DNA of 64,000 nt from a virus. Its lineage: Duplodnaviria; Caudoviricetes. Every line of letters starts with the position of its first letter. Within the stretch, counting starts at the first letter, position 1. Where the stretch lies: positions 1 through 64,000 of IMG/VR virus record IMGVR_UViG_2846856033_000001; one strand, 5' to 3'. The notes below the pieces were generated by a model. The model was not told the origin of the DNA. It did not search any database and saw only the letters and a list, made by a program, of their open reading frames with translations. The position numbers and the translations under genes were made by a program. Shown here in pieces: positions 1-64,000 of the stretch.

Positions 1-933
1 TCAACCGTTGTGACAAATAGGGTCCAAAACCACCGGTTTAAGACTTTTAATTTGAGGCAAAAAAAGATTTTGATCTTGTGCAAGAAGTATCACGACCGCC
101 AATTTTGTGACGTGTTGGGCAATTACCTGCGGTTGAGAGATCATAATCAAACTAAAAGGCTCCTCATTCCCTTTAATCCTCACATACCTAGCTAGATGAG
201 CATGGCTAGTTTTTATGGCCAAATCTATGAATGACCCTGATTGTACTTCTCGTCCCTTTTTAGGTAGAAAGCCATTTGCCCGGTTTAAAATAGCTGCGGT
301 GTTTCCGTTCCCATTACTCTGGGACCAGTAGTTTACCACCCACCTGTCCGAATTATCAGGTTCTGGCTCATACAAAGCTCCATAGAAAAACACTTTTCCT
401 TGAAGAACTTCCCCCATACGGAGAATTATCTGGGAATAACTTTTTGAATAAATCTTAGATAGAGCAGCCACGTCTAATCCGGTCTGATAGATACTCTCCA
501 TAAAATCGTTTTTAGGTAATAATACCGCGGAGGCGAATCGGTTGGCTGCCATATGGGTAGCTCTGCTAGTCAGAGGTTTATATGCTGGAAATACCTCCAC
601 AAACATCGGCTCCATCATTTCACGGATCTCATGTAAAATAGTGTTCTGAATACCACTCTGACTATCTTCCTCACGATAATAAATATTTTTTCGGTTGCCG
701 ATCAATTCGTGATATCCCCGCATTGTTTTTGGCATTTTCCCGCTTTCGATAGCTTCTGTATTGAAACCGCAAACGCAAGCTACCAACCTTAACGACCGCA
801 CGTTTACCGGAAGGTCAGTTAAAAAGTAATTTCGGAATTCCTCGGCTTTCAGTTCTTCTGAGATAGATAGAGGATCACCATGTTTTTTGACAATATGCCC
901 ACAGAACAAGCGCAAACAATCTGTTAATTCCAA
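1..933 (-). CDS. ImmA/IrrE-like (DUF955) metallopeptidase with atypical metal motif
   Basis: TILHEIREM followed by ANRFASAVLLP, the typical ImmA/IrrE core; directly downstream of an XRE repressor. Confidence 0.75.
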   Translation of the reverse strand: MELTDCLRLFCGHIVKKHGDPLSISEELKAEEFRNYFLTDLPVNVRSLRLVACVCGFNTEAIESGKMPKTMRGYHELIGNRKNIYYREEDSQSGIQNTILHEIREMMEPMFVEVFPAYKPLTSRATHMAANRFASAVLLPKNDFMESIYQTGLDVAALSKIYSKSYSQIILRMGEVLQGKVFFYGALYEPEPDNSDRWVVNYWSQSNGNGNTAAILNRANGFLPKKGREVQSGSFIDLAIKTSHAHLARYVRIKGNEEPFSLIMISQPQVIAQHVTKLAVVILLAQDQNLFLPQIKSLKPVVLDPICHNG

Positions 934-935
934 GT

Positions 936-1328
936 TTAACCTCCGGGTAATAGCGTTTTACCCGTAGCTTTCTCATACATCTCAACGATAAAGCGTTTTA
1001 TGTCCGGCGTCAGTTCACCTTTGACACGAGTACCAGATTTATAGCGAGGGTCATTCATGACATAGCGGAAAGCCATATCCACTTCCTCTTCATCGGTCAG
1101 AACCGGTTTCACTTCTTCCAGATACCCTGCAGCTTTAAGTAAATCACGCACTGGTACATTGTAGAGTGGCGCCAGTTTTTTCAGGATATCGGGTCCCGGA
1201 TTTTTCTTCCGATCGTGTTCGATCTGGGTCAGATAAGAGATAGAGACGCCGGTTTGGGCGGCTACATCCCTCAAAGAAAGCCTTTGTTCGTCACGCAGGT
1301 TTTTCATATACTCCCCGAAGTTTTCCAT
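936..1328 (-). CDS. XRE-family HTH repressor (ImmR/CI-like)
   Basis: FGEYMKNLRDEQRLSLRDVAAQTGVSISYLTQIEH is a classic HTH_3; GGAGG RBS upstream. Confidence 0.9.
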   Translation of the reverse strand: MENFGEYMKNLRDEQRLSLRDVAAQTGVSISYLTQIEHDRKKNPGPDILKKLAPLYNVPVRDLLKAAGYLEEVKPVLTDEEEVDMAFRYVMNDPRYKSGTRVKGELTPDIKRFIVEMYEKATGKTLLPGG

Positions 1329-1350
1329 CTTGCTTTAGCCTCCGTTTAGG

Positions 1351-1453
1351 ATAATAGCACAAACAAGACACAATTGCAATATAGAAACAGCACATATTGT
1401 TATTATTTGGTGTCATAAAGATGTTGACTTAGTGCTATGTTTAACCGTATTAT
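1351..1453. promoter_or_regulatory. Divergent sigma70 promoter pair (repressor/Cro-type switch)
   Basis: Minus strand TTGCAA(1379-1374)-17-TATTAT(1356-1351) with TG extension; plus strand TTGACT(1424-1429)-18-TATTAT(1448-1453); AGCAC/GTGCT half-sites recur near 1356, 1389 and 1432. Confidence 0.65.
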
Positions 1454-1482
1454 AGTAAACATTATCGGTGCTGGAGAAATAC

Positions 1483-1725
1483 ATGATAAAAGTTATTCTG
1501 AACCGGCAAACCCTGGAAAAAGCCTTAACTCGTCGCAATTTATCACGCAAAGTGTTTGCCGCAGACATAGGGATGTCCAGAAGCCATTTGGCAAGAGTTA
1601 TTTGGGGCAAGATTGAGCCTTCCTGCGCTTTACGTAAAAGACTTCTCGAATATTTTAAGGAATATACTTTCGACGACCTATTCAAAATCGCAGAGGATGA
1701 GCATGACAATTCAAGCCAACACTAA
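1483..1725 (+). CDS. Small XRE/Cro-like HTH protein
   Basis: RRNLSRKVFAADIGMSRSHLARVIWGKIEPS HTH; GGAG RBS before ATG 1483; divergent from repressor. Confidence 0.8.
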   Translation: MIKVILNRQTLEKALTRRNLSRKVFAADIGMSRSHLARVIWGKIEPSCALRKRLLEYFKEYTFDDLFKIAEDEHDNSSQH

Positions 1726-1844
1726 CGATCCAGGCTATGAAGGTCTAAAGATTCTTGCCAAGTGGATTGCTGCGGCTTATCTGGATGAACTAGCACAACA
1801 ACCGAATAAAGAGTGTTTACTGCCAGAAATAAGGGAGGAAAAGA

Positions 1845-2795
1845 ATGCCTATCAAGGGAATCAGCGAAGTCATCAGGTTACCCCGGTTGGGCAAGATCAG
1901 GTTGGGACTCAAGAAGGATGCGGAGGGGATGAGCTTTCCGGAACCGACGGATTACTTTGTCTGCCCCGAAGAAGTAAAAAAGGTCTTCGGCGAAAAACCC
2001 CGTCAACTCAGGATCATGTTTCCGACTAATGATCCATCGCAGTGGGCCAGTCAGTATTTAAGATGTTATTCGGATAACCGGCGATTAATCTGCCGCGGTA
2101 ACGGAAAGATCGCCGTCGCCAAGGTTAATACCGGAGTTAATGACACCGAACTGAGAGAAAAGCAATGTAATCCGTTAAATTGCGCAGCCTATCAACAGGA
2201 GATTTGCCGACGGGTTATGAATCTGCAGTTCTTGGTCCCAGATTGTCCCGGCTTTGGGGTTTACCAGCTGGATACCAGTTCTTTCCATTCTATGGTTAAT
2301 ATCAACTCCAGTCTGGAACTAATTCACAATATCTGCGGCCGCTTTGCCATGATTCCTTTGACTCTGCAGCTCATTGAAAAAGAAGTGCAGCCGGAAGGAC
2401 ACAGTAAAACCGCCTGGGTGCTGACCTTGATGCCGACATACTCTCTGGCGGAGACTCAACGCTACGCCCAAATGCCGCCCGAGAAAGCACTGGTATTACC
2501 GCCTCCGGACAGTGAGGCGCCGGATGATCTGTTTCCTGAAGAAACACTCAAAAAGAGTAGCCCGACCAAACGCTCCAAAGAAGAGGAAGAATTGATCGAA
2601 CTCTGGGACCGGGCCAAACGCAAGGTTTGGCAACTTGAAATGCAGGATTACCAGATCTCCCATTATTTCATGAAATATTTTCACCTGGGAGCCGGTTTGA
2701 AAGACTTTGAATCAGTTTTACCGCCGACCAAGTTCGGTGTCGAGCATATCTCTGGCTTTCTCAAAGATATCGAGAGTCATACCCGTTTTTCCTAA
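1845..2795 (+). CDS. Gp3-like / recombination-directionality-factor-like protein
   Basis: N-terminal RLPRLGKIRLG and Cys cluster (CRGNG, CNPLNC, C) recalled from the Gp3-like family; GGGAGG RBS. Confidence 0.6.
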   Translation: MPIKGISEVIRLPRLGKIRLGLKKDAEGMSFPEPTDYFVCPEEVKKVFGEKPRQLRIMFPTNDPSQWASQYLRCYSDNRRLICRGNGKIAVAKVNTGVNDTELREKQCNPLNCAAYQQEICRRVMNLQFLVPDCPGFGVYQLDTSSFHSMVNINSSLELIHNICGRFAMIPLTLQLIEKEVQPEGHSKTAWVLTLMPTYSLAETQRYAQMPPEKALVLPPPDSEAPDDLFPEETLKKSSPTKRSKEEEELIELWDRAKRKVWQLEMQDYQISHYFMKYFHLGAGLKDFESVLPPTKFGVEHISGFLKDIESHTRFS

Positions 2796-2975
2796 AGGTT
2801 TCTAGCCCGGTCTTTCCCTGGCGACGAAGGTGGGGTGGTGGCTGTTGAAGAAGTGTGGGGAAGAGTAAGGGAGGTAGTAGAGGGTAAGCCGGGCTATTCT
2901 TTACCCTAGAGCAGGAACTTTTACGTTCCTGTTCTGGGGCATGATAAAAAACGCCCTGAAATAAGAGAGTGAGAC

Positions 2976-3677
2976 TTGGCCGAACGTGGATTTCAAACCG
3001 AATTATGGACAGACCCTTTTATCCAGGGTCTTTCCCCGGAGGCTAAGCTGCTGTTTATTTACCTCTGGACCAACAAGCATTGCAACCAAGCTGGTCTTTA
3101 CGAGATCAGCCTCAAAACTATGGCCTTTGATGAGACTCCGCAGAATTTACACTTATTACCGCAAACCCGGACCAGGGGAAAATACAGCCTGAAGATGGAC
3201 CGCATGGGTAATATTTTGATTACCCACAACATGCATCCGGGTAAAGATGTTTTTCTGCAATTTGAGTCTGACAAAGAGATCATATTTGAATTGCTTCACC
3301 GGGCAGAACGAAAGGACCTCGAAGCCGGCTGGCCGGTGGAGATTGCCGATAACCAGCCCCGGGCGTCGATTTTAGACGAACTCTGGGAATGTCAAAATAA
3401 AGCACAGGAAACAACCAAGATTGCAGGCCAAAATCGGGATAGCGGAACTGTCGGAGAAGAGCGTAAGCAGTCTTACCACAGAACTCCAGACGGTAAATCT
3501 CCATATTCATCCAGAAATAACACGAATTCCGGACGCTCTAGTGAAGGGAATTTGGATTTTCTGTCGGACAGCCAGGAATTCCTGGCCTATACCATTGAGG
3601 ATATCGGCTACCGTGACAAAATCGATGATGCCTTTATAGAAGCGATCAAGCGGGCCAGGGGGAAGAATACATGGTAA
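2976..3677 (+). CDS. Chimeric ORF: phage-type replication initiator N-terminus (about 54 aa) joined to an unrelated hypothetical C-terminus
   Basis: FQTELWTDPFIQGLSPEAKLLFIYLWTNKHCNQAGLYEISLKTMAF matches replisome-organiser N-termini, then resemblance stops abruptly near nt 3135. Confidence 0.55.
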   Translation: MAERGFQTELWTDPFIQGLSPEAKLLFIYLWTNKHCNQAGLYEISLKTMAFDETPQNLHLLPQTRTRGKYSLKMDRMGNILITHNMHPGKDVFLQFESDKEIIFELLHRAERKDLEAGWPVEIADNQPRASILDELWECQNKAQETTKIAGQNRDSGTVGEERKQSYHRTPDGKSPYSSRNNTNSGRSSEGNLDFLSDSQEFLAYTIEDIGYRDKIDDAFIEAIKRARGKNTW

Positions 3678-5170
3678 CCGCGATTAATCCCCCTCGTGTC
3701 CTCTCCATGGAAGAATACCAGACGCAATGGAAACAACAAGGCTGGCAGTTGATCGTGATTGGTCCGACCGCTACCTGGCGCCAGGAGTGGGATGAATGGG
3801 CTGCTATCCGGGACATCGTTCAGAATGCTCTGGATGAAGCGGAAAGCTATAGCTTTGGCTATGATGACCAGGGATTGTGGATCAGTGATCACGGCCGGGG
3901 TATTGCCGTCGCCAACTTCCTGCTGGGTCCACCCAAGCTCAAGCCGGATTATGCCCGGGGCAAATTCGGCGAAGGAATGAAGATTGCCGCTCTGGCCTTG
4001 ATCCGAAAAGGGTATTCGGTCCATATTGAAACCGGCAACAAGGAAATCTGGATTATCTTCTTGGAACAGGAAGCCGAGGGTAAAGTCCAGACACTGGCAG
4101 CCTTATGGAGACCGGTCAGCACACCCAGGACCGGCACCCGGTTCCATATTATCGGTTACTTCGGCGAGGCCTTCGCCGACCGCTTCGCGGTCAATTTGTC
4201 CCGCAAGCAGATTGTAGCCGAGGCTCCCAGCCAGATTACTCAGCCGATAAGGCGCTTTAACCAGTTGATCCGGACTCCGGAAGGGCAGAAGTCGCGGATT
4301 TTTGTGCGGGACATTTATCTCCAGGACATCGAAAGCCAGTTTTCCTATAATTTGTGGTCGTTCGAGCTAAGTCCCGACCGTTTTGGCCCTAAAAAGGAGT
4401 CAGATCTATGGACTGACATGGGGCGGCTCTGGTCGTGCATTACCCGGCAGGATCTGCTGGAAACCTTTATGAAAATGGTGTCTCAGCCAGCTCAAATAAC
4501 TTGTCTGGAAAGCGAGAACCTCAGTCTGAGTTCCTGGTCATTGGGAACAGAACCGGTAACCGGCAAGAGCTATACAGAGTTCATCAAGGAAAATGCTTCT
4601 TCCTGGCGGGATGCCTGGCAGCAAGTGATGGGAGAGAATAAAATCATCCGCACTGATGACCGCTGGAACGGCACAGTAAAACATCTGGGTTATGAATCTA
4701 CCAGTGTAAGCTGGCATGTCCGGGATACCCTGGGAGAGGTAATTCTCACTGATGCTAATCTGGTCAAAGCTTCCCAGGAACGGCTGCGTGAAGCCGAGGT
4801 GATTCCAGATAATCAATTAAGTCACCGGCAACTGGCCCATCTCAAGTTAGCCCGAGCTATAACAAAGGACGTTCTGCCCTATGGTCCGGTCTCCGGAGTA
4901 TTGGCGGCCATCATTCCGGCCGCGTCGGACCGGGTGCGCACAGCCGGGATGTACAGCCGCATAACCCAGGAGATCTTTATCGGTGCCGACATGCTTGAGC
5001 ATGCTCAAACCACGATTGATACCGTGATACACGAGATTGCTCATCATACTTCGGGATCGGATGACCTGGAGGAACGACACGCCGCGGCCATGACTGAAGT
5101 GGCAGCCAAAGTAGTGAAAGAGACGGCTGGTGGCGCCTTTGATGATTTGCTTATGGAGGTGACCTGGTGA
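3671..5170 (+). CDS. GHKL-family ATPase with C-terminal HEXXH metallopeptidase motif
   Basis: GHKL boxes IRDIVQNALDE, DHGRGI, GKFGEGMK, GTRF; C-terminal VIHEIAHH. Confidence 0.75.
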   Translation: MVTAINPPRVLSMEEYQTQWKQQGWQLIVIGPTATWRQEWDEWAAIRDIVQNALDEAESYSFGYDDQGLWISDHGRGIAVANFLLGPPKLKPDYARGKFGEGMKIAALALIRKGYSVHIETGNKEIWIIFLEQEAEGKVQTLAALWRPVSTPRTGTRFHIIGYFGEAFADRFAVNLSRKQIVAEAPSQITQPIRRFNQLIRTPEGQKSRIFVRDIYLQDIESQFSYNLWSFELSPDRFGPKKESDLWTDMGRLWSCITRQDLLETFMKMVSQPAQITCLESENLSLSSWSLGTEPVTGKSYTEFIKENASSWRDAWQQVMGENKIIRTDDRWNGTVKHLGYESTSVSWHVRDTLGEVILTDANLVKASQERLREAEVIPDNQLSHRQLAHLKLARAITKDVLPYGPVSGVLAAIIPAASDRVRTAGMYSRITQEIFIGADMLEHAQTTIDTVIHEIAHHTSGSDDLEERHAAAMTEVAAKVVKETAGGAFDDLLMEVTW

Positions 5171-6693
5171 GATACCAAACTCAGCCTTATGTGATTTTAT
5201 CTGACGGGACTGTCAGGGCTATGTCTGTTCCCTCAAATCTTAATACAGTGATCAGTTTCGGACAGGCAATGCTTTTCATGATATTTGTTGCCGGGCTGAT
5301 TAAAGCGCTTGTATCAGAATCTGATGAACCGCAATCTACTAATCTGAAGTTGCTTCCCCGGAACATACCCGCGAAACAAAAAACTGAACTGGAGGATCTG
5401 GTAATCTCTTTGAGAGATGCGCCTACTGAAGAAGATCGGATTTTCATCAAGTTAACCGCTCCTCGGAAAGTGATGGAACAATACCGAAGCCTGTCTTTAC
5501 AACAGATCCGAAATATCGAACAGCGGTACTCACCAAAGTCAGGTTCTTCACCATATCAAGCCGCGACATTGAACGGTGATACTATTGCTGTACCATCGGA
5601 TTTAGCCTGGCTTCTCAATGATAATCAATCTTCGACAAGGCTGGATTATCTTCCGACGACAGAAGCCACTGAAAACAAGGTTGAAGGTATCCTTAAACAG
5701 CTCAAAGCCGGAGTCGAGAGTATCCAGCAGAGTGACCAATTCCGCCTGTTTTTGACTACCATGGGTAAATTTCATGACTACAGCATCGGCAATATGATAC
5801 TCATCATGCTGCAGAAACCCCAGGCCACCCATGTGGCGGGCTTCAATACCTGGAAGGAACTGGGCAGATGGGTTAAGTCCGGAGAAAAGGGCATCTCGAT
5901 TTTGGCCCCGGTATTTCCGCCGGCAGCCAGATGTGAAAAGTGCGGTTCCAAGTTGCCCCGAAACGCCAAATTCTGCTCGAAATGTGGTGAAAGTATCGAT
6001 TCCGGTGATGAAGGGGCGATCAGTCCCCGATATTTTCGGGTAGTTTATGTTTTCGATATCGGCCAGACCGAAGGGAAATCTTTGCCGGAGTTTGAAGTAC
6101 CGGCTTTAACTGGGGATGCTAACGAAGATTTGTTTAGTCAAGTTTTGGATCTGGCTAGAGAACAAGGGCTGACTGTTGGTTTTGAATCCAAACCGGAATT
6201 GGATCCGGATATAAAAGGCTACTATTCGGGAAAATCAATCTGGGTGCGCCCACAAGAATCCAGAGCCCAGCAACTAAAAACCCTGCTGCATGAGATGGCG
6301 CATTACTACACTGAAGGGGTTATGGGAATTCCTCGCAAGTACGCCGAAACCATTGCGGAAAGTGCGGCTTTCGCGGTTGGCGCTCATTACGGTTTCGACA
6401 GCGGAGTCCGTTCCTTCCCATATGTAGCGGTTTGGTCCCAGGAAAAGAAAGTCCTGGAAGAAAACCTGGCAATGATTCGAAAGGTCACCGGGAAGATCAT
6501 CGATAGCCTGGGACAAATGTCTCATACACATGAGCTTCCACATTGTATGCAAAACAATTCGCTGCAATTATATGGTGGTAGCCATTCTCTGATCTCTCCA
6601 CACATACAATGTAGTTCAATTTTCTTCTTTGATGTGATAAGGGCAGATCGGATAAAAAAGCAATATTCATTGTTTCTGGTGCCCATTTCTTGA
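5167..6693 (+). CDS. ardC: ArdC-like polyvalent protein (N-terminal TM, ArdC-N ssDNA-binding domain, double zinc ribbon, HEXXH peptidase); C-terminus replaced after about nt 6520
   Basis: FHDYSIGNMILIMLQKPQATHVAGFNTWKELGRWVKSGEKGISILAP and YVFDIGQTEG; CEKC/CSKC; LLHEMAHY...AES; tail after about aa 451 is AT-rich antisense of another ORF. Confidence 0.8.
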   Translation: MRYQTQPYVILSDGTVRAMSVPSNLNTVISFGQAMLFMIFVAGLIKALVSESDEPQSTNLKLLPRNIPAKQKTELEDLVISLRDAPTEEDRIFIKLTAPRKVMEQYRSLSLQQIRNIEQRYSPKSGSSPYQAATLNGDTIAVPSDLAWLLNDNQSSTRLDYLPTTEATENKVEGILKQLKAGVESIQQSDQFRLFLTTMGKFHDYSIGNMILIMLQKPQATHVAGFNTWKELGRWVKSGEKGISILAPVFPPAARCEKCGSKLPRNAKFCSKCGESIDSGDEGAISPRYFRVVYVFDIGQTEGKSLPEFEVPALTGDANEDLFSQVLDLAREQGLTVGFESKPELDPDIKGYYSGKSIWVRPQESRAQQLKTLLHEMAHYYTEGVMGIPRKYAETIAESAAFAVGAHYGFDSGVRSFPYVAVWSQEKKVLEENLAMIRKVTGKIIDSLGQMSHTHELPHCMQNNSLQLYGGSHSLISPHIQCSSIFFFDVIRADRIKKQYSLFLVPIS

Positions 6694-6764
6694 TCTATGG
6701 TATTGATTAGATCATTTATTTTATTATTGATTGAAAGAGAATTGCTTCCGATTATGACAATCAA
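6522..6764 (-). pseudogene. Fragment of a Cys-containing zinc-finger protein
   Basis: HCMCG...CSELFCIQCGS; AT-rich, no clear RBS, overlaps the ArdC tail. Confidence 0.4.
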
Positions 6765-6998
6765 CCTGAATTTTACCTTGAGGGATTAGGTATAAGCGGA
6801 TTAACTTTCAAGCCGTTTGCTAAACTCAGGTTAGCTTCAAGCTATGTCAGATTACACGTTGACCTTGAGGACATACTCAAGCCTGTGAGTAAGTCCCAAA
6901 AGCGCAAAGCTATCAGGTACGGCAAGATACCGACTGATTTACAGGACAAAATAAATGACAGATGTTGGCAAGCCGTAAAACATTATGCCAATCAATAA
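6735..6998 (+). pseudogene. Start-less C-terminal gene fragment
   Basis: Open frame ...DYDNQPEFYLEGLGISGLTFKPFAKLRL...KRKAIRYGK...HYANQ* ending at TAA 6996-6998 just before a terminator; in-frame stop upstream and no ATG or RBS near its 5' end. Confidence 0.4.
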
Positions 6999-7006
6999 CG
7001 GCTAAC

Positions 7007-7047
7007 AAAAAGAAAAGACTTCTCAACTGGGGGGTCTTTTTCTTTTT
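7007..7047 (+). terminator. Rho-independent terminator, probably bidirectional
   Basis: AAAAAGAAAAGACTTCTC-AACT-GGGGGGTCTTTTTCTTTTT. Confidence 0.75.
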
Positions 7048-7177
7048 AACCGACCATATTTAGGGGTAGCTTTTTACCTTTTACATTCCAATATATCAGG
7101 GGGGCATGGATGAAAGTCTATGCCCCCCTATTATTATGCCCTGAATTAGCTGGATTTCGGGGAAGGATGGGAAACCT

Positions 7178-7399
7178 GTGGGTATCGAAAAAGATATTAC
7201 AGAAATAATCAACGAATGCGAGGCGGATGAACTGGCCAGATGTCTTTTAGAGCGTACCAGAATACTTACACCTCCGAGCAGGGAAGTTAGCGATAGCCTG
7301 GCTCGCATACTGGATGATGTTTCCAAAGATGTGCCGGTACATAAGGCTCTATGGATCGCCTTCTGGTTAGGTTGCGCCTGGCAGAATTCAAGGGACTAA
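7178..7399 (+). CDS. Small hypothetical protein
   Basis: First of a co-oriented run of small ORFs. Confidence 0.5.
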   Translation: MGIEKDITEIINECEADELARCLLERTRILTPPSREVSDSLARILDDVSKDVPVHKALWIAFWLGCAWQNSRD

Positions 7400-7410
7400 A
7401 GGAGAAAATC

Positions 7411-7614
7411 ATGAGCTGGGAAGACGCCCCCACCGGGGCTCAAATTCACCGGATAGCGGTATTCGCCATTGCTTTGGGTATCAAGAGTCCCATTGAAGAA
7501 GGTATACAAACCCGGGGTCAAGCCCGGGATATTCTGAATGACCTTTACCAACAAATCAAACAGAAGAACCGGACGAAGCAGGATAAAACCGTTAACGCAT
7601 CCCAAAGAATCTGA
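7411..7614 (+). CDS. Small hypothetical protein
   Basis: AAGGAG RBS before ATG 7411; APTGAQIHRI...TRGQARDIL pattern seen in mobile-element proteins. Confidence 0.6.
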   Translation: MSWEDAPTGAQIHRIAVFAIALGIKSPIEEGIQTRGQARDILNDLYQQIKQKNRTKQDKTVNASQRI

Positions 7615-7631
7615 ATTAAAGGAAGTGAATC

Positions 7632-7889
7632 ATGGACTTATACTGCAAACGCTGCGGGGAACCCTGGGACTATTACGGAGTCATGCACGGCGACCTGACT
7701 GATGAAGAGCGGGAACGCTTCCGCAAAGGGGAAGGTTGCCCAGCCTGTTACGGGAAACCGGTGGAGAAGAAACCTTTCCGGGCGGAGCTGGCCGGCGTCA
7801 TGGAAGATGTCCTGTGGGACGATCTGGACGGCGTTGCCGCCGAGATGGAAGACGCCGAGTACCTGTTGGGTGAAGAGTTCTGGAAATAG
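7632..7889 (+). CDS. Small zinc-ribbon protein
   Basis: CKRCGEPWD and GCPAC; AAGGAAG RBS. Confidence 0.7.
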   Translation: MDLYCKRCGEPWDYYGVMHGDLTDEERERFRKGEGCPACYGKPVEKKPFRAELAGVMEDVLWDDLDGVAAEMEDAEYLLGEEFWK

Positions 7890-7921
7890 GCAGGCGGCCT
7901 ACGTCTAAACCTATTTCCCTT

Positions 7922-8051
7922 ATTGACCAGGGCTAGTGGAGTTGAATCTACCATCGGCTCACCGCCGTCGTGCAGACGGTCCTTCGGCTCTGTAAAAGCC
8001 TTTAGGATTGTGGTTCAGGGCATGGGATTGCATACACTAGCCCTGGTCAAT
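7922..8051. repeat. Perfect 17-bp inverted repeat enclosing a 96-nt multi-hairpin segment
   Basis: ATTGACCAGGGCTAGTG (7922-7938) / CACTAGCCCTGGTCAAT (8035-8051). Confidence 0.9.
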
Positions 8052-8082
8052 GAGTCTTAAAACCAACTAAAGGAGGAACTCT

Positions 8083-8310
8083 ATGGCTGATACCAATATC
8101 TCACCCGAACATCGGGACTCATTTAAAGCTCTCACTTCCGGTAACTATACCAATTTCGCACTGTTTTCCTGTTTCGTGAATGGTGAGCCTGCCAGCGCCA
8201 TTGTCGCCGTTACTAAGGATGACGGCAACGAATATCATATTAATCCGCTTTTTGTGAGCGTGACGCCAGGCATGAAGCTGATCGATCACGAAGGGGTTGG
8301 ACCAACTTAG
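8083..8310 (+). CDS. Small hypothetical protein
   Basis: AAGGAGGA RBS; FALFSCFVNGEPASAIV...PLFVSV. Confidence 0.7.
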   Translation: MADTNISPEHRDSFKALTSGNYTNFALFSCFVNGEPASAIVAVTKDDGNEYHINPLFVSVTPGMKLIDHEGVGPT

Positions 8311-8454
8311 AGTTAACGATGGTATATATCGCCGCCAAGTACATCCCGCAGATGGTCGCTACTTTCAGCGGCAAACAGAAGGAAGCGGACTTGGCTAAAG
8401 CCCGACAGTTAATCTAAACATGGCATTATCCCGGAGTATTAACGGAGGTGGTCT

Positions 8455-8694
8455 ATGCCAAATAACCAAGTCGAATCCCTCGATAGGGATCTTAACATGA
8501 TGAAGAACCCGAATAGATGGCCGCGCCTCGTGCTGCCTTTGACCAGAGGCCATGACCTCGGAATTCTACTCGGCGATAAGCCCACGGTTTACAAGGTCAA
8601 TATGTACATGATCCCGGACGACCTTTCCAAAGCTCCTCAAGAGTCCTATCCGGATTACGAGGCGGTTGTGGCCGCCGGTTGGCAGGTGGACTAA
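8455..8694 (+). CDS. Small hypothetical phage-type protein
   Basis: GGAGGTGG RBS; WP..VLPL.R and terminal AAGWQVD. Confidence 0.7.
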   Translation: MPNNQVESLDRDLNMMKNPNRWPRLVLPLTRGHDLGILLGDKPTVYKVNMYMIPDDLSKAPQESYPDYEAVVAAGWQVD

Positions 8695-8925
8695 ATGGCA
8701 GCCACACCGGAAGAAATCAAACAGACCCTGGAGGCTATCGCCAAAGAAGCCGACCACAGCGATCAACCGCGCGTATTGCCCATCGTCAAGGGGTACGTGA
8801 TTTACGAGCGCCTAAGAGAATTTCGGAGGGTATTCTGGGTAAACCATGTACCTGACATGAAGACTATACCGTTCGATTCGGTCGATGGTGCGCGGTTGCT
8901 GGCCGCATATCTGAAAGGGAAATAA
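8695..8925 (+). CDS. Small hypothetical protein
   Basis: Abuts the previous stop; LP.VKGYVIYERLREFR...IPFDS. Confidence 0.65.
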   Translation: MAATPEEIKQTLEAIAKEADHSDQPRVLPIVKGYVIYERLREFRRVFWVNHVPDMKTIPFDSVDGARLLAAYLKGK

Positions 8926-8945
8926 CAGGAGGGGCCACCCAAAGA

Positions 8946-9155
8946 ATGATCGAATTATTAAAGAAGTGCCAGAAATGCCACTGCCTGAAGGAAACTGGAT
9001 GCTATGGAACACGCAAAGGTCACCGGACCGGCTACTGTGAAATCAAATTCCAGGAAACCCGCGGTAAGTGGATCGCCAATTTCCCCACTCCGGACAAAAT
9101 CGGCAATTCGTTTATCGACAAGTTTGCTGATGATTCGACCAAATACCACGTTTAA
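8946..9155 (+). CDS. Small Cys-rich hypothetical protein
   Basis: CQKCHCL...C...C; GGAGG upstream. Confidence 0.5.
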   Translation: MIELLKKCQKCHCLKETGCYGTRKGHRTGYCEIKFQETRGKWIANFPTPDKIGNSFIDKFADDSTKYHV

Positions 9156-9170
9156 GAGGAGGTAGCCGTC

Positions 9171-9461
9171 ATGGGCGCCCAACAGTTACCTATGAATCTC
9201 AATCCGAACGCGGAAAAAGATAACCAGGCCTTCATGGAAATGGTCGAAAAGAATCACCGGCTTGAAATGAAACACGGCTCCGCTTTCCGCCGGGTCTTCG
9301 GTGTTAGTCTGCACAAGTATCTGAGTATTGCTACCGGCTTCGATGTGGTCGCCTTTGACGATGAAATAATCAAGGCCGAAGACGGAGTTTCTATCGCCGA
9401 TGCAATCAAACGTGATTACGGCGATGACGCGCTGAACATGGTCCGAGAACTGATTAGTTAG
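9171..9461 (+). CDS. Small hypothetical protein
   Basis: GAGGAGG RBS; TGFDVVAFD...YG..A. Confidence 0.7.
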   Translation: MGAQQLPMNLNPNAEKDNQAFMEMVEKNHRLEMKHGSAFRRVFGVSLHKYLSIATGFDVVAFDDEIIKAEDGVSIADAIKRDYGDDALNMVRELIS

Positions 9462-9530
9462 GTCTTCAAATACTCCCGGCCGGGTTGGTCGCCGGCCGGT
9501 GAATAATGACCAAGAGGAGGTGAAAAACAA

Positions 9531-10916
9531 TTGGAAATACGAGTTGACAAACTACGCAAAAACCTAGCCCTTCTCCAGCCGGTAGTACCCCGCAATCCGT
9601 CCCTGAAGGTCCTCACTAACGTCTTATTCAGGGACGGCGCCATACGCGCGACTGACCTGGAGGTTGAAGTCTCGATCGCTATGCCCGAGATAACCGGTAC
9701 CGCTTTTCTTCTACCCTACCGCCAAGCGATGGAGGTCTTAAAGTTCGTGCCCGGAGACCTGGTACTAAGTATCGCGCCCCAGGACAAATCGGTTAAGCTA
9801 TCCTGGACCGGCGGCAGCGCCGCTTACCCGGTACCTCTATACAACGACTTCCCGGATAGTGCGCTGCATGCCCCAGAGTCTGAGGCCATCGTCAACGGTG
9901 ATGTCCTAACCGGCGCCATGATGGACGCCCTCCACTACGTCAAGACCGGGACTGAAACCAACACCGTACCGGGCAAGAAGAGAGGCTCCAGAACAGTCAA
10001 AAGTAAAGATGCGGGAGTAAGCGTTTTATCCGGTGTCGGCGTTATGCTCGATGAGCATGTCCAGATCTGCGGAGCTGACGGATACCGCGCATCCTATGAA
10101 TCAACCAGGCTCTCATGGCCGGTCAGGCAGACGATAATCGTCCCCCCTGATACCGTTGGAATACTCGATCTCCTGTGGCACAAAGAGCCAGGAAAACCGG
10201 CGCTGAGTAATGACTTCATCGCACAGATCACGGCGGCGCGTCCTCTTAAACTCGGTATCTGGGAAGGCCGTATGAGCGCCCAGTTCGCCGACATTACTCT
10301 GGTTAGCACCCTCATCACCGGCACCTATCCGGATGTCCTGGCTTTACTCAACGGCTTCAAAGAGCCGATCAAAGTCAAATTCTTTGGTCCCGACCTGGAA
10401 ACCGCCGCCCGTCGCCTTGCTGCAGTTGCCAAAGAATCTACCGAGATTACCTACCTGGTCTGGAATGAGGCCGCGATGACCGTCTCCGCCCAGTCCGCCG
10501 AGGTCGGCGAAGTCAGCGCAGAGATTACCGTGCTTGAAGGCAGCCAGCTCGGCCGCATTGCCCTTAAATGCAGCTACCTGCTGGATTACTTGGCCGGGAA
10601 AACCGGACTGATCACCATGGGGAACGCAGGCCAAGACTCACCCGCTCTCTTCCACTACGGCAGCCGCCCTATCGTGGCAATCATGCCGATGAAAGCAATC
10701 TGGGGCGACGAGCCTGTCGAAGAGGCCAAGGCTCAGGAAGCCCCCGCGGCCGCGGACGAAGAAGCTCCAAGTACCGCCGAGAACACTGAACCAGAGGCGG
10801 TAAATGAAGAAGAGACCGGCGAACCCGGCGATGAGCCGGAGGAGGTCGAAGAGACCGGCGCAGAAACAGTTAATAATCCTGAACCGGCGGCAGTTGGGCC
10901 GGAATCTGAAGAGTAA
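9531..10916 (+). CDS. dnaN: DNA polymerase III beta subunit (sliding clamp), element-encoded, with long acidic tail
   Basis: VVPRNPSLKVLTNVL, RATDLEV, GADGYR, LITGTYPD, YLLDYL, AIMPM are beta-clamp signatures; GGAGGTG RBS, TTG start. Confidence 0.85.
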   Translation: MEIRVDKLRKNLALLQPVVPRNPSLKVLTNVLFRDGAIRATDLEVEVSIAMPEITGTAFLLPYRQAMEVLKFVPGDLVLSIAPQDKSVKLSWTGGSAAYPVPLYNDFPDSALHAPESEAIVNGDVLTGAMMDALHYVKTGTETNTVPGKKRGSRTVKSKDAGVSVLSGVGVMLDEHVQICGADGYRASYESTRLSWPVRQTIIVPPDTVGILDLLWHKEPGKPALSNDFIAQITAARPLKLGIWEGRMSAQFADITLVSTLITGTYPDVLALLNGFKEPIKVKFFGPDLETAARRLAAVAKESTEITYLVWNEAAMTVSAQSAEVGEVSAEITVLEGSQLGRIALKCSYLLDYLAGKTGLITMGNAGQDSPALFHYGSRPIVAIMPMKAIWGDEPVEEAKAQEAPAAADEEAPSTAENTEPEAVNEEETGEPGDEPEEVEETGAETVNNPEPAAVGPESEE

Positions 10917-11050
10917 GGAGGCGCCTGAAAGAAAGAGAAAACTGAATAGTGCGAGTCGACCATCTTTGGGAGGAGCGGGAAGTGGGGACACAACCCCCCG
11001 TTCCGTCCCTGAGATGGCGGCTTATTTATTGACTAAAAAGGAGGCCAATC

Positions 11051-11365
11051 GTGGTACAAGCTAATAGACTCGTGAAATTCCCTACCGGACAAATGGCCCT
11101 CACCGCCGGAGTTAACGGCCTGGTGGCCGAGAATGAGGACTTTGCCAAATTCGTAACCGAGAGCCTTGGCCGGCACCTTAAGGGCGATTGGGGTGATGTG
11201 TGCGTTGAGGATAAAAAGGCTAATGACGAAGCAGTGAAAGCGGGAGACCGGATGCTCTCCGCCTATAACGATGACCGTTTCCCTAAGAACGGGAACGCGA
11301 CGATCTGGATTATCACAGAGGGAGACCGGTCGGTAACTACCGTACTCTTCCCGGATGAGTACTAA
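11051..11365 (+). CDS. Conserved plasmid/ICE hypothetical protein (GDWG...LLPDEY type)
   Basis: RHLKGDWGDV...RMLSAY...IWIITEGDRSVTTVLFPDEY. Confidence 0.8.
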   Translation: MVQANRLVKFPTGQMALTAGVNGLVAENEDFAKFVTESLGRHLKGDWGDVCVEDKKANDEAVKAGDRMLSAYNDDRFPKNGNATIWIITEGDRSVTTVLFPDEY

Positions 11366-11383
11366 ATTCAAGGAGGTGCAGAT

Positions 11384-11563
11384 ATGAAATTCTGCCCTGA
11401 TTGCGGCAAACCGGTACACCTTACAAGCACAATAACCTCTGAGGTTATCCTGGCGGATGAAAAACGAATTCAATTTGAGTATGCCTGCCCTGATGACCGC
11501 CACAGATGGCAGGAGCTCATCGACCCGTACGGCGGCTATACCATCTTCCGGGAGGCAATCTAG
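11384..11563 (+). CDS. 59-aa zinc-ribbon protein (below the ORF-track cutoff)
   Basis: AGGAGGTG RBS; MKFCPDCGKPV...YACPDDRHRW. Confidence 0.7.
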   Translation: MKFCPDCGKPVHLTSTITSEVILADEKRIQFEYACPDDRHRWQELIDPYGGYTIFREAI

Positions 11564-11766
11564 TGGCCCGGGTTATAACGCTGGAAAAACACCTGTTATC
11601 AAACGGCGATACTGCCTGTGTTAAAAGACTGGGACGCAAATACTACTTTGAGCGCCTGCATCCCAGTTTTACGACGCCCCCGGAGACATCTCCGAACACG
11701 AGCAAAAATGAAGCCATGAAACTGTTGGAGGACTGCCTGAAGGCAGACGTTCTGGAGAGTGATTAA
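11563..11766 (+). CDS. Small hypothetical protein
   Basis: GTG overlapping the upstream TAG; GGGAGG RBS. Confidence 0.55.
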   Translation: MARVITLEKHLLSNGDTACVKRLGRKYYFERLHPSFTTPPETSPNTSKNEAMKLLEDCLKADVLESD

Positions 11767-11991
11767 AACGCTCTCTTGACAAGATGCAGCGCGGAAATCA
11801 ATAAGCTTTTGGTTGTAGATGAGAAACACGGTGTTCTGGCCAGCGGTGAGGACGGGAAACTTCAGGCGATCGATTACTCGGAATATAGCATCCACAGCTT
11901 CTCCTGTCCAAAATGCGTAGACGAAATCTACACCCTCCGCAATCGCCCGGACCTGGCCACCAAGTTCCTAAGAACCAGCAGGATGTTATGA
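11759..11991 (+). pseudogene. Probably frameshifted zinc-ribbon gene
   Basis: GGAG + GTG 11759 gives MIKTLS*; one extra base near 11778 would give MIKTLSCTRC...SCPKC with paired CxxC motifs. Confidence 0.45.
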
Positions 11992-12102
11992 TCCGTTGAC
12001 TCTGACGACGAGCTGCCGAAATAGCTTCATAAGCGGCTTATAAGCCGCTCGGCGCCAGGGATGAACGGATGATCCGTTCAAGCAAATTATTGGAGGTAAA
12101 TC

Positions 12103-12570
12103 ATGACCACAGATGGAAAGCCCGTGGCCAATACTGGCCCAGCACCCATACCCGGCCAGAAGCCGGACACTACGCCTGCTCCGCCGCCTATTCCGGAGCC
12201 TAAGAAACGCATATTCGTCGTGGATGGTCGCCAATTTCCGGATCCGAACGAAAAGATGACCGTCGAAGAAGTTCGTCAGCATATGACGGATTTTTTCCCA
12301 GAATTAGCCAATGCTGAAACCGAAACCGCTAAAAGCGGGAACGACGATGTGTACACGTTCAAAAAACGTGTAGGAACGAAAGGTAGCTCGCTTAAGGTCT
12401 ATGCAGTCGGGGCCGTCTGGGGTGGCTGCATTGAGGAAGTATCAGGCTTTTTGACCGTAGAAAAGGCTAAGACTCAACTGGACAGCATACACCAAAGATG
12501 GGGACTTAATCCTCAGCACGAAGCCGAAAGTAATCATGCGGTAAGTATTGTACCTATTGAGGTAGGATAA
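12103..12570 (+). CDS. PRTRC protein C-like ubiquitin-like protein with Pro-rich leader and C-terminal extension
   Basis: RIFVVDGRQFPDPNEKMTVEEVR...FFPELANA...YTFKKRVGTKG, followed by 61 more residues. Confidence 0.8.
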   Translation: MTTDGKPVANTGPAPIPGQKPDTTPAPPPIPEPKKRIFVVDGRQFPDPNEKMTVEEVRQHMTDFFPELANAETETAKSGNDDVYTFKKRVGTKGSSLKVYAVGAVWGGCIEEVSGFLTVEKAKTQLDSIHQRWGLNPQHEAESNHAVSIVPIEVG

Positions 12571-12571
12571 C

Positions 12572-12814
12572 GTGTCTGCCGAGTCTGAAGACATCGAACA
12601 AGTCGTCAAGGCCATCCGTACAGTCCCCCCCAAAAGCCTGCTCTTGATTGAGCTCGCCAATTCAATCCCGGTGGTCAATGGAGTCTTCGACTACCAGGCG
12701 CTCGCGAACAAGAAACCGGAAATCGAGCTGGCTATCGTCGAAGCTAAGACCTACGGCTCATATACTCTGGTGACAGTGGAGGCTTTAGCCGGCTTGAAGG
12801 GGGTGACAGGCTAA
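12572..12814 (+). CDS. Small helical hypothetical protein within the Ubl cassette
   Basis: GAGGTAGG RBS, GTG start, coupled to the next gene (TAATG). Confidence 0.65.
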   Translation: MSAESEDIEQVVKAIRTVPPKSLLLIELANSIPVVNGVFDYQALANKKPEIELAIVEAKTYGSYTLVTVEALAGLKGVTG

Positions 12815-14124
12815 TGTGGGACCTTGATACACTCATTAGACAAAACAATCAAGCCGCTCTCGATTGGATGATGCGCAGCCGGAAAGTTGAGCAGGTCCAG
12901 GAGCCGAAGCCGGAAAACTGGGCGCTTTCACTGCTCGCAGACAAAATGAAGGCCGGGCCCATCAACATCGAGACGCTCATGGCCTACTTCACCGACATCA
13001 AGAGCATCGAGAAATTCGTCGCCCTGATTCGTAAATTCCTGCCCGACTCCGAGAGCGAGATAATGTCGCAAAACAGGAACCGGCGCGTATATCGATTTTG
13101 TACTCTCTTCAGTAAAAAGTACTATCCGATCCCGCGCCGGGCCTATGACTGGGATATCGACAAATTTACCGGTAACATGCCGGTTGACCTGATGGGGATG
13201 TCCTATTCCGCTTATCATGAGCTGGATATGCGCGTCGGCTATCTCCTGCTGCTTTCGCTTATCGTTTACCCCTACGAAGGCGACGAGAGAGACGAATACG
13301 ATGACGCGGTGCCGTTTAATCCTCTGGATTACCCGGCCAAGAAATTCAAACCCTCCCGCGAGGACGAGAACTGGTTAGCAGACCTGGTTAGGTCGCTCGC
13401 GGATGGTGGCAAGTGGATCGCCCCGATGGGATTCACAGTAGTAAAGATTAATAACAGTAAAATCCGACTGAAAGAGGCGGAGAATACCCCTGTAGTAAAG
13501 GAGACCATCGCCCGCACCTTGATGATCGCCAAGAGAATAGGAATAGAGTCGGAGGTCATCGCCGGCAGAACAGCCCGGGATAAATTAGCAGCCGCCAAAG
13601 TCCCCCTCCTCGATAAGCTTCAGAATCTTGTCGGGTCTGCCCTGGCAAACCGTGTTCCAAGGGCTGGCTGGCAACCAGACCAGCTCCATAAAATGACTGA
13701 CGGGACAAAATACGAAGGCTGCGGAGAATTCGCGGATTACGCCTGTGGTATTACTGGGTGCGAGGTTCTTGACTACGCTTATGACGGGGTAGAGTACGTC
13801 GAAGGGGAATCCGAGCCCTACTTCCGATGGGGAGATTATAACGTCAACCAGTTAACCAATCAGTGGCCAAAAGTCGAAGTAATCCGCGCGAAAATCGACC
13901 ACATCGTTGAATGGCTCGAAGCGAATGAGGAGGTTAACTTCCAGGAACTGTTAGAATTCCTGCTCTCTCAACCTCAGCCGAAAAAGGAAAAACTTCCGGC
14001 CGAACGAGAACACCATTGTAATTTGGACACTATAACCCAGGAAGAGGCCGAGGAAAAAAACGAAGACCACCTCGAGGAGGACAGATATGACCAATTCACC
14101 TTACGACAAGAAGCCCCTATTTAA
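12814..14124 (+). CDS. Hypothetical protein at the position of PRTRC protein F
   Basis: 436-aa ORF between Ubl and E2; positional inference only. Confidence 0.55.
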   Translation: MWDLDTLIRQNNQAALDWMMRSRKVEQVQEPKPENWALSLLADKMKAGPINIETLMAYFTDIKSIEKFVALIRKFLPDSESEIMSQNRNRRVYRFCTLFSKKYYPIPRRAYDWDIDKFTGNMPVDLMGMSYSAYHELDMRVGYLLLLSLIVYPYEGDERDEYDDAVPFNPLDYPAKKFKPSREDENWLADLVRSLADGGKWIAPMGFTVVKINNSKIRLKEAENTPVVKETIARTLMIAKRIGIESEVIAGRTARDKLAAAKVPLLDKLQNLVGSALANRVPRAGWQPDQLHKMTDGTKYEGCGEFADYACGITGCEVLDYAYDGVEYVEGESEPYFRWGDYNVNQLTNQWPKVEVIRAKIDHIVEWLEANEEVNFQELLEFLLSQPQPKKEKLPAEREHHCNLDTITQEEAEEKNEDHLEEDRYDQFTLRQEAPI

Positions 14125-14788
14125 CTGGGCGATACCCGCAGAGCTTGGGATCCCACCGGACCCGATACGGCTTAGACTGGACTTTCATCACCAGGCTGTT
14201 GAACTCACGGATTTTGAAGGAGACACGGTCACAACCAAAGTGGTATCCGCGCACGATATCGCGGAAGCCCTGGCCAATGAAATCTCATTCAACTCCGGCC
14301 TGCTGCCGGAAAATACGCTCTGGTGGCGGAATAGCCGCAGCGGCTCGATCATCGCCTTATACGAAAAGCCGCGAACCCGCAAAGTGGCCCTTCAGGAAGA
14401 TATAAACAAGCCGGCGCAGCGCTTCACTATCCCTCTGCCGGGACTGGTCTTCTTATGCTCTCCGGGCCGGCCGCCGTGGGTTTACGCGGTCAAGAAAAAA
14501 CCGACCAAAGAAGCAGACAGGGTATTTAAGGCGCCGCTGCTCAACGTCTTCGCTAACGGCCTCACCTGTCCCGGCAGCCATCATTATCCGGAGCGCGTCG
14601 CTGATGTGGTTGAAAGCTTTTTTGTCAGCTTCTTCAGCAATACCGCCGATCTAGCGAACAGGTCGAAACGGTTCCCGAATAGTGTTGTTCAGCTCTGGAA
14701 GTTCCTGGATAAAAAGACCTCGTACCCCTGCGAAGACCTCGTTGAGCACGGCAGCGTAGAAGACCTGCTCAAAATGGAAATGCGTTAG
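14087..14788 (+). CDS. Prokaryotic E2 family D protein (PRTRC protein B-like)
   Basis: SGLLPENTLWW, IPLPGLVF, APLLNVFANGLTCPG (candidate catalytic Cys), FFVSFFS. Confidence 0.8.
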   Translation: MTNSPYDKKPLFNWAIPAELGIPPDPIRLRLDFHHQAVELTDFEGDTVTTKVVSAHDIAEALANEISFNSGLLPENTLWWRNSRSGSIIALYEKPRTRKVALQEDINKPAQRFTIPLPGLVFLCSPGRPPWVYAVKKKPTKEADRVFKAPLLNVFANGLTCPGSHHYPERVADVVESFFVSFFSNTADLANRSKRFPNSVVQLWKFLDKKTSYPCEDLVEHGSVEDLLKMEMR

Positions 14789-15484
14789 ATGTCACAGCCA
14801 ATTGTGGGTTATCTACTTCACCGTTTCGGCTGCATTGAGGGCGACATGGGCCTCGGGTACAACTACATCCTTTCGGGAAATGGAATATTTATCTCGGCTC
14901 AAAACCAATACCTTGATGCTTGCATACCTGTAGCTGGCTGCCAGATACGGGGATTGACCGAGACCGAAGCGCATGTCAAATTAATCCACGGCAAAATCCC
15001 CCAGGCACTGTTTGACCTGGCACTGAACACCGCTCTGGTCAAAAAGGAGAAGGAGGTTTACTTCGCCCTGACATGGGAAAATGGATACCATCTTTTCTTA
15101 ACCGGACAGCAAGGTGAGGTGGGACAGGTAAAATACGCCGTCCTGGATATTACGGTGATGGACATACACTCTCACGGTAAAATCGGTACGCGGTTCAGCC
15201 ACACCGATGATAAAGACGAACAGGGCTTCAAACTAAGCTGCCTGGTCGGAGATCTCGATAAAGTCCCCCGGGTAGGCGTTCGAATCGGCGTCTACGGAAA
15301 CTTCTTAGCCCTACCCTGGGGCGATGTCTTTAGTGGCAGTTTAACCGGCGCGGTCGACGTCCTAAAAGATTATGAAGAGGAGGAGAAAGCCGAAATTGAA
15401 TTATCGAGTACAAATCAGTTGCAACAAGATCTTAGTTGTGGGGGCTGGTGGAACCGGTTCTTTGGTAGTCGATGGATTATGTAG
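14789..15484 (+). CDS. JAB/MPN-domain isopeptidase (PRTRC protein A-like)
   Basis: E...DIHSHG....FSHTDDKDE JAMM motif; YILSGNGIF and RIGVYGNF. Confidence 0.85.
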   Translation: MSQPIVGYLLHRFGCIEGDMGLGYNYILSGNGIFISAQNQYLDACIPVAGCQIRGLTETEAHVKLIHGKIPQALFDLALNTALVKKEKEVYFALTWENGYHLFLTGQQGEVGQVKYAVLDITVMDIHSHGKIGTRFSHTDDKDEQGFKLSCLVGDLDKVPRVGVRIGVYGNFLALPWGDVFSGSLTGAVDVLKDYEEEEKAEIELSSTNQLQQDLSCGGWWNRFFGSRWIM

Positions 15485-16211
15485 ACTCCTGGTCGGCCAC
15501 GAAGAGGCTCCGCTATTCATTATCGACCCGGACCGAGTAGAAGCACAGAACGTCCGCCGGCAGAATTTCTACCTCGGCGATATCGGTAAATTCAAATCCC
15601 AAGTACTTGCTGAGAGATATAGCCGGCTATATGGGCGCCAGATCGCCTACAGTGTCTACCCTTTCGAAAGGGACATGGTGGAGCACGGCAACGGCCAATT
15701 CCATTCTGAGCTCGCTGTAAACGCCCTGATCATCGGCTGCGTAGACAACTACATGGCCCGCCGGAGCATTGCCGAAAGCATCAAAAGCCTGAACTGGTGG
15801 CTGGACGCCGGCAATAGTTACCACTCCGGCCAGGTCCTGTTCGGCAACGTGGAAAGTTTAGAATCCATGGTGAACACGTTTGATGACAAGCTTGGCGTAG
15901 TGAAACATTTGCCAATGCCGTCTGTCCAGATGCCAGAGCTCCTGATGCCCTCCCCCTTGCCCGTAAAACAGCAGGATTGTGCCGATGCTGTCGAGGACAA
16001 CCTTCAAAGCCCGGTGATCAACCACGCCATGGCTACTCTGGTACTTGAATTCGTCCACCGGATCATCACCAACAAGCTCGAGTGGATGGGAGCCTACCTG
16101 GATATGGAAGCCGGGACCCTCAAGACCGTACCCATTAACGAGGTGACCGTCTCCCGGATGTTATCAATGCAGGTTAATGACCTGAAGTATTGCCCAAATA
16201 GAAAATTTTAG
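15396..16211 (+). CDS. ThiF/E1-like adenylyltransferase (PRTRC ThiF-like)
   Basis: VVGAGGTGS, DPDRVEAQNVRRQNF, IGCVDN, WLDAGN, DCADA...QSPVIN; TTG start after GGAGGAG. Confidence 0.9.
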   Translation: MNYRVQISCNKILVVGAGGTGSLVVDGLCRLLVGHEEAPLFIIDPDRVEAQNVRRQNFYLGDIGKFKSQVLAERYSRLYGRQIAYSVYPFERDMVEHGNGQFHSELAVNALIIGCVDNYMARRSIAESIKSLNWWLDAGNSYHSGQVLFGNVESLESMVNTFDDKLGVVKHLPMPSVQMPELLMPSPLPVKQQDCADAVEDNLQSPVINHAMATLVLEFVHRIITNKLEWMGAYLDMEAGTLKTVPINEVTVSRMLSMQVNDLKYCPNRKF

Positions 16212-16221
16212 GAGGTAAATT

Positions 16222-16794
16222 ATGGGACCAGTAGACAATCAAGAAGAAAAATCCCTTGTGACAACGACTCCGCCCATCACCGAATTAAAGCCGGAAACAG
16301 CGGCGGCCGTTGTCGAAGTCGCGGAGAAGGCCGCGGAAATGATTAAAGCGGACATCCCACCCGCAGCGGCGCCGGTCGAGTTAATTCCGGTCGAAAACGC
16401 GCCGACCCACCCGAACGCTCAGACATTGGAGAGGGAACCGGAGACCGGCGAGGTTAAACCGGCCGGAGTAAAACCGGTGCTGAAAGTCGCCCCGAAAATC
16501 AAGATCGTCATTAATCACTACGCCGGAGCGGCCCTGGTCGGAGTCCAGCGAGGAGACGCTGACCCGATATTTACATTGGTAAATGGTTCGATCAAGGACG
16601 CCGTCGCCAGGATTCCCGACTTACTGGTCAGCGCCAGTGAAATGTGGGCGAAGACCACTAGGAATCCGGTCGCAGTCCTGCCCACCAAACCGGCGACCAC
16701 ATCCTCTTCGACTAAGGCATACACGCCGCCCAAGCCTTCCGCCCCGGCGAAACCGGCCGCGCCCAAGCCCGGCGAAATGAAATCCATGATGTAA
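16222..16794 (+). CDS. Hypothetical protein with Pro/Ala/Lys-rich tails (possible PRTRC protein E analogue)
   Basis: AGGAGGT RBS; small central domain flanked by low-complexity segments. Confidence 0.55.
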   Translation: MGPVDNQEEKSLVTTTPPITELKPETAAAVVEVAEKAAEMIKADIPPAAAPVELIPVENAPTHPNAQTLEREPETGEVKPAGVKPVLKVAPKIKIVINHYAGAALVGVQRGDADPIFTLVNGSIKDAVARIPDLLVSASEMWAKTTRNPVAVLPTKPATTSSSTKAYTPPKPSAPAKPAAPKPGEMKSMM

Positions 16795-16838
16795 AATACC
16801 GGCAATTACCGGTAAATAACGGAATATGGAGGTAAAGT

Positions 16839-17750
16839 ATGGTAATGCAAGCAAGGTATCTTTCCTGCGCGGAAACCGCCAAGCTCGTCCGCGCCGCCCT
16901 GGCCAAGAATTTCCCCGGCGTGAAATTCAGCGTTAGGTCAAGCGAATACGCCGGCGGCGCCTCGATCGACGTCCGGTGGACCCTGGGCCCGACTGTCAAA
17001 GAGGTCGACGACATAGCTGGCCAGTACGAGTCCGCTTCTTTCGACGGCATGATCGACATGGAAACCCACTATTCCCACTGGCTGATGCTGGATGGCTCTA
17101 CCCGGATTGAAAGCGGCCCCGGGACCGAGGGCTCTAGGGGTGTTATTCCTGCGATTGAACCCCAGCCGCGGCCTGAAGGCGCGGAGCTCGTCCACTTTGG
17201 CGCCCATTACGTTCAGTGCGCACGGAAACTACGCGAGAATTACGAAGATGAAATGAAATTCCGCACACAGGTCGCCCAGGACATGAGTATCCTGCAGAAG
17301 GTCGCCTATACCGGCCCCAACACAATTCACCTTTTCGGAGATGGTGACACGGAGCAGGTCGATCAACACGCCTGGCGTTTGATAAATCAAACATCCTTCA
17401 AGCCAGGCGAAGAATACGCCGGCGTGCGCTACTCAACTGAGGAAGAGCGCAACTCCGAAGGCTGGGATCCCTGGGCGGTCTTCGTGATCGTCAAGAAATC
17501 GCCAGCGCCGGAGATCGATGGTGGTATTCTCCATCCCGGTACGCTGAACGTCAATCCCGGCATTAAAATCCGAGAAAATGAAGTCCATAAGGGAATAGAG
17601 ATCGAATTCCCTAGTAAGCCGCCGGCGCTGGTGATAAATGAGATGAAGGCTAACGGCTGGCGCTGGTCACATACCGGCGGGTTCTGGTATAACAAGCAGA
17701 CCCCCGATAATAAGAAGTTCGCTCTGGGATTGCAAAATGGTAATCAGTAA
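16839..17750 (+). CDS. LPD29-domain (polyvalent-protein-associated) protein
   Basis: ETAKLVRAALAKNFPGVKFSVRS..YAGGASIDVRW..GPT...FDGMID; C-terminal GIEIEFPSKP...MKANGWRWS. Confidence 0.8.
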   Translation: MVMQARYLSCAETAKLVRAALAKNFPGVKFSVRSSEYAGGASIDVRWTLGPTVKEVDDIAGQYESASFDGMIDMETHYSHWLMLDGSTRIESGPGTEGSRGVIPAIEPQPRPEGAELVHFGAHYVQCARKLRENYEDEMKFRTQVAQDMSILQKVAYTGPNTIHLFGDGDTEQVDQHAWRLINQTSFKPGEEYAGVRYSTEEERNSEGWDPWAVFVIVKKSPAPEIDGGILHPGTLNVNPGIKIRENEVHKGIEIEFPSKPPALVINEMKANGWRWSHTGGFWYNKQTPDNKKFALGLQNGNQ

Positions 17751-17940
17751 AAACTTCGGTAAATACCAATATACCTTCTACGGCCCAGCGGAAACCGAGT
17801 CGCAGGCCGATGGCTTCGTAGAGTCTCTCCGACAAAAGGGGTTCGCTGCCCGATGGACCAAGGCGAGTATCTACCCAGGCCATTACATCTACCAAATCTG
17901 GCAAAAAGACAAAAAGCATACGGGTAAAAGTGGTGCATAG
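17737..17940 (+). CDS. Small hypothetical protein
   Basis: Overlaps the LPD29 stop; co-oriented. Confidence 0.5.
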   Translation: MVISKNFGKYQYTFYGPAETESQADGFVESLRQKGFAARWTKASIYPGHYIYQIWQKDKKHTGKSGA

Positions 17941-18364
17941 AAAAACCTCTCACAATCCTTTCGTGGTTCGCTCGACATATGCCTTTACCGATATGTTTGG
18001 CGAGACTCCAAAATTACACTGGCGAATAAACCCGATAGATCCGGACACGTTGAAGATCTTGCCTCTTGTAGACGACCAGTTCGAAACCCTGTAAGAGTTC
18101 AAATACTGGCTGGAGGATAACTAATGACTTATGAATTGCGTGTCCATCTTGGCGGCAGTTGCCGAAAAGTGGAAAAACAAAAAAAGGCTTTTAAAGATGC
18201 TGGTATCCCACTCTGGCCGCGACCATGGACCGAAGGGGCATTATACCAATATCAGTGCAAGGATTCCTGATACCCCGGAAGCCAGGGAACTATTAAAGAA
18301 GGTCGGCGCTACTGTCTGCCGCGACCATGGTTTTAGAGAATCAAAAATGAAGAGGATGTTATAA
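17933..18364 (+). pseudogene. Two small disrupted genes
   Basis: 17933-18124 has an in-frame TAA at 18092 but the frame continues to a TAATG junction; ATG 18124 (GGAGG RBS) reads MTYELRVHLGG... and needs a 1-nt shift near 18207 to join SGRDHGPKGHY...KRML. Confidence 0.4.
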
Positions 18365-18480
18365 ATAGTCGGCATGACTAAGTATTAGCTTGGACTCAAC
18401 TGCATTGGTGTCTAAAGATAAGATAACAAGGAGGCAGGAAAGACTTTTTCATCTTAAGGAGCTATCCGTTTTTGTTTGCT

Positions 18481-21400
18481 TTAATCTAACCCTTCCAGAA
18501 CGCGCCAAACCTTGCGGTAGACCTCTCCTTGGCGTTGACCAAGGGCTTGGCTCCATACTCCAGCATCTAGAGTACGTAACCTTACCCTAACGCTAGGCAA
18601 TGACTCGTTAATAATACTACCCATGGAAGTAGCAAGTGATGTTGCCGCAGTCCTCGGGACGCCCAATAATCGGAGGGTAATTGCGGCATCGTCATTAACG
18701 CCGTAATATACACGCGAGGGAAGATTATTTAAGATCTTGAGTTGTTCTTCGGACAAACCAGATCCTGTAATTGATAATAAAGCTCCTAACCCCCATGCTG
18801 CTGTCTGCGTCAACTTGCCGAAAAGGTTTTGGCCGCACTTTGTCATTGCCTTTGTGATATCATTATCTGCGTCCATAAAATAACGACTGGCTATCTCTGA
18901 AACGGGGACGCCATTTACCCAGTCTTTCACAATCAAAGCTAGTTTTCTCCCATCCGGCGACGTTCCTCCAGTAGCTGCTTTAAGGTTTTCGCGCAATTCG
19001 GGAACTCTTAACAGGACGCCCATCATTCGTTGCAAATCTGGACTATTGTGTTGGAATAGCGACTCTGAATTCCATGATTCTGCCCGGATTCCCTGATCAT
19101 CTACCTGACTGAGGACAGATCGTATGCTTTGCAAGGAGAAACCGGTACTATCAACAAGCTTAAGAGGTTGGCCCGGTTCTTCAAGGTATTGTGTATAGCT
19201 ACGAATTCCGTCTAGCAAGCGATTTGCCAATGTTGAATTTTGGCTTCGTAACTTCTCGAAGCCAAGTGTACCGCGGAGGATTTGTTCGATTTTATCTGCA
19301 AAGTCTTCCGGTTTACCCATTTGGCGATAAGTGTGAGCCAAATACTGCACGAAACAAGACCATTCGGGATACTTATAAACAATCCCTCCGAGGTCGCTGA
19401 GCATTTCTTGGGCTTCCGTTGCAAGTAGGACAAGAGCAGAATTAAGGTCTCCTGCCTGCTTGTTGATAAACTGACGAAGGGTTACAGCCTTATCTCTGGT
19501 TTCCGCCACCAAAGCTACAATTCCTAGACTTCCTTGTCCAATTCTTCCAGCCCGCCCTGCAATGTTCCAGAAGTCTTCAGGGGGCATATCTTCGGGTCCC
19601 TGTTCGCTAGGGTATTGATGCGAAGCCATCACTACCCCTGTAACAGGGAAATTCACCCCTTGTGCGATAGTGGTAGTTGCTACGAGAAACCTTAGCTCCT
19701 TCTCTTCAAATAACCACTCCATGAGTGCTCGAACATCGTCTGATAGCCCCGCGTGATGTACACCTACACCGTAGGAAAGGAGGTCTATCAATGGGAAATC
19801 CGTTCCAAACTCTAACTCTAAAAACTGCTTAACAAGAGCGATTCTATCAGTTGAAATAGTCGCCTTGTTAGCATCGATTCGGAACTTATCTGCTAAATTC
19901 CATACCCAGTCGGGTCGAGTGTGCATTACAATTACCGGCCCTCTTTTCTGCAAATGCTGTGCAGTGACGGCCGCCAATGCACTTTGGTTGGACACCTTTG
20001 TGTATGTTGCTGCTATATTTACATTCTTCGAGAGAGTCAACAAATCATCGTTAACAAGGGTATTCCGTGTGGTATGTATAGTTTCCATATGTAGCTCATA
20101 GTCGAAACTGTGATGATTTAATGCAGTTCCTCGTTCTGCCTGCACGATTCCAATGATTCGGTCATTGGGCTGCCAATCAAGTGCCAAACTAATATCATCG
20201 GAATTCTGGCCTCCAAGCCAACGGGCGATTTCACGTGCGTTGTTGATAAATGGGGTCAACAACAAGAACTGAGCCCGTTGACACTCGTTGTTGATCGTCG
20301 CAAGCAACAATTCTAGCTTTAGTCCCCTTCGAGGTGCCTGAATATTATGGGCTTCATCCACAATAACAAGCGTCAACGGACGGCCAATCTCTGCCTCACA
20401 CCCTTTCCGAAGCATCAAATCCAATTTTTCTGGTGTGGTGACCAGTATACGGAATTCCTGAGCAGGGTCCTTCTGGTTTAACAATCCCGTTTCAATACTA
20501 TCAATTTCCAAAGCCGGACTTACTTGTTCAACCGTGATTTTTAAAGGCTCAAAATCTCTCCGTAGTTGTCGCGCGACTTGATTCACTAGAGTTCGGGTTG
20601 GTGCTAAATAGGCTACCCAACCTCGTTCATGCTCAAACTGATTCAGAGCTTGAAGAATCCGGAATTGTGCTATAAGAGTCTTGCCACTCGATGTTGGCAA
20701 GCTTACCACAACCGCTCGACGGCTGGAACCGAGCAAACCCTTTTCAACAAGAGCTCGTCGTTGTGGGGGTAATACATCAAAGATGGCGTGTTCACCACGT
20801 CCCCTAGCAACAATGGTTTTGACAAATTCTGTCACACGTGAGTTAACTGATCGAGTGACCGTCCATATTGAATTATCTGCCATCTGCGATGAACACGCAG
20901 AAAGAAGCCTAGCTAATGATTCTAAGTCTAGTAGCTGGGCTTGCTCGCAAACAGCAGTGACCCTATCGAAATGCATCTCAAGCATTTGGTGGATCTGGTA
21001 ATTCCCATCCACGACGCCATCAGTAATGTAATAGGCAAATACCTCAGCAGCCTTGGCCAGGTGGTAAAGACCAATAAGTTCAAGAGCAGAAGCCTTAGAG
21101 TGAATGGACTCCTGTTGATTCAGATACTTCTTTTCGAAGGTTGCCTGTGAATTGCGCAATGCTGAAATTCGCTCCAGTATAGCATCACGGTCTGTCCACC
21201 CGTTCTTTCGAATTAACCTAAGCCAAATATCAAGAATGGTAGCCCAAGTACGTTTGCTCCAATCTTCAGACGAAAATGGAAGTTCGGGCCATTCTTCTTC
21301 ACGAAGCCATCTTGCCGCATCTGATCCTTTATCACCCAACACTGCAAGCACTCCGGCACGCAATAAAAACTTGGCGGTTTCGATGGGATCTTCTGGGCGA

Positions 21401-21654
21401 GGTAGAACCCGAAAAAGTTTAAACGCATCAGCAGCGCTTGTTCGCAGTTCATTTTTTATATTTTCGTCGTCTACGTTTCCTTCCAGAATCAGATCAAGTA
21501 TAGCCATCTCCAATACTTCAGCAGAGCGCCGAATTATATCGAAGTCTTGGGTGAGATGAACAGCCTTGAATTCCCGCTGGATCTGCAAACAGCTCGCTTG
21601 TTTAAGAGCCTCATCCCTAGTACCGCCCAATTTAGCTAATAGCCAATGACTCAT
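18481..21654 (-). CDS. hamB: Ski2-like DEAD/DEAH helicase, HamB-like
   Basis: LPTSSGKT, TTPEKLD, DEAH, HHAGL, ATTTIAQGVN, AGRAGR; long helical N-terminus; overlaps the upstream nuclease gene. Confidence 0.8.
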   Translation of the reverse strand: MSHWLLAKLGGTRDEALKQASCLQIQREFKAVHLTQDFDIIRRSAEVLEMAILDLILEGNVDDENIKNELRTSAADAFKLFRVLPRPEDPIETAKFLLRAGVLAVLGDKGSDAARWLREEEWPELPFSSEDWSKRTWATILDIWLRLIRKNGWTDRDAILERISALRNSQATFEKKYLNQQESIHSKASALELIGLYHLAKAAEVFAYYITDGVVDGNYQIHQMLEMHFDRVTAVCEQAQLLDLESLARLLSACSSQMADNSIWTVTRSVNSRVTEFVKTIVARGRGEHAIFDVLPPQRRALVEKGLLGSSRRAVVVSLPTSSGKTLIAQFRILQALNQFEHERGWVAYLAPTRTLVNQVARQLRRDFEPLKITVEQVSPALEIDSIETGLLNQKDPAQEFRILVTTPEKLDLMLRKGCEAEIGRPLTLVIVDEAHNIQAPRRGLKLELLLATINNECQRAQFLLLTPFINNAREIARWLGGQNSDDISLALDWQPNDRIIGIVQAERGTALNHHSFDYELHMETIHTTRNTLVNDDLLTLSKNVNIAATYTKVSNQSALAAVTAQHLQKRGPVIVMHTRPDWVWNLADKFRIDANKATISTDRIALVKQFLELEFGTDFPLIDLLSYGVGVHHAGLSDDVRALMEWLFEEKELRFLVATTTIAQGVNFPVTGVVMASHQYPSEQGPEDMPPEDFWNIAGRAGRIGQGSLGIVALVAETRDKAVTLRQFINKQAGDLNSALVLLATEAQEMLSDLGGIVYKYPEWSCFVQYLAHTYRQMGKPEDFADKIEQILRGTLGFEKLRSQNSTLANRLLDGIRSYTQYLEEPGQPLKLVDSTGFSLQSIRSVLSQVDDQGIRAESWNSESLFQHNSPDLQRMMGVLLRVPELRENLKAATGGTSPDGRKLALIVKDWVNGVPVSEIASRYFMDADNDITKAMTKCGQNLFGKLTQTAAWGLGALLSITGSGLSEEQLKILNNLPSRVYYGVNDDAAITLRLLGVPRTAATSLATSMGSIINESLPSVRVRLRTLDAGVWSQALGQRQGEVYRKVWRVLEGLD

Positions 21655-22445
21655 GATCCACCTGCCGAAAAGAGCGACGGAAGATCTGCGATATTACAGG
21701 GAAGATACATTGCGACTAACTGACAAGTAGCGGGAGCCTGAAGTGTATTAGCGAGAAATTGACCTCTAGTTTTTAGGTCCAACTCATGCGGTTGGGTATC
21801 GCGTACTAATACGCCAAATAGAGAGACGGCCTTGTTACCAGATTCAAGTAATAGCGTGATCGCCGTATTAAATAATGACTCGTTATCGGTGCCTTTGCAA
21901 CGAGGTAATAGCCACTTAAGGAGCTGATTAATCAATCCGAGGTTGCTTGCCAGATTATCGATTTGATGAATCATCCCCCCTCTCCCATTCATAACATTGG
22001 GCGGAGTATTGGTATCACTTGATGTCTTTACTTCGCCAAGGGCCAGACGAATCAGATTGTTATTAATCTCGAAGCCAATAAGATCAGCTCCCGGAAGGCT
22101 TGCATTGGGCGTCCTTTTATCTCGTTCCATGTTCCAAGGCCAGGTAATCCCATATTCCATTTCCAGATAGGCCTCAGCGATGGCTTCCCCAATAGCCCAT
22201 GCCCTCTCTTCGGGAACTTCTGCGGTTAAAATTGCATTAAGGCTATCTCGCGCGAAACCGGTGGTTGCAAGCCCGCGCAGACAAGTCTCGAATTCATGCA
22301 CACCTTCTTCGTCGTGGAGGCGAGATGCTACTGCATTGCTAAGGAATGATTGGTATATGTCACCATCGATCACACTTACGCCGCACCAAGTGGTTTGCCG
22401 GTCACTGTTCGTATAGCTTATATTTGCAAAGTCTGCCTTTGTCAT
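21651..22445 (-). CDS. hamA: PD-(D/E)xK nuclease, HamA/DUF1837-like
   Basis: GEAIAE...GADLIG...GEVKT; 4-nt overlap with the helicase. Confidence 0.65.
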   Translation of the reverse strand: MTKADFANISYTNSDRQTTWCGVSVIDGDIYQSFLSNAVASRLHDEEGVHEFETCLRGLATTGFARDSLNAILTAEVPEERAWAIGEAIAEAYLEMEYGITWPWNMERDKRTPNASLPGADLIGFEINNNLIRLALGEVKTSSDTNTPPNVMNGRGGMIHQIDNLASNLGLINQLLKWLLPRCKGTDNESLFNTAITLLLESGNKAVSLFGVLVRDTQPHELDLKTRGQFLANTLQAPATCQLVAMYLPCNIADLPSLFSAGGS

Positions 22446-22580
22446 ACTTCGCTCATTATAACTACGTATTCGACTTCAAGCAATTAAATCTTTTCCATAA
22501 ACAAAACGCCCTTCTGTTAAAACAGCAACCCAAATCTGTGCAGAGCATGTTTCTCACGCTGATGATGAGAAAACCTATAA

Positions 22581-24617
22581 TTAGCTTTCATTTACCAGTG
22601 CCTGTTTTATTACTTCTTGCACTTCTGTGATGGGCGTTATTTTTATTTTATCCAGGATATAAGCAGGTAAACTCTCAGCTTCTTTCAGGTTATCAGCCGG
22701 CAACAGGACTTCTTTAACGCCGGAATCATAAGCAGCCCGAATCTTCTGTTGTATTCCGCCTACCGGTAAAACTTTACCCATGATGGTAATCTCGCCAGTC
22801 ATAGCCAGATCATTCCTAACGGGTATTCCTTTCAATGCGGAGACAATCCCGGTAACCAAGGCTATGCCGGCAGAAGGTCCTTCTTTGGGGATGCCCATAT
22901 AGGTCGCCAGGATCGCTACATCGAAGTTGTCCCGCCATTCGGCAGTAATACCTAAATCCTCATGTTTGGCGCGAATAAATTGAGCAGCGGCTTCTATGCT
23001 TTCCCGCATCACTCTCTGGATAGAACCCAGTGGCACAATACGCCCGCTGCCTTTGGTTGCTTGCATCTCAAAGTGCAGAATGCAGCCATGGTCGCCTTCT
23101 ACAGCCAGACCGATAACCTCTCCTACAGACGGTTTAGCAGGGAGTGAAACTCTTTGAACGCGTTCTGAATCAGGTAATGAGGGGCTGAAGGTTTTATTAG
23201 AAGCTACTATTTTGGCTCCAAGTTTAACCCTTTCATATTCTCCGGGAGCCATTAGATGCAACTGTTCTCTCACCCGTTGTCTCATTTCACATGAAATGAG
23301 AAGCAGCTCTTCTAATTCTTCATCTTTTACCTTTCCGTCAGGATAGAGTAGCTTCAATAGACCGGAGGTAGTCTTAATAATGGCTCTTTGATCTCGCCCG
23401 GATAGGCCTTGAGAAGAATGAGAAAGATCCAGTAACTCAAAACGACTGCGGATATCGCTCAATAAATCCTTTTTACGGAGCTCATGCATTATTTCACAGA
23501 AGTAGTCTGTAATGAAACCATAGTCTTTAGCGTAACTTCCCGGAGTCAATTTAGGTATTAGCCAGCCAGGAAGATAGGCATGAATTCTGTCAAGAAAGGC
23601 AATAACCTGCATATAGTCCGGAAGTGGTTCAAATAGATGATAATATTTCTCATGCGGCAGATTGCTCTGGACATCCAGATTGCCGACAAAGACCAGACTG
23701 GCAAACGCCAGGATTTCCTTCTTACCACGGCTGAATCTGGCATCTTGCATATATCCCTGCATGATACTCACTAATGACTTGGGATCGGTGAAGTCAGTGT
23801 TGGCAATTTCATCAAGGACCACTGCATCCCGGGTCCCCACTTCACCAATTTTGCCCGTATTTAAATTGATGAAGAGTTGAGACGGAGTAGCTTTGCCTCC
23901 GGAAAGGACATGAGCATAGTAGGAGACATTTCGGTATAAATAAGTTTTACCGGTTTCCCTGGGTCCAAGCTCAATCAAATTTACATTGGTCTCAACCAGC
24001 GGAATACAGCGGCAAATATATAATAGTTTCTGCTGTCGGTTCATGGTTTGCGGGTTTAGTCCAAGGGAATTTATCAATATGTCAATCCACTCATCGGTGG
24101 TAAATTCGTGGCGTTTATCAATATATTCATCCAAATTTATTACACTGACTTGAAAGGGGGTAAATTCCGTTATCTTGAAGGGTCGGATCTTCTTGTTATG
24201 TACCTCGGTTTCGTCGTAGGTTAGTTCAATAGTTCCCCACATTCCGCCGGAAAGCAGCATGGGATATTGCCGCACGATGGTTTCAGGGATGTTAACGAAG
24301 CTCTCGTTGATAGCTGAGATGGTAGCCCAGTACTTGTCTTCGGTTTCCACTAGTCGGGTTTCAAGGTTGGCGATTATGGAATGATGGCGATTCTCCCGTA
24401 TAAAATGGCGGATTTTTTCAGCTTCAGCTCCATAAACAAATGAAGATTTGAGTCTCTGCACAACCTTGCTCATATCCGCTTGAAAGGTCTCTTCCGAACA
24501 ATAATTGTCAATCAAGTATTCAAGCACATAGCGCGGGAATTCATCTACCCCGGTGTTAATGGTATGGGCTTTATTAACTATTTTCCCGCGGAATATCTCT
24601 CTCAATTTTGAATTCAT
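22581..24617 (-). CDS. brxL: BREX Lon-like protease BrxL
   Basis: [37 protein letters not shown]; Lon C-terminal KEGPSAG...TGE...PVGGIQQK. Confidence 0.9.
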
Positions 24618-24671
24618 ATTGCACTCTATTCCTTTTTAACGTGGATCGGGTCTTGTTAACTTTTTCCTATA

Positions 24672-26033
24672 TTACCTCATATTTTTGGGTGTTAACCCCA
24701 GAATACTACCCAAATGCGGGGGGACACGGCGTACAACCTTTTCAGAATTCAGCCGTATTTTGAGAATGTATCGCTGTGATTTTCGGAACAATTGCTGACC
24801 ATCCCTGAAGCTAACTATTACTGTGTAGGATTGTTCCACAATACCAGTTTTACGCTCATCCTCTGGCGCATCAATAGTATCTGGGCGAAAACGGTAAACA
24901 AACTCCTTTTCTCCAACAGGTACGAATAGTACCTGTTTTGTTAATCTGTGTTGTTCCAATTTGTCACTACTTACTTCTAAATCTACTCTTAAATCTTCAA
25001 CTTTCGACTTATTCAATTTACTGCGAATAAGCCGCAATTTCATCTCCACCTCTTGACCTTCCATGATTTCAACCGGACCACTAATGGACTTAAAATTTAA
25101 GATCCCTTCTGCTTGATCCTTGATGCGAAGAGCAACCATAGGTATCATGAGTTCTTGAATTGAAATACCTCCATGCGTGTAAGCATCGGGATTAAAATTA
25201 GATCCCTGTCGACTGAAACTATAACCTACTTTAGGGAAGACAATAGTCTCAAAGTGTTTGTGATAAATTTGTCCTTTAAAATCTTCTCGTGTTTCCTCGG
25301 TAGGCATCCGAAGTTGTTTCGGAGTAAAAAATATCATATTTTCTCGGACTTTCAATGGTAAATCTGCAACACCAGCTGGGACTTTGAGAAGGCAGTAAAG
25401 ATAGCTGCAGTCTAATTTATCATTAAGGTCATTTTCATTAAACCAAAGTGGATTGCGACCGACGTGGCAAAAACCATGGTCCGCTGTGATGAATACCTTG
25501 GTTCCTGGTGTAAGTTTCCGGATTATCGCCATAACCTCTGTATCAATAATGTTTTTAATATGCTGTTGATAAACAAAAGCCAAGGGACGTGAAGGTACTT
25601 GACGGCCATTAGGAAGTGACTTCGATTGAATTTTATGCAATTCTTTATCGCACAATTCAAAGATAAAAACGTCCAAATTCCCTGCACGATAATGTACTAC
25701 TTCACCTGTGCCAGTACCATCAGGAGCAATAACATCTACCTCACCAGCATATCCAAATTCCCGTGCAAGGCCTTCCTTCAATAATTTATCTTCACCTTTT
25801 CTTGAATCAAAGCTGTCCGGGAATGTGCCTGCACTTAAAGCTTTGCGTGTAATATGTGTTTCGGATGGAAGGAGGGAAGAGGCTGGTAAATCCGCCAGCA
25901 TTTCCATATTTTCTTCAAATAATGGTTTGATAAACTCATCCCAAATAGCCTCTTCTGTTTGAGCACTAGCATCTCCAGATAGGAATGACTTACGCAATCT
26001 TTCGCGATGTCCGGCGTTGTTATTTTCAAGCAT
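24672..26033 (-). pseudogene. pglZ: PglZ C-terminal (alkaline-phosphatase-like) half fused in frame to a RadC-like 29-aa N-terminus
   Basis: LLPSET..TR, ITADHGF, YTHGGISIQELMIP; starts MLENNNAGHRERLRKSFL; the first PglZ metal-binding Asp motif is missing. Confidence 0.7.
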
Positions 26034-26182
26034 TAAGTGGTCTCCATTGATAAGGTGTTCAAGGTAAATGTGACTTCTCAGAATAACCCTCTAGATTAGG
26101 CTAATTCTAAGACTTTTCTTAGCTTACTACAACAGATGATTTTGTTAATCTTGATTTTAGAGAATATTCAATCCGGATCATA

Positions 26183-28165
26183 CTACAATCTTTGATTGAC
26201 CATGTCTTGCCAACCTTCAAAAAGCATTACCATAGCTAGAGTGTCCAATTCGCAATATTTTAGGAGGGCGGACTTGATTTCCCGACGTTCGTATTCTGAC
26301 ATCTCCTCGAACTGCATCCTGGCGTAAGCTGCCAGAGCGGCGCCGCCCTCTTTCAATTCATCGTCCGAACTGAGCAACTCCAACTCTTTTTCGGGGATGT
26401 CCTGGAACATCTTGGGCAGTAATTTGTATGGATCCAATACATGATCATTTTCAAACCGGATCCAGGTCCAATCCTGGTAATTTAAACTCGGGATTCCGCC
26501 TTTTGCACCGTAAACAGGCTTAGAGTATTTTTCCTGCAAGTACTTTGAGCTGTTCAAAACGGCCGGCAACACGTACTTGATGGAGTTCGAGCCATTGGTG
26601 GCCGGGTTATAGTAATAACGCTTAACGAGTTCCAGCAGATCGATCATGCTACGCTCGCCTTCCCATTGCTCCTCGCTTTTGCTTGATGATTTGGTAATAG
26701 AGCGGATAAACCGGCATAGTTCCTCACGATCGGGGATATCGTTCTGATCGGAATTCAATTGCTGATAAATGAAGTTTAAGAAAGTATTCTCATGGGTGGC
26801 ATATCTGAAAATACTGCCCTGGTCAGATTCCAGTTCACTTTTTAAGCTCCTGACGAATTCATAGTTGGGGAAAAAACCGGGAGTGGTGTTCAGGTATTCA
26901 CCGTGATGCTCGATACAGCCGTCCTGATGAACCAGATGATGGGAGAACTGAAAGGCTATACCTTCATAGGGGTGCCGGCCTTTATTAAAAGGAATAGCCA
27001 CCATGGAAGTTTCAAAATCTATAAAATGGAGTGGATAAACCCATTTGGCCATTTCATACTTTAGGCCTGCAACATCGATATATTCTGAGTGATCATGGTC
27101 CTGGACTTTTTGCACCTGCAGCCATTGCCTCTGAGTGGGTGAAAGGCCGGGTTTGGTATCTTTTTTTACCACGATATCATCTTCAGTGAGATCTTCTATC
27201 TTAATACGGCCCTCGGCAAAACAGCGGTCCTTTTTGCGGTAGTTCCAGAGGTCCAGAACGGTAAGTTCTTCGCAATCGTCATCAGTCCAGTGTAAGGTCT
27301 CCCGCCAGCATTCCTTAAATCCGCTTTTTAGGCCGTCCTCGGCTTCTTCTTCAGTTGTTTTGAACTGGCATCCCGCACAGGCAGCGGATGGCTGAGAGAC
27401 AATTTTCTGGTCTTTTACATAGTGATCGGTTAGATAATCCAGATAATCGGTAAAATTGAAAGGTTGTGTTTCACTTCCGAACTGCTCCTGGTAAACCAGA
27501 TTGCTGCAGGAATCGATATTGACCTTGTTGAGGATCTTTATTGATAGGTCTTCCTGGGAAAGAGCCTGGGAAACCGAGACGGACTTGCGTCCGTCAGCGT
27601 CTTTAATTATCTTAAATTTCTGGTTCAAGCCGTCGGTGGGACAGAGTGTGGTCTTATCCGCCATCATCAGGTAAGCATTCACGTTATATCCCGGAAAAGC
27701 CTTCATGAGCACATGTTTTTGAAAAGCGACATCCGCCAGGTAAGGATGCCATTCTGACAGGATCGTTCCCTTTCTAGATATAAATTCATCCTCCGAATCA
27801 GAGTCCGATGATTTGGCTTTGACTTCTATCAGTTCGAAATTCTCTTGATTCTTGACCAGAATATCGATACGCACAAAAAACTGGTTGAAACGGATAGCAG
27901 CCTCGTATATGACCACTTTATCTTTTTTCAGCAGTTCGCTGGTCCGTTTGAGAGCTTCATCATAATCCAGTGTGTTGATATCATGCCCGCCCGGGAAGTA
28001 ACACTTGGCCAACTCACCGACCTGGAAACCGCCTTCGGCCAGGGACTGGAGGAATGAGTCTTCATCATTTCGATCGGGGTATTCCGGCTTGCCGTCATAA
28101 TATAGTTTAGTCGGGCATTCCAGGGCTAGTTTAAAGCGTGACTTGGTCAGGTATCTGGGCTTCAT
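26183..28165 (-). CDS. DUF2779-type protein (RecB/Cas4-like nuclease with RNase H-like domain)
   Basis: LTKSRFKLALECP, RIDILV...IEVKAK, CAGCQF...C, FIDFET, FQFS.H, SIKYVLP, LLKYCELDTLAM. Confidence 0.8.
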   Translation of the reverse strand: MKPRYLTKSRFKLALECPTKLYYDGKPEYPDRNDEDSFLQSLAEGGFQVGELAKCYFPGGHDINTLDYDEALKRTSELLKKDKVVIYEAAIRFNQFFVRIDILVKNQENFELIEVKAKSSDSDSEDEFISRKGTILSEWHPYLADVAFQKHVLMKAFPGYNVNAYLMMADKTTLCPTDGLNQKFKIIKDADGRKSVSVSQALSQEDLSIKILNKVNIDSCSNLVYQEQFGSETQPFNFTDYLDYLTDHYVKDQKIVSQPSAACAGCQFKTTEEEAEDGLKSGFKECWRETLHWTDDDCEELTVLDLWNYRKKDRCFAEGRIKIEDLTEDDIVVKKDTKPGLSPTQRQWLQVQKVQDHDHSEYIDVAGLKYEMAKWVYPLHFIDFETSMVAIPFNKGRHPYEGIAFQFSHHLVHQDGCIEHHGEYLNTTPGFFPNYEFVRSLKSELESDQGSIFRYATHENTFLNFIYQQLNSDQNDIPDREELCRFIRSITKSSSKSEEQWEGERSMIDLLELVKRYYYNPATNGSNSIKYVLPAVLNSSKYLQEKYSKPVYGAKGGIPSLNYQDWTWIRFENDHVLDPYKLLPKMFQDIPEKELELLSSDDELKEGGAALAAYARMQFEEMSEYERREIKSALLKYCELDTLAMVMLFEGWQDMVNQRL

Positions 28166-28209
28166 AACACTCTTCTCCAGTCTCCAGAATTTTTGCTTAT
28201 TATTTTGTT

Positions 28210-28242
28210 ATTGTAACAATTATTTTTGACAACCCTGTGTCG
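28210..28242 (-). promoter_or_regulatory. Putative WYL-dependent promoter of the defence operon
   Basis: Minus strand CGACA-N6-TGTCA-N11-TACAAT. Confidence 0.65.
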
Positions 28243-28248
28243 CAATGA

Positions 28249-29232
28249 TTATTTTCTTTGGTAAATCTTCTGTATCGCTTTGGCAGTCCTCAACGCATCG
28301 GCCCGCAACCCGCGGGGTTCCAGTACTTCCACGTTTTCTCCCCAGCCCATTATCCACGAAAATAGTTCTACTGTATCCATTATTTGCAGGGTCATAATGA
28401 CCGTACCATCTTTTTGCATCTTGATCTCCTGCGAAGGATGCCAGACCGTCTCGCTGATGATCCTTCCTATGATAGGAGTAAATTTTAGCCGGATTGTCTT
28501 AGTTTCACCTCCAACCACTACACCCCAAGCGGAACCCAAGTATTTATTGGCATCGAAATCGGATGGTACTAAATATGTATCCCCGGTTGACTGAATATTC
28601 TCGATGCGCTCAATTTTAAAAGTGCGAACTTCTTTTGCTCGGTGACAATAGGCGATGACATAGCTTGAATGTCCGGCAGCTGCCGGCTGGATGAAGTAAG
28701 GCTCGATAATGCGTTCTGCAGCTTTCTCGGATTCTAAAGATCGGTATGTAATTTTTACGCTGTGCAGGGAAGTCCAGGCTTCCGCCAGTTCTGTCAGGAC
28801 CTGCAATTGTTTCTCCTTCCTGGGGAGACTCTGCATCCAGTCAACCGTTCTTTGCACCTGTTCTCCTAACGGCTGTGGCAGTATAGAAGCTAACTTGCTG
28901 AAAGTAGCGTCCATATTTGGGTTATAGTGCTTGTCATAGCTAACCATCAACCGAGAGGCCAGGAATATATTCAGGGCTTCCGGTAAGGTGAAACGTACCG
29001 GCGGTAGCATCCGCTTCACATCCAGCTTCCAGCGCTTCTTGTCATCATAGATAGGCACCTTGAGGTCTTGGTCCAGTACCTCGAAGTCCCGGTATATCGT
29101 CCTGGAATCCACATCAAATTTTTCTGTCAGCTCTTTGATAGTATATCCGTTAGGGTTATTGTGGAGCATCACCCAGATTTTTATTACTCGCTCCGCTTTC
29201 TTCAACCGGTCTTGCACAAAAACCTCCCGCAA
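28249..29232 (-). CDS. HTH-WYL-WCX transcriptional regulator (PafB/C, BrxR-like)
   Basis: RTIYRD HTH; ERIIEPY...YVIAYCH....RTFKIERI WYL; WIMGWGENVEVLEP..LR WCX. Confidence 0.92.
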   Translation of the reverse strand: MREVFVQDRLKKAERVIKIWVMLHNNPNGYTIKELTEKFDVDSRTIYRDFEVLDQDLKVPIYDDKKRWKLDVKRMLPPVRFTLPEALNIFLASRLMVSYDKHYNPNMDATFSKLASILPQPLGEQVQRTVDWMQSLPRKEKQLQVLTELAEAWTSLHSVKITYRSLESEKAAERIIEPYFIQPAAAGHSSYVIAYCHRAKEVRTFKIERIENIQSTGDTYLVPSDFDANKYLGSAWGVVVGGETKTIRLKFTPIIGRIISETVWHPSQEIKMQKDGTVIMTLQIMDTVELFSWIMGWGENVEVLEPRGLRADALRTAKAIQKIYQRK

Positions 29233-29247
29233 GTAGATACTGGCTGC

Positions 29248-29275
29248 ATTATAACATCTCTGTCGATATTGTCAT
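29248..29275 (-). promoter_or_regulatory. Sigma70 promoter of the WYL gene
   Basis: Minus strand ATGACA-16-TATAAT with extended TG. Confidence 0.55.
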
Positions 29276-29337
29276 AGATATAGGGATCGATTCACGTGTA
29301 ATTTGAACTACATGCGTTAAAAATCGTGACAAATTCA

Positions 29338-29370
29338 CGACAAAGGGCTGTCAAATACCAGTGGTAAACT
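29338..29370 (+). promoter_or_regulatory. Putative WYL-dependent promoter of the divergent lipoprotein gene
   Basis: CGACA-N6-TGTCA-N11-TAAACT; 14/16 identical to the box at 28227-28242. Confidence 0.65.
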
Positions 29371-29407
29371 GAAGTCGCAAGTAAGAAATGAAGGAGGTTT
29401 GATTGAA

Positions 29408-29912
29408 ATGAACAAGAAAGCAATTCTTGTCAGCTTAATGCTGGTTTGTTTTATCATGATCACCGGATGTTCCAAGGCGCAGGCTGCGCCTCAGGAACTG
29501 GCAACCGAAACCCAGAAGATTGTTGAACAAGTTAAAAAACAGGACAACTCCGTTTTTGACGATATCCAACACAATATCGACATGGTATCCGACCTTAAGG
29601 ACGAAATCGAGGCCAGTACCGGGTCAGATAAGCAAAAATTGCTCAACAACGTGATTTCTGACCTTGAGAAAGTGACCGCGTCCTACGAAGAATTGGCCAA
29701 TAAGAAAGAGGATATCAGGAAATATTTGCTGAAGAAGGTTACGGCTCTTGAAGGTTTGCAGGCACAGGTACGAACTGAGACCACCAGGCTAAACACTCAG
29801 CATAATGAATATACCACCGCCCTCAAGACCTTCAATGACCCCGATCCGGAAATCGTCAGGACCAGGTCAGCGGCTCTAAAGCAGGCCATCGGGTATGTCG
29901 ACATGCAGTTGA
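29408..29912 (+). pseudogene. Coiled-coil lipoprotein, truncated at the prophage boundary
   Basis: MNKK + hydrophobic stretch + ITGC lipobox; heptad-rich body; after about nt 29912 the frame runs into antisense of the next gene. Confidence 0.6.
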
Positions 29913-29960
29913 CGTCGGATGTACCGGATGCGAATTTACATCCGATACGGTGGTTATATG

Positions 29961-30395
29961 TTATTTTCCGTCCTGTTCAGGGACAGCCGCAGCCTTTTTC
30001 CGTCCGCCAGTTTTGGGCCTTGGCGCAAAGGCTGTGGACAGGTCGTAGATAATGGCATTTTCATCTGCAAAGAAAATGCCGGGTACGTTCCAATCCTCCT
30101 CTGGCGTCCAGCCAGCCATCTTGCGGGCGATGTCCACTGCGGCAGTACATCCAATTTTTATCTGATAAATCTGTTTGCCCTCCGGCTTTGAAAACGGCAC
30201 AGCGTTCGGGTCTTCCTCATTGCAAGCGCGGACGGCAAACTGCTTGTCCTTTGGATTGCTGAGAAGCTGGACAAAAGCAGGATAGCGGAGTTCCGCAGCT
30301 GTTTGGGTATTGAACTTAACGGTATTTCCAACGAAAGTGACGATGGAAGCGGAACGGGTCTTGATAAGGTCTATAACGGTAAATTTTTCTAACAT
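29961..30395 (-). CDS. Hypothetical protein accompanying a large serine recombinase
   Basis: AAGGAG RBS; similar small genes follow recombinases in clostridial elements (recalled, not verified). Confidence 0.65.
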   Translation of the reverse strand: MLEKFTVIDLIKTRSASIVTFVGNTVKFNTQTAAELRYPAFVQLLSNPKDKQFAVRACNEEDPNAVPFSKPEGKQIYQIKIGCTAAVDIARKMAGWTPEEDWNVPGIFFADENAIIYDLSTAFAPRPKTGGRKKAAAVPEQDGK

Positions 30396-30441
30396 GGTAA
30401 AAATGCTCCTTTAATATTTTATTTTGAGGTGGACGGGCTAC

Positions 30442-31629
30442 TTAGTTTGCAAGGGTGTTGTCGGACGGTCTGAAGAACAGGTAGTCTACGTCATCTTCGC
30501 TCCATGTGGGGTCAACGACAAAGAAGCCCATCATGCCGCCGCGCATGATGATACGGGGTTTTTTCAGCCGTGACGAACGCTTTCGGTAATAACGGCTGTT
30601 TAGCATTTCCTGCACCAAAAGCCAGTCTTCGCGCGAGATAATCGGCGCATGGTGACTCTCGTGAAAAAACTTGTCCGCTCGACCGTCGTTTTTGATAGAC
30701 TTATGTTCGAACAGATCCACTGTAACCGTCTTTTGACACAGTGCGTCGCCGCAGAATTTTTCGTTGTGCAGGATACCGCAGACGCTACCGGAGCTCCATT
30801 TGGCAGTTCCAGTAGCGGTTTCGATGCCACTCTGGTTGAGGATATCAGCAATGCGCGGGGACGAATAACCCTCCAGATAGAGGGCAAAGATGTTCTGCAC
30901 GATTTCCGCGCCGTGTGGCTCGATAGCCCATTTTCTGTTTTCGTCCCGGACATAGCCGAGCAAAGACCATACTGGGTAAATTAAACCTTTCTGGAACCGA
31001 TTGCGGTTAGACCACTTCATACTGATGGATTTGCCTTCCGATTCTCCCTGCGCTACCATGCTGGTTGTAATGATTTGCGTTTCGCTGGTCTCAGTCAACG
31101 AATCGATATGTTGGGTTTCAAAGAATACGGATACCGGCGGTGACAATCCTTTGAGCAATCGCGTATAGTGCAGGCAGTCCTCCACATTTCTGGAGAAGCG
31201 GCTGACCATTTTGACAAGAACTTTGTCGATTTTCCCTTGCTTACAGTCCTCAATCATTCGAAGAAACTGGTCGCGTTTTTTGACGGACGTACCTGAGAGA
31301 CCTTGATCAGCATATATCCCCACGAACTCCCAACGAGGATTCGTTTGGATCAGTTCGCTGTAATACTGATATTGCATCTCATAGCTGCTGGCCTGTTCCT
31401 CGCTTCCTGTGGAAACGCGGCAATAGGCGCAGACTCGAAGCTTCCGAGTGTTTTCGGGGTCGTCGGTATTTCTCCGTGCCGGAATGACGGTCATTTTACT
31501 ACCCGCCGCGGTTTCGTAGGCATCACGGATTACTTCCTGGGCGCTTTTTCCCGTAACCCCGGTCTCTTTCGGTGCTTTTGTTGCTTTGATAGTTATGGTT
31601 TTCAAAATATCACCCCCTCTCCGCCGCAT
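30442..31629 (-). CDS. Large serine recombinase (resolvase + recombinase domains)
   Basis: AYCRVST (catalytic Ser), YADQGLSGT, SRFSRN, LLGY, ILHNEKFCGD, HAPIIS; true start may be TTG 31605. Confidence 0.92.
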   Translation of the reverse strand: MRRRGGDILKTITIKATKAPKETGVTGKSAQEVIRDAYETAAGSKMTVIPARRNTDDPENTRKLRVCAYCRVSTGSEEQASSYEMQYQYYSELIQTNPRWEFVGIYADQGLSGTSVKKRDQFLRMIEDCKQGKIDKVLVKMVSRFSRNVEDCLHYTRLLKGLSPPVSVFFETQHIDSLTETSETQIITTSMVAQGESEGKSISMKWSNRNRFQKGLIYPVWSLLGYVRDENRKWAIEPHGAEIVQNIFALYLEGYSSPRIADILNQSGIETATGTAKWSSGSVCGILHNEKFCGDALCQKTVTVDLFEHKSIKNDGRADKFFHESHHAPIISREDWLLVQEMLNSRYYRKRSSRLKKPRIIMRGGMMGFFVVDPTWSEDDVDYLFFRPSDNTLAN

Positions 31630-31729
31630 AAATTAAGGGTCGCGTCCTCTGCAAAGAAGATGCGACCCTTGGCGGCAACGGAGCCGGCGAACGACCATTA
31701 TACCAGAAAAACTTATCTGTGAAAAAACA

Positions 31730-31769
31730 GACGACAAAGGGAGTCTCTATACGGAAACCCTTTGTCGTC
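31730..31769. terminator. Bidirectional terminator-like hairpin
   Basis: GACGACAAAGGG / CCCTTTGTCGTC with T-tracts on both strands. Confidence 0.65.
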
Positions 31770-31805
31770 CGGGTTTTTGCTCGCTTCAATTAACAGATAG
31801 CCCCA

Positions 31806-32459
31806 TTATCTGCGACCACCACGCTTTTTTACATCCTTGCGGATTTCGTCAAAGTGTTCGTCCGATATGGTCGCACACTCGCGGAACTCCGCAACTACCG
31901 CGCTCATCACGGCAAAGTTAAGGTTTGTGCCATCACTGTCGGCGAGATAGTCGACCGCACGGTCTGCATTGATTCCGAAACGCCCGGCGGTTTCCACCGC
32001 GTCGATGTTTGCTCCAAGGAAAACGAATTCCCAGCCATATTTTATTTTCTGGCGCTCAATCTGTGCCTTGACCTTTTCGGCCGAATATTCGCGGCTGGAA
32101 TTCTCTTCGCCATCCGTGATGATAATAAACATTACTTTCTCGGCACGGTAATCACCGGCCGTGTTTTTTTGGGCGTTGCCAATTTTGTGGATTGTCCTTC
32201 CGATGGCATCAAGGAGTGCGGTCGAACCACCGACAGCATATTCCTTCTCGGTAATCGCGCTGACCGCTTTGATATCGATACGGTCGTGTAGAAGTTCATA
32301 GTTGTTGTCAAACAGTACAGTCGTGATATGGCATTCACCCACAACTGCCTTTTGCTTTTCGAGCATTGAGTTGTAGCCGCCGATTGTGTCGGTCTCCAAA
32401 CCGCCCATTGAGCCGCTTTTGTCGAGTATGAATACCAGTTCGGTTAATCCTTTTTTCAT
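31806..32459 (-). CDS. VWA-domain protein
   Basis: MIDAS motif LDKSGSM, GSTALLDAIG, ITDGEENSS. Confidence 0.9.
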   Translation of the reverse strand: MKKGLTELVFILDKSGSMGGLETDTIGGYNSMLEKQKAVVGECHITTVLFDNNYELLHDRIDIKAVSAITEKEYAVGGSTALLDAIGRTIHKIGNAQKNTAGDYRAEKVMFIIITDGEENSSREYSAEKVKAQIERQKIKYGWEFVFLGANIDAVETAGRFGINADRAVDYLADSDGTNLNFAVMSAVVAEFRECATISDEHFDEIRKDVKKRGGRR

Positions 32460-32537
32460 TTTCGTGTCCTCCTCGAGTTTTAAGATGATTTCATTTTAAA
32501 CTTTTCGGAGGGGCGCATGGTCGCTTCGGAAGCGACA

Positions 32538-32711
32538 TTATGGTTGCTGTTCATGCAGGCTGCACTTGAATTCTTCGCAATAGCCTATACCATCACTAAA
32601 ATCCTCATTTCTGCCTTTGGTACAGTATTCTGGGGAGCCGTTCTCATCATGCTTGCAAAACCAGCAAAAATCGCAAACAGGGTCGCAAACGGGGTCATTG
32701 CAAATATACAC
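32538..32711 (-). CDS. 57-aa Cys-rich protein (not in the ORF track)
   Basis: GAGGAGG RBS + GTG: MYICNDPVCDPVCDFCWFCKHDENGSPEYC...GYCEEFKCSLHEQQP*. Confidence 0.6.
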   Translation of the reverse strand: MYICNDPVCDPVCDFCWFCKHDENGSPEYCTKGRNEDFSDGIGYCEEFKCSLHEQQP

Positions 32712-33175
32712 TCTTGCTCATCCTCCTCGTTGTTCAGGAAAAAGCGATGATTCTCTCTTTCATCACGATATAGCGGTAGCGTATATCGCTCATCAGTATA
32801 GCCATCGCCTAACGACATATAGAAGGAGAATTCCGCCGAAATATCCTCTATTTCAAAGCCTTCTCTGATATATGTGTATTTGGGGTTGTCTCTCAAATCT
32901 TCTTTCGGTATAAGCAATAGTTGCAAATCCGGCTCGATAAATTCCAAGTTGCATTTTTCTGGAATACGGTCTTCTAACAATGCGGACAGGGATTCGCATA
33001 TGTCTTTAATCTCAGCAAAAGTTAAAAAGCTCGATCCCGTATTATATTTGAAATAGCGGTTTTCAACACTGATACAGGCATCCGTCCAAGAATATCCGCC
33101 ATCGTCATATCCCTTGTCAGAAAAGAAGAAATGAAAAATCGTGCCACCTAAATCTACCCTGAGTTCATTTTGCAT
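32585..33175 (-). CDS. Hypothetical protein, possibly WapI-like immunity fold; C-terminal ~55 aa probably read-through
   Basis: W.....V.....F.Y....FL..EI...L..L...LEFIEPDL pattern; tail overlaps the Cys-rich ORF. Confidence 0.5.
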   Translation of the reverse strand: MQNELRVDLGGTIFHFFFSDKGYDDGGYSWTDACISVENRYFKYNTGSSFLTFAEIKDICESLSALLEDRIPEKCNLEFIEPDLQLLLIPKEDLRDNPKYTYIREGFEIEDISAEFSFYMSLGDGYTDERYTLPLYRDERENHRFFLNNEEDEQECIFAMTPFATLFAIFAGFASMMRTAPQNTVPKAEMRILVMV

Positions 33176-33178
33176 TTT

Positions 33179-34189
33179 TCACCCTCCCAACAACGGCTGG
33201 TCGTATTTGAACAGCACTTCGTTAATCTCGAAAATATCGTACTTGCCGCTGACGATGAAGTATTCGACTATCACATCAAACTTTACGGCGTGGGAGAGGG
33301 CATAGCCCGCGCGCTCCAAAAGATCGCCGGTTTCGTCGAGAGACAATTCCATTGCCACTGCGAGCGCAATCGCGGTGCGCTTGCTTGGCATATAGCCTTT
33401 ATTGCTCCGAATTTTGGAAAACAGCTTTCGGTCAAGGTTGGCGCGTTTGTAGACTTCCACGTCCGTTTTGCCCTTGGCGTCAATCAACCGCAGGAGCGTC
33501 TCTGAGAACGGCTCGTCCAAGCTGCCTACCAAATCGTCAATGCCAGCGCCGACAATAGGGGCTTGCATGGAGGATGGTGCGTTATACTTAATAAGGTCGG
33601 CTTCCTCAAGGGCTTCACGCTCGACATCAAGCAACTCACGTCGAGAAAGTCTTTGCTCTGCAACATAATGCTCATCAATATAACTTTCGACTTCACCGAG
33701 CAACTTCTCGCTGACGGCAAACGCCGCCTTGTCGAATACCGCCAAATAAACATCCAATTCGTGTTCTCCGAGAAAGTCATGGATTGCTCTCGTTGCAACC
33801 CGCAGGGCTTCGTCTTTTGGGTAACCATAGATACCGCTTGATATCAGCGGAAACGCTATGCTCTTGCACTTGTTCTCAACCGCTCGTTTCAGGACGTTCA
33901 GGTAGCAGGAGCGCAGCTGTTCTTCTTCGCCGCTCTTGCCGCCACGGTAAACCGGTCCCGCCGTGTGGACGACAAACTTGGCGGGAAGCCTGAACCCCGG
34001 CGTTATGACCGCGTCGCCTGTCTGAATCGGCGCGAGTTTGTCGCAGGTGGCTTGCAGGTCGGACGCGCCCGCCGCCTTGAATATCGCTCCACAAACGCCA
34101 CCGCCCATTGAAAGGGCGGTGTTTGCGGCGTTGACGATTGCGTCAACTTTCATTTTCGTGATGTCCTGTCGGACGATAGTAAAAGGCAT
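33179..34189 (-). CDS. Macro-domain (YmdB-like ADP-ribose hydrolase) fused to a C-terminal HTH
   Basis: DIT...DAIVNAAN..L.MGGGVCGAI, HTAGP, IAFPLISSGIYGYP; C-terminal VYKRANLDRKLFSKIR. Confidence 0.9.
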   Translation of the reverse strand: MPFTIVRQDITKMKVDAIVNAANTALSMGGGVCGAIFKAAGASDLQATCDKLAPIQTGDAVITPGFRLPAKFVVHTAGPVYRGGKSGEEEQLRSCYLNVLKRAVENKCKSIAFPLISSGIYGYPKDEALRVATRAIHDFLGEHELDVYLAVFDKAAFAVSEKLLGEVESYIDEHYVAEQRLSRRELLDVEREALEEADLIKYNAPSSMQAPIVGAGIDDLVGSLDEPFSETLLRLIDAKGKTDVEVYKRANLDRKLFSKIRSNKGYMPSKRTAIALAVAMELSLDETGDLLERAGYALSHAVKFDVIVEYFIVSGKYDIFEINEVLFKYDQPLLGG

Positions 34190-34201
34190 AAGGTCACCCC
34201 C

Positions 34202-34702
34202 TTACTCTTGCCTGATAAACTTCTTATCTTCCCATTTAAAGAGGACTTTGCCCGTTCTGACATCCTCGATGGTCAGCCAATCGTTTATTGGTATGTTCTT
34301 CTCCGAAACATACCAACTTTTATATGTGTGTTGCGCTCCGGCGGCTTCGATCAGCGTCCACTTGGTCTCGGGCTCTATACCTTTTTCCTCGCTCCATTTG
34401 TCCCAAAGTCGGAAGTGATCCTTCCAACGGACGGAGATGCGGTAAAACGTCTTATTAAGTTCATCCGGCATGTTATCCTGAAAGAGCAAACCATGGTTGT
34501 CCGGCGTTTGCATATCCGTCATCCAAACTACGCGAGGGCTAACCGACCGCGAGAAGGCGAGATTGCTCTCCGTAGTCGTTATCCACTTGCCCGACAGAAT
34601 TCTGTTTAAATGATACAGGCTCGTAAAGTGGTACAGCAGCTTCGGGTGAGGAGAGGAAAACATTTCGGCGGCATATTCAACAAAATCGTGTTTCATAGCC
34701 AC
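34202..34702 (-). CDS. Hypothetical protein with ADP-ribosyltransferase-like motifs
   Basis: LYHFTS...L.RIL..K.I, VVWMT, WYV....IP. Confidence 0.5.
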   Translation of the reverse strand: MAMKHDFVEYAAEMFSSPHPKLLYHFTSLYHLNRILSGKWITTTESNLAFSRSVSPRVVWMTDMQTPDNHGLLFQDNMPDELNKTFYRISVRWKDHFRLWDKWSEEKGIEPETKWTLIEAAGAQHTYKSWYVSEKNIPINDWLTIEDVRTGKVLFKWEDKKFIRQE

Positions 34703-34797
34703 TACTTACCACCTTTCACGTTCCAGTAAAACGAAGCTTTGCTAATTCCCGTGCCGCCTTGCGGGCTTTCGAAAATAAACGTTCTTGGTTGTGGCAG

Positions 34798-35805
34798 TCA
34801 TGCGATGGCATCGTTCCTTTCAAGCCATGACAGCAAAAGCGGCCTGTCGTTGTTTGCCGGCACTTCAAACCACTGCGAACAAAGGCGGTACTGTACGCCC
34901 CTAATCGTAAACGGTTTCGCATAATACCTCGCCGAGTCACATTCCTCACTTGCCAGCACAAGAAGTGGAAAGTCTATGCCAAACTGGCTCTTTGAGTAGT
35001 CCTTCGTCCGCATCAGATTGATTTCCTCATCATCGGCCTTGCCGTTCTCCAGCGCTTCCCGTAAAAAGGTTTGCGCGATTTTGCCTATCTTCAGTTCGGA
35101 AAGAGTATCGGTCGAAGCTGAGTGCTGCGTCTCCGGTACTTTTGTTCTTTGCCGTGATGTCCGCCGAGCATCACCGAACATGTTGATAAGTTGGTATCCA
35201 CGCATAAATAATTCTGATGTATCCGAAACGCCGTCACTGGCAATCAATATCGGATTAAGCACCAGTTCGTCAAAATCATCATTCGCGATAACCCGCGCAG
35301 TGAAATTATAATTGTTTTTAAGAAATAAGGCATTTAGGTCGGCGGTGCAGGGCTCTAAATCGTTGATTATGGCGTTATGTATTTTAGGTGAGGCAAAAAT
35401 GATCTCACCTTGAGCGGCACCGAAATAACCGATCAAGCACAGAGCGGTCCGTACAAATTTCTTTATGACCCGCATGACCGTTTCCTGTCGGTCGCCGTAG
35501 TTAAGCCCACTTTCATGGAAGGCAACGTCTATGGCATATAGTTCCATGCCGTTATCTGACAGCGATATGCCGAGAGCATCCACCTCTGCCTGCATTAGCA
35601 GCTGTGAAAGTGAATTGTTCTTATAAACGCCATAGCCATACTTATTTTGGAAGTGTTCATCTGTAACGTCCATAAACCGGTTTAGATCTTCCTCATTTTG
35701 AAGTTGCCAAGATGGGGACGGTTTCCAGTTTGTCTGAACTATCTGGCACTCCTTAACATGGCGGAGCCATGAGTAAAACAGGGATTCACCCATTTCAATT
35801 TTCAT
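34798..35805 (-). CDS. Hypothetical protein, restriction-endonuclease-like N-terminus
   Basis: GESLFYSWL...AEVDALG...AIDVAFHE. Confidence 0.5.
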   Translation of the reverse strand: MKIEMGESLFYSWLRHVKECQIVQTNWKPSPSWQLQNEEDLNRFMDVTDEHFQNKYGYGVYKNNSLSQLLMQAEVDALGISLSDNGMELYAIDVAFHESGLNYGDRQETVMRVIKKFVRTALCLIGYFGAAQGEIIFASPKIHNAIINDLEPCTADLNALFLKNNYNFTARVIANDDFDELVLNPILIASDGVSDTSELFMRGYQLINMFGDARRTSRQRTKVPETQHSASTDTLSELKIGKIAQTFLREALENGKADDEEINLMRTKDYSKSQFGIDFPLLVLASEECDSARYYAKPFTIRGVQYRLCSQWFEVPANNDRPLLLSWLERNDAIA

Positions 35806-36037
35806 TTCGTCGCCCCCTCGCTTTAGGTTTAATCAGATCGTAGCTTCGGCTGACCATCCGTTTCAATTCTTCCATTGGCACGTCGCCGCCAAACGAGACC
35901 GTATTCCAGTGTATCTTGTTCATATGATAAGCAGGTGTCACGTCCTCGAATACCTGCCGCAGGAAGTCCGCTTCGTGCGGTTCGCATTTTAGATTGACGT
36001 ATAGCTTTCCGTTTCAGTCGTATATCAAGCAAAACAA

Positions 36038-36955
36038 TCATTTAGTAATAGTGGGCCAGGGGATTTCTCCACTTTCCACATCTTTCAAGGTTTTCCCATC
36101 GGCAGTTTTCCATACGATATTTCCGCTTTGATTAGAGCCGCTGACAAAGCCAGCCGCCGCCGAGGGACTTGAAACAAGAACATCGGATGTCAGCACACCA
36201 TTAGAATCTATCTTGTCGCCATATTTTTCACGGAAGCGGCGTGCGACTTCCGGGCAGCTCTGTTTCATTTCCGTCGCCACGACGCTCCCGGCGTGTATGA
36301 CAAAGCCCTCGCTCGTACGGCGACCTGTCGCTTTGCCCTTGTTGCGGTCGAAGTGGAATATCGGCTCGCCGGAAGTGTCCTGCGTAATTGTGCTATCCTC
36401 CGGGGCGCTTTTCGGCGTGGCTACAATCGGCTCGAACACTTTATGCCCGAGCGTCCCCATGACAATCTTGGCGTAGTCGAGGAACTCCTCCAGCTCGCTT
36501 TCCTTTTCTTCCGTTATATGCCCAGAAGTCGGGTCGTTGCCGTTCTTGACGACGTACCGCTTGGCTTCGAGCGCTAAGTTGCAGAAACGGTTCTCAAGAT
36601 AGCTTATCTCCGTGGGACCGAAGGAGTTATTTGAGGTGGTGAAGACAACTGCTTCTGTCCAGTAGTCTTTATCCGGGTTGCGCTTATGCTCCTGCAAGCG
36701 GAAAAGTATACCCTCGCCGTTTTTCCGCACACCTGCCTGACCGATGTATACCACGTTTTCGCCAGTCTGGTCAGACGTGCCGAACAGAAAATAAACACCA
36801 CTTTGTTTGAGGTCATCGCGTTCCCTGCACTTTTCAAGATCGGTGCGCGGGATTCTGTACGCGACGCCCGTCCAGTTTGCAAGCGTACATTTGACGCGGC
36901 CGTTCGCGGTGCCATCCATCAAAAAGAGATTTATATTTTTCCCTCTCATAACCAT
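36038..36955 (-). CDS. GIY-YIG nuclease with C-terminal DUF4357
   Basis: SGVYFL...VYIGQA...RLQEH...YLE...KN; C-terminal SSPSAAAGFVSG...SG...WK. Confidence 0.85.
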   Translation of the reverse strand: MVMRGKNINLFLMDGTANGRVKCTLANWTGVAYRIPRTDLEKCRERDDLKQSGVYFLFGTSDQTGENVVYIGQAGVRKNGEGILFRLQEHKRNPDKDYWTEAVVFTTSNNSFGPTEISYLENRFCNLALEAKRYVVKNGNDPTSGHITEEKESELEEFLDYAKIVMGTLGHKVFEPIVATPKSAPEDSTITQDTSGEPIFHFDRNKGKATGRRTSEGFVIHAGSVVATEMKQSCPEVARRFREKYGDKIDSNGVLTSDVLVSSPSAAAGFVSGSNQSGNIVWKTADGKTLKDVESGEIPWPTITK

Positions 36956-36971
36956 ATCCGCTCCTTTCGCG

Positions 36972-38270
36972 TCAAGCCGTTGCAGTCGCCGCCGTACCTT
37001 CGCCGGTCGGCAACACACCACCTGTCGTTTCAAACGCACTTTCTATGCTACGCGCAAGAGCTGCGATCTGGTTCTTCGGCTTTCCTACATAGTGGTACAT
37101 CAGATAGCGGGTGTCGATAAGGATTCCTTGAACGCGCTCGTACTTATTTCCGGATATCTTCCAGTCGCCGGTTGCTTCGCCGATGTTGACGAAAGTGTCA
37201 CTTGTCCCGAATCGGTTCTCAAGAGCGTTGTACGGCATGACGAACGCGTTATAGACAGGCACCTCGCCGCCATACCGCTCGCGGAACCGATCCTGCGTGG
37301 CAATATACTCACCGTAGGTTATCTGCTTGTTGATGGAGCTCGACTCCGGCAGGTCGGCGGGATTGCCGGAGATGCCGAACTTGTAAAACTTTGCGTCAAT
37401 GACGTAAATCTTGCCGTCGTGCAGCATAATGGTGTCCGGCTCGAGCGCGGCGTTCGTTCTGCCCCTGCCTGCGCGAAGCGCCCACCGTGTTTTGGGGAAG
37501 TAGTCCACCTTGTTCTTCTCGCCGAATACCCGGTCGATGAGCTTTTCCCAGACGTACTCGAAACGGTCTGTACCGAAGTAGAACTGCTTCTCCTTCGTTT
37601 TCTCATCCATATATTCAAGCATGGCAATCATCGACTGAAATAGCCGCTTGTCCTTGTCGTTGAATGTGTTTGCGAGCTTTTCCCGAAGGAGCACGAGGAA
37701 CATCTTATCATTCCGCTGAATGGTAGGTTTCTCAGGCAAGTACGGTGTGAAAAGCCAACCCAGCTTGACGAAGCTCTCGTACACGCAGAATTTGTGAATC
37801 TGCGTTATCATATTCCTGTCGTTTGGCGAGGAGACGCGGACGATGTAGTCGACATACGCTGGCATACCATTCGCCTGGATCAGCGGGCGTTTTTGCCGCA
37901 ATGTCCTCGGCCAGTCATACTTCCCGCGGTCGCCGTCTTTGTATACGGCGACTTTTTCTGTGTAATAGCCGTTTTGCTCCATGAAGTAATTGATGACTTC
38001 CATGTAGGCGTTTATGGGGAAGTCCACGGACTGCGGGGCTTCAAACTTCTGCATTTGCAGCACCCTGTCCGTGCGGTCGGTAAACTCAGCAAGCACAGAA
38101 ATGAGGTGCAGAATATCCTGCCGTAAGTCCTGTTCTGTCTCGGGCAATTTGTAGCCAATGGGAAAGTAGACCATCGCGTTATCGGCGTCAGCCTTGATGC
38201 CCACGAAACGGTCTCCGTCCTCATTCTTATTCACGTGACAACGCGCGGCCAGTTCCGCGAGTATATCCAT
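36972..38270 (-). CDS. LlaJI-family (McrC-like) restriction endonuclease subunit
   Basis: FEYVWEKLID, LEPDTIM...VIDAKFY, SSINKQITYG. Confidence 0.85.
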   Translation of the reverse strand: MDILAELAARCHVNKNEDGDRFVGIKADADNAMVYFPIGYKLPETEQDLRQDILHLISVLAEFTDRTDRVLQMQKFEAPQSVDFPINAYMEVINYFMEQNGYYTEKVAVYKDGDRGKYDWPRTLRQKRPLIQANGMPAYVDYIVRVSSPNDRNMITQIHKFCVYESFVKLGWLFTPYLPEKPTIQRNDKMFLVLLREKLANTFNDKDKRLFQSMIAMLEYMDEKTKEKQFYFGTDRFEYVWEKLIDRVFGEKNKVDYFPKTRWALRAGRGRTNAALEPDTIMLHDGKIYVIDAKFYKFGISGNPADLPESSSINKQITYGEYIATQDRFRERYGGEVPVYNAFVMPYNALENRFGTSDTFVNIGEATGDWKISGNKYERVQGILIDTRYLMYHYVGKPKNQIAALARSIESAFETTGGVLPTGEGTAATATA

Positions 38271-38294
38271 ATCAGCTCACCGCCCTTTACTGGA

Positions 38295-40166
38295 TTATTC
38301 TTCGTCCGCCGTAAGCAGCGCGGAAACAACGTCTTCCTTGAAGACCGAGAAACGGGCATTGCCCTGCGAGTCGCGGAACTTGCGGACGATTTCTTCAAGA
38401 CTAATATACTGCCCGGTCTCGAAAACATCCTCACGGGAGAACTTGAACGCATCGTCCCAGAGGTATTTGAGTACCTTCTCGGGGAAGCGGCGGTTTTGCC
38501 TTGAGGCCATACGCTTTTCTTCGGGTGTTGCCGCCCCGTCAGTCTCTTTGGCATCGTAGCGGAGGTCTATCTCGCGAACAAAGAACGCGCCGAGCCGCTT
38601 GTCCTCCGAAGACGTAACGCGTACATTCTTTTTGAGTATGATGGAGTTCATGGCTGTATTAAACCTTCGCCAAGTGACGTCAGTGTCCAGAATCTTCGTT
38701 TCGGCGTATGCCACTCTACCGAGGTCGTTCTCGATCATCCGCATACTCCACCTGCGCTGGAACGCCGTATCGAGCGTGAAGACGTTCTGGTCGGAGGTGT
38801 TCATCGTGCCGATGATGGACATATTCGACGGTATGCGGACTTTGCGCGTTTCGTCGCCGTAGACGATTCGCGCAATGTTGGCATTGCTTATGCCGTACTC
38901 GCTCTCGCCGCTGTCGCCACGGTCGAGCAGTTGAAACACCTCACCGAAAATCGCCGGAGCGTTGCCTCGGTTTATTTCCTCGACGATGAGGTAGAATTCC
39001 TCGCCGGGGTTCTTATAAGCTTTGTCAAGCAGACGGGTGAACGGGCCGGGCGTGAACTCATAACTGACGTTGCCCTCTGTGACGTTCGGCAGAATCTGCC
39101 CTACGAAATCTGAATTGGTGTAATCGGGGTGGAACACGAGTCGCTCCATGCGGTTCTCGTCGTTGCAGTATTCTTCACCTACTGTGTAGCTCTTACCCGC
39201 GCCGGGAACGCCATAGAGAATGACGTTCTTGCCGCCCACGATGCGTGGCACTTCGCCTGTTCCCGCTTCGGGCGCGGGTGTTTCACCGTCGACCTCAATC
39301 TGCGGTTCGGTGGCTATGATGTGTTTGGCATTTGTCAGGCTGAGATAAGTGTCAACACGTTTTTGGTATGCCGCAAGCTGATCGTCCTTGCCTTCAGCGA
39401 TAGAAACGCCTTGAGTGTTGCTGTATGACAGCAGCGGATTCATCCTGTCCGACAGAGCGGATTTCAGAATTCGAAGCGGGCCCTTCGCCTCGTGTGTGTC
39501 GTTAATGTCTACAGCTTCGCCCCCGGTGAGAAGTTTTGCGTAGACGCTGTTCATATTGAAAACAATGTCGCGCTCTCCATCGGCAAGCTTGTACACCGCT
39601 TCCTCCGAAAGAATAACCAGTAGCTGAAGCAGCACGGTGTCAAACCGAGCCCCGGCGCCTACGGTGTTAAAGCCTATCCACGAGAGCAAGACCCTCGAAT
39701 ACTGCTCGTCGTCGGAGGAGAGAAGCGTGTCGAGTATGTCCATATTCTTTGTAAATAGCAGCCGCTTGTCATAACGCTTGCCGCCGGTGCGCTCAAAGCT
39801 GTTTGCCATGTTGCCGACAAACTTCACCTTTGCTACTCGCCAGACAAGCTCGAACGCCACAATGAGCGATTCGAGTTGGGACTTTAAGAGCTGATTGTTA
39901 TTGACGCGCTCGAGGAACTGCTCGTCGGTAATTCCGGCAGCGGAGTATACCGAGTGGTATTTTACGGTGAGCAGCGCAGCGATGTCGTCGGCCACCTCCA
40001 GCGTGTCACCTACCTGCTTAGAGTATGTGAGTTCAGCGGGAGAGTTCGATGCCCGCCAAATCATCATAAGCAGACCAAGCGTTGCCTTAGTGTCGGGCAG
40101 CGCCGATTTTATCCCCAGCTTCAAGTCCACGTCGGGGTATCTTGCCATGTTATCAGGTCTGAGCAT
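38295..40166 (-). CDS. McrB-like AAA+ GTPase subunit (LlaJI R1-like)
   Basis: GVPGAGKS, FHPDY, EEINRGN, MNTSD, DTAFQRRW, YLWDD. Confidence 0.9.
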   Translation of the reverse strand: MLRPDNMARYPDVDLKLGIKSALPDTKATLGLLMMIWRASNSPAELTYSKQVGDTLEVADDIAALLTVKYHSVYSAAGITDEQFLERVNNNQLLKSQLESLIVAFELVWRVAKVKFVGNMANSFERTGGKRYDKRLLFTKNMDILDTLLSSDDEQYSRVLLSWIGFNTVGAGARFDTVLLQLLVILSEEAVYKLADGERDIVFNMNSVYAKLLTGGEAVDINDTHEAKGPLRILKSALSDRMNPLLSYSNTQGVSIAEGKDDQLAAYQKRVDTYLSLTNAKHIIATEPQIEVDGETPAPEAGTGEVPRIVGGKNVILYGVPGAGKSYTVGEEYCNDENRMERLVFHPDYTNSDFVGQILPNVTEGNVSYEFTPGPFTRLLDKAYKNPGEEFYLIVEEINRGNAPAIFGEVFQLLDRGDSGESEYGISNANIARIVYGDETRKVRIPSNMSIIGTMNTSDQNVFTLDTAFQRRWSMRMIENDLGRVAYAETKILDTDVTWRRFNTAMNSIILKKNVRVTSSEDKRLGAFFVREIDLRYDAKETDGAATPEEKRMASRQNRRFPEKVLKYLWDDAFKFSREDVFETGQYISLEEIVRKFRDSQGNARFSVFKEDVVSALLTADEE

Positions 40167-41229
40167 CTGTGTCTCCTCCTTTAATATCATCCATTATGAC
40201 GGTCGCTATCGCCTTGGCAAGCAGGGGTGGCACGGCGTTTCCCACCTGCTTCATCTGCGAGCCTTTCGTTCCGATGAATTTGAATTTGTCCGGGAACGAC
40301 TGTATCCTCGCCGCTTCACGAACCGTAATCGCACGGTGCAAATACGGATGTGTGAACTTCCCTGACGATGGTGTGTCAAACCTCGTTGTGATCGTAACGG
40401 ATATCTCGTTCTTGACCATCCGCGTCCATGTGCCGCTATAAATCGACTTAGTCAAATGTTCCTCCGGCAGCACTTCTTTGCCGCTGTTCGGTGGAATCAT
40501 ATTCAACCGCTCGATGGCGAGCGCGGAATGCGTAGTAGATACATGGTTATACAGCTTTTCACTTCCGGCGCGCAAGCGTTTTTGGTACTCGCTCTGCGGC
40601 TCGCCGCGATAATCCTCGCACACAGTGCCCTCGCCGGAATTATGATAAGCCAGGTCGCTTATCGCGTCCCAGATGGTTACCGTATGGCCCAATGGTTCAG
40701 GCAGCCGGAGCGGCCAGTCGCCAAGCTTGCCGATGATGACGGCACGCCTGCGGTTCTGCGGCACACCGTAGTCGGCGGCGTTCAGTGTGTCGCTCGCGAG
40801 CGCGTATCCCTTCGCGGCAAACAGCTCGTAAACTTCTTTCTTGAAAAAGCCGTTCTCGGCGGTCAGGAGGTTCGGGACATTCTCCATCACAAAATAGCGC
40901 GGACGCAGATAGTCGACGACCGCGATGAAATATTTGAACAGGAAATTGCGCTCGTCGTTGATGGTCTTCCGCTGCCCCTTCTGCGAGAAGCCTTGGCACG
41001 GCGGCCCGCCGATAACGACATCGACCTTGCCGCGATACCCAAAGAATGTATCTTCTATCGGCAAATCCTTGATATCAGCAACAATCATCTTCGTGTTCGG
41101 ATGATTCAGCTTGTATGCTTCGGCTATGGACTCGTCATATTCGTTCGCCAGCACAACATCGAAGCCCGCCATCTCAAACCCCAAGGAGAGTCCACCCACC
41201 CCCGCGAACAAGTCTATCACAGTCGGCAT
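40153..41229 (-). CDS. DNA (cytosine-5) methyltransferase
   Basis: DLFAGVGG, GGPPCQGFS, ENV, PQNRRR, REAARIQSFPD, GNAVPP. Confidence 0.95.
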   Translation of the reverse strand: MPTVIDLFAGVGGLSLGFEMAGFDVVLANEYDESIAEAYKLNHPNTKMIVADIKDLPIEDTFFGYRGKVDVVIGGPPCQGFSQKGQRKTINDERNFLFKYFIAVVDYLRPRYFVMENVPNLLTAENGFFKKEVYELFAAKGYALASDTLNAADYGVPQNRRRAVIIGKLGDWPLRLPEPLGHTVTIWDAISDLAYHNSGEGTVCEDYRGEPQSEYQKRLRAGSEKLYNHVSTTHSALAIERLNMIPPNSGKEVLPEEHLTKSIYSGTWTRMVKNEISVTITTRFDTPSSGKFTHPYLHRAITVREAARIQSFPDKFKFIGTKGSQMKQVGNAVPPLLAKAIATVIMDDIKGGDTDAQT

Positions 41230-41954
41230 TATTTCTTCACCTCTTGGATACGACGTGTCGCCATTTGGAAGTAGCTCTCATTTAGTTCAACGCCAGTGAA
41301 ATTTCGGTTATTTTTTTTCGCGGCGACGCCCGCGCTGCCGCTACCCATAAACGGATCGAGAACCATATCGCCCTCGTCCGACAGGGTTTGAACGAAAAAC
41401 TCCATCAGCGCGACGGGCTTCTGCGTAGGATGCTTCCCGCACTTGCGCTCACCGTTTGCCGCAACACCGGTTTCAATATAGTCGTGCAGCACCTTGCCAT
41501 CGTTATTGAAGGTGCCTGTCCGCTTACCGTATGTAAAATAGACCCACGCTTCTGTGGAGTTCACAAAATGCAGGTTCATATTTCGTGGCATCGGGTTCGT
41601 CTTGTGCCAGATGCCTGTGGTCTTGTAGTACAGCTTGTGGCGCTCGGCTATACGGATGAGCGTCTCCACCTTAATAATAGACATAAACACAACCATCGCG
41701 CCGCCTTTTTTCAGCAGCCGTGCGGCTTCCTCGAAGAAACCGTCCATCGACTTCTCCCAGTCCTCGAAGCTCAAATCGTCCCAGCCCGCCGCGCCGAAAA
41801 AATTTTCGCGCATCTTTTTAAGGTTGGTGTCCCTGCCCTTCATAAAGTTGCCGAGATTATACGGCGGGTCGGTCAGTATCAGGTCTACCGTATCGTTTGC
41901 AAGCCGCTTCATGGCGACAATGCAGTCCTCATTATATAAAACGGAATCAGCCAT
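41229..41954 (-). CDS. DNA N6-adenine/N4-cytosine methyltransferase (beta class)
   Basis: DPPY, HPTQKP, DPFMGSG. Confidence 0.92.
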   Translation of the reverse strand: MADSVLYNEDCIVAMKRLANDTVDLILTDPPYNLGNFMKGRDTNLKKMRENFFGAAGWDDLSFEDWEKSMDGFFEEAARLLKKGGAMVVFMSIIKVETLIRIAERHKLYYKTTGIWHKTNPMPRNMNLHFVNSTEAWVYFTYGKRTGTFNNDGKVLHDYIETGVAANGERKCGKHPTQKPVALMEFFVQTLSDEGDMVLDPFMGSGSAGVAAKKNNRNFTGVELNESYFQMATRRIQEVKK

Positions 41955-41994
41955 AGTTCATTCCTCGTTTCTCCGGATTTGCGCTGCGTATGAG

Positions 41995-42207
41995 TTATGA
42001 CCGATTGTCCAAATCCACCTCGACAATATCGCTCAACTGGCATCTCAGCACCTTACAGATGCGAACCAGTACGTTAAGTGACACATACTCGTTCTTCCGC
42101 ATCTTTGAGAATGTGCTGGGTGCGATCTTCGCGGCGGTGTACAGCTCGGACGGTTCCATGTCGTCGTCAATCAACCGCTTCCACAGCCGTTTATAATTTA
42201 CTCCCAT
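41995..42207 (-). CDS. Cro/C1-type HTH regulator
   Basis: NYKRLWKRLID...STFSKMRKNEYVSL.VL..IC..L.C...DI. Confidence 0.85.
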   Translation of the reverse strand: MGVNYKRLWKRLIDDDMEPSELYTAAKIAPSTFSKMRKNEYVSLNVLVRICKVLRCQLSDIVEVDLDNRS

Positions 42208-42323
42208 CGCTTGCCACCTTCCTGCGGGCCGTTTGTAACAGGGGCATATAAACCCTACGGTGTATTATAACATTCGACTTTCGAGAAGTCAATCTAAATT
42301 TTGATTTATCGAAAACTGTATAC

Positions 42324-43544
42324 TTATTCGTTTGCCTGTTTACGCAACCGGTGCGCCCGTTGTGCCGCGGCGTTCCGGCAGGAGTCCTCGCAGTATTTTC
42401 GATGAGCCGATGTGGTTTTAACAAGGAACGACCTGTCGCAGTTCGGGTTTTGGCACTTGCGGTAAAGCTCGACGCCGGGGCGCATAAAGAAAATAGAAAC
42501 GTAAATGCCCGTGAGCATATCCTGTATCTCCCACGCGGGGGACATCGTTTCAACGTCGTATCGCGGGCGCATACCTTCGAGGTTATATCCGACCTCGTCG
42601 CGTACCACGGCTTTCGCCATCGTGAGCAGCGATTCCTTCATCCTGTCGCTGAAGCTCGCAGCGTAGCGTATACTGACGTTCTCGTCAGTGTCAAAAAACT
42701 CAATATCGCCAGCTGGCGTGAATCCCTTTATGATGGCGATTGAGTGCTGGAAATGGAAGAGGAAGTCTACCGAGCGGCGTAGCTCCGGCGACAGGCGTGG
42801 GGCGTTAAGGTACATCCGCGCGATGTCTTTATACAACTGAGATTGGGCAGCGCCGGGGGTGACCGCGTCGAAGCCACCGACGATATTGCCGTACTCCTCG
42901 ATGTTAAGCTCAAACACCGGGCTAAAAATCGTATCGGGGACGCTGTAGCTTACCGCGTCATATGGCAACGTGGACTGATTCGGCTGCGGAAAAGCGGAAG
43001 CCCTGGCGAGTTCGGTAAACAGTGCGTGTTCGCAGGTTGGGCATGGACTGCCGCCGAAGCACTCAAACGCCAGGACTACCGGCTGGGTGAGCTGCAGGAA
43101 CAGCATCAGACCGAGTATCCGCTTATAATCCTTCCGCGCTTCGCCGAGCGCGCTGATTAGCCGGACGACCGCCTTGACGCGGTTTATCAAGCCGTGCAGC
43201 GGCTCGACCTCGATAGCTTCATATCCATCGGTGCTTACTGGAAAGAAGAATCCGTAATTCTTAAAGAACGCGAATAGCTTCTTTGTGTTACCATCCGGTA
43301 TTGCCAGCAGCTCCGTCAGGATACGGTCGCTGTTTATAGCGCCGGTTTGAGCCAGACGTACCATGCCCCGGCTCGGCGCGAAAGCGAACCTGACCGGGCT
43401 GTTTGCGAGACCCTGAATCTTGACCGTCTCCTTAACGACGCCCGGTCTCACGTTCTCAATATCCGTCACGCAGTCGCAGCCGAAACTCTCGAACGTGAAC
43501 AGATTGCCGGTGAGTGAAAAAAACCTCTCGTTTGGGATGTCCAT
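42324..43544 (-). CDS. Hypothetical protein with C-terminal CGNR-like zinc finger
   Basis: RKCQNPNC...F.......RKYCEDSCRNAAAQRAHR; GGAGG RBS before ATG 43544. Confidence 0.7.
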   Translation of the reverse strand: MDIPNERFFSLTGNLFTFESFGCDCVTDIENVRPGVVKETVKIQGLANSPVRFAFAPSRGMVRLAQTGAINSDRILTELLAIPDGNTKKLFAFFKNYGFFFPVSTDGYEAIEVEPLHGLINRVKAVVRLISALGEARKDYKRILGLMLFLQLTQPVVLAFECFGGSPCPTCEHALFTELARASAFPQPNQSTLPYDAVSYSVPDTIFSPVFELNIEEYGNIVGGFDAVTPGAAQSQLYKDIARMYLNAPRLSPELRRSVDFLFHFQHSIAIIKGFTPAGDIEFFDTDENVSIRYAASFSDRMKESLLTMAKAVVRDEVGYNLEGMRPRYDVETMSPAWEIQDMLTGIYVSIFFMRPGVELYRKCQNPNCDRSFLVKTTSAHRKYCEDSCRNAAAQRAHRLRKQANE

Positions 43545-43813
43545 AGCTGCGCCCTCCAAAGCGGGAAAGTAATGTATTTCGTAAGTGATACTGAGATAAC
43601 AAAGCTTGCAATAACTCGTATCATAATCATATACGCCATTATATTCCATATGGGTAATTTGTGCAATAAGTAATTATGAATTTTCATTGAAATGTAATTG
43701 TATTTCTGATAGATTCGCTTATTTATCGAATTGTTTTAAACTGGTATCAGTTGGAGGACAAGCCCCTCCACTGGTACCAGTTTTAGTTTTATCGAAGGGA
43801 GGACACCCGCTTA

Positions 43814-43960
43814 ATGAACGAAGTCATCAACCTTGACCAAAAGCGCGTGTGTGACATCAGCGACGACAAAAAGATTATCGAGATTCGAAAAAAGGGCTGT
43901 GTCACGAGAATAACGGCGAAGCCGGATGGGACTCTCAAAATTACTCACGAATGCATGTAA
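43814..43960 (+). CDS. 48-aa hypothetical protein
   Basis: GGGAGG RBS; MNEVINLDQKRVCDISDDKKIIEIRKKGCVTRI... Confidence 0.6.
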   Translation: MNEVINLDQKRVCDISDDKKIIEIRKKGCVTRITAKPDGTLKITHECM

Positions 43961-44134
43961 CCGCGATGGAATAGTATCTCAACTTTTCAAATGAATACGC
44001 GAAATCCGCCAGAACGCACGACGGCAGAGCGGAATCCCCAGTAAGGGGGTTCACCTGTCGTCTTGTTTCGTTTTTAAGCGGATTCAACGGCTCCGGCGGA
44101 TTTCAGAAATTTCTGAAAATCAAAGGAGTCGAAT

Positions 44135-44596
44135 ATGGAAAATCAACGTTTTATCGAAATCGACGGTCAACAAATTCCTGTAACCGAGGAAATCTACCGC
44201 GCCTACAAACGCCCGGCATGGGCTGAACACAAGCAAAAAGAACGAGCTAAGCGGTGCCGCGATGAAAATGGATACCGTTGCACTAAAGATTGTAAATCAT
44301 GCCCCAAACTTCGCGATGGAGGAGACCTTTCATTGGACAAGTTCTCGGACGACGGTTTTGATGTCGCCGACCAGGTCGATGTGGCCGAGCTCGTGGCGGA
44401 CAAGCTGGTCCTCGAACTGCTTGCGGCCGCCCTTTACGACTTGGAGCCGGACGAGAGGTCGCTCATCAATGCGCTGTTTTACAGGGAACGTACCGAGCGT
44501 GACTACGCCGCCGAAATCGGTGTCTCCCATCAGGCGATCGGAAAGCGTAAGCAAAAGGTCATAGAAAAACTGCGCGGCATTATGGGCGTGGAATAA
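44135..44596 (+). CDS. Sigma-70 region-4 (sigma-like) phage regulator
   Basis: LEPDERSLINALFY...TERDYAAEIGVSHQAIGKRKQKVIEKLR. Confidence 0.85.
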   Translation: MENQRFIEIDGQQIPVTEEIYRAYKRPAWAEHKQKERAKRCRDENGYRCTKDCKSCPKLRDGGDLSLDKFSDDGFDVADQVDVAELVADKLVLELLAAALYDLEPDERSLINALFYRERTERDYAAEIGVSHQAIGKRKQKVIEKLRGIMGVE

Positions 44597-44610
44597 AAAC
44601 ACCTGACCTT

Positions 44611-44652
44611 GGTTGCCAACCCTCCTCTCGCTGTCCTGTGGATGGTGAGGGG
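44611..44652 (+). repeat. 42-bp intergenic direct repeat, copy 1
   Basis: GGTTGCCAA-N7-CTCGCTGTCCTGTGGATGGTGAGGGG; 38/42 identical to 48988-49029. Confidence 0.85.
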
Positions 44653-44686
44653 AGAACGATCTCCCCTGGAAACGGAGGCAGACCTT

Positions 44687-44869
44687 ATGCAAACAAAGGC
44701 AAACAACACGGACACAGACTTGCGAGACGGCGATCTTGACGAGGAACTCGCCGGTATCCTCACCGCAATAAGCATCGTGTCCAAACGGCTCGCCAAGAAA
44801 CTGCTCGCGCTTCAAAGGCGGGACGGAACAACCGAGGAAGGGGGAAGCACAGATGAGCAAGATGAGTGA
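44687..44869 (+). CDS. Small hypothetical phage protein
   Basis: GGAGG RBS; DEELAGILTAISIVSKRLA. Confidence 0.65.
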   Translation: MQTKANNTDTDLRDGDLDEELAGILTAISIVSKRLAKKLLALQRRDGTTEEGGSTDEQDE

Positions 44870-45212
44870 ACTCGACCTTTGCATCGGCGAGTTGCGGAAT
44901 GCCGCAAAGTCGCTGACGGTTTTGGCGGACAATCTGGCGGCATTGTTCGGTGGGAGCGGCGATGCGGAATTCGAAACCCCAGCGAAAGCGTCTACGGCGT
45001 CAGCACAATCCCAGCCATCCCCAAAGGCCGTCACGCTGGAGCAGGTGCGAGCTATCCTCGCCGAAAAGTCCCGCAGCGGACATACCGCCGAGGTTCGGGA
45101 ATTGCTCCTGAAGCATGGCGCGGCGAAGCTGTCGGATATTGACCCGGCGGAGTTTGATGCCCTGCTTGGGGATGCAGTCACCATCGGACTCGGGGAGGAC
45201 GAAGATGGGTAA
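44853..45212 (+). CDS. Conserved phage protein preceding DUF2800
   Basis: TLEQVRAILAEKSRSGHTAEVRELLLKHGAAKLS.I. Confidence 0.75.
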   Translation: MSKMSELDLCIGELRNAAKSLTVLADNLAALFGGSGDAEFETPAKASTASAQSQPSPKAVTLEQVRAILAEKSRSGHTAEVRELLLKHGAAKLSDIDPAEFDALLGDAVTIGLGEDEDG

Positions 45213-46338
45213 ACACGCGCTCCTCTCGGCTTCCTCAAGTCACCGATGGCTCAACTGTCCGCCGTCCGCTCGGCTCTGTGAGCAATACGAGGACAATGGC
45301 AGCGACTACGCCGCCGAGGGTACGGATGCCCACTCCCTTGGTGAGTACAAGCTTAAAACAGCACTCGGCATTAAAGCAAAAGACCCGACCGCCAACCTGA
45401 CCTACTACTCCGAGGAGATGGAGGAATGTGCCGCCGGTTACGCCGCTTACATCCTCGAACTGCTGGAGACAGCAAAGCAGACCTGCACCGATCCTGTTGT
45501 ACTTATTGAGCAGCGGCTCGACTTCTCTAAGTATGTGGAGGGCGGTTTCGGTACCGGCGACTGCGTGATAATCGCGGACGGGACGCTCCACATCGTGGAC
45601 TATAAACACGGTCAGGGCGTTCTGGTGGAAGCAACTGATAATCCGCAAATGAAGCTGTATGCCTTGGGTACTTTGGAGTTGTTCGACGGCATCTACGACA
45701 TCGACAAGGTGTCGATGACCATCTATCAGCCCCGCCGAGACAATGTCAGCACCCACACGGTTTTCAAGGAATCGATCTACCAATGGGCGGAAGAAGTCTT
45801 AAAACCGACCGCCGAAATTGCCTACGCAGGCGGCGGCGAGTACAACTGCGGCGAATGGTGCCAGTTCTGCAAGGCTAAGCAAGAATGCCGAAAACGAGCC
45901 GAGCGGAATATGGAACTCGCCAAGCTCGAATTCAAATGCCCGCCGTTGCTGGAGGACGACGAAATCGAATCCATTCTCGGTAAAATAGACGACCTCATCT
46001 CATGGGCTTCCGACATCAAGGACTACGCCCTGCAGGCCGCCCTCGGTGGAAAACGGTGGTTCGGTTGGAAGGTCGTCGAGGGTAAGAGCAACCGCAAATA
46101 TGTCAACGAAAATGCCGTCGCCCAGACAGTTCAATCCGCAGGTTACGACCCTTACGAACACAAGGTGATGGGCATCACCGCAATGGAAAAAGCTCTCGGA
46201 AAAACCCGGTTCGCCGATTTGCTCGGCGGTCTGGTCGAGAAGCCGCAAGGCAAACCGACGCTCGTGCCGGAGGGCGACAAACGTCCGGCAATCAATACTG
46301 CCAAAAACGATTTTATGGAGGTAAATACCAATGGCTAA
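45205..46338 (+). CDS. DUF2800 PD-(D/E)xK (Cas4-like) phage nuclease
   Basis: HALLSASSSHRWLNCP, GTGD...IVDYKHG, QMKLYALG, CQFC....C. Confidence 0.9.
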   Translation: MGKHALLSASSSHRWLNCPPSARLCEQYEDNGSDYAAEGTDAHSLGEYKLKTALGIKAKDPTANLTYYSEEMEECAAGYAAYILELLETAKQTCTDPVVLIEQRLDFSKYVEGGFGTGDCVIIADGTLHIVDYKHGQGVLVEATDNPQMKLYALGTLELFDGIYDIDKVSMTIYQPRRDNVSTHTVFKESIYQWAEEVLKPTAEIAYAGGGEYNCGEWCQFCKAKQECRKRAERNMELAKLEFKCPPLLEDDEIESILGKIDDLISWASDIKDYALQAALGGKRWFGWKVVEGKSNRKYVNENAVAQTVQSAGYDPYEHKVMGITAMEKALGKTRFADLLGGLVEKPQGKPTLVPEGDKRPAINTAKNDFMEVNTNG

Positions 46339-46921
46339 TCAAACAATGAACCGCAAAAACCCGAATCCCACCCCGAACCCGACCAAGGTCATCACAGGCG
46401 AAGCCAGACTCTCCTACGCAAACCTGTGGGAGCCGAAATCCATAAACGGCGGCACGCCGAAATACTCAGTCAGCATCATCATTCCAAAGAGCGACGCACA
46501 CACTGTCGCCAAGATTAAGGCGGCGATTGAAGCGGCATACCACGAGGGCGAGACCAAGCTGAAAGGTAATGGCAAGACTGTTCCACCCCTCGCTTCCCTC
46601 AAAACTCCGCTCCGCGACGGCGACATCGACCGACCCGACGACGAAGCCTACGCCGACAGCTATTTCATTAACGCCAACAGCGGCACGGCGCCCGGTATCG
46701 TCGACCATGACTGTGAGACCATTTTCGAACGCTCCCAGATTTACAGCGGCGTATACGCAAGAGCCAGTGTAAACTTTTACGCTTTCAACTCGAACGGCAA
46801 CAAGGGCATCGCCTGCGGGCTGAACAACATCCAGAAACTGCGCGACGGCGATCCGCTCGGCGGCAAGCCCAGGGCCGAAGACGATTTCGCGACCGAAGAC
46901 GATGAAGACTTCCTCGGCTAA
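46331..46921 (+). CDS. DUF2815 phage ssDNA-binding protein
   Basis: RLSYAN, PLRDGD, YSGVYAR, GLNNIQK, acidic tail. Confidence 0.9.
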   Translation: MANQTMNRKNPNPTPNPTKVITGEARLSYANLWEPKSINGGTPKYSVSIIIPKSDAHTVAKIKAAIEAAYHEGETKLKGNGKTVPPLASLKTPLRDGDIDRPDDEAYADSYFINANSGTAPGIVDHDCETIFERSQIYSGVYARASVNFYAFNSNGNKGIACGLNNIQKLRDGDPLGGKPRAEDDFATEDDEDFLG

Positions 46922-46986
46922 CCACACTACACAGGACTCCAGAAGGCGGCGGGAAACTTGCCGCCTTCTTGCCTTATGGAGGGCTT

Positions 46987-48981
46987 ATGAAAACACTGTC
47001 AATCGATATCGAAACCTTTTCCAGCACCGACCTGAACAAGTGCGGTGTGTATAAATATGCTGAGTCACCGGATTTTGAGATTCTGCTGTTTGGCTATTCC
47101 GTGGACGGATGCGAGGTACAGGTCGTGGACTCCACGGAAGGCGAAACGCTTCCGTTCGAAGTCCTCGACGCTCTAACCAACGATGATGTGCTGAAATGGG
47201 CGTTCAATGCTAATTTTGAGCGGGTATGCCTGTCGCGTTACTTATCTGATATGGGCATATCCCTTGACCCATTCGCTGATAGCCACTGCTCATCTCAATA
47301 CCTTGGTAAGTCGAAATACCTAAACCCCAAATCGTGGCGTTGCTCTATGGTGTGGTCGGCGTATATGGGCTTGCCGCTTTCGCTTGAAGGTGCGGGAGCT
47401 GTCTTGGGCTTGGAGAAACAGAAGCTGACCGAAGGCAAGGAACTAATCCGCTATTTCTGCAAGCCGTGCGCCGCAACCGCCGTCAACGGACAGCGAACAC
47501 GCAACTTTCATGACCACGCCCCCGATAAGTGGGCGGCCTTTAAGGCATACAACCATCGCGACGTGGAAGCGGAGATGTCAATACAGCAGCGGCTCGTAAA
47601 CTTTCCCGTGCCGGAGAGCGTCTGGGACGAATACGCCCTTGACCAAGAAATCAACGACCGTGGCGTGGCTCTGGATATGGTTCTGGTACGAAACGCTATC
47701 GCTGCCGACGCCCGTTCAAAGGCCGGACTCACCCGTATGATGAAAGAAATCACGGAACTGAGCAACCCGAATTCCGTGCAGCAGATGAAGCAATGGCTCT
47801 CGGAAAACGGCATGGAAACCGATACCCTTGGTAAAAAGGCGGTCACTGAAATGTTAAAAAACGCGCCGGAGCCCCTCGGTCGGGCTTTGTCGCTACGCCA
47901 GCAGTTGGCAAAATCCTCGGTCAAAAAATATCAGACGATGGAGAACGCCGTCTGCACTGATGGGCGGGCAAGAGGCATGTTCCAGTTTTATGGCGCCAAC
48001 CGAACCGGCAGATGGGCCGGGCGGCTGATTCAGATGCAAAACCTCCCGCAGAATCACTTACCCGACCTCGAACAGGCGCGGGCATTGGTGCGAAACGGCG
48101 ACTTTGCCGCTTTGGAAATGCTCTACGATTCCGTGCCGGAAGTTTTGTCTGAGCTCATTCGCACGGCGTTCGTGCCGAAACCGGATCACAAATTTATCGT
48201 AGCGGACTTCTCGGCGATTGAAGCCCGCGTCATTGCGTGGTTTGCCGGGGAGCGTTGGCGCAACGAGGTCTTTGCCACCCACGGCAAGATTTACGAAGCG
48301 TCCGCAAGCCAGATGTTTCATGTCCCGATCGAGGAAGTCACTAAAGGCTCGCCTTTACGCCAAAAAGGCAAAATCGCGGAACTCGCCCTCGGTTATGGCG
48401 GCTCGGTCGGCGCGCTCAAAGCGATGGGCGCGTTGGAGATGGGCTTGCAAGAGGACGAGTTACAACCACTCGTCACAGCGTGGCGGGCATCAAACCCAAA
48501 CATAGTCCGGCTCTGGTGGGATGTGGACAAAGCGGCTATGACGGCGGTCAGGGACAGGACCGTCACCGAAACCCATGGCGTCCGTTTCGGCGTTCAGAGC
48601 GGAATGCTTTTTATCACCCTGCCTTCGGGGCGGCGGCTCTCCTATGTGAAGCCACGTATCGGCACAAACCAATTCGGTTCGTCTTGCGTGACCTACGAGG
48701 GTGTTGGCGGTACGAAAAAGTGGGAGCGGCTTGAAAGCTACGGGCCCAAATTCGTGGAGAACATCGTGCAGGCAACAAGCCGCGACATTCTTTGTTTTGC
48801 GATGCAGGCGCAGCGGTGCTGCAATATTGTGATGCACGTCCACGACGAAATGGTCGTCGAAGCCGACCGCCGTATGTCAGCCAAGGTTTTATGCGAACAG
48901 ATGAGTTGCACCCCGCCCTGGGCAGAGGGGCTTCTGCTCCGTGCCGATGGGTACGATTGCCCATTTTATAAAAAAGATTAA
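46987..48981 (+). CDS. Phage DNA polymerase, family A
   Basis: DIET exonuclease motif, TGRWAG..QMQNLP, ADFSAIEAR, RQKGKIAELALGYG, HVHDE. Confidence 0.95.
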   Translation: MKTLSIDIETFSSTDLNKCGVYKYAESPDFEILLFGYSVDGCEVQVVDSTEGETLPFEVLDALTNDDVLKWAFNANFERVCLSRYLSDMGISLDPFADSHCSSQYLGKSKYLNPKSWRCSMVWSAYMGLPLSLEGAGAVLGLEKQKLTEGKELIRYFCKPCAATAVNGQRTRNFHDHAPDKWAAFKAYNHRDVEAEMSIQQRLVNFPVPESVWDEYALDQEINDRGVALDMVLVRNAIAADARSKAGLTRMMKEITELSNPNSVQQMKQWLSENGMETDTLGKKAVTEMLKNAPEPLGRALSLRQQLAKSSVKKYQTMENAVCTDGRARGMFQFYGANRTGRWAGRLIQMQNLPQNHLPDLEQARALVRNGDFAALEMLYDSVPEVLSELIRTAFVPKPDHKFIVADFSAIEARVIAWFAGERWRNEVFATHGKIYEASASQMFHVPIEEVTKGSPLRQKGKIAELALGYGGSVGALKAMGALEMGLQEDELQPLVTAWRASNPNIVRLWWDVDKAAMTAVRDRTVTETHGVRFGVQSGMLFITLPSGRRLSYVKPRIGTNQFGSSCVTYEGVGGTKKWERLESYGPKFVENIVQATSRDILCFAMQAQRCCNIVMHVHDEMVVEADRRMSAKVLCEQMSCTPPWAEGLLLRADGYDCPFYKKD

Positions 48982-48987
48982 TTGCCC

Positions 48988-49029
48988 GGTTGCCAAACTG
49001 CCCCTCGCTGTCCTGTGGATGGTGAGGGG
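48988..49029 (+). repeat. 42-bp intergenic direct repeat, copy 2
   Basis: Matches 44611-44652. Confidence 0.85.
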
Positions 49030-49070
49030 TTCACAGCCTCTCGGAAAAATCTATTTTCAGGAGGTTTGGT

Positions 49071-49850
49071 ATGAACGAATTACAAGTGTTCTCCTACGAG
49101 GGGAACGAAATTAGGACGGTGCACCAGGGCGACGAAACACTCTGGGTGCTGAAAGATGTGTGCGATGTGCTTGGGCTGTCGGACACGAACAAGGTGGCGG
49201 AGCGTTTGGACGGCGATGAGCTGACCCGAATCAAATTCGTGTCAGGTGGTCAGACTCGTGAAATGTATGCCGTCAGCGAAAGCGGTCTCTACAACGTCAT
49301 CCTCCGCTCCGAAAAGCCCGAAGCTAAAAGGTTCAAACGCTGGGTCACCCACGAAGTGCTTCCGACCATCCGCAAGCACGGTGTGTATGTCACTCCCGCC
49401 AAGCTGGAAGAGATCATGAACGACCCCGACGCTTGGATTAAGGTGCTGACGACTCTTAAAGCGGAACGTACCGCCAAGGAAAAGCTTCAGCTGGAAGCTG
49501 CCAAGAACGAGCCGAAGGTCGTATTTGCCGACGCCGTGTCGGTGTCCGACGGAACTATCCTCATCGGCGAACTGGCAAAAATCCTAAAAGGCAACGGCAT
49601 CGAAATCGGGCAGAACCGCCTGTTCGAGAAACTGCGTCAGGATGGCTACCTCATCAAACGTCAAGGCACGGACTACAACGCCCCGACGCAGAGGGCGATG
49701 GAATTGGGACTTTTCAAGGTTAAGGAAACTGCCATTACGCACTCCGACGGTCACGTCACCATCAGTAAAACCACAAAGGTCACGGGCAGAGGTCAGCAAT
49801 ATTTCATCAATCTTTTCCTTGGAAAAGGGGTAACCGAAAATGACAACTGA
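49071..49850 (+). CDS. Phage antirepressor (BRO-N + KilAC/ANT)
   Basis: SESGLY...S.KPEAK.FKRWVT.EVLP.IRKHG; PKV.FAD...TKVTGRGQQYF. Confidence 0.92.
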   Translation: MNELQVFSYEGNEIRTVHQGDETLWVLKDVCDVLGLSDTNKVAERLDGDELTRIKFVSGGQTREMYAVSESGLYNVILRSEKPEAKRFKRWVTHEVLPTIRKHGVYVTPAKLEEIMNDPDAWIKVLTTLKAERTAKEKLQLEAAKNEPKVVFADAVSVSDGTILIGELAKILKGNGIEIGQNRLFEKLRQDGYLIKRQGTDYNAPTQRAMELGLFKVKETAITHSDGHVTISKTTKVTGRGQQYFINLFLGKGVTENDN

Positions 49851-50133
49851 AAAAAAGCAAGCCATAAAAACGGCTCTGAGGAAAGTCGGCAAGGCAGTCT
49901 GGTCGGCGCTCCCGTGGGTGTTCATGTGGATTGGGTTGACCTGCTTGTTCTCGCTCCTGCTTATTAGTGCGGATAAAAGCACGGAACGAACCAAACAGCT
50001 TGCGGCACTTGAAGCTGAGAACGCGAGGTATGAATCGGAAAACGTACGACTTGATGAGGAGGTCAACTGGCTTCGCTCCCTTGTCGAAAGGATGGAATTT
50101 GAGGAGGTTGGCGATGGACAGGCGCAACCATGA
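49840..50133 (+). CDS. Small membrane-anchored coiled-coil protein
   Basis: Hydrophobic segment then heptads; overlaps both neighbours. Confidence 0.55.
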   Translation: MTTEKKQAIKTALRKVGKAVWSALPWVFMWIGLTCLFSLLLISADKSTERTKQLAALEAENARYESENVRLDEEVNWLRSLVERMEFEEVGDGQAQP

Positions 50134-50542
50134 GGGATATCCCGACCCAACCGCATATGAGACGCTCACCAATGTGGAACGGGATGAAAAGGAAGGAAAT
50201 CCATTTCTGCCACTTGTCTATGTTGCTTCGCCATTCGCTGGTGATACTGAACGGAACACCGAACGGGCGCGGGGCTATTGTAGATTTGCGGTCAGCAAGG
50301 GGCACATTCCCCTTGCTCCGCATCTGCACTACCCGCAGTTTATGGACGACGGCGACAAGGCGCAGCGGGATCTTGGACTGCGCTTCGCCCTTATCCTGCT
50401 TGGCAAATGCGATGAATTATGGGTTTTCGGTGAGACTGTCAGCGACGGAATGAGGCGCGAGATTTCAAAAGCAAAAAAACGCGGTATGCCAATCAGATAT
50501 TTTAACGGCAGATGCGAGGAGGTTACGCAATGCGAGATCTGA
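50114..50542 (+). CDS. DUF4406-like / nucleoside deoxyribosyltransferase-like phage protein
   Basis: VYVASPFAGD, PLAPHL, CDELWVFG...S.GM..EI. Confidence 0.75.
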   Translation: MDRRNHEGYPDPTAYETLTNVERDEKEGNPFLPLVYVASPFAGDTERNTERARGYCRFAVSKGHIPLAPHLHYPQFMDDGDKAQRDLGLRFALILLGKCDELWVFGETVSDGMRREISKAKKRGMPIRYFNGRCEEVTQCEI

Positions 50543-52857
50543 AAATATCCTACGGCGACAGCCGCCTGTCGAAGCGGTGGGTCAACAAAAAAACTACATT
50601 TGAGGAATTGTGCGAGCGGTTCAAGCTGACCCGACGTACCACAGAGACGGTCACTGAATATCAAAAATTCACCAAAGACCGCCGCGATGCCGCAAAGGAC
50701 GTTGGCGGCTACGTCCTCGGCCACCTCAAGAGCGGCAGGCGCAAGAAGGATACGGTAGAAAGCCGTTCGGGGATAACGCTTGATGCCGATCACGCTGGTA
50801 ACGGCTTCATCGACACCGTAGAGATGCTGTTTCCTCATAAGTGCGCGGTCTACTCCACCCACAGTCATACTCCGGAATCCCCGCGGCTCCGCGTGGTCAT
50901 CCCGCTCTCCCGTGACGTTACACCGGACGAATATGCAGCGCTCTCCCGCCTGGTCGCCGACGAAATCGGTATGGACTTTTTTGACGATTCTACCTACGAG
51001 CCGGAACGCCTGATGTACTGGCCGTCCACCCCGTCCGGCGGAGAATATGTATTTAAGGTTATTGACGGCGACGAGCTCGACCCCGACGAATACCTTGCAA
51101 AGTTGTCCGACTGGCGAGACTGCTCGCTCTGGCCGACATCGAGTCGCCAGTCCGAGGTGATACAGCACAGCATCCGGCAGCAGCAAGACCCTCTTGCCAA
51201 AGATGGCGTGGTTGGGACGTTCTGCCGGGCTTATGGCATAGAGGACGCAATCGCAACATTCTTACCCGACATCTACGAGCCTGCGGCGATGCCCGGACGC
51301 TACGACTATATCCCGGCCGACAGTTCATCGGGTGTGGTTCTCTACGAAGGCAAATGGGCGTACTCCCACCACGCAACCGACCCCGCCTGTGGCAAGCTGC
51401 TCAATGCCTTTGACCTCGTCCGCATCCATAAATTCAACGACCTTGACGACAAGGTAAGCTTCAAGGCAATGAGCGGGTTTGCCCTGAAAGACGAAAGGGT
51501 CAACACCCTGATTGCCGAGGAGCGCATCACCGCCGTCGAGACGGAATTTGCCGAAGGCGACGACTGGATGTCACGGCTCCAAAGGGAAAAAAGCGGTATT
51601 CTTTGCAACACGCTCGGAAACCTTCTCCTTATCCTAAACAACGATGACGCCATCGGCGGCATCCGCTACAACAAACTCGCCAATCAAATATACGGCGAGA
51701 ACCTACCGTGGGAGCGACCTCACCCGTCTTGGCGCGACGCCGATACCGCCCAGTTGGTGGCGTATGTTGACAAACGTTACGGCACATTTTCGGCTCGCAA
51801 CTATGAACTGGCGCTCACCAAAGTCGCAGACGACCGCGCCTACCATCCGATACGTGAGTATCTGAACAGCCTGCCAACCTGGGACAGGATTCACCGAATG
51901 GACACCCTGCTCATTGATTACCTTGGCGCGGAGGATACGCCCTACACCAGAGCTGTTACCAGAAAGACGCTCGTTGCGGCGGTTGCCCGAATCCTGAACC
52001 CCGGCGCGAAACACGATTCCATCCTTGTGCTGAACGGCAAACAGGGCGTCGGGAAGTCCACGCTCTTTTCAAGGCTCGGCCGGCAATGGTACTCCGACAG
52101 CCTCTCCATATCGGATATGAAGGACAAGACCGCTCCGGAAAAGCTGCAGGGCTACTGGATACTCGAGCTCGGGGAACTCGCGGGCATCAAAAAGATGGAC
52201 GTGGAGACGGTGAAGTCGTTCATCACCCGAACCGACGACAAGTACCGCCCCTCCTATGGCCGATCGGTGGAAAGCCACCCGCGCCAATGCGTCATCGTCG
52301 GTACGACCAACTCGGATGGCGGATTCCTGCGCGACATCACGGGCAACCGCCGCTTCTGGCCTGTTCGCGTTTCCGGCGAGGGCAAATACCGCGCCTGGGA
52401 ACTCACGGATATTGACCAGATTTGGGCGGAAGCCCTTGTTAAGTACACCGAGGGCGAGGAATTGTTCCTCAAAGGAGATATCGCGTTAGCGGCTTTTGCC
52501 GAACAGCGCGACGCTATGGAGAATGACGACCGCGAGGGTTTAGTGGCTGAGTACCTCGAAACCCTACTCCCTGATAACTGGGATACGATGGACATCTACC
52601 GCAGGCTCGAATACATCCGCTCGACCGACGACCCCACGAGGACGAAAGGCACGGTGCGGCGTTCTCAGGTCTGCGTGATAGAGATTTGGTGCGAGTGCTT
52701 TGGAAAGTCCCGTGAGTCCATCAAGAAAGCCGACTCCTACGAGATTGAGGGCATCCTTAACCGGATCGGCGGCTGGGCGAAGTACGAGGGCAACAAGACC
52801 GGCAAAAAGGCTGTCCCGATGTACGGCGTACAGCGTGTGTTCGTGAGGTCAGAATGA
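50530..52857 (+). CDS. Primase-helicase, virulence-associated protein E (VirE) family
   Basis: LDAD, STHSH primase motifs; GKQGVGKST, ELGEL, GTTN, GNRRFWP. Confidence 0.92.
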   Translation: MRDLKISYGDSRLSKRWVNKKTTFEELCERFKLTRRTTETVTEYQKFTKDRRDAAKDVGGYVLGHLKSGRRKKDTVESRSGITLDADHAGNGFIDTVEMLFPHKCAVYSTHSHTPESPRLRVVIPLSRDVTPDEYAALSRLVADEIGMDFFDDSTYEPERLMYWPSTPSGGEYVFKVIDGDELDPDEYLAKLSDWRDCSLWPTSSRQSEVIQHSIRQQQDPLAKDGVVGTFCRAYGIEDAIATFLPDIYEPAAMPGRYDYIPADSSSGVVLYEGKWAYSHHATDPACGKLLNAFDLVRIHKFNDLDDKVSFKAMSGFALKDERVNTLIAEERITAVETEFAEGDDWMSRLQREKSGILCNTLGNLLLILNNDDAIGGIRYNKLANQIYGENLPWERPHPSWRDADTAQLVAYVDKRYGTFSARNYELALTKVADDRAYHPIREYLNSLPTWDRIHRMDTLLIDYLGAEDTPYTRAVTRKTLVAAVARILNPGAKHDSILVLNGKQGVGKSTLFSRLGRQWYSDSLSISDMKDKTAPEKLQGYWILELGELAGIKKMDVETVKSFITRTDDKYRPSYGRSVESHPRQCVIVGTTNSDGGFLRDITGNRRFWPVRVSGEGKYRAWELTDIDQIWAEALVKYTEGEELFLKGDIALAAFAEQRDAMENDDREGLVAEYLETLLPDNWDTMDIYRRLEYIRSTDDPTRTKGTVRRSQVCVIEIWCECFGKSRESIKKADSYEIEGILNRIGGWAKYEGNKTGKKAVPMYGVQRVFVRSE

Positions 52858-52859
52858 TT

Positions 52860-53070
52860 ACGGCGCGATTGCCCATGATTGCCTGTCGGGGCTTCGGCAA
52901 CCGTTATCGGCAAAGTCGCAAGCCCCGAATAAACCAACATTCTTACATAGCCATTGCCCATATTGCCGATGTTCTCCCTACTAAATCGTATTTAAGTAGT
53001 AATAAGGGCAATTGGCATACGCAATACACACGCGAGGGATTTATAGGCAGAATCGGCAAGTTGGGCAATG
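52860..53070. repeat. Putative phage replication origin (TTGCC/GGCAA iterations)
   Basis: Four ATTGCC and five GGCAA in both orientations around an AT-rich patch, immediately after VirE. Confidence 0.55.
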
Positions 53071-53088
53071 TGAAAAGCGGAGGTGCTT

Positions 53089-53370
53089 ATGCGAGAAAAA
53101 ACATTGGAGCGCAAGCTCACGGAGGCTGTAAAGGCGATGGGAGGTATCGCGCCCAAGTTCGTAAGCCCCGGATTCGACGGAATGCCCGATCGCCTTGTGC
53201 TTCTCCCCGACGGAAAGTGCGCTTTTGTGGAAGTGAAGCGGCGTGGCGAGAAATCGCGACCTTTGCAGGAAGCAAGGCATGGGATGTTACGGCGATTGGG
53301 ATTCGAAGTCTATGTCTTGGACGATTATCAGCAGATCGGAGGGATGCTTTGTGAAATATCAACCGCATAA
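53089..53370 (+). CDS. VRR-NUC domain nuclease
   Basis: GMPDRLV...FVEVK...LQ. Confidence 0.9.
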   Translation: MREKTLERKLTEAVKAMGGIAPKFVSPGFDGMPDRLVLLPDGKCAFVEVKRRGEKSRPLQEARHGMLRRLGFEVYVLDDYQQIGGMLCEISTA

Positions 53371-54709
53371 CTATCAACAGTATGCCACGGCGTTCATCGA
53401 AGCGAATCCCATTTCTTGCCTTCTCCTCGACATGGGGCTTGGCAAAACGGCGATTACGCTGACCGCCCTAAACGATCTGCTGTTTGACAGCTTCGAAGCC
53501 CATAAGGTTCTGGTCATCGCACCTTTGCGGGTCGCCCGCAACACTTGGCCGGAGGAACTGGGAAAATGGGAACACTTCTCCGATCTGCTGTTTTCCGTGG
53601 CGGTCGGTACGGAAGCGGAGCGCAAGGCGGCACTTTGGAAAAGAGCCGATATTTATATCATCAACCGCGAGAACATACAATGGTTGATTGAGGAAAGTGG
53701 TCTTCCGTTCGACTTCGATACAGTGGTGGTCGATGAGTTATCCAGTTTCAAGTCCCATCAGTCAAAGCGGTTCCGGTCGCTGATGAAAGCCCGCCCGAAG
53801 GTGAAGCGTATCGTAGGGCTGACGGGAACACCAAGCAGCAATGGCTTGATGGACTTGTGGGCGGAGTTCCGGCTTCTGGATATGGGTCAGCGGCTCGGAC
53901 GGTTCATCGGGCAGTACCGCACCGACTACTTTGCCCCCGATAAGCGCAACGGTCAAGTCGTCTTCAGCTACAAGCCCCTGCCAGACGCCGAAAAGCGGAT
54001 ATACGCCAGAATCGCCGACATCACTATCAGTATGAAGTCCACCGACCACCTGAAAATGCCGGAACTGGTGACCGCCGAATACCCAGTGCGGATGTCGGGG
54101 CCGGAACAGGAACGGTACGACGAAATGAAGCAGGATTTGGTATTGCAGCTTACCGAAGGCGAAGTTACCGCCGCCAACGCCGCAGCTTTGTCAAACAAAC
54201 TCTGCCAGATGGCGAACGGAGCAGTCTATGGCGACGACGGAGAAGTCCACCACATCCACGACCGCAAGTTGGAAGCGCTGGAGGATTTAATCGAGGCCGC
54301 CAACGGGAAGCCCGTTTTGATCGCTTATTGGTTCAATCACGACTTGGAGAGGATTACCGCAAGGTTGAAAACGCGACACATCCCGTTCTCCAAGATGGAC
54401 TTGAGTGATAGTATCACCCGTTGGAATCGCGGTGAGTTGCCCGTCGCCCTCATCCACCCCGCTTCGGCGGGACACGGGTTGAACCTGCAGTCGGGCGGCA
54501 ACACGATTATATGGTTCGGGCAGACGTGGAGTCTGGAACTCTACCAGCAGACCAACGCAAGACTCTGGCGGCAGGGCCAGCAATCTGAAACCGTGGTTAT
54601 CCACCACATCGTCGCAAAAGGAACAATTGATGAGCGTGTCCTCTCCGCCCTCTCCGAAAAAGACAGGTCGCAGACCGCCCTTATCGACGCGGTGAAAGCA
54701 AATCTATGA
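53351..54709 (+). CDS. SNF2-family helicase
   Basis: DMGLGKT, DELS, LTGTP, GHGLNLQ, QTNARLWRQGQ. Confidence 0.92.
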   Translation: MKYQPHNYQQYATAFIEANPISCLLLDMGLGKTAITLTALNDLLFDSFEAHKVLVIAPLRVARNTWPEELGKWEHFSDLLFSVAVGTEAERKAALWKRADIYIINRENIQWLIEESGLPFDFDTVVVDELSSFKSHQSKRFRSLMKARPKVKRIVGLTGTPSSNGLMDLWAEFRLLDMGQRLGRFIGQYRTDYFAPDKRNGQVVFSYKPLPDAEKRIYARIADITISMKSTDHLKMPELVTAEYPVRMSGPEQERYDEMKQDLVLQLTEGEVTAANAAALSNKLCQMANGAVYGDDGEVHHIHDRKLEALEDLIEAANGKPVLIAYWFNHDLERITARLKTRHIPFSKMDLSDSITRWNRGELPVALIHPASAGHGLNLQSGGNTIIWFGQTWSLELYQQTNARLWRQGQQSETVVIHHIVAKGTIDERVLSALSEKDRSQTALIDAVKANL

Positions 54710-54782
54710 AAATCTGAGACAACTAAACGACAATCCGTGCCAATCCGAGTGAATTCCAACTTTTCTTTAAGGAGGTGCGGTT

Positions 54783-55244
54783 ATGCAGATAGCTTGGAAA
54801 TATTTGAACAAACGGGTTGCCTCTTTGGAGGCTCTCAAGGACTACGGCAGCATGCAATTCATTCTGGAACACACCGACGACGACATTCGGGCGGAGCATG
54901 AAAAGATGCAGAGCGTCCGAATCCCCAGTTTTGATGGAATGCCCCACGTCCACAATCCGCAGGCCGGTGAGCAGCGCATCATAAACGGCATCGAGGAAAT
55001 CGACGTTCTGAAGGAACGCTATCGGCAGGCGATGGAGTATATGGCGTGGTTCCAACCGGCATGGGACGACCTGACCGAGGAAGAGCAGTTTGTGCTACGG
55101 GAATTCTACATGTGCGACGAGGCCCAGCAGATCGACGCGGTTTACAACATCTGCGACCATTTCCACATCGAGCGGTCTTCTGCATACAACAAGAAGAACC
55201 GCGCACTTTACCATCTGCAAGTGCTACTGTTTGGAAAATCTTAA
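54783..55244 (+). CDS. RinA/ArpU-like late transcriptional activator
   Basis: L.EEEQFVL..FY...IC..FHIERS.AY...NRAL; last gene of the replication module. Confidence 0.7.
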   Translation: MQIAWKYLNKRVASLEALKDYGSMQFILEHTDDDIRAEHEKMQSVRIPSFDGMPHVHNPQAGEQRIINGIEEIDVLKERYRQAMEYMAWFQPAWDDLTEEEQFVLREFYMCDEAQQIDAVYNICDHFHIERSSAYNKKNRALYHLQVLLFGKS

Positions 55245-55248
55245 AATG

Positions 55249-55280
55249 AGGCCACGAAGCATTAATATACTTCGTGGCCT
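55249..55280. terminator. Hairpin between convergent genes
   Basis: AGGCCACGAAG / CTTCGTGGCCT. Confidence 0.65.
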
Positions 55281-55284
55281 TTGT

Positions 55285-55839
55285 CTATATGGAGATAATT
55301 TCGTCTTCTGGCGGCATCGGAATTGAATAGTTGTGGATTGAAGAACGACGCGGCTTAAAGTACTGCCACAAAACTTTTGAAATAGCTCGTTCTAAATCAA
55401 GATAAAAATGAATCGAAGTCTCTTTTGGCAGTGCTTCTAAATCTGCGATAGTAATTTCATTTTTAATCAGGAGACTTTTTATGTACTGCATCTCTTCGAG
55501 CTTTCGCTTTTCTTGAAGAATATATGGGAAGTCTTCAACATGAAACTGGGATCTTATTTCGGCAGCTTCTGCTTCATCCTTCGCCCATCTGGTAGCACTT
55601 TTGTCATACTCACCACTTAAGAAAAGTGGATCGACATCAAGATATTTTCCGAGACGGTCAAGAATTTCAGGATTAATTCTACCATCCTTCTTTGCGCGGC
55701 GGATAGTGCGGTCAGATGCATTTACCGTAGGATCAATGTTCATTTTCCGAAGGCTGATCTTACGGTATGCGACTGCTTCTTGAAATCGGACAACGCTAAA
55801 ATCAAGGGTATCCATTGTGGGTCTTCCTCTTTTTCTCAC
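55285..55839 (-). CDS. Hypothetical HTH-like protein (moron)
   Basis: SDRTIRRAKKDGRINPEILDRLGKYLDVDP.FL; AT-rich; start may be ATG 55815. Confidence 0.6.
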   Translation of the reverse strand: MRKRGRPTMDTLDFSVVRFQEAVAYRKISLRKMNIDPTVNASDRTIRRAKKDGRINPEILDRLGKYLDVDPLFLSGEYDKSATRWAKDEAEAAEIRSQFHVEDFPYILQEKRKLEEMQYIKSLLIKNEITIADLEALPKETSIHFYLDLERAISKVLWQYFKPRRSSIHNYSIPMPPEDEIISI

Positions 55840-55994
55840 TCTGGCCCTCCTATAAATGCGGACATTAAATCATTTACTGGCAACAACAAGAAGTTTGTAA
55901 TTTGTTGAATATTTTGAGTTATCCTGTTATTATAATCATACAGCAGAAAGCTAAAAAACGCAATAACGCGGACATAAAATAGGAGGATGTTGTA

Positions 55995-56294
55995 ATGAGC
56001 GAGTTCGGTGATACAGCAGGTGTAAACGTAATGGGAGTGGTGGCAACGGTGCTTAACAGCAAACATGCGCCATTGTATGTAACAGTCATTGGTATAGTAG
56101 GCGCTTTCATAGCTTATGAATACTTCGAAACAGTCAGCAAGGGCATGAATCTCGGATATGATTCTAACGCAACATTTGCTATCGATTGCGGGCTGCAATT
56201 TACTAAGCAGTCCCGTGTTAATGAGATCGGTGCATCTGAAACTCCAGAGGAAACCAATGACCAAAAGCCAGCCGATACAAATCAAACTGAATGA
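55995..56294 (+). CDS. Small membrane protein (moron)
   Basis: AGGAGG RBS; hydrophobic LYVTVIGIVGAFIAY. Confidence 0.55.
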   Translation: MSEFGDTAGVNVMGVVATVLNSKHAPLYVTVIGIVGAFIAYEYFETVSKGMNLGYDSNATFAIDCGLQFTKQSRVNEIGASETPEETNDQKPADTNQTE

Positions 56295-56422
56295 GTAATA
56301 TAATGGACGACTTTCACGGTTGACCGGTATATACTGGTAGCATATAAAGCTGTAAAACGACGAAGCCTTCACGGGGCCAAACCCGCGAGGGCTTTTGCTT
56401 TGCCCTGAACGAAGGTGAACCC

Positions 56423-56785
56423 ATGCCATACAAGCCAAAGCGTCCATGCGCTTACCCCGGTTGCGGTCGGCTTGCTGTACGCGAGCAATACTGTGCCGAG
56501 CATCAAAAGGTTATGGACAAACAGTACAACCAGTACGAACGTGATCCCGCATCCAACAAACGCTACGGCAGAAGCTGGAAACGCATCCGTGACCGCTACA
56601 TCAAAGCACACCCTCTATGCGAGGAGTGCCGGAAGCAAGGCAAGCTGACGCCAGCTGAGGAGGTACACCACATCCTCCCGCTCTCACGTGGCGGCGGCAA
56701 CGAAGCCAGCAACCTCATGGCTCTATGCAAACCGTGCCACGCCCGCATCACAGTCGAGATGGGTGACCGCTGGCACGACAAATGA
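56423..56785 (+). CDS. HNH endonuclease (cos-packaging associated)
   Basis: CEEC...VHH...GG....NL..LC..CH. Confidence 0.92.
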   Translation: MPYKPKRPCAYPGCGRLAVREQYCAEHQKVMDKQYNQYERDPASNKRYGRSWKRIRDRYIKAHPLCEECRKQGKLTPAEEVHHILPLSRGGGNEASNLMALCKPCHARITVEMGDRWHDK

Positions 56786-56797
56786 GGTTTGTATCAC

Positions 56798-56844
56798 ATT
56801 TTGATACCCCCACTTGGTCTGTGCCCAAGTGGGGGTATCAAAAT
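56798..56844. repeat. Perfect 20-bp inverted repeat in the probable cos region
   Basis: ATTTTGATACCCCCACTTGG-N7-CCAAGTGGGGGTATCAAAAT between HNH and terS. Confidence 0.85.
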
Positions 56845-56944
56845 CTCTAAAACTAAAATTCTCGGACAGCGGCGTGGGGCTTCGTGTTGAAAAACGCGGT
56901 TTCAAACGGTGGAATAGCCCCGGCACAAAAGGAGTGTAATGAAA

Positions 56945-57496
56945 ATGGCGAAAGACGGCACCTGCAGAGGCGGCGCTCGTGTTGGTGCGGGCGCAAAAAA
57001 GAAGCCGCTCGCCGATAAGATTACAGCCGGAAACCCCGGTGGCAGAAAACTGACAGTGATGGAGTTTTCCGACACAGCCGACCTTCAAGGTCAGGCAATG
57101 CCGGAGCCAAACAAAATGCTTGAAGCCGTACAAAAGGATGGCAAGACACTCGTGGCAGCTGATATCTATAAAAACACATGGCAGTGGCTGAACCAGCGCG
57201 GCTGTGCAGCACTCATCTCTCCACAGCTTTTAGAGCGTTATGCCATGAGCGTGGCTCGGTGGATTCAGTGCGAGGAGTGCATCTCCGAGTACGGTTTTCT
57301 GGCGAAGCACCCCACCACGGGCAATGCGATACAGAGTCCGTATGTGGCGATGAGCCAGAATTTCATGACGCAGACCAACCGCCTATGGTATGAGATTTTC
57401 CAAATTGTGAAAGACAACTGCACCGGCGAATACAGCGGAGCCAATCCGCAGGACGATGTGATGGAGCGGCTTTTGACTGCTCGGAAAGGGAAATAA
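56945..57496 (+). CDS. Terminase small subunit (P27 family)
   Basis: RGGARVGAG.K, LERYA....RW, HPTTG..I.SPYV. Confidence 0.85.
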   Translation: MAKDGTCRGGARVGAGAKKKPLADKITAGNPGGRKLTVMEFSDTADLQGQAMPEPNKMLEAVQKDGKTLVAADIYKNTWQWLNQRGCAALISPQLLERYAMSVARWIQCEECISEYGFLAKHPTTGNAIQSPYVAMSQNFMTQTNRLWYEIFQIVKDNCTGEYSGANPQDDVMERLLTARKGK

Positions 57497-57497
57497 T

Positions 57498-58676
57498 ATG
57501 ACTACTTACAAAACAGCAGAAAGCGTATGCGCCGGACACCCGGATAAGCTGTGCGACATCATTGCCGACAGCATTCTTGACGCCTGTCTGCGCAAAGACA
57601 AATCATCCCGTGTTGCCTGTGAGGTCATGGCAACCAAGGGCAAAATTATCGTTGCGGGCGAGATCACCTGCGACGGCAAAGTCGACATCCGCTGGGAGGT
57701 GCGTGAAGTCCTCCGCAAGGTCGGATACAATCCGTGGAAGTTCACAGTTTTCGTGTTCGTCCATAAACAGAGCAGGGATATCGATGCCGGAGTGACTACT
57801 GCCCTCGAAGCCCGAAACGGCAGTGAGGAACGCTATGCCTCCATCGGTGCGGGCGACCAAGGCACCGTCTACGGTTACGCCACAAACGAAACCCGCGAGA
57901 TGCTTCCACTCCCGCTGGTACTGGCGCATCGCATCGTGAAGCGCCTTGACACCGTCCGCAAGGACAAAATTGTGAAAGGCATTTTGCCGGACGGCAAAGC
58001 GCAGGTCACGGTCGAATATGAGGACGGAAAGCCCAAGCATGTGAAAACGATTGTGGTCTCCGTTCAGTACGACAAGAATAAAACGCAGGTGCAGCTTTAC
58101 TCCGACATTAAGCAAAATGTTCTGTGGCAGTGCTTTGAGGACTTTCCCTTTGACGATGAAACAGAAATCCTCATCAATCCCTCCGGCAGATTTGTCGAGG
58201 GCGGACCCGCCGCCGATACAGGCTTGACGGGCAGAAAGATGATGGTGGACACCTACGGGGGGCTTGCTCTTCATGGCGGAGGTGCGTTTTCCGGCAAAGA
58301 CCCCACCAAGGTCGACCGCAGCGGCGCTTACATGGCGCGGTACATCGCAAAAAATATCGTATGGAGCGACTTGGCTGAAAGATGCGAGGTCGCTCTTTCT
58401 TATGCCATTGGCAAAGCTGACCCCGTGGCGGTTAATATTAACGCCTTCGGCACGAGTGCGCTGACCGATGAGCAGCTACGAGAGATTGTGCTGTCTGTGT
58501 TCAACCTGCGCCCGGCGGCAATCATTGAAAAACTGCGTTTGCGCAATGCGATATACGAGGACACGTCGGTATACGGACATTTCAATTCCTGTCTCTTCCC
58601 GTGGGAGGATTACGATAGGTACAAAGAAATCAGAAAGGCGGCGGAGAAATATGCTGATAGAAAAGATTCAGACTGA
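57498..58676 (+). CDS. metK: S-adenosylmethionine synthetase
   Basis: ESV..GHPDK.CD, GAGDQG, GLTGRK, GGGAFSGKD. Confidence 0.95.
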   Translation: MTTYKTAESVCAGHPDKLCDIIADSILDACLRKDKSSRVACEVMATKGKIIVAGEITCDGKVDIRWEVREVLRKVGYNPWKFTVFVFVHKQSRDIDAGVTTALEARNGSEERYASIGAGDQGTVYGYATNETREMLPLPLVLAHRIVKRLDTVRKDKIVKGILPDGKAQVTVEYEDGKPKHVKTIVVSVQYDKNKTQVQLYSDIKQNVLWQCFEDFPFDDETEILINPSGRFVEGGPAADTGLTGRKMMVDTYGGLALHGGGAFSGKDPTKVDRSGAYMARYIAKNIVWSDLAERCEVALSYAIGKADPVAVNINAFGTSALTDEQLREIVLSVFNLRPAAIIEKLRLRNAIYEDTSVYGHFNSCLFPWEDYDRYKEIRKAAEKYADRKDSD

Positions 58677-59892
58677 TCGGCTCATCCCCGCCGATTACAA
58701 TCCCCGCAAAGACCTCAAGCCAGGAGACCCGGAATATGAAAAGCTGAAACGCTCGCTTGAGGAGTTCGGTTATGTTGAACCCGTTATATGGAATAAGATC
58801 ACCTCTCATGTCGTCGGCGGTCACCAGCGTCTGAAGGTGCTGCTCGACATGGGCATCACCGAGGTCGAGTGCGTGGTGGTCGAGATGGATGCCGAAAAGG
58901 AAAAGGCACTCAATGTTGCGCTCAATAAAATAAGCGGCGATTGGGATAAGGATAAGCTGGCTCTGCTCATCGCGGATTTGCAAGGCGCGGACTTTGATGT
59001 TTCGTTCACAGGCTTCGACCCCGGAGAGATTGACGATCTTTTTAAGGATAGCTTGAAAGACGGTATCAAAGATGACGATTTTGATGTGGACGCGGAACTG
59101 CAAAATCCAGCCGTCACCAAGCCCGGCGACGTGTGGCTGCTCGGTCGGCATCGGCTTGTCTGCGGCGATTCAACCAAAGCCGACACCTTTACCGCTCTGA
59201 TGGATGGGAAGCTGGCAAATCTGGTTGTGACCGACCCTCCGTACAATGTCAACTATGAAGGAACGGCGGGCAAAATCAAAAACGACAATATGGAAAGCGG
59301 AGCGTTCTATGACTTCCTGCTGGCGGCGTTTACGAACACCGAAGCGGCGATGGCGCAGGACGCTTCCATTTATGTGTTCCATGCCGACACCGAAGGTCTG
59401 AACTTCCGCAAAGCGTTCTCGGACGCGGGCTTTCAGCTTTCCGGGTGCTGCATCTGGAAAAAGCCGTCGCTGGTGCTGGGACGTTCACCCTATCAGTGGC
59501 AGCACGAGCCTGTGCTGTTCGGCTGGAAGAAAAAGGGCAAGCACAACTGGTACGCAGACCGCAAGCAGACGACCATCTGGGAATTTGAGAAGCCGAAGAA
59601 AAATGCCGACCACCCCACCATGAAGCCGATTGCGCTCCTGGCATATCCCATTATGAACAGCAGTCTCACAAACTGCATCGTGCTCGACCCCTTCGGCGGC
59701 TCCGGCAGTACGCTGATTGCCTGCGAGCAGTCGGACAGAATCTGCTTCACCATCGAACTGGATGAAAAATACTGTGATGTTATTGTAAAGCGATATATTG
59801 AGCAGGCCGACGGTGCTGACGGTGTGTCCGTACTACGCGACGGGTTAACTTATAAATATGACGAGTTGCTGAAGGTGAAGCCGGATGAGTAA
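58651..59892 (+). CDS. ParB-like domain fused to N6/N4 DNA methyltransferase
   Basis: YNPR...GGHQR ParB; DPPY, HPTMKP, DPFGGSG. Confidence 0.92.
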   Translation: MLIEKIQTDRLIPADYNPRKDLKPGDPEYEKLKRSLEEFGYVEPVIWNKITSHVVGGHQRLKVLLDMGITEVECVVVEMDAEKEKALNVALNKISGDWDKDKLALLIADLQGADFDVSFTGFDPGEIDDLFKDSLKDGIKDDDFDVDAELQNPAVTKPGDVWLLGRHRLVCGDSTKADTFTALMDGKLANLVVTDPPYNVNYEGTAGKIKNDNMESGAFYDFLLAAFTNTEAAMAQDASIYVFHADTEGLNFRKAFSDAGFQLSGCCIWKKPSLVLGRSPYQWQHEPVLFGWKKKGKHNWYADRKQTTIWEFEKPKKNADHPTMKPIALLAYPIMNSSLTNCIVLDPFGGSGSTLIACEQSDRICFTIELDEKYCDVIVKRYIEQADGADGVSVLRDGLTYKYDELLKVKPDE

Positions 59893-62509
59893 ACCTCTAT
59901 ATCATGTTGTTTCGCTATCCGGCGGCAAAGACAGTACCGCAATGCTCCTCGGCATGATTGAACGCGGAATGCAAATCGATTGTATTCTCTTCTGCGATAC
60001 CGGGCTTGAGTTTCCTGCGATGTACGATCATCTGGAAAGACTTGAGCGGGATATCGGCAGATTAATTACACGGATACGCTGCGGGCAGTCATACGAGTAT
60101 CTGATGTTCGACACCCCGGTCAAACGAAAAACCGATACGCAGTTTTCTCAGAAATATGGAAACATTCATACCGGCTACGGGTGGGCGGGACCAAAGATGC
60201 GATGGTGTACGGCAAAGCTGAAAGACGGACCTCGAGAACGGTTTCTGCGGCCGCTGCGGGACAAGTATGACGTTATCGAGTACATCGGCATCGCAGCGGA
60301 CGAAGGCTATCGTCTGGAACGCAAACGCAATAAAAACATCTGTCATGTGCACCCGCTTGTCGACTGGGGTATGACTGAATCGGACTGTCTCCGTTATTGT
60401 TATTACCACGGCTATGACTGGGATGGTTTGTATGAGCATTTCAAGCGTGTGTCCTGCTGGTGCTGTCCGCTACAGTCGCTTTCTGAACTGCGGCAGCTAT
60501 ATAATCATTACCCGGAACTATGGGCAAACCTTAAAGATTGGGATAAACGGACATGGAGAAAATTTCGCGCCGACTATAGTGTGGAAGAACTCGAAGCCCG
60601 TTTTATTTTTGAAGAACAGCGTCTTGCGGATGGGCTTCCCATCAAAGGCAAGGCGTTTTTTAATGAACTAAAAAACGTCTGGAGGCGACCGCCGATGAAT
60701 AAGCTCACCCTCGGCTCTCTTTTTGATGGCTCCGGCGGCTTTCCGCTCGGTGGTCTGCTCTGCGGCATCGAACCGCTGTGGGCTTCGGAGATTGAGCCGT
60801 TCCCGATACGGGTAACGACCAAACGGATACCGCAGATGAAGCACTACGGTGATGTTTCCTCGCTAAACGGCGCGAATTTGCCACCGGTGGATATTATAAC
60901 TTTCGGTTCGCCCTGTACCGATATGTCCGTCGCCGGGAAAAGAGTCGGTCTGGACGGAAGCCAATCCGTCCTTTTTTATGAAGCGATACGAATTATAAAG
61001 GAAATGAGGTGCAAGACCAATGGCAGATACCCAAGATACGCCGTGTGGGAAAACGTCCCCGGCGCATTCAGTTCAAACCAAGGGGCCGATTTCAAGGCAG
61101 TCCTTGAAGCGGTCGTCAGCGTCACCGGGCAAAACACCGAGGTGCCTGCGCCTGACAACGGGCGGTGGCCTTACGCCGACTGCTACATGGGAGACGGATG
61201 GAGCGTTGCTTACAGAACTATCGACGCGCAATATTTCGGAGTACCCCAGCGCCGCCGCAGAATCTACCTTGTCGCGGATTTTGCAGGCGAATGTGCCGGA
61301 GAAATACTATTTGAGCCGGAAGGCGTGTCAAGGGATTTTGCGCCGTGCGGCAGCCCGTGGCAAAGAACTGCCGGAGATGCTGAGAACGGCTCTGGAACAA
61401 CAGGCAGCGGCATAACCTGCCTGAACGACCAAGGCGGTGACCGTATGGATATCACCGAAGATACGACGGCTACGCTCCGCGCCGAAGCCCATCACCCGCC
61501 CTGCGTGATGCAGTCGAGCGGTTTCTGCACAGAGCACAGCGCCAAAAGCCGAAGCGTCGGCTATGAAGAGGAACGCTCTCCCACGCTCCGTGCGGGGATT
61601 GTGCCGGGTGTCGCGATCGAAAACCATCCCACCGACGGTCGTGTCAAGGTTTCGGAAGACGGCATGGTGCAGACGCTCACTTCCCGTATGGGTACGGGCG
61701 GCATGAACACTCCGCTTGTACTGGACACGCCGAAAACGTTGAAAATTCGTTCCGGCTGTGTGGGTGGTGGCAAAGGCGCGCTGATTCAAGACGATATGTC
61801 CGCAACCCTCGGCTGTAACAATGACCAGACTGTTTTTGTTCCGACCGCTTACGGTATCTGTTCTGATAAGAGCAATTCCATGATGTCGGATAATCCTCAC
61901 AGCGGCATTTACAAAGCGGACACATCCCGCACCATCGATGCAAACGGCGGCAACCCCAGCTGCAATCAAGGCGGTATCGCCGTGGTTGCCTTGCAGGGTT
62001 CCATGATTGGACGCGAGGATGAAAACGGTCCCCAGGGCAGTGGCATTGATGAAAATGTGTCTTTCACATTAAATACGGTCGACCGCCACGCCATCGCCTA
62101 TGCTATGACCACAGGCAGCTTTGCACAGGTAACGGAGGAAAAATCGCCAACGCTCATGTCGCGTGACTATAAAGACCCTCCGCTTGTTAACCAGCCGGAC
62201 TACATCGTCCGCAGGCTGACGCCAACTGAATGCGCCCGGCTTCAAGGCTTCCCGGACGGCTGGTGCGCCGGTCTCGGCACGGATAACCCAACCGAGGATG
62301 AAATCGCGTTCTGGGCTGAGGTTTGGGAAACTCACCGCCGTATCATCGGCACAAGCGAAAAGCCCAAGAGCCGCAATCAGATTATCAAATGGCTGAACAA
62401 CCCGCACTCCGATGCCGCCGAATACAAGATGTGGGGCAATGGCGTGGCGCTGCCGTGTGTTTGCTTTGTACTTACAGGGATTGTGTCGTCTACACAAGAA
62501 ACCGCTTGA
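59885..62509 (+). CDS. PAPS-reductase-family domain in frame with a DNA (cytosine-5) methyltransferase; separate MTase start at 60695
   Basis: SGGKDS, DTG.E, RWC...K, RVSCWCCP; then LGSLFDGSGG, GSPC, ENV, PQRRRR, RRLTP.EC.RLQGF, GNGV. Confidence 0.85.
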   Translation: MSKPLYHVVSLSGGKDSTAMLLGMIERGMQIDCILFCDTGLEFPAMYDHLERLERDIGRLITRIRCGQSYEYLMFDTPVKRKTDTQFSQKYGNIHTGYGWAGPKMRWCTAKLKDGPRERFLRPLRDKYDVIEYIGIAADEGYRLERKRNKNICHVHPLVDWGMTESDCLRYCYYHGYDWDGLYEHFKRVSCWCCPLQSLSELRQLYNHYPELWANLKDWDKRTWRKFRADYSVEELEARFIFEEQRLADGLPIKGKAFFNELKNVWRRPPMNKLTLGSLFDGSGGFPLGGLLCGIEPLWASEIEPFPIRVTTKRIPQMKHYGDVSSLNGANLPPVDIITFGSPCTDMSVAGKRVGLDGSQSVLFYEAIRIIKEMRCKTNGRYPRYAVWENVPGAFSSNQGADFKAVLEAVVSVTGQNTEVPAPDNGRWPYADCYMGDGWSVAYRTIDAQYFGVPQRRRRIYLVADFAGECAGEILFEPEGVSRDFAPCGSPWQRTAGDAENGSGTTGSGITCLNDQGGDRMDITEDTTATLRAEAHHPPCVMQSSGFCTEHSAKSRSVGYEEERSPTLRAGIVPGVAIENHPTDGRVKVSEDGMVQTLTSRMGTGGMNTPLVLDTPKTLKIRSGCVGGGKGALIQDDMSATLGCNNDQTVFVPTAYGICSDKSNSMMSDNPHSGIYKADTSRTIDANGGNPSCNQGGIAVVALQGSMIGREDENGPQGSGIDENVSFTLNTVDRHAIAYAMTTGSFAQVTEEKSPTLMSRDYKDPPLVNQPDYIVRRLTPTECARLQGFPDGWCAGLGTDNPTEDEIAFWAEVWETHRRIIGTSEKPKSRNQIIKWLNNPHSDAAEYKMWGNGVALPCVCFVLTGIVSSTQETA

Positions 62510-62614
62510 TTATCGGAACATTATTCTCCACATAGATGAGCCCTGAATTGCTTGATAAATCAGGCATTTAGAGTGATATATGTATGTACCGAAAAGAGAA
62601 AGGCGGTATAAACA

Positions 62615-63277
62615 ATGACAATCAACTACAATGTAACAGGCAGCGAGCGCAAACGGCTCGTGCAAACAATCGCGGAAATTATAGAGTGCGACGCCAAATA
62701 TAAGGGCGCTCCGACCTTCGCCTACGAGGTGAACTATTTCACCATCGACAAAAACGGCGTCCTATCCTTCGACGACCGTGCCGACAGCGAGGAAATCGAA
62801 AAGCTCATCGAGGGTCTGGCGGAGCGGGGCTTTGAATTTGACGGGTACGACAAGACCGCGCTTACCATTGAAATGCCCCGCTCGTTCTTCACAGAAACGG
62901 CTCTTGAGAATCTCAGCCGAATGGTGGAAAGCAAAGGCTCGCTCATCAAAAAGGCACTGGGCGTTACCGACCTGTCTATCCTAAAGGGTGAGGAGACGGT
63001 CAGCTTCCCGTGGTTCTCCGATGCAAGCGACCCGGACGCAGTAAAGGCTTATACCCACCTTGTCACTGCGCTCTGTGAGATGGCGAAAACGCAGAAACGG
63101 GTCAGCGCGACCGACAAGCCTGTGGACAACGAAAAGTACGCCTTCCGCTGTCTCCTCCTCCGGCTCGGTTTCATCGGCTCGGAATATAAGGCGGAGCGAA
63201 AAATTCTGCTCTCAAAGCTGACAGGCAGCTCAGCGTTCAAACAGAATAACTGCAAGGCGGTGGATGAAGATGAATGA
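62615..63277 (+). CDS. Conserved phage 'virulence-related' hypothetical protein
   Basis: FPWF...NEKYAFR..LLRLGFIG..YK..RK.LL..L.G.SAF. Confidence 0.8.
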   Translation: MTINYNVTGSERKRLVQTIAEIIECDAKYKGAPTFAYEVNYFTIDKNGVLSFDDRADSEEIEKLIEGLAERGFEFDGYDKTALTIEMPRSFFTETALENLSRMVESKGSLIKKALGVTDLSILKGEETVSFPWFSDASDPDAVKAYTHLVTALCEMAKTQKRVSATDKPVDNEKYAFRCLLLRLGFIGSEYKAERKILLSKLTGSSAFKQNNCKAVDEDE

Positions 63278-63602
63278 GCTTCCCACCGCCTTCTTCGTTG
63301 AGTATCCATTTCGCATTGAGGACTTAATCCGTCCTCATTTATCGGAATGGGTGAAACCGTATATAGTGGAAAAGGAAATTAGGCTCGGTAAAATTGATTA
63401 CGAAAACTTTATAACCGACTTATGTGTTGACAGATGGTTTATAGAAAAATACACGAATCTTTGTAGCATAGACGAAAACGGAGTTTGGCATTGTGTTTTG
63501 GTAAGGCAAAAAGGAAAATCCGAGGGCGTGTTGGTTATGTCGGAAGGTAGAGTTTTTCCTAAATGGGCTGCGTATTTGCCAAGTGAGGAGGTAGCTGAAT
63601 GA
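63264..63602 (+). CDS. Hypothetical phage protein
   Basis: IDYENFITDL..DR.FI...P.WAAY. Confidence 0.65.
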   Translation: MKMNELPTAFFVEYPFRIEDLIRPHLSEWVKPYIVEKEIRLGKIDYENFITDLCVDRWFIEKYTNLCSIDENGVWHCVLVRQKGKSEGVLVMSEGRVFPKWAAYLPSEEVAE

Positions 63603-63829
63603 ACATACATCCTGAAATACTCAAACAATTAAGAGATTGCTTTACGCCCGGAACCCGTGTGGAGCTTATTCGTATGGACGATGTTCAGGCACCGCCCGTA
63701 GGTACAAAAGGTACGGTCGTCGGCGTGGACGACATAGGCTCCATCATGGTCAACTGGGATAACGGCAGTGGTTTGAATGTGGTATACGGCGAGGATATCT
63801 GCCGGAAGGTCGGTAACGGTGATGAATAA
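63599..63829 (+). CDS. DUF4314 protein
   Basis: GTRVEL..MDD..APP.GT.GTV..VDD.G...V.WDNGS.L. Confidence 0.85.
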   Translation: MNIHPEILKQLRDCFTPGTRVELIRMDDVQAPPVGTKGTVVGVDDIGSIMVNWDNGSGLNVVYGEDICRKVGNGDE

Positions 63830-64000
63830 TAACGTTTTACATGATTTTTATTACGGCAACATCGTCCCCAACGAAAAGCGGTTCGTGCTTAATTCTGAAT
63901 TCGGTCGCGCAGCGAAAGAAATTTCCGAAGCCGACGAGTATCTTCACTCAATATTGGACGAAGCGGGACTCGCTGTTCTGGATAAGCTCACTTCGGCGCA
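63822..64000 (+). CDS. Hypothetical phage protein, cut by the window end
   Basis: MNNNVLHDFYYGNIVPNE... open to the end. Confidence 0.6.
   Translation, partial: MNNNVLHDFYYGNIVPNEKRFVLNSEFGRAAKEISEADEYLHSILDEAGLAVLDKLTSA

Follow-up and report, generated by a model that had tools for sequence, protein, structure and literature searches.

The operon at positions 12103-16794 (+ strand) of the window, by which we mean the whole 64,000-nt stretch analysed here (the full IMG/VR record is longer, at 86,285 bp), is, judged by its sequence, a divergent variant of operon class 6d (Iyer et al. 2006), the PRTRC class. It encodes, in this order, a ubiquitin-like protein (Ubl), an 80-aa protein (p80), a 436-aa protein (p436), an E2-like protein, a JAB metallopeptidase, an E1-like protein and a low-complexity protein (lc190). 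We lean towards the view that this working-looking conjugation operon acts at a DNA-loaded sliding clamp, in the replication or maintenance of the element that carries it. The linkage to a clamp gene is the best clue to the place where the system acts.

All seven genes lie where the initial annotation had placed them, and the tight coupling that it described is borne out by the junctions from the Ubl gene to the low-complexity gene, which range from -113 to +10 nt; GGAGG-type ribosome-binding sites precede most of the starts. The order Ubl, p80, p436, E2, JAB/E1 and low-complexity gene is kept in 91 of the 91 related loci that were fetched; the operon is more than a chance arrangement. All of these loci were recruited through homology to p436 and many are near-duplicates, so the locus counts given here do not represent independent events. 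The conserved 104-aa accessory protein encoded upstream (11051..11365, + strand) has no match in Pfam, NCBIfam or PHROG; its homologues, 50-58% identical, are found close to the cassette, where an HMM picked out 15 of them in the set of 91 loci. The 3' neighbour of the module encodes a 303-aa protein with an LPD29 domain (16839..17750, + strand; PF18847, E 6.5e-21), which is similar at its C-terminus to a primase PHROG (E 2.5e-4) and has homologues after the module in loci L013, L034, L044 and L054. Integrases, Ku/ligase and HTH_17 proteins flank the cassettes of the relatives, and host genes follow some 15 kb out. The 118 flanking ORFs that were scanned there include no capsid or T4SS gene.

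The Ubl gene (12103..12570, + strand) encodes 155 amino acids, of which residues 35-92 match Prok_Ub from Pfam (E 3.2e-13, 49.7 bits against a cut-off of 25). A proline-rich stretch (residues 1-34) is followed by the beta-grasp region (35-94), which ends in KKRVGTKG with GTKG at 91-94, and by an extra domain (95-155). The initial annotation had the protein ending in VGTKG; the motif is present, but the ORF has no stop there and continues for 61 further codons, to 12570. The same extension is present in a 97%-identical relative (L016), it is free of indels in contigs from other sequencing runs, and it has a stand-alone homologue (L075:2212-2475; phmmer 1.8e-7). Of 75 Ubl ORFs, 39 have nothing past the invariant [RK][RK]xGxKG, 19 have one residue, 8 have two, 2 have three and 1 has five; the tails of the other 6 are long, at 22-74 aa, and each amounts to a whole variable domain. 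The other fusion partners of the Ubl are p80, a Zn-ribbon and another domain. From this pattern of tails after an invariant glycine we infer that the Ubl would be a precursor trimmed by the JAB protein.

The three enzymes have intact motifs, as the initial annotation had reported for the cysteine of NGLTCPG, the HxH..S..D of the JAB protein, and the GxGGxG and DCADA cysteine of the E1, and the alignments show these to be conserved. The E2-like protein (14087..14788, + strand) belongs to Prok-E2_D (PF14460, E 1.4e-21) and scores 60.5 bits against PRTRC_B, under the cut-off of 131.45. Its Cys161, in NGLTCPG, is shared by all 11 aligned sequences and is followed in the window by H165 and H166; in this small alignment of 10-11 sequences, 7 of 8 Chloroflexota-type proteins have His in the column at Cys+4, and neither the two cyanobacterial ones nor that of pWW53 have it. 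The JAB/JAMM metallopeptidase (231 aa, 14789..15484, + strand) matches PRTRC_A (E 3.1e-16, 59.5 bits against a cut-off of 101.8) and, under the cut-off, Prok-JAB (E 3.6e-4). It has an N-terminal alpha+beta domain, the motif HSH at 127-129 followed after 7 residues by S137 and after two more by D140, and Glu89 upstream. The codons of its C-terminal tail overlap the E1 gene. E89, H127, H129, S137 and D140 are invariant (10/10), and no invariant Trp was seen in the N-terminal half in an alignment of 10-11 sequences. The ThiF-type adenylyltransferase that we call E1 lies at 15396..16211 (+ strand; longest ORF from 15372). Its start is likely the TTG at 15396, since GGAGGAG precedes it and the N-termini of relatives agree. 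The protein is short (271-279 aa), with a single adenylation domain detected (ThiF, PF00899, E 1.2e-16, residues 15-157), which was the sole Pfam match and left no sign of a rhodanese domain. It matches PRTRC_ThiF best (E 3.8e-36, 124.6 bits against a cut-off of 144.75) and also ThiF and MoeB models (E 1.8e-12 to 1e-3). The glycine loop (GAGGTG, 24-29), the RQ of RRQ (62-64) and CVDN (123-126) are conserved, and all 10 sequences share Cys203 of DCADA.

Profile and structure searches had been proposed for each gene; they matched the Ubl, E2, JAB and E1 proteins to families, but p80 and p436 remained without a family and p436 without a match in the PDB. The helical p80 (12572..12814, + strand) has homologous ORFs in number 85 among the 91 loci. 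In other genomes p80 is fused behind the GTKG of the Ubl: it is 35-37% identical to the C-terminal halves of two Ubl fusion proteins (P0125, P0126), and the tails of Ubl proteins from cyanobacteria can be aligned with it. The larger p436 (12814..14124, + strand) resembles no known family or fold; its core is all-alpha, interrupted at about residues 170-255 by an alpha/beta domain. At E<=1e-3 its family falls into 551 clusters, mostly of 250-330 aa and matching residues 1-160 and 260-395 of the query. None of 228 homologues carries a Pfam domain and none of 44 family representatives matched an NCBIfam model. The core is predicted to be all-alpha in both AF2 models, that of the full protein (pLDDT 82) and that of a short natural homologue (pLDDT 91.8). 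Searches of the PDB with these models gave no Foldseek match at E<=0.001 and best VIA Z-scores of 4.8 and 5.1. A catalytic signature was sought in p436, which the initial annotation took for a candidate adaptor or substrate, and none was seen. As the conserved residues are mostly hydrophobic, p80 and p436 are more probably scaffolds or specificity factors than enzymes.

A DnaN-like sliding-clamp gene (9531..10916, + strand; 461 aa) precedes the cassette. Residues 1-388 of its product match phrog_947, 'DNA polymerase processivity factor' (E 1e-24), and residues 163-387 only match the dnaN model TIGR00663 (E 4.4e-12, 45.6 bits against a cut-off of 137.65), so that by its profile matches it is a divergent paralogue and not the housekeeping DnaN. 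It carries IMPMK at 384-388 and an acidic C-terminal tail of 69 aa, 26 of them D/E. Among the 36 related loci that could be assessed, that is, those with at least 1400 nt visible after the low-complexity gene, a DnaN-like gene adjoins the cassette in 34. It starts within 600 nt after the low-complexity gene in 28 of the 36 (and, by a looser criterion, in L007 and L018), and lies upstream, as in the window, in 4. On gene neighbourhood, the clamp gene is part of the cassette's module.

The low-complexity protein lc190 (16222..16794, + strand) has 44 homologous ORFs, with which it shares a core of some 60 aa (residues 89-155) that is conserved. Complete ORFs of this family end in [QR]xx[FMLW]F, a Qxx[F/M]F type of tail, in 31 of 41 cases, as against 7 of 1351 background ORFs. 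This clamp-binding-like tail is present in 30 of the 32 loci with the clamp gene downstream and in none of the 8 of the other arrangement. In cyanobacterial plasmids the product of the corresponding first gene closes with QLTLF, QLSLF or QLNLF (QLxLF, 4/4); of these cyanobacterial versions, L001 and L097 have dnaN two genes after ThiF. The published clamp-binding consensus is QL[S/D]LF or QxxLF, according to the available text of PMC12309361; position 4 in the relatives is F or M, where the consensus has L. The protein of the window ends in KPGEMKSMM, without such a tail, and no motif of this kind is hidden in another frame of its gene. As the tail is missing both here and in all 8 members of a subclade with long low-complexity proteins, the clamp tether is not universal, and for lc190 in this copy it is hypothetical. 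The clamp module and the tail in relatives, like the Ubl extension and the p80-Ubl fusions elsewhere, are observations that go beyond the initial annotation.

The cassette is carried by an integrated mobile element whose host is probably a Chloroflexota bacterium, and the view of a complete PRTRC-like (6d) cassette on mobile DNA agrees with the family matches and the intact motifs. The cassette may be part of a prophage at 44-86 kb, or of a separate element in tandem. A defence island with PDC-M23A/B, BrxL, a WYL regulator and an LlaJI-type R-M system starts 0.7 kb downstream; it has 41-48% GC, as against 52-54% GC and a positive AT skew in the cassette, and it lies on the opposite strand. Sequence that is 90-99% identical to much of 9531-17750 occurs in contigs from three RNA libraries of wetlands and from one DNA run of permafrost; RNA-library contigs may contain DNA, and these matches show the presence of the sequence, not its transcription.

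The mechanism that we infer, in its biochemical steps as in the docking at the clamp, the identity of the target and the function, would run as follows. The Ubl would be produced as a 155-aa precursor, and the JAB protein would cleave it after Gly94 (KKRVGTKG|), freeing the 61-aa extension and exposing a C-terminal glycine. The E1 would adenylate this glycine and load the Ubl on Cys203, from where it would be handed to Cys161 of the E2 and then to lysines of a target; the JAB protein may also be able to remove the mark. p80 and p436 would be obligatory, co-translated accessory subunits, serving as scaffolds or specificity factors. Because the clamp is found in place of ParB, and because the low-complexity protein ends in a peptide of the clamp-binding type in most relatives, the machinery would act at the DNA-loaded clamp, which in this lineage may stand in for the ParB of classical PRTRC; the process served would be replication of the element, or its maintenance following excision.

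In a different reading the Ubl is only a sulfur carrier of the ThiS/MoaD kind, converted by the E1 to a thiocarboxylate and trimmed by the JAB protein, with no protein conjugated. The E1 does match ThiF and MoeB models, and C-terminal tails trimmed by JAMM peptidases also occur in sulfur-carrier systems (QbsE/QbsD, CysO/Mec). However, every locus encodes an E2-like protein with an invariant Cys, the E1 of the window is of the PRTRC type by its best match and lacks the rhodanese domain, and no cofactor-biosynthesis family occurs among the cassette proteins or the 118 scanned flanking ORFs of the relatives; we consider this reading highly improbable. Another reading is easier to entertain, and has some small chance of being right: the Ubl is attached to proteins of the host or of the element so that the element is maintained, through addiction or by controlling its excision or transfer, and the clamp is a co-inherited replication gene that plays no role. 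The available text of PMC1779556 proposes that opposing modifying and de-modifying activities form an addiction or protection system, and the lack of a clamp-binding-like tail in lc190 and in the long subclade fits with it. Against it stand the position of the clamp gene, directly after the low-complexity gene in 28-30 of 36 loci, the tail that tracks this arrangement (30/32 against 0/8), and the textbook form QLxLF of the tail in the cyanobacterial versions.

The nearby defence island raises the further prospect that the cassette is a Bil-like anti-phage system, in which the Ubl is conjugated to a phage protein upon infection; defence genes cluster on mobile elements, and the sister classes CBASS Cap2/Cap3, Bil and Bub conjugate proteins, some of them defending against phage (Gong 2024 and Chambers 2023 preprint, in their available parts). 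The cassette and the island, however, differ in strand and composition, and the cassettes of the relatives sit among integrase and replication-type genes, tied to the clamp paralogue, and not in defence islands. In PADLOC-DB only the E1 finds a match, to generic E1-E2 models (best E 1.7e-11), and the other six proteins (Ubl, p80, p436, E2, JAB and lc190) find none. A role in defence is therefore unlikely, and action at the clamp is the reading that we prefer.

This preferred reading invites an analogy with eukaryotes, where a peptidase frees ubiquitin from the fusion in which it is synthesised, and where PCNA is a platform for, and a target of, ubiquitylation and SUMOylation. We intend no more than the analogy: we claim no homology between the beta-clamp and PCNA, and do not assert that the clamp is modified here. 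Among bacterial systems, Type II Bil and Bub likewise have separate E1, E2, JAB/DUB and Ubl proteins, and a Ubl whose conserved Gly is followed by non-conserved residues that need to be removed, a precedent for the trimming proposed here (available parts of Chambers 2023 preprint and Gong 2024). In contrast to these systems, the E2 of the window is of the Prok-E2_D family, and its type of genomic context is one of replication genes, not defence. As far as the available text of the Chambers 2023 preprint goes, the Bil E1 has tandem IAD and AAD plus a CYS domain, unlike the short E1 here, and the Ubl of Type II Bil carries up to nine residues after the Gly, whereas tails in the present family reach 74 aa or whole domains. 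The same parts of the two papers name CBASS, Bil (6C) and Bub (6E), not 6d. In the literature we found no experimental study of the 6d class, and PRTRC mentioned only in genome annotation.

The closest counterpart is PRTRC itself (ParB-Related, ThiF-Related Cassette; NCBIfam TIGR03734-03742; for instance on plasmid pWW53 of Pseudomonas putida), which shares with the window the Ubl (C), a large uncharacterised protein, E2 (B), JAB (A) and ThiF-type E1 in the same order, on mobile DNA. PRTRC models are the best NCBIfam matches of four window proteins, though all four (A, B, C and ThiF, with PRTRC_C at 45.1 bits just under its 45.95) fall below the cut-offs, so that the proteins are homologous and outside the curated equivalogs. 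The window differs in adding a p80 gene and a C-terminal extension of the Ubl, and in having a DnaN-like clamp in place of ParB. The absence of an adjacent ParB, as initially annotated, extends to the whole 86,285-bp record, where TIGR03734 has no match at E<=0.001; ParB_N gives a signal only with a DNA methylase (58468-59892), where the match is N-terminal, weak and under the cut-off. PRTRC proteins D, E and F (TIGR03739, 03741, 03742) have no match in the record at E<=1, PRTRC_E matches none of 25 homologues of lc190, and the 424-aa protein of pWW53 at the position of p436 is unlike it (hhalign probability 0.07%). The 6d class, as the available text of PMC1779556 describes it, has a small Ubl with a conserved terminal Gly, a protein that is largely alpha-helical and evolves fast, an E2-like and an E1-like protein, and a JAB protein that begins with an alpha+beta domain, with a sporadic, mobile distribution, and the components of the window correspond: Prok_Ub, Prok-E2_D and ThiF score above their Pfam cut-offs, G94, Cys161 and the JAMM residues are conserved, and p436 lies between Ubl and E2. 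The Anabaena/Nostoc plasmid versions given there are homologous to the window cassette (25-34% identity), with a weak resemblance, in a single pair (BLASTP E 0.011), of p436 to the 248-aa protein that takes its place on an Anabaena plasmid. Unlike in that text, the 'absolutely conserved' His after the E2 Cys and the 'strictly conserved' Arg/Trp of the JAB N-terminal region are not invariant in our small alignments of 10-11 sequences; the clamp link, p80 and the Ubl extensions do not appear in the available part of its description. An operon type catalogued in 2006 is thus represented here by a complete, intact-looking variant that is coupled to the element's own copy of the sliding clamp.

The genes between 9.5 and 17.8 kb of the window all lie on the plus strand and are closely packed. 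A DnaN-like protein (9531-10916; TIGR00663, phrog_947) and a conserved 104-aa protein that sits amid several small ORFs (11051-11365) precede the cassette itself, which consists of a Ubl (12103-12570; Pfam Prok_Ub, E 3.2e-13), an 80-aa protein, p80 (12572-12814), a 436-aa protein, p436 (12814-14124), an E2 (14087-14788; Pfam Prok-E2_D, E 1.4e-21), a JAB (14789-15484; Pfam Prok-JAB, E 3.6e-4, sub-threshold), an E1 (from 15372 or 15396 to 16211; Pfam ThiF, E 1.2e-16) and the low-complexity protein lc190 (16222-16794). An LPD29-domain protein follows (16839-17750). From Ubl to lc190, successive genes overlap by as much as 113 nt or are at most 10 nt apart (-113 to +10 nt), and GGAGG-type ribosome-binding sites stand before most starts; the TTG start of E1 at 15396 is preceded by GGAGGAG and agrees with the N-termini of its relatives. 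Promoter and terminator sites in 9000-18600 were no more numerous than in shuffled sequence.

The initial annotation had described a complete, tightly coupled PRTRC-like cassette at 12103-16794 with intact catalytic residues and no adjacent ParB. The family matches and the short junctions bear this out. The catalytic residues that it named are present and conserved in relatives. Cys161 of the E2 is invariant in 11 of 11 aligned sequences, and E89, H127, H129, S137 and D140 of the JAB, as well as the Gly loop, RQ, CVDN and Cys203 of the E1, are each invariant in 10 of 10. PRTRC ParB, D, E and F were undetectable with the NCBIfam models across the whole 86,285-bp record. Profile searches yielded families for Ubl, E2, JAB and E1; p80 and p436 matched nothing in Pfam, NCBIfam, PHROGs or PADLOC. 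The window thus carries a real, complete and intact-looking Ubl operon of the 6d, or PRTRC, class.

On plasmids the E2 has only distant matches, in 38 records that are each below 60% identity, 30 of which are typed as conjugative; the longest matches are cyanobacterial, and those in Pseudomonas carry the annotation PRTRC protein B. A tblastn search of 50,697 phage records with the E2 was negative, as was a search of E. coli genomes, and viral contigs yielded no relatives with either the E2 query or the p436 profile. A scan with the p436 profile recovered 11 genome loci, eight of them in Chloroflexota MAGs (six Dehalococcoidia, two Chloroflexia), and 80 metagenome loci. Because every one of these loci was recruited through p436, counts based on them sample one clade, and they include near-identical loci (e.g., L005/L006/L041 and L008/L030/L031). 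The visible gene order is Ubl, p80, p436, E2, JAB-E1 or E1-JAB, and the low-complexity (lc) protein in all 91, with E1 before JAB in at least 14. The host range outside Chloroflexota is uncertain, since a short contig may end up in the wrong bin; a 3.8-kb genome contig (L009) is filed under a Heimdallarchaeota MAG, and other loci under Omnitrophota and Spirochaetota MAGs. Many studies of soil, permafrost, peat, groundwater and wetlands have metagenome runs that contain DNA near-identical to 9531-17750. Three wetland RNA libraries have contigs that match parts of the DnaN-like, Ubl/p80, p436, E1, lc and LPD29 genes with 90-99% identity, which is no proof of transcription, as RNA libraries can contain DNA.

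We scanned the flanks of 11 of the longer loci (118 ORFs with 150 aa or more) and found tyrosine integrases in 7 of them, large serine recombinases in 2, Ku in 3 and an ATP-dependent ligase in 2, as well as HNH endonucleases and HTH_17 proteins, followed by ordinary host genes; capsid, terminase and type IV secretion genes were absent from this set. The mobile part apparently spans only about 15 kb in L014 and L022. The large serine recombinase of L014, a Chloroflexia MAG locus, adjoins a ComM/Mg-chelatase-like gene (L014:365-3104; the ORF has 355 aa in the locus), into which this element may have inserted.

The record whose first 64 kb make up the window is classed as a provirus and is built of three blocks. 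The first (1-18 kb, plus strand, 50-54% GC) holds an ImmA/HTH pair, a Gp3-like factor, DnaD-like and ArdC-like proteins and the cassette. Directly downstream of the cassette lies a defence island (18.4-43.6 kb, minus strand, mostly 41-50% GC), and a phage replication and structural module occupies 44-86 kb. The island (18481-43649) encodes PDC-M23B/A, with a Hachiman-like helicase (PADLOC, 1402 bits) and its partner; a BrxL Lon-like protease, a weak PglZ-like protein, a DUF2779 protein and a WYL/WCX regulator; a serine recombinase and VWA, WapI-like and macro-domain proteins; and LlaJI-type restriction, with RE_LlaJI, an AAA_5 ATPase and two methylases. In the phage module, a SAM synthetase, a ParB_N-like/N6_N4 methylase fusion and an 874-aa PAPS-reductase/C5-methylase fusion (57498-62509) probably serve anti-restriction or DNA modification. 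No convincing att direct repeats were found in 1-46000, and the cassette may be part of the prophage or of a separate element in tandem with it. The Gp3-like recombination directionality factor lies at the left of the record (1845-2795; Pfam E 1.1e-49), and a 527-aa ORF near its right end (record positions 83437-85020) might be the matching large serine integrase, a pairing that matters for deciding if all 86 kb form a single element.

The Ubl of the window appears to be made as a precursor. Its ORF has no stop after KKRVGTKG, which ends in G94, and runs on for another 61 residues; contigs of a permafrost DNA run and of the wetland RNA libraries span the junction between GTKG and the extension without indels. 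Across the 91 loci an HMM picked out 76 Ubl ORFs; one of them lacks the motif and was left out. In the remaining 75, the tail behind the invariant [RK][RK]xGxKG measures 0 aa in 39, 1 aa in 19, 2 aa in eight, 3 aa in two, 5 aa in one and 22-74 aa in six. The long tails are of kinds unrelated to one another. The tail of the window recurs in L016 (97% identical) and more distantly in L014, and has a stand-alone ORF as its counterpart in L075 (phmmer 1.8e-7); a Zn-ribbon-like tail is present in L060, L061, L083 and the homologous protein P0127; P0124 carries another domain; and the tail is a p80 fusion in P0125 and P0126 (35-37% identity to the window p80) and in cyanobacterial plasmid proteins. 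A Gly that never varies, with a tail behind it that may be absent, short or as long as a domain, fits the pattern of ubiquitin-type precursors, which suggests that the operon's own JAB would cut the Ubl back, with a predicted site after Gly94. For the Ubl of Type II Bil, the Chambers 2023 preprint describes a conserved Gly that has up to nine residues behind it. The gap between Ubl and p80 is a variable spot with small unrelated ORFs (L034:8348-10058; L011:1169-2176; L033, L048, L050, L053), and the Ubl C-terminal fusions probably arise there through loss of the stop codon. In L034 the gap between p80 and p436 is variable too, and an HNH endonuclease is among the insertions of this locus.

The two proteins without family matches, p80 and p436, appear to be obligatory, fixed partners of the cassette and to lack a known fold. 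The 228 homologues of p436 (about 46-93% identity) contain no Pfam domain, and the few source names among them are Dehalococcoidales, Acidobacteriota and subsurface metagenome. Searched against 1.84 billion representatives, the p436 profile matched 551 clusters at E<=1e-3, most of them 250-330 aa long and aligned to query positions 1-160 and 260-395. Since these shorter homologues cover only the two outer segments, the window p436 is best described as a predicted all-alpha core with a domain inserted at about 170-255; in L014 this domain is located at the C-terminus instead. NCBIfam models, PRTRC_F included, matched none of 44 representatives of the p436 family. AF2 gave confident models, with a pLDDT of 82.1 for p436 and 91.8 for P0166, a natural homologue of 276 aa, and Foldseek returned 0 matches in the PDB at E<=0.001 for either model. 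A sequence-profile search of the PDB gave p436 a best E-value of 0.68, and the ESM Atlas yielded nothing usable. The best similarities in VIA wide were read as common arrangements: a designed binder on the inserted domain (Z 4.8) and the helical portion of the Lon N-terminal domain (Z 5.1, rmsd 3.8 over 82 residues). Weak Foldseek rows for CE-clan peptidases (SseL, CidB, SENP2/5; TM<=0.12) were rejected as chance, as the core of p436 is all-alpha. The 2006 survey, in its Table 1, suggested that the helical protein of 6d is an enzyme (PMC1779556). The near-invariant positions in an alignment of 71 sequences are mainly F, W, P, G and Y, and we read this as pointing to a scaffold or adaptor, not an enzyme.

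The DnaN-like gene belongs to the cassette module. Its adjacency could be scored behind 36 of the 44 lc ORFs, those followed by at least 1400 nt, and in 28 of these 36 loci it starts within 600 nt after lc. L007 and L018 also have it behind lc if a less strict criterion is applied. L051, L061, L065 and L074 share the arrangement of the window, with this gene on the upstream side of Ubl, and in two loci (L072, L086) that side falls outside the visible sequence. The window protein, which scores 45.6 bits against TIGR00663 (cut-off 137.65), aligns over residues 1-388 with phrog_947, 'DNA polymerase processivity factor' (E 1e-24), and ends in an acidic tail of 69 aa, is a divergent paralogue.

The lc proteins consist of a conserved core of about 60 aa and a Pro-rich linker, to which most relatives add a conserved extreme C-terminus (e.g., AQPSFF, AQPSMF, AQPTMF or AQPRFF). 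Without three incomplete ORFs, 31 of 41 end in [QR]xx[FMLW]F, at most one residue from the end; among the other ORFs of 90 aa or more in these loci, 7 of 1351 do so. The clamp-binding motif is given as QL[S/D]LF, or more broadly QxxLF, with positions 1, 4 and 5 critical, in PMC12309361. The tail follows gene arrangement: where the clamp gene lies downstream, 30 of 32 loci have it, and none of the eight loci of a subclade with long lc proteins does. This subclade (L051, L055, L061, L065, L066, L072, L074, L086; lc of 234-422 aa) has an extra N-terminal domain, a conserved C-terminal domain ending in KIQRRPK in place of the clamp-binding-like tail, the DnaN-like gene upstream, and Ku and ATP-dependent ligase close by. 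On cyanobacterial plasmids the first cassette gene (96-160 aa, partly low-complexity) ends in QLTLF, QLSLF or QLNLF in four of four, a count to which L096 and L099 do not contribute, their first gene lying beyond the stretch or the locus being rearranged; in two of these four, dnaN comes two genes after ThiF, with a DNA polymerase III gamma/tau gene behind it. For the window copy a clamp tether lacks sequence support, as lc190 ends in KPGEMKSMM and no clamp-binding motif occurs in any frame behind it. A motif scan of the plus-strand ORFs of 1-18.5 kb gave matches in only two: the 508-aa ArdC-like protein (5167-6693), with QYSLF at 499-503, five residues from the C-terminus, and two more internal matches at residues 33 and 191; and a 96-aa ORF immediately upstream of the DnaN-like gene (9171-9461), with QLPMNL at residues 5-10. 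These clamp-binding-like motifs could be due to chance.

Both the conjugation function of the window cassette and its target we infer from sequence. A possible reading, which we offer tentatively and by analogy, is a counterpart of PCNA ubiquitylation and SUMOylation: an adaptor with a clamp motif would bring Ubl, E1, E2 and JAB to the element's beta-clamp paralogue on DNA, where reversible tagging of the clamp, or of clamp-bound replisome proteins, would switch replication of the excised element on and off. The lack of a clamp-binding-like tail in lc190 would instead fit a cassette that maintains the element without involving the clamp, an alternative that we regard as possible, if not likely. 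A role in defence is suggested by the island that adjoins the cassette in the window; however, strand and composition break between the two, PADLOC matches are wanting and the context in relatives is of a replication type, and we consider this explanation unlikely. That the Ubl acts as a sulfur carrier alone is very improbable, given the invariant-Cys E2 in every locus.

ParB itself is a DNA-sliding clamp. If the PCNA-like reading were true, the exchange of ParB for DnaN between branches of the cassette would mean that the whole 6d/PRTRC class acts on clamps that encircle DNA. A real clamp link would also imply that ubiquitin-type control of DNA clamps is not a eukaryotic invention, and would reveal how a family of small integrative elements that is common in metagenomes of soil, peat, permafrost and groundwater manages its replication. 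The window variant offers handles in its predicted processing site, its named catalytic residues, its two apparently obligatory partners and a conserved neighbouring clamp paralogue, to which most relatives add a docking-type peptide.

As described by Iyer, Burroughs and Aravind 2006 (PMC1779556), 6d operons encode a Ubl with a terminal Gly, a helical protein, an E2-like protein, a JAB with an N-terminal domain and an E1-like protein, and the window cassette has the same content. The entries listed there include Anabaena/Nostoc plasmids, whose versions are homologous to the cassette studied here. The top NCBIfam matches of four cassette proteins are PRTRC_C (45.1 bits, curated cut-off 45.95), PRTRC_B (60.5, 131.45), PRTRC_A (59.5, 101.8) and PRTRC ThiF (124.6, 144.75). 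As the cassette falls under the cut-off or is unmatched on every curated PRTRC model, we regard it as a divergent PRTRC variant, not a member. The lc profile aligned with neither protein E of pWW53 nor the cyanobacterial first gene (hhalign probability <1%), so that an equivalence of lc and PRTRC_E rests on position; p436 and the 424-aa protein of pWW53 gave no hhalign match. Conjugation is reported, in Gong 2024 and the Chambers 2023 preprint, for three of the five E1/E2/JAB classes of 2006, namely 6b (CBASS), 6c (Bil type II) and 6e (Bub), and the NCBIfam model for class 6a is named 'anti-phage 6A-MBL'. For 6d/PRTRC, a literature search outside subscription journals found only annotation-level mentions and no experimental study. 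To this class the present analysis would add a putative precursor form of the Ubl, p80 and p436 as apparently fixed partners, and a conserved sliding clamp as a candidate partner.
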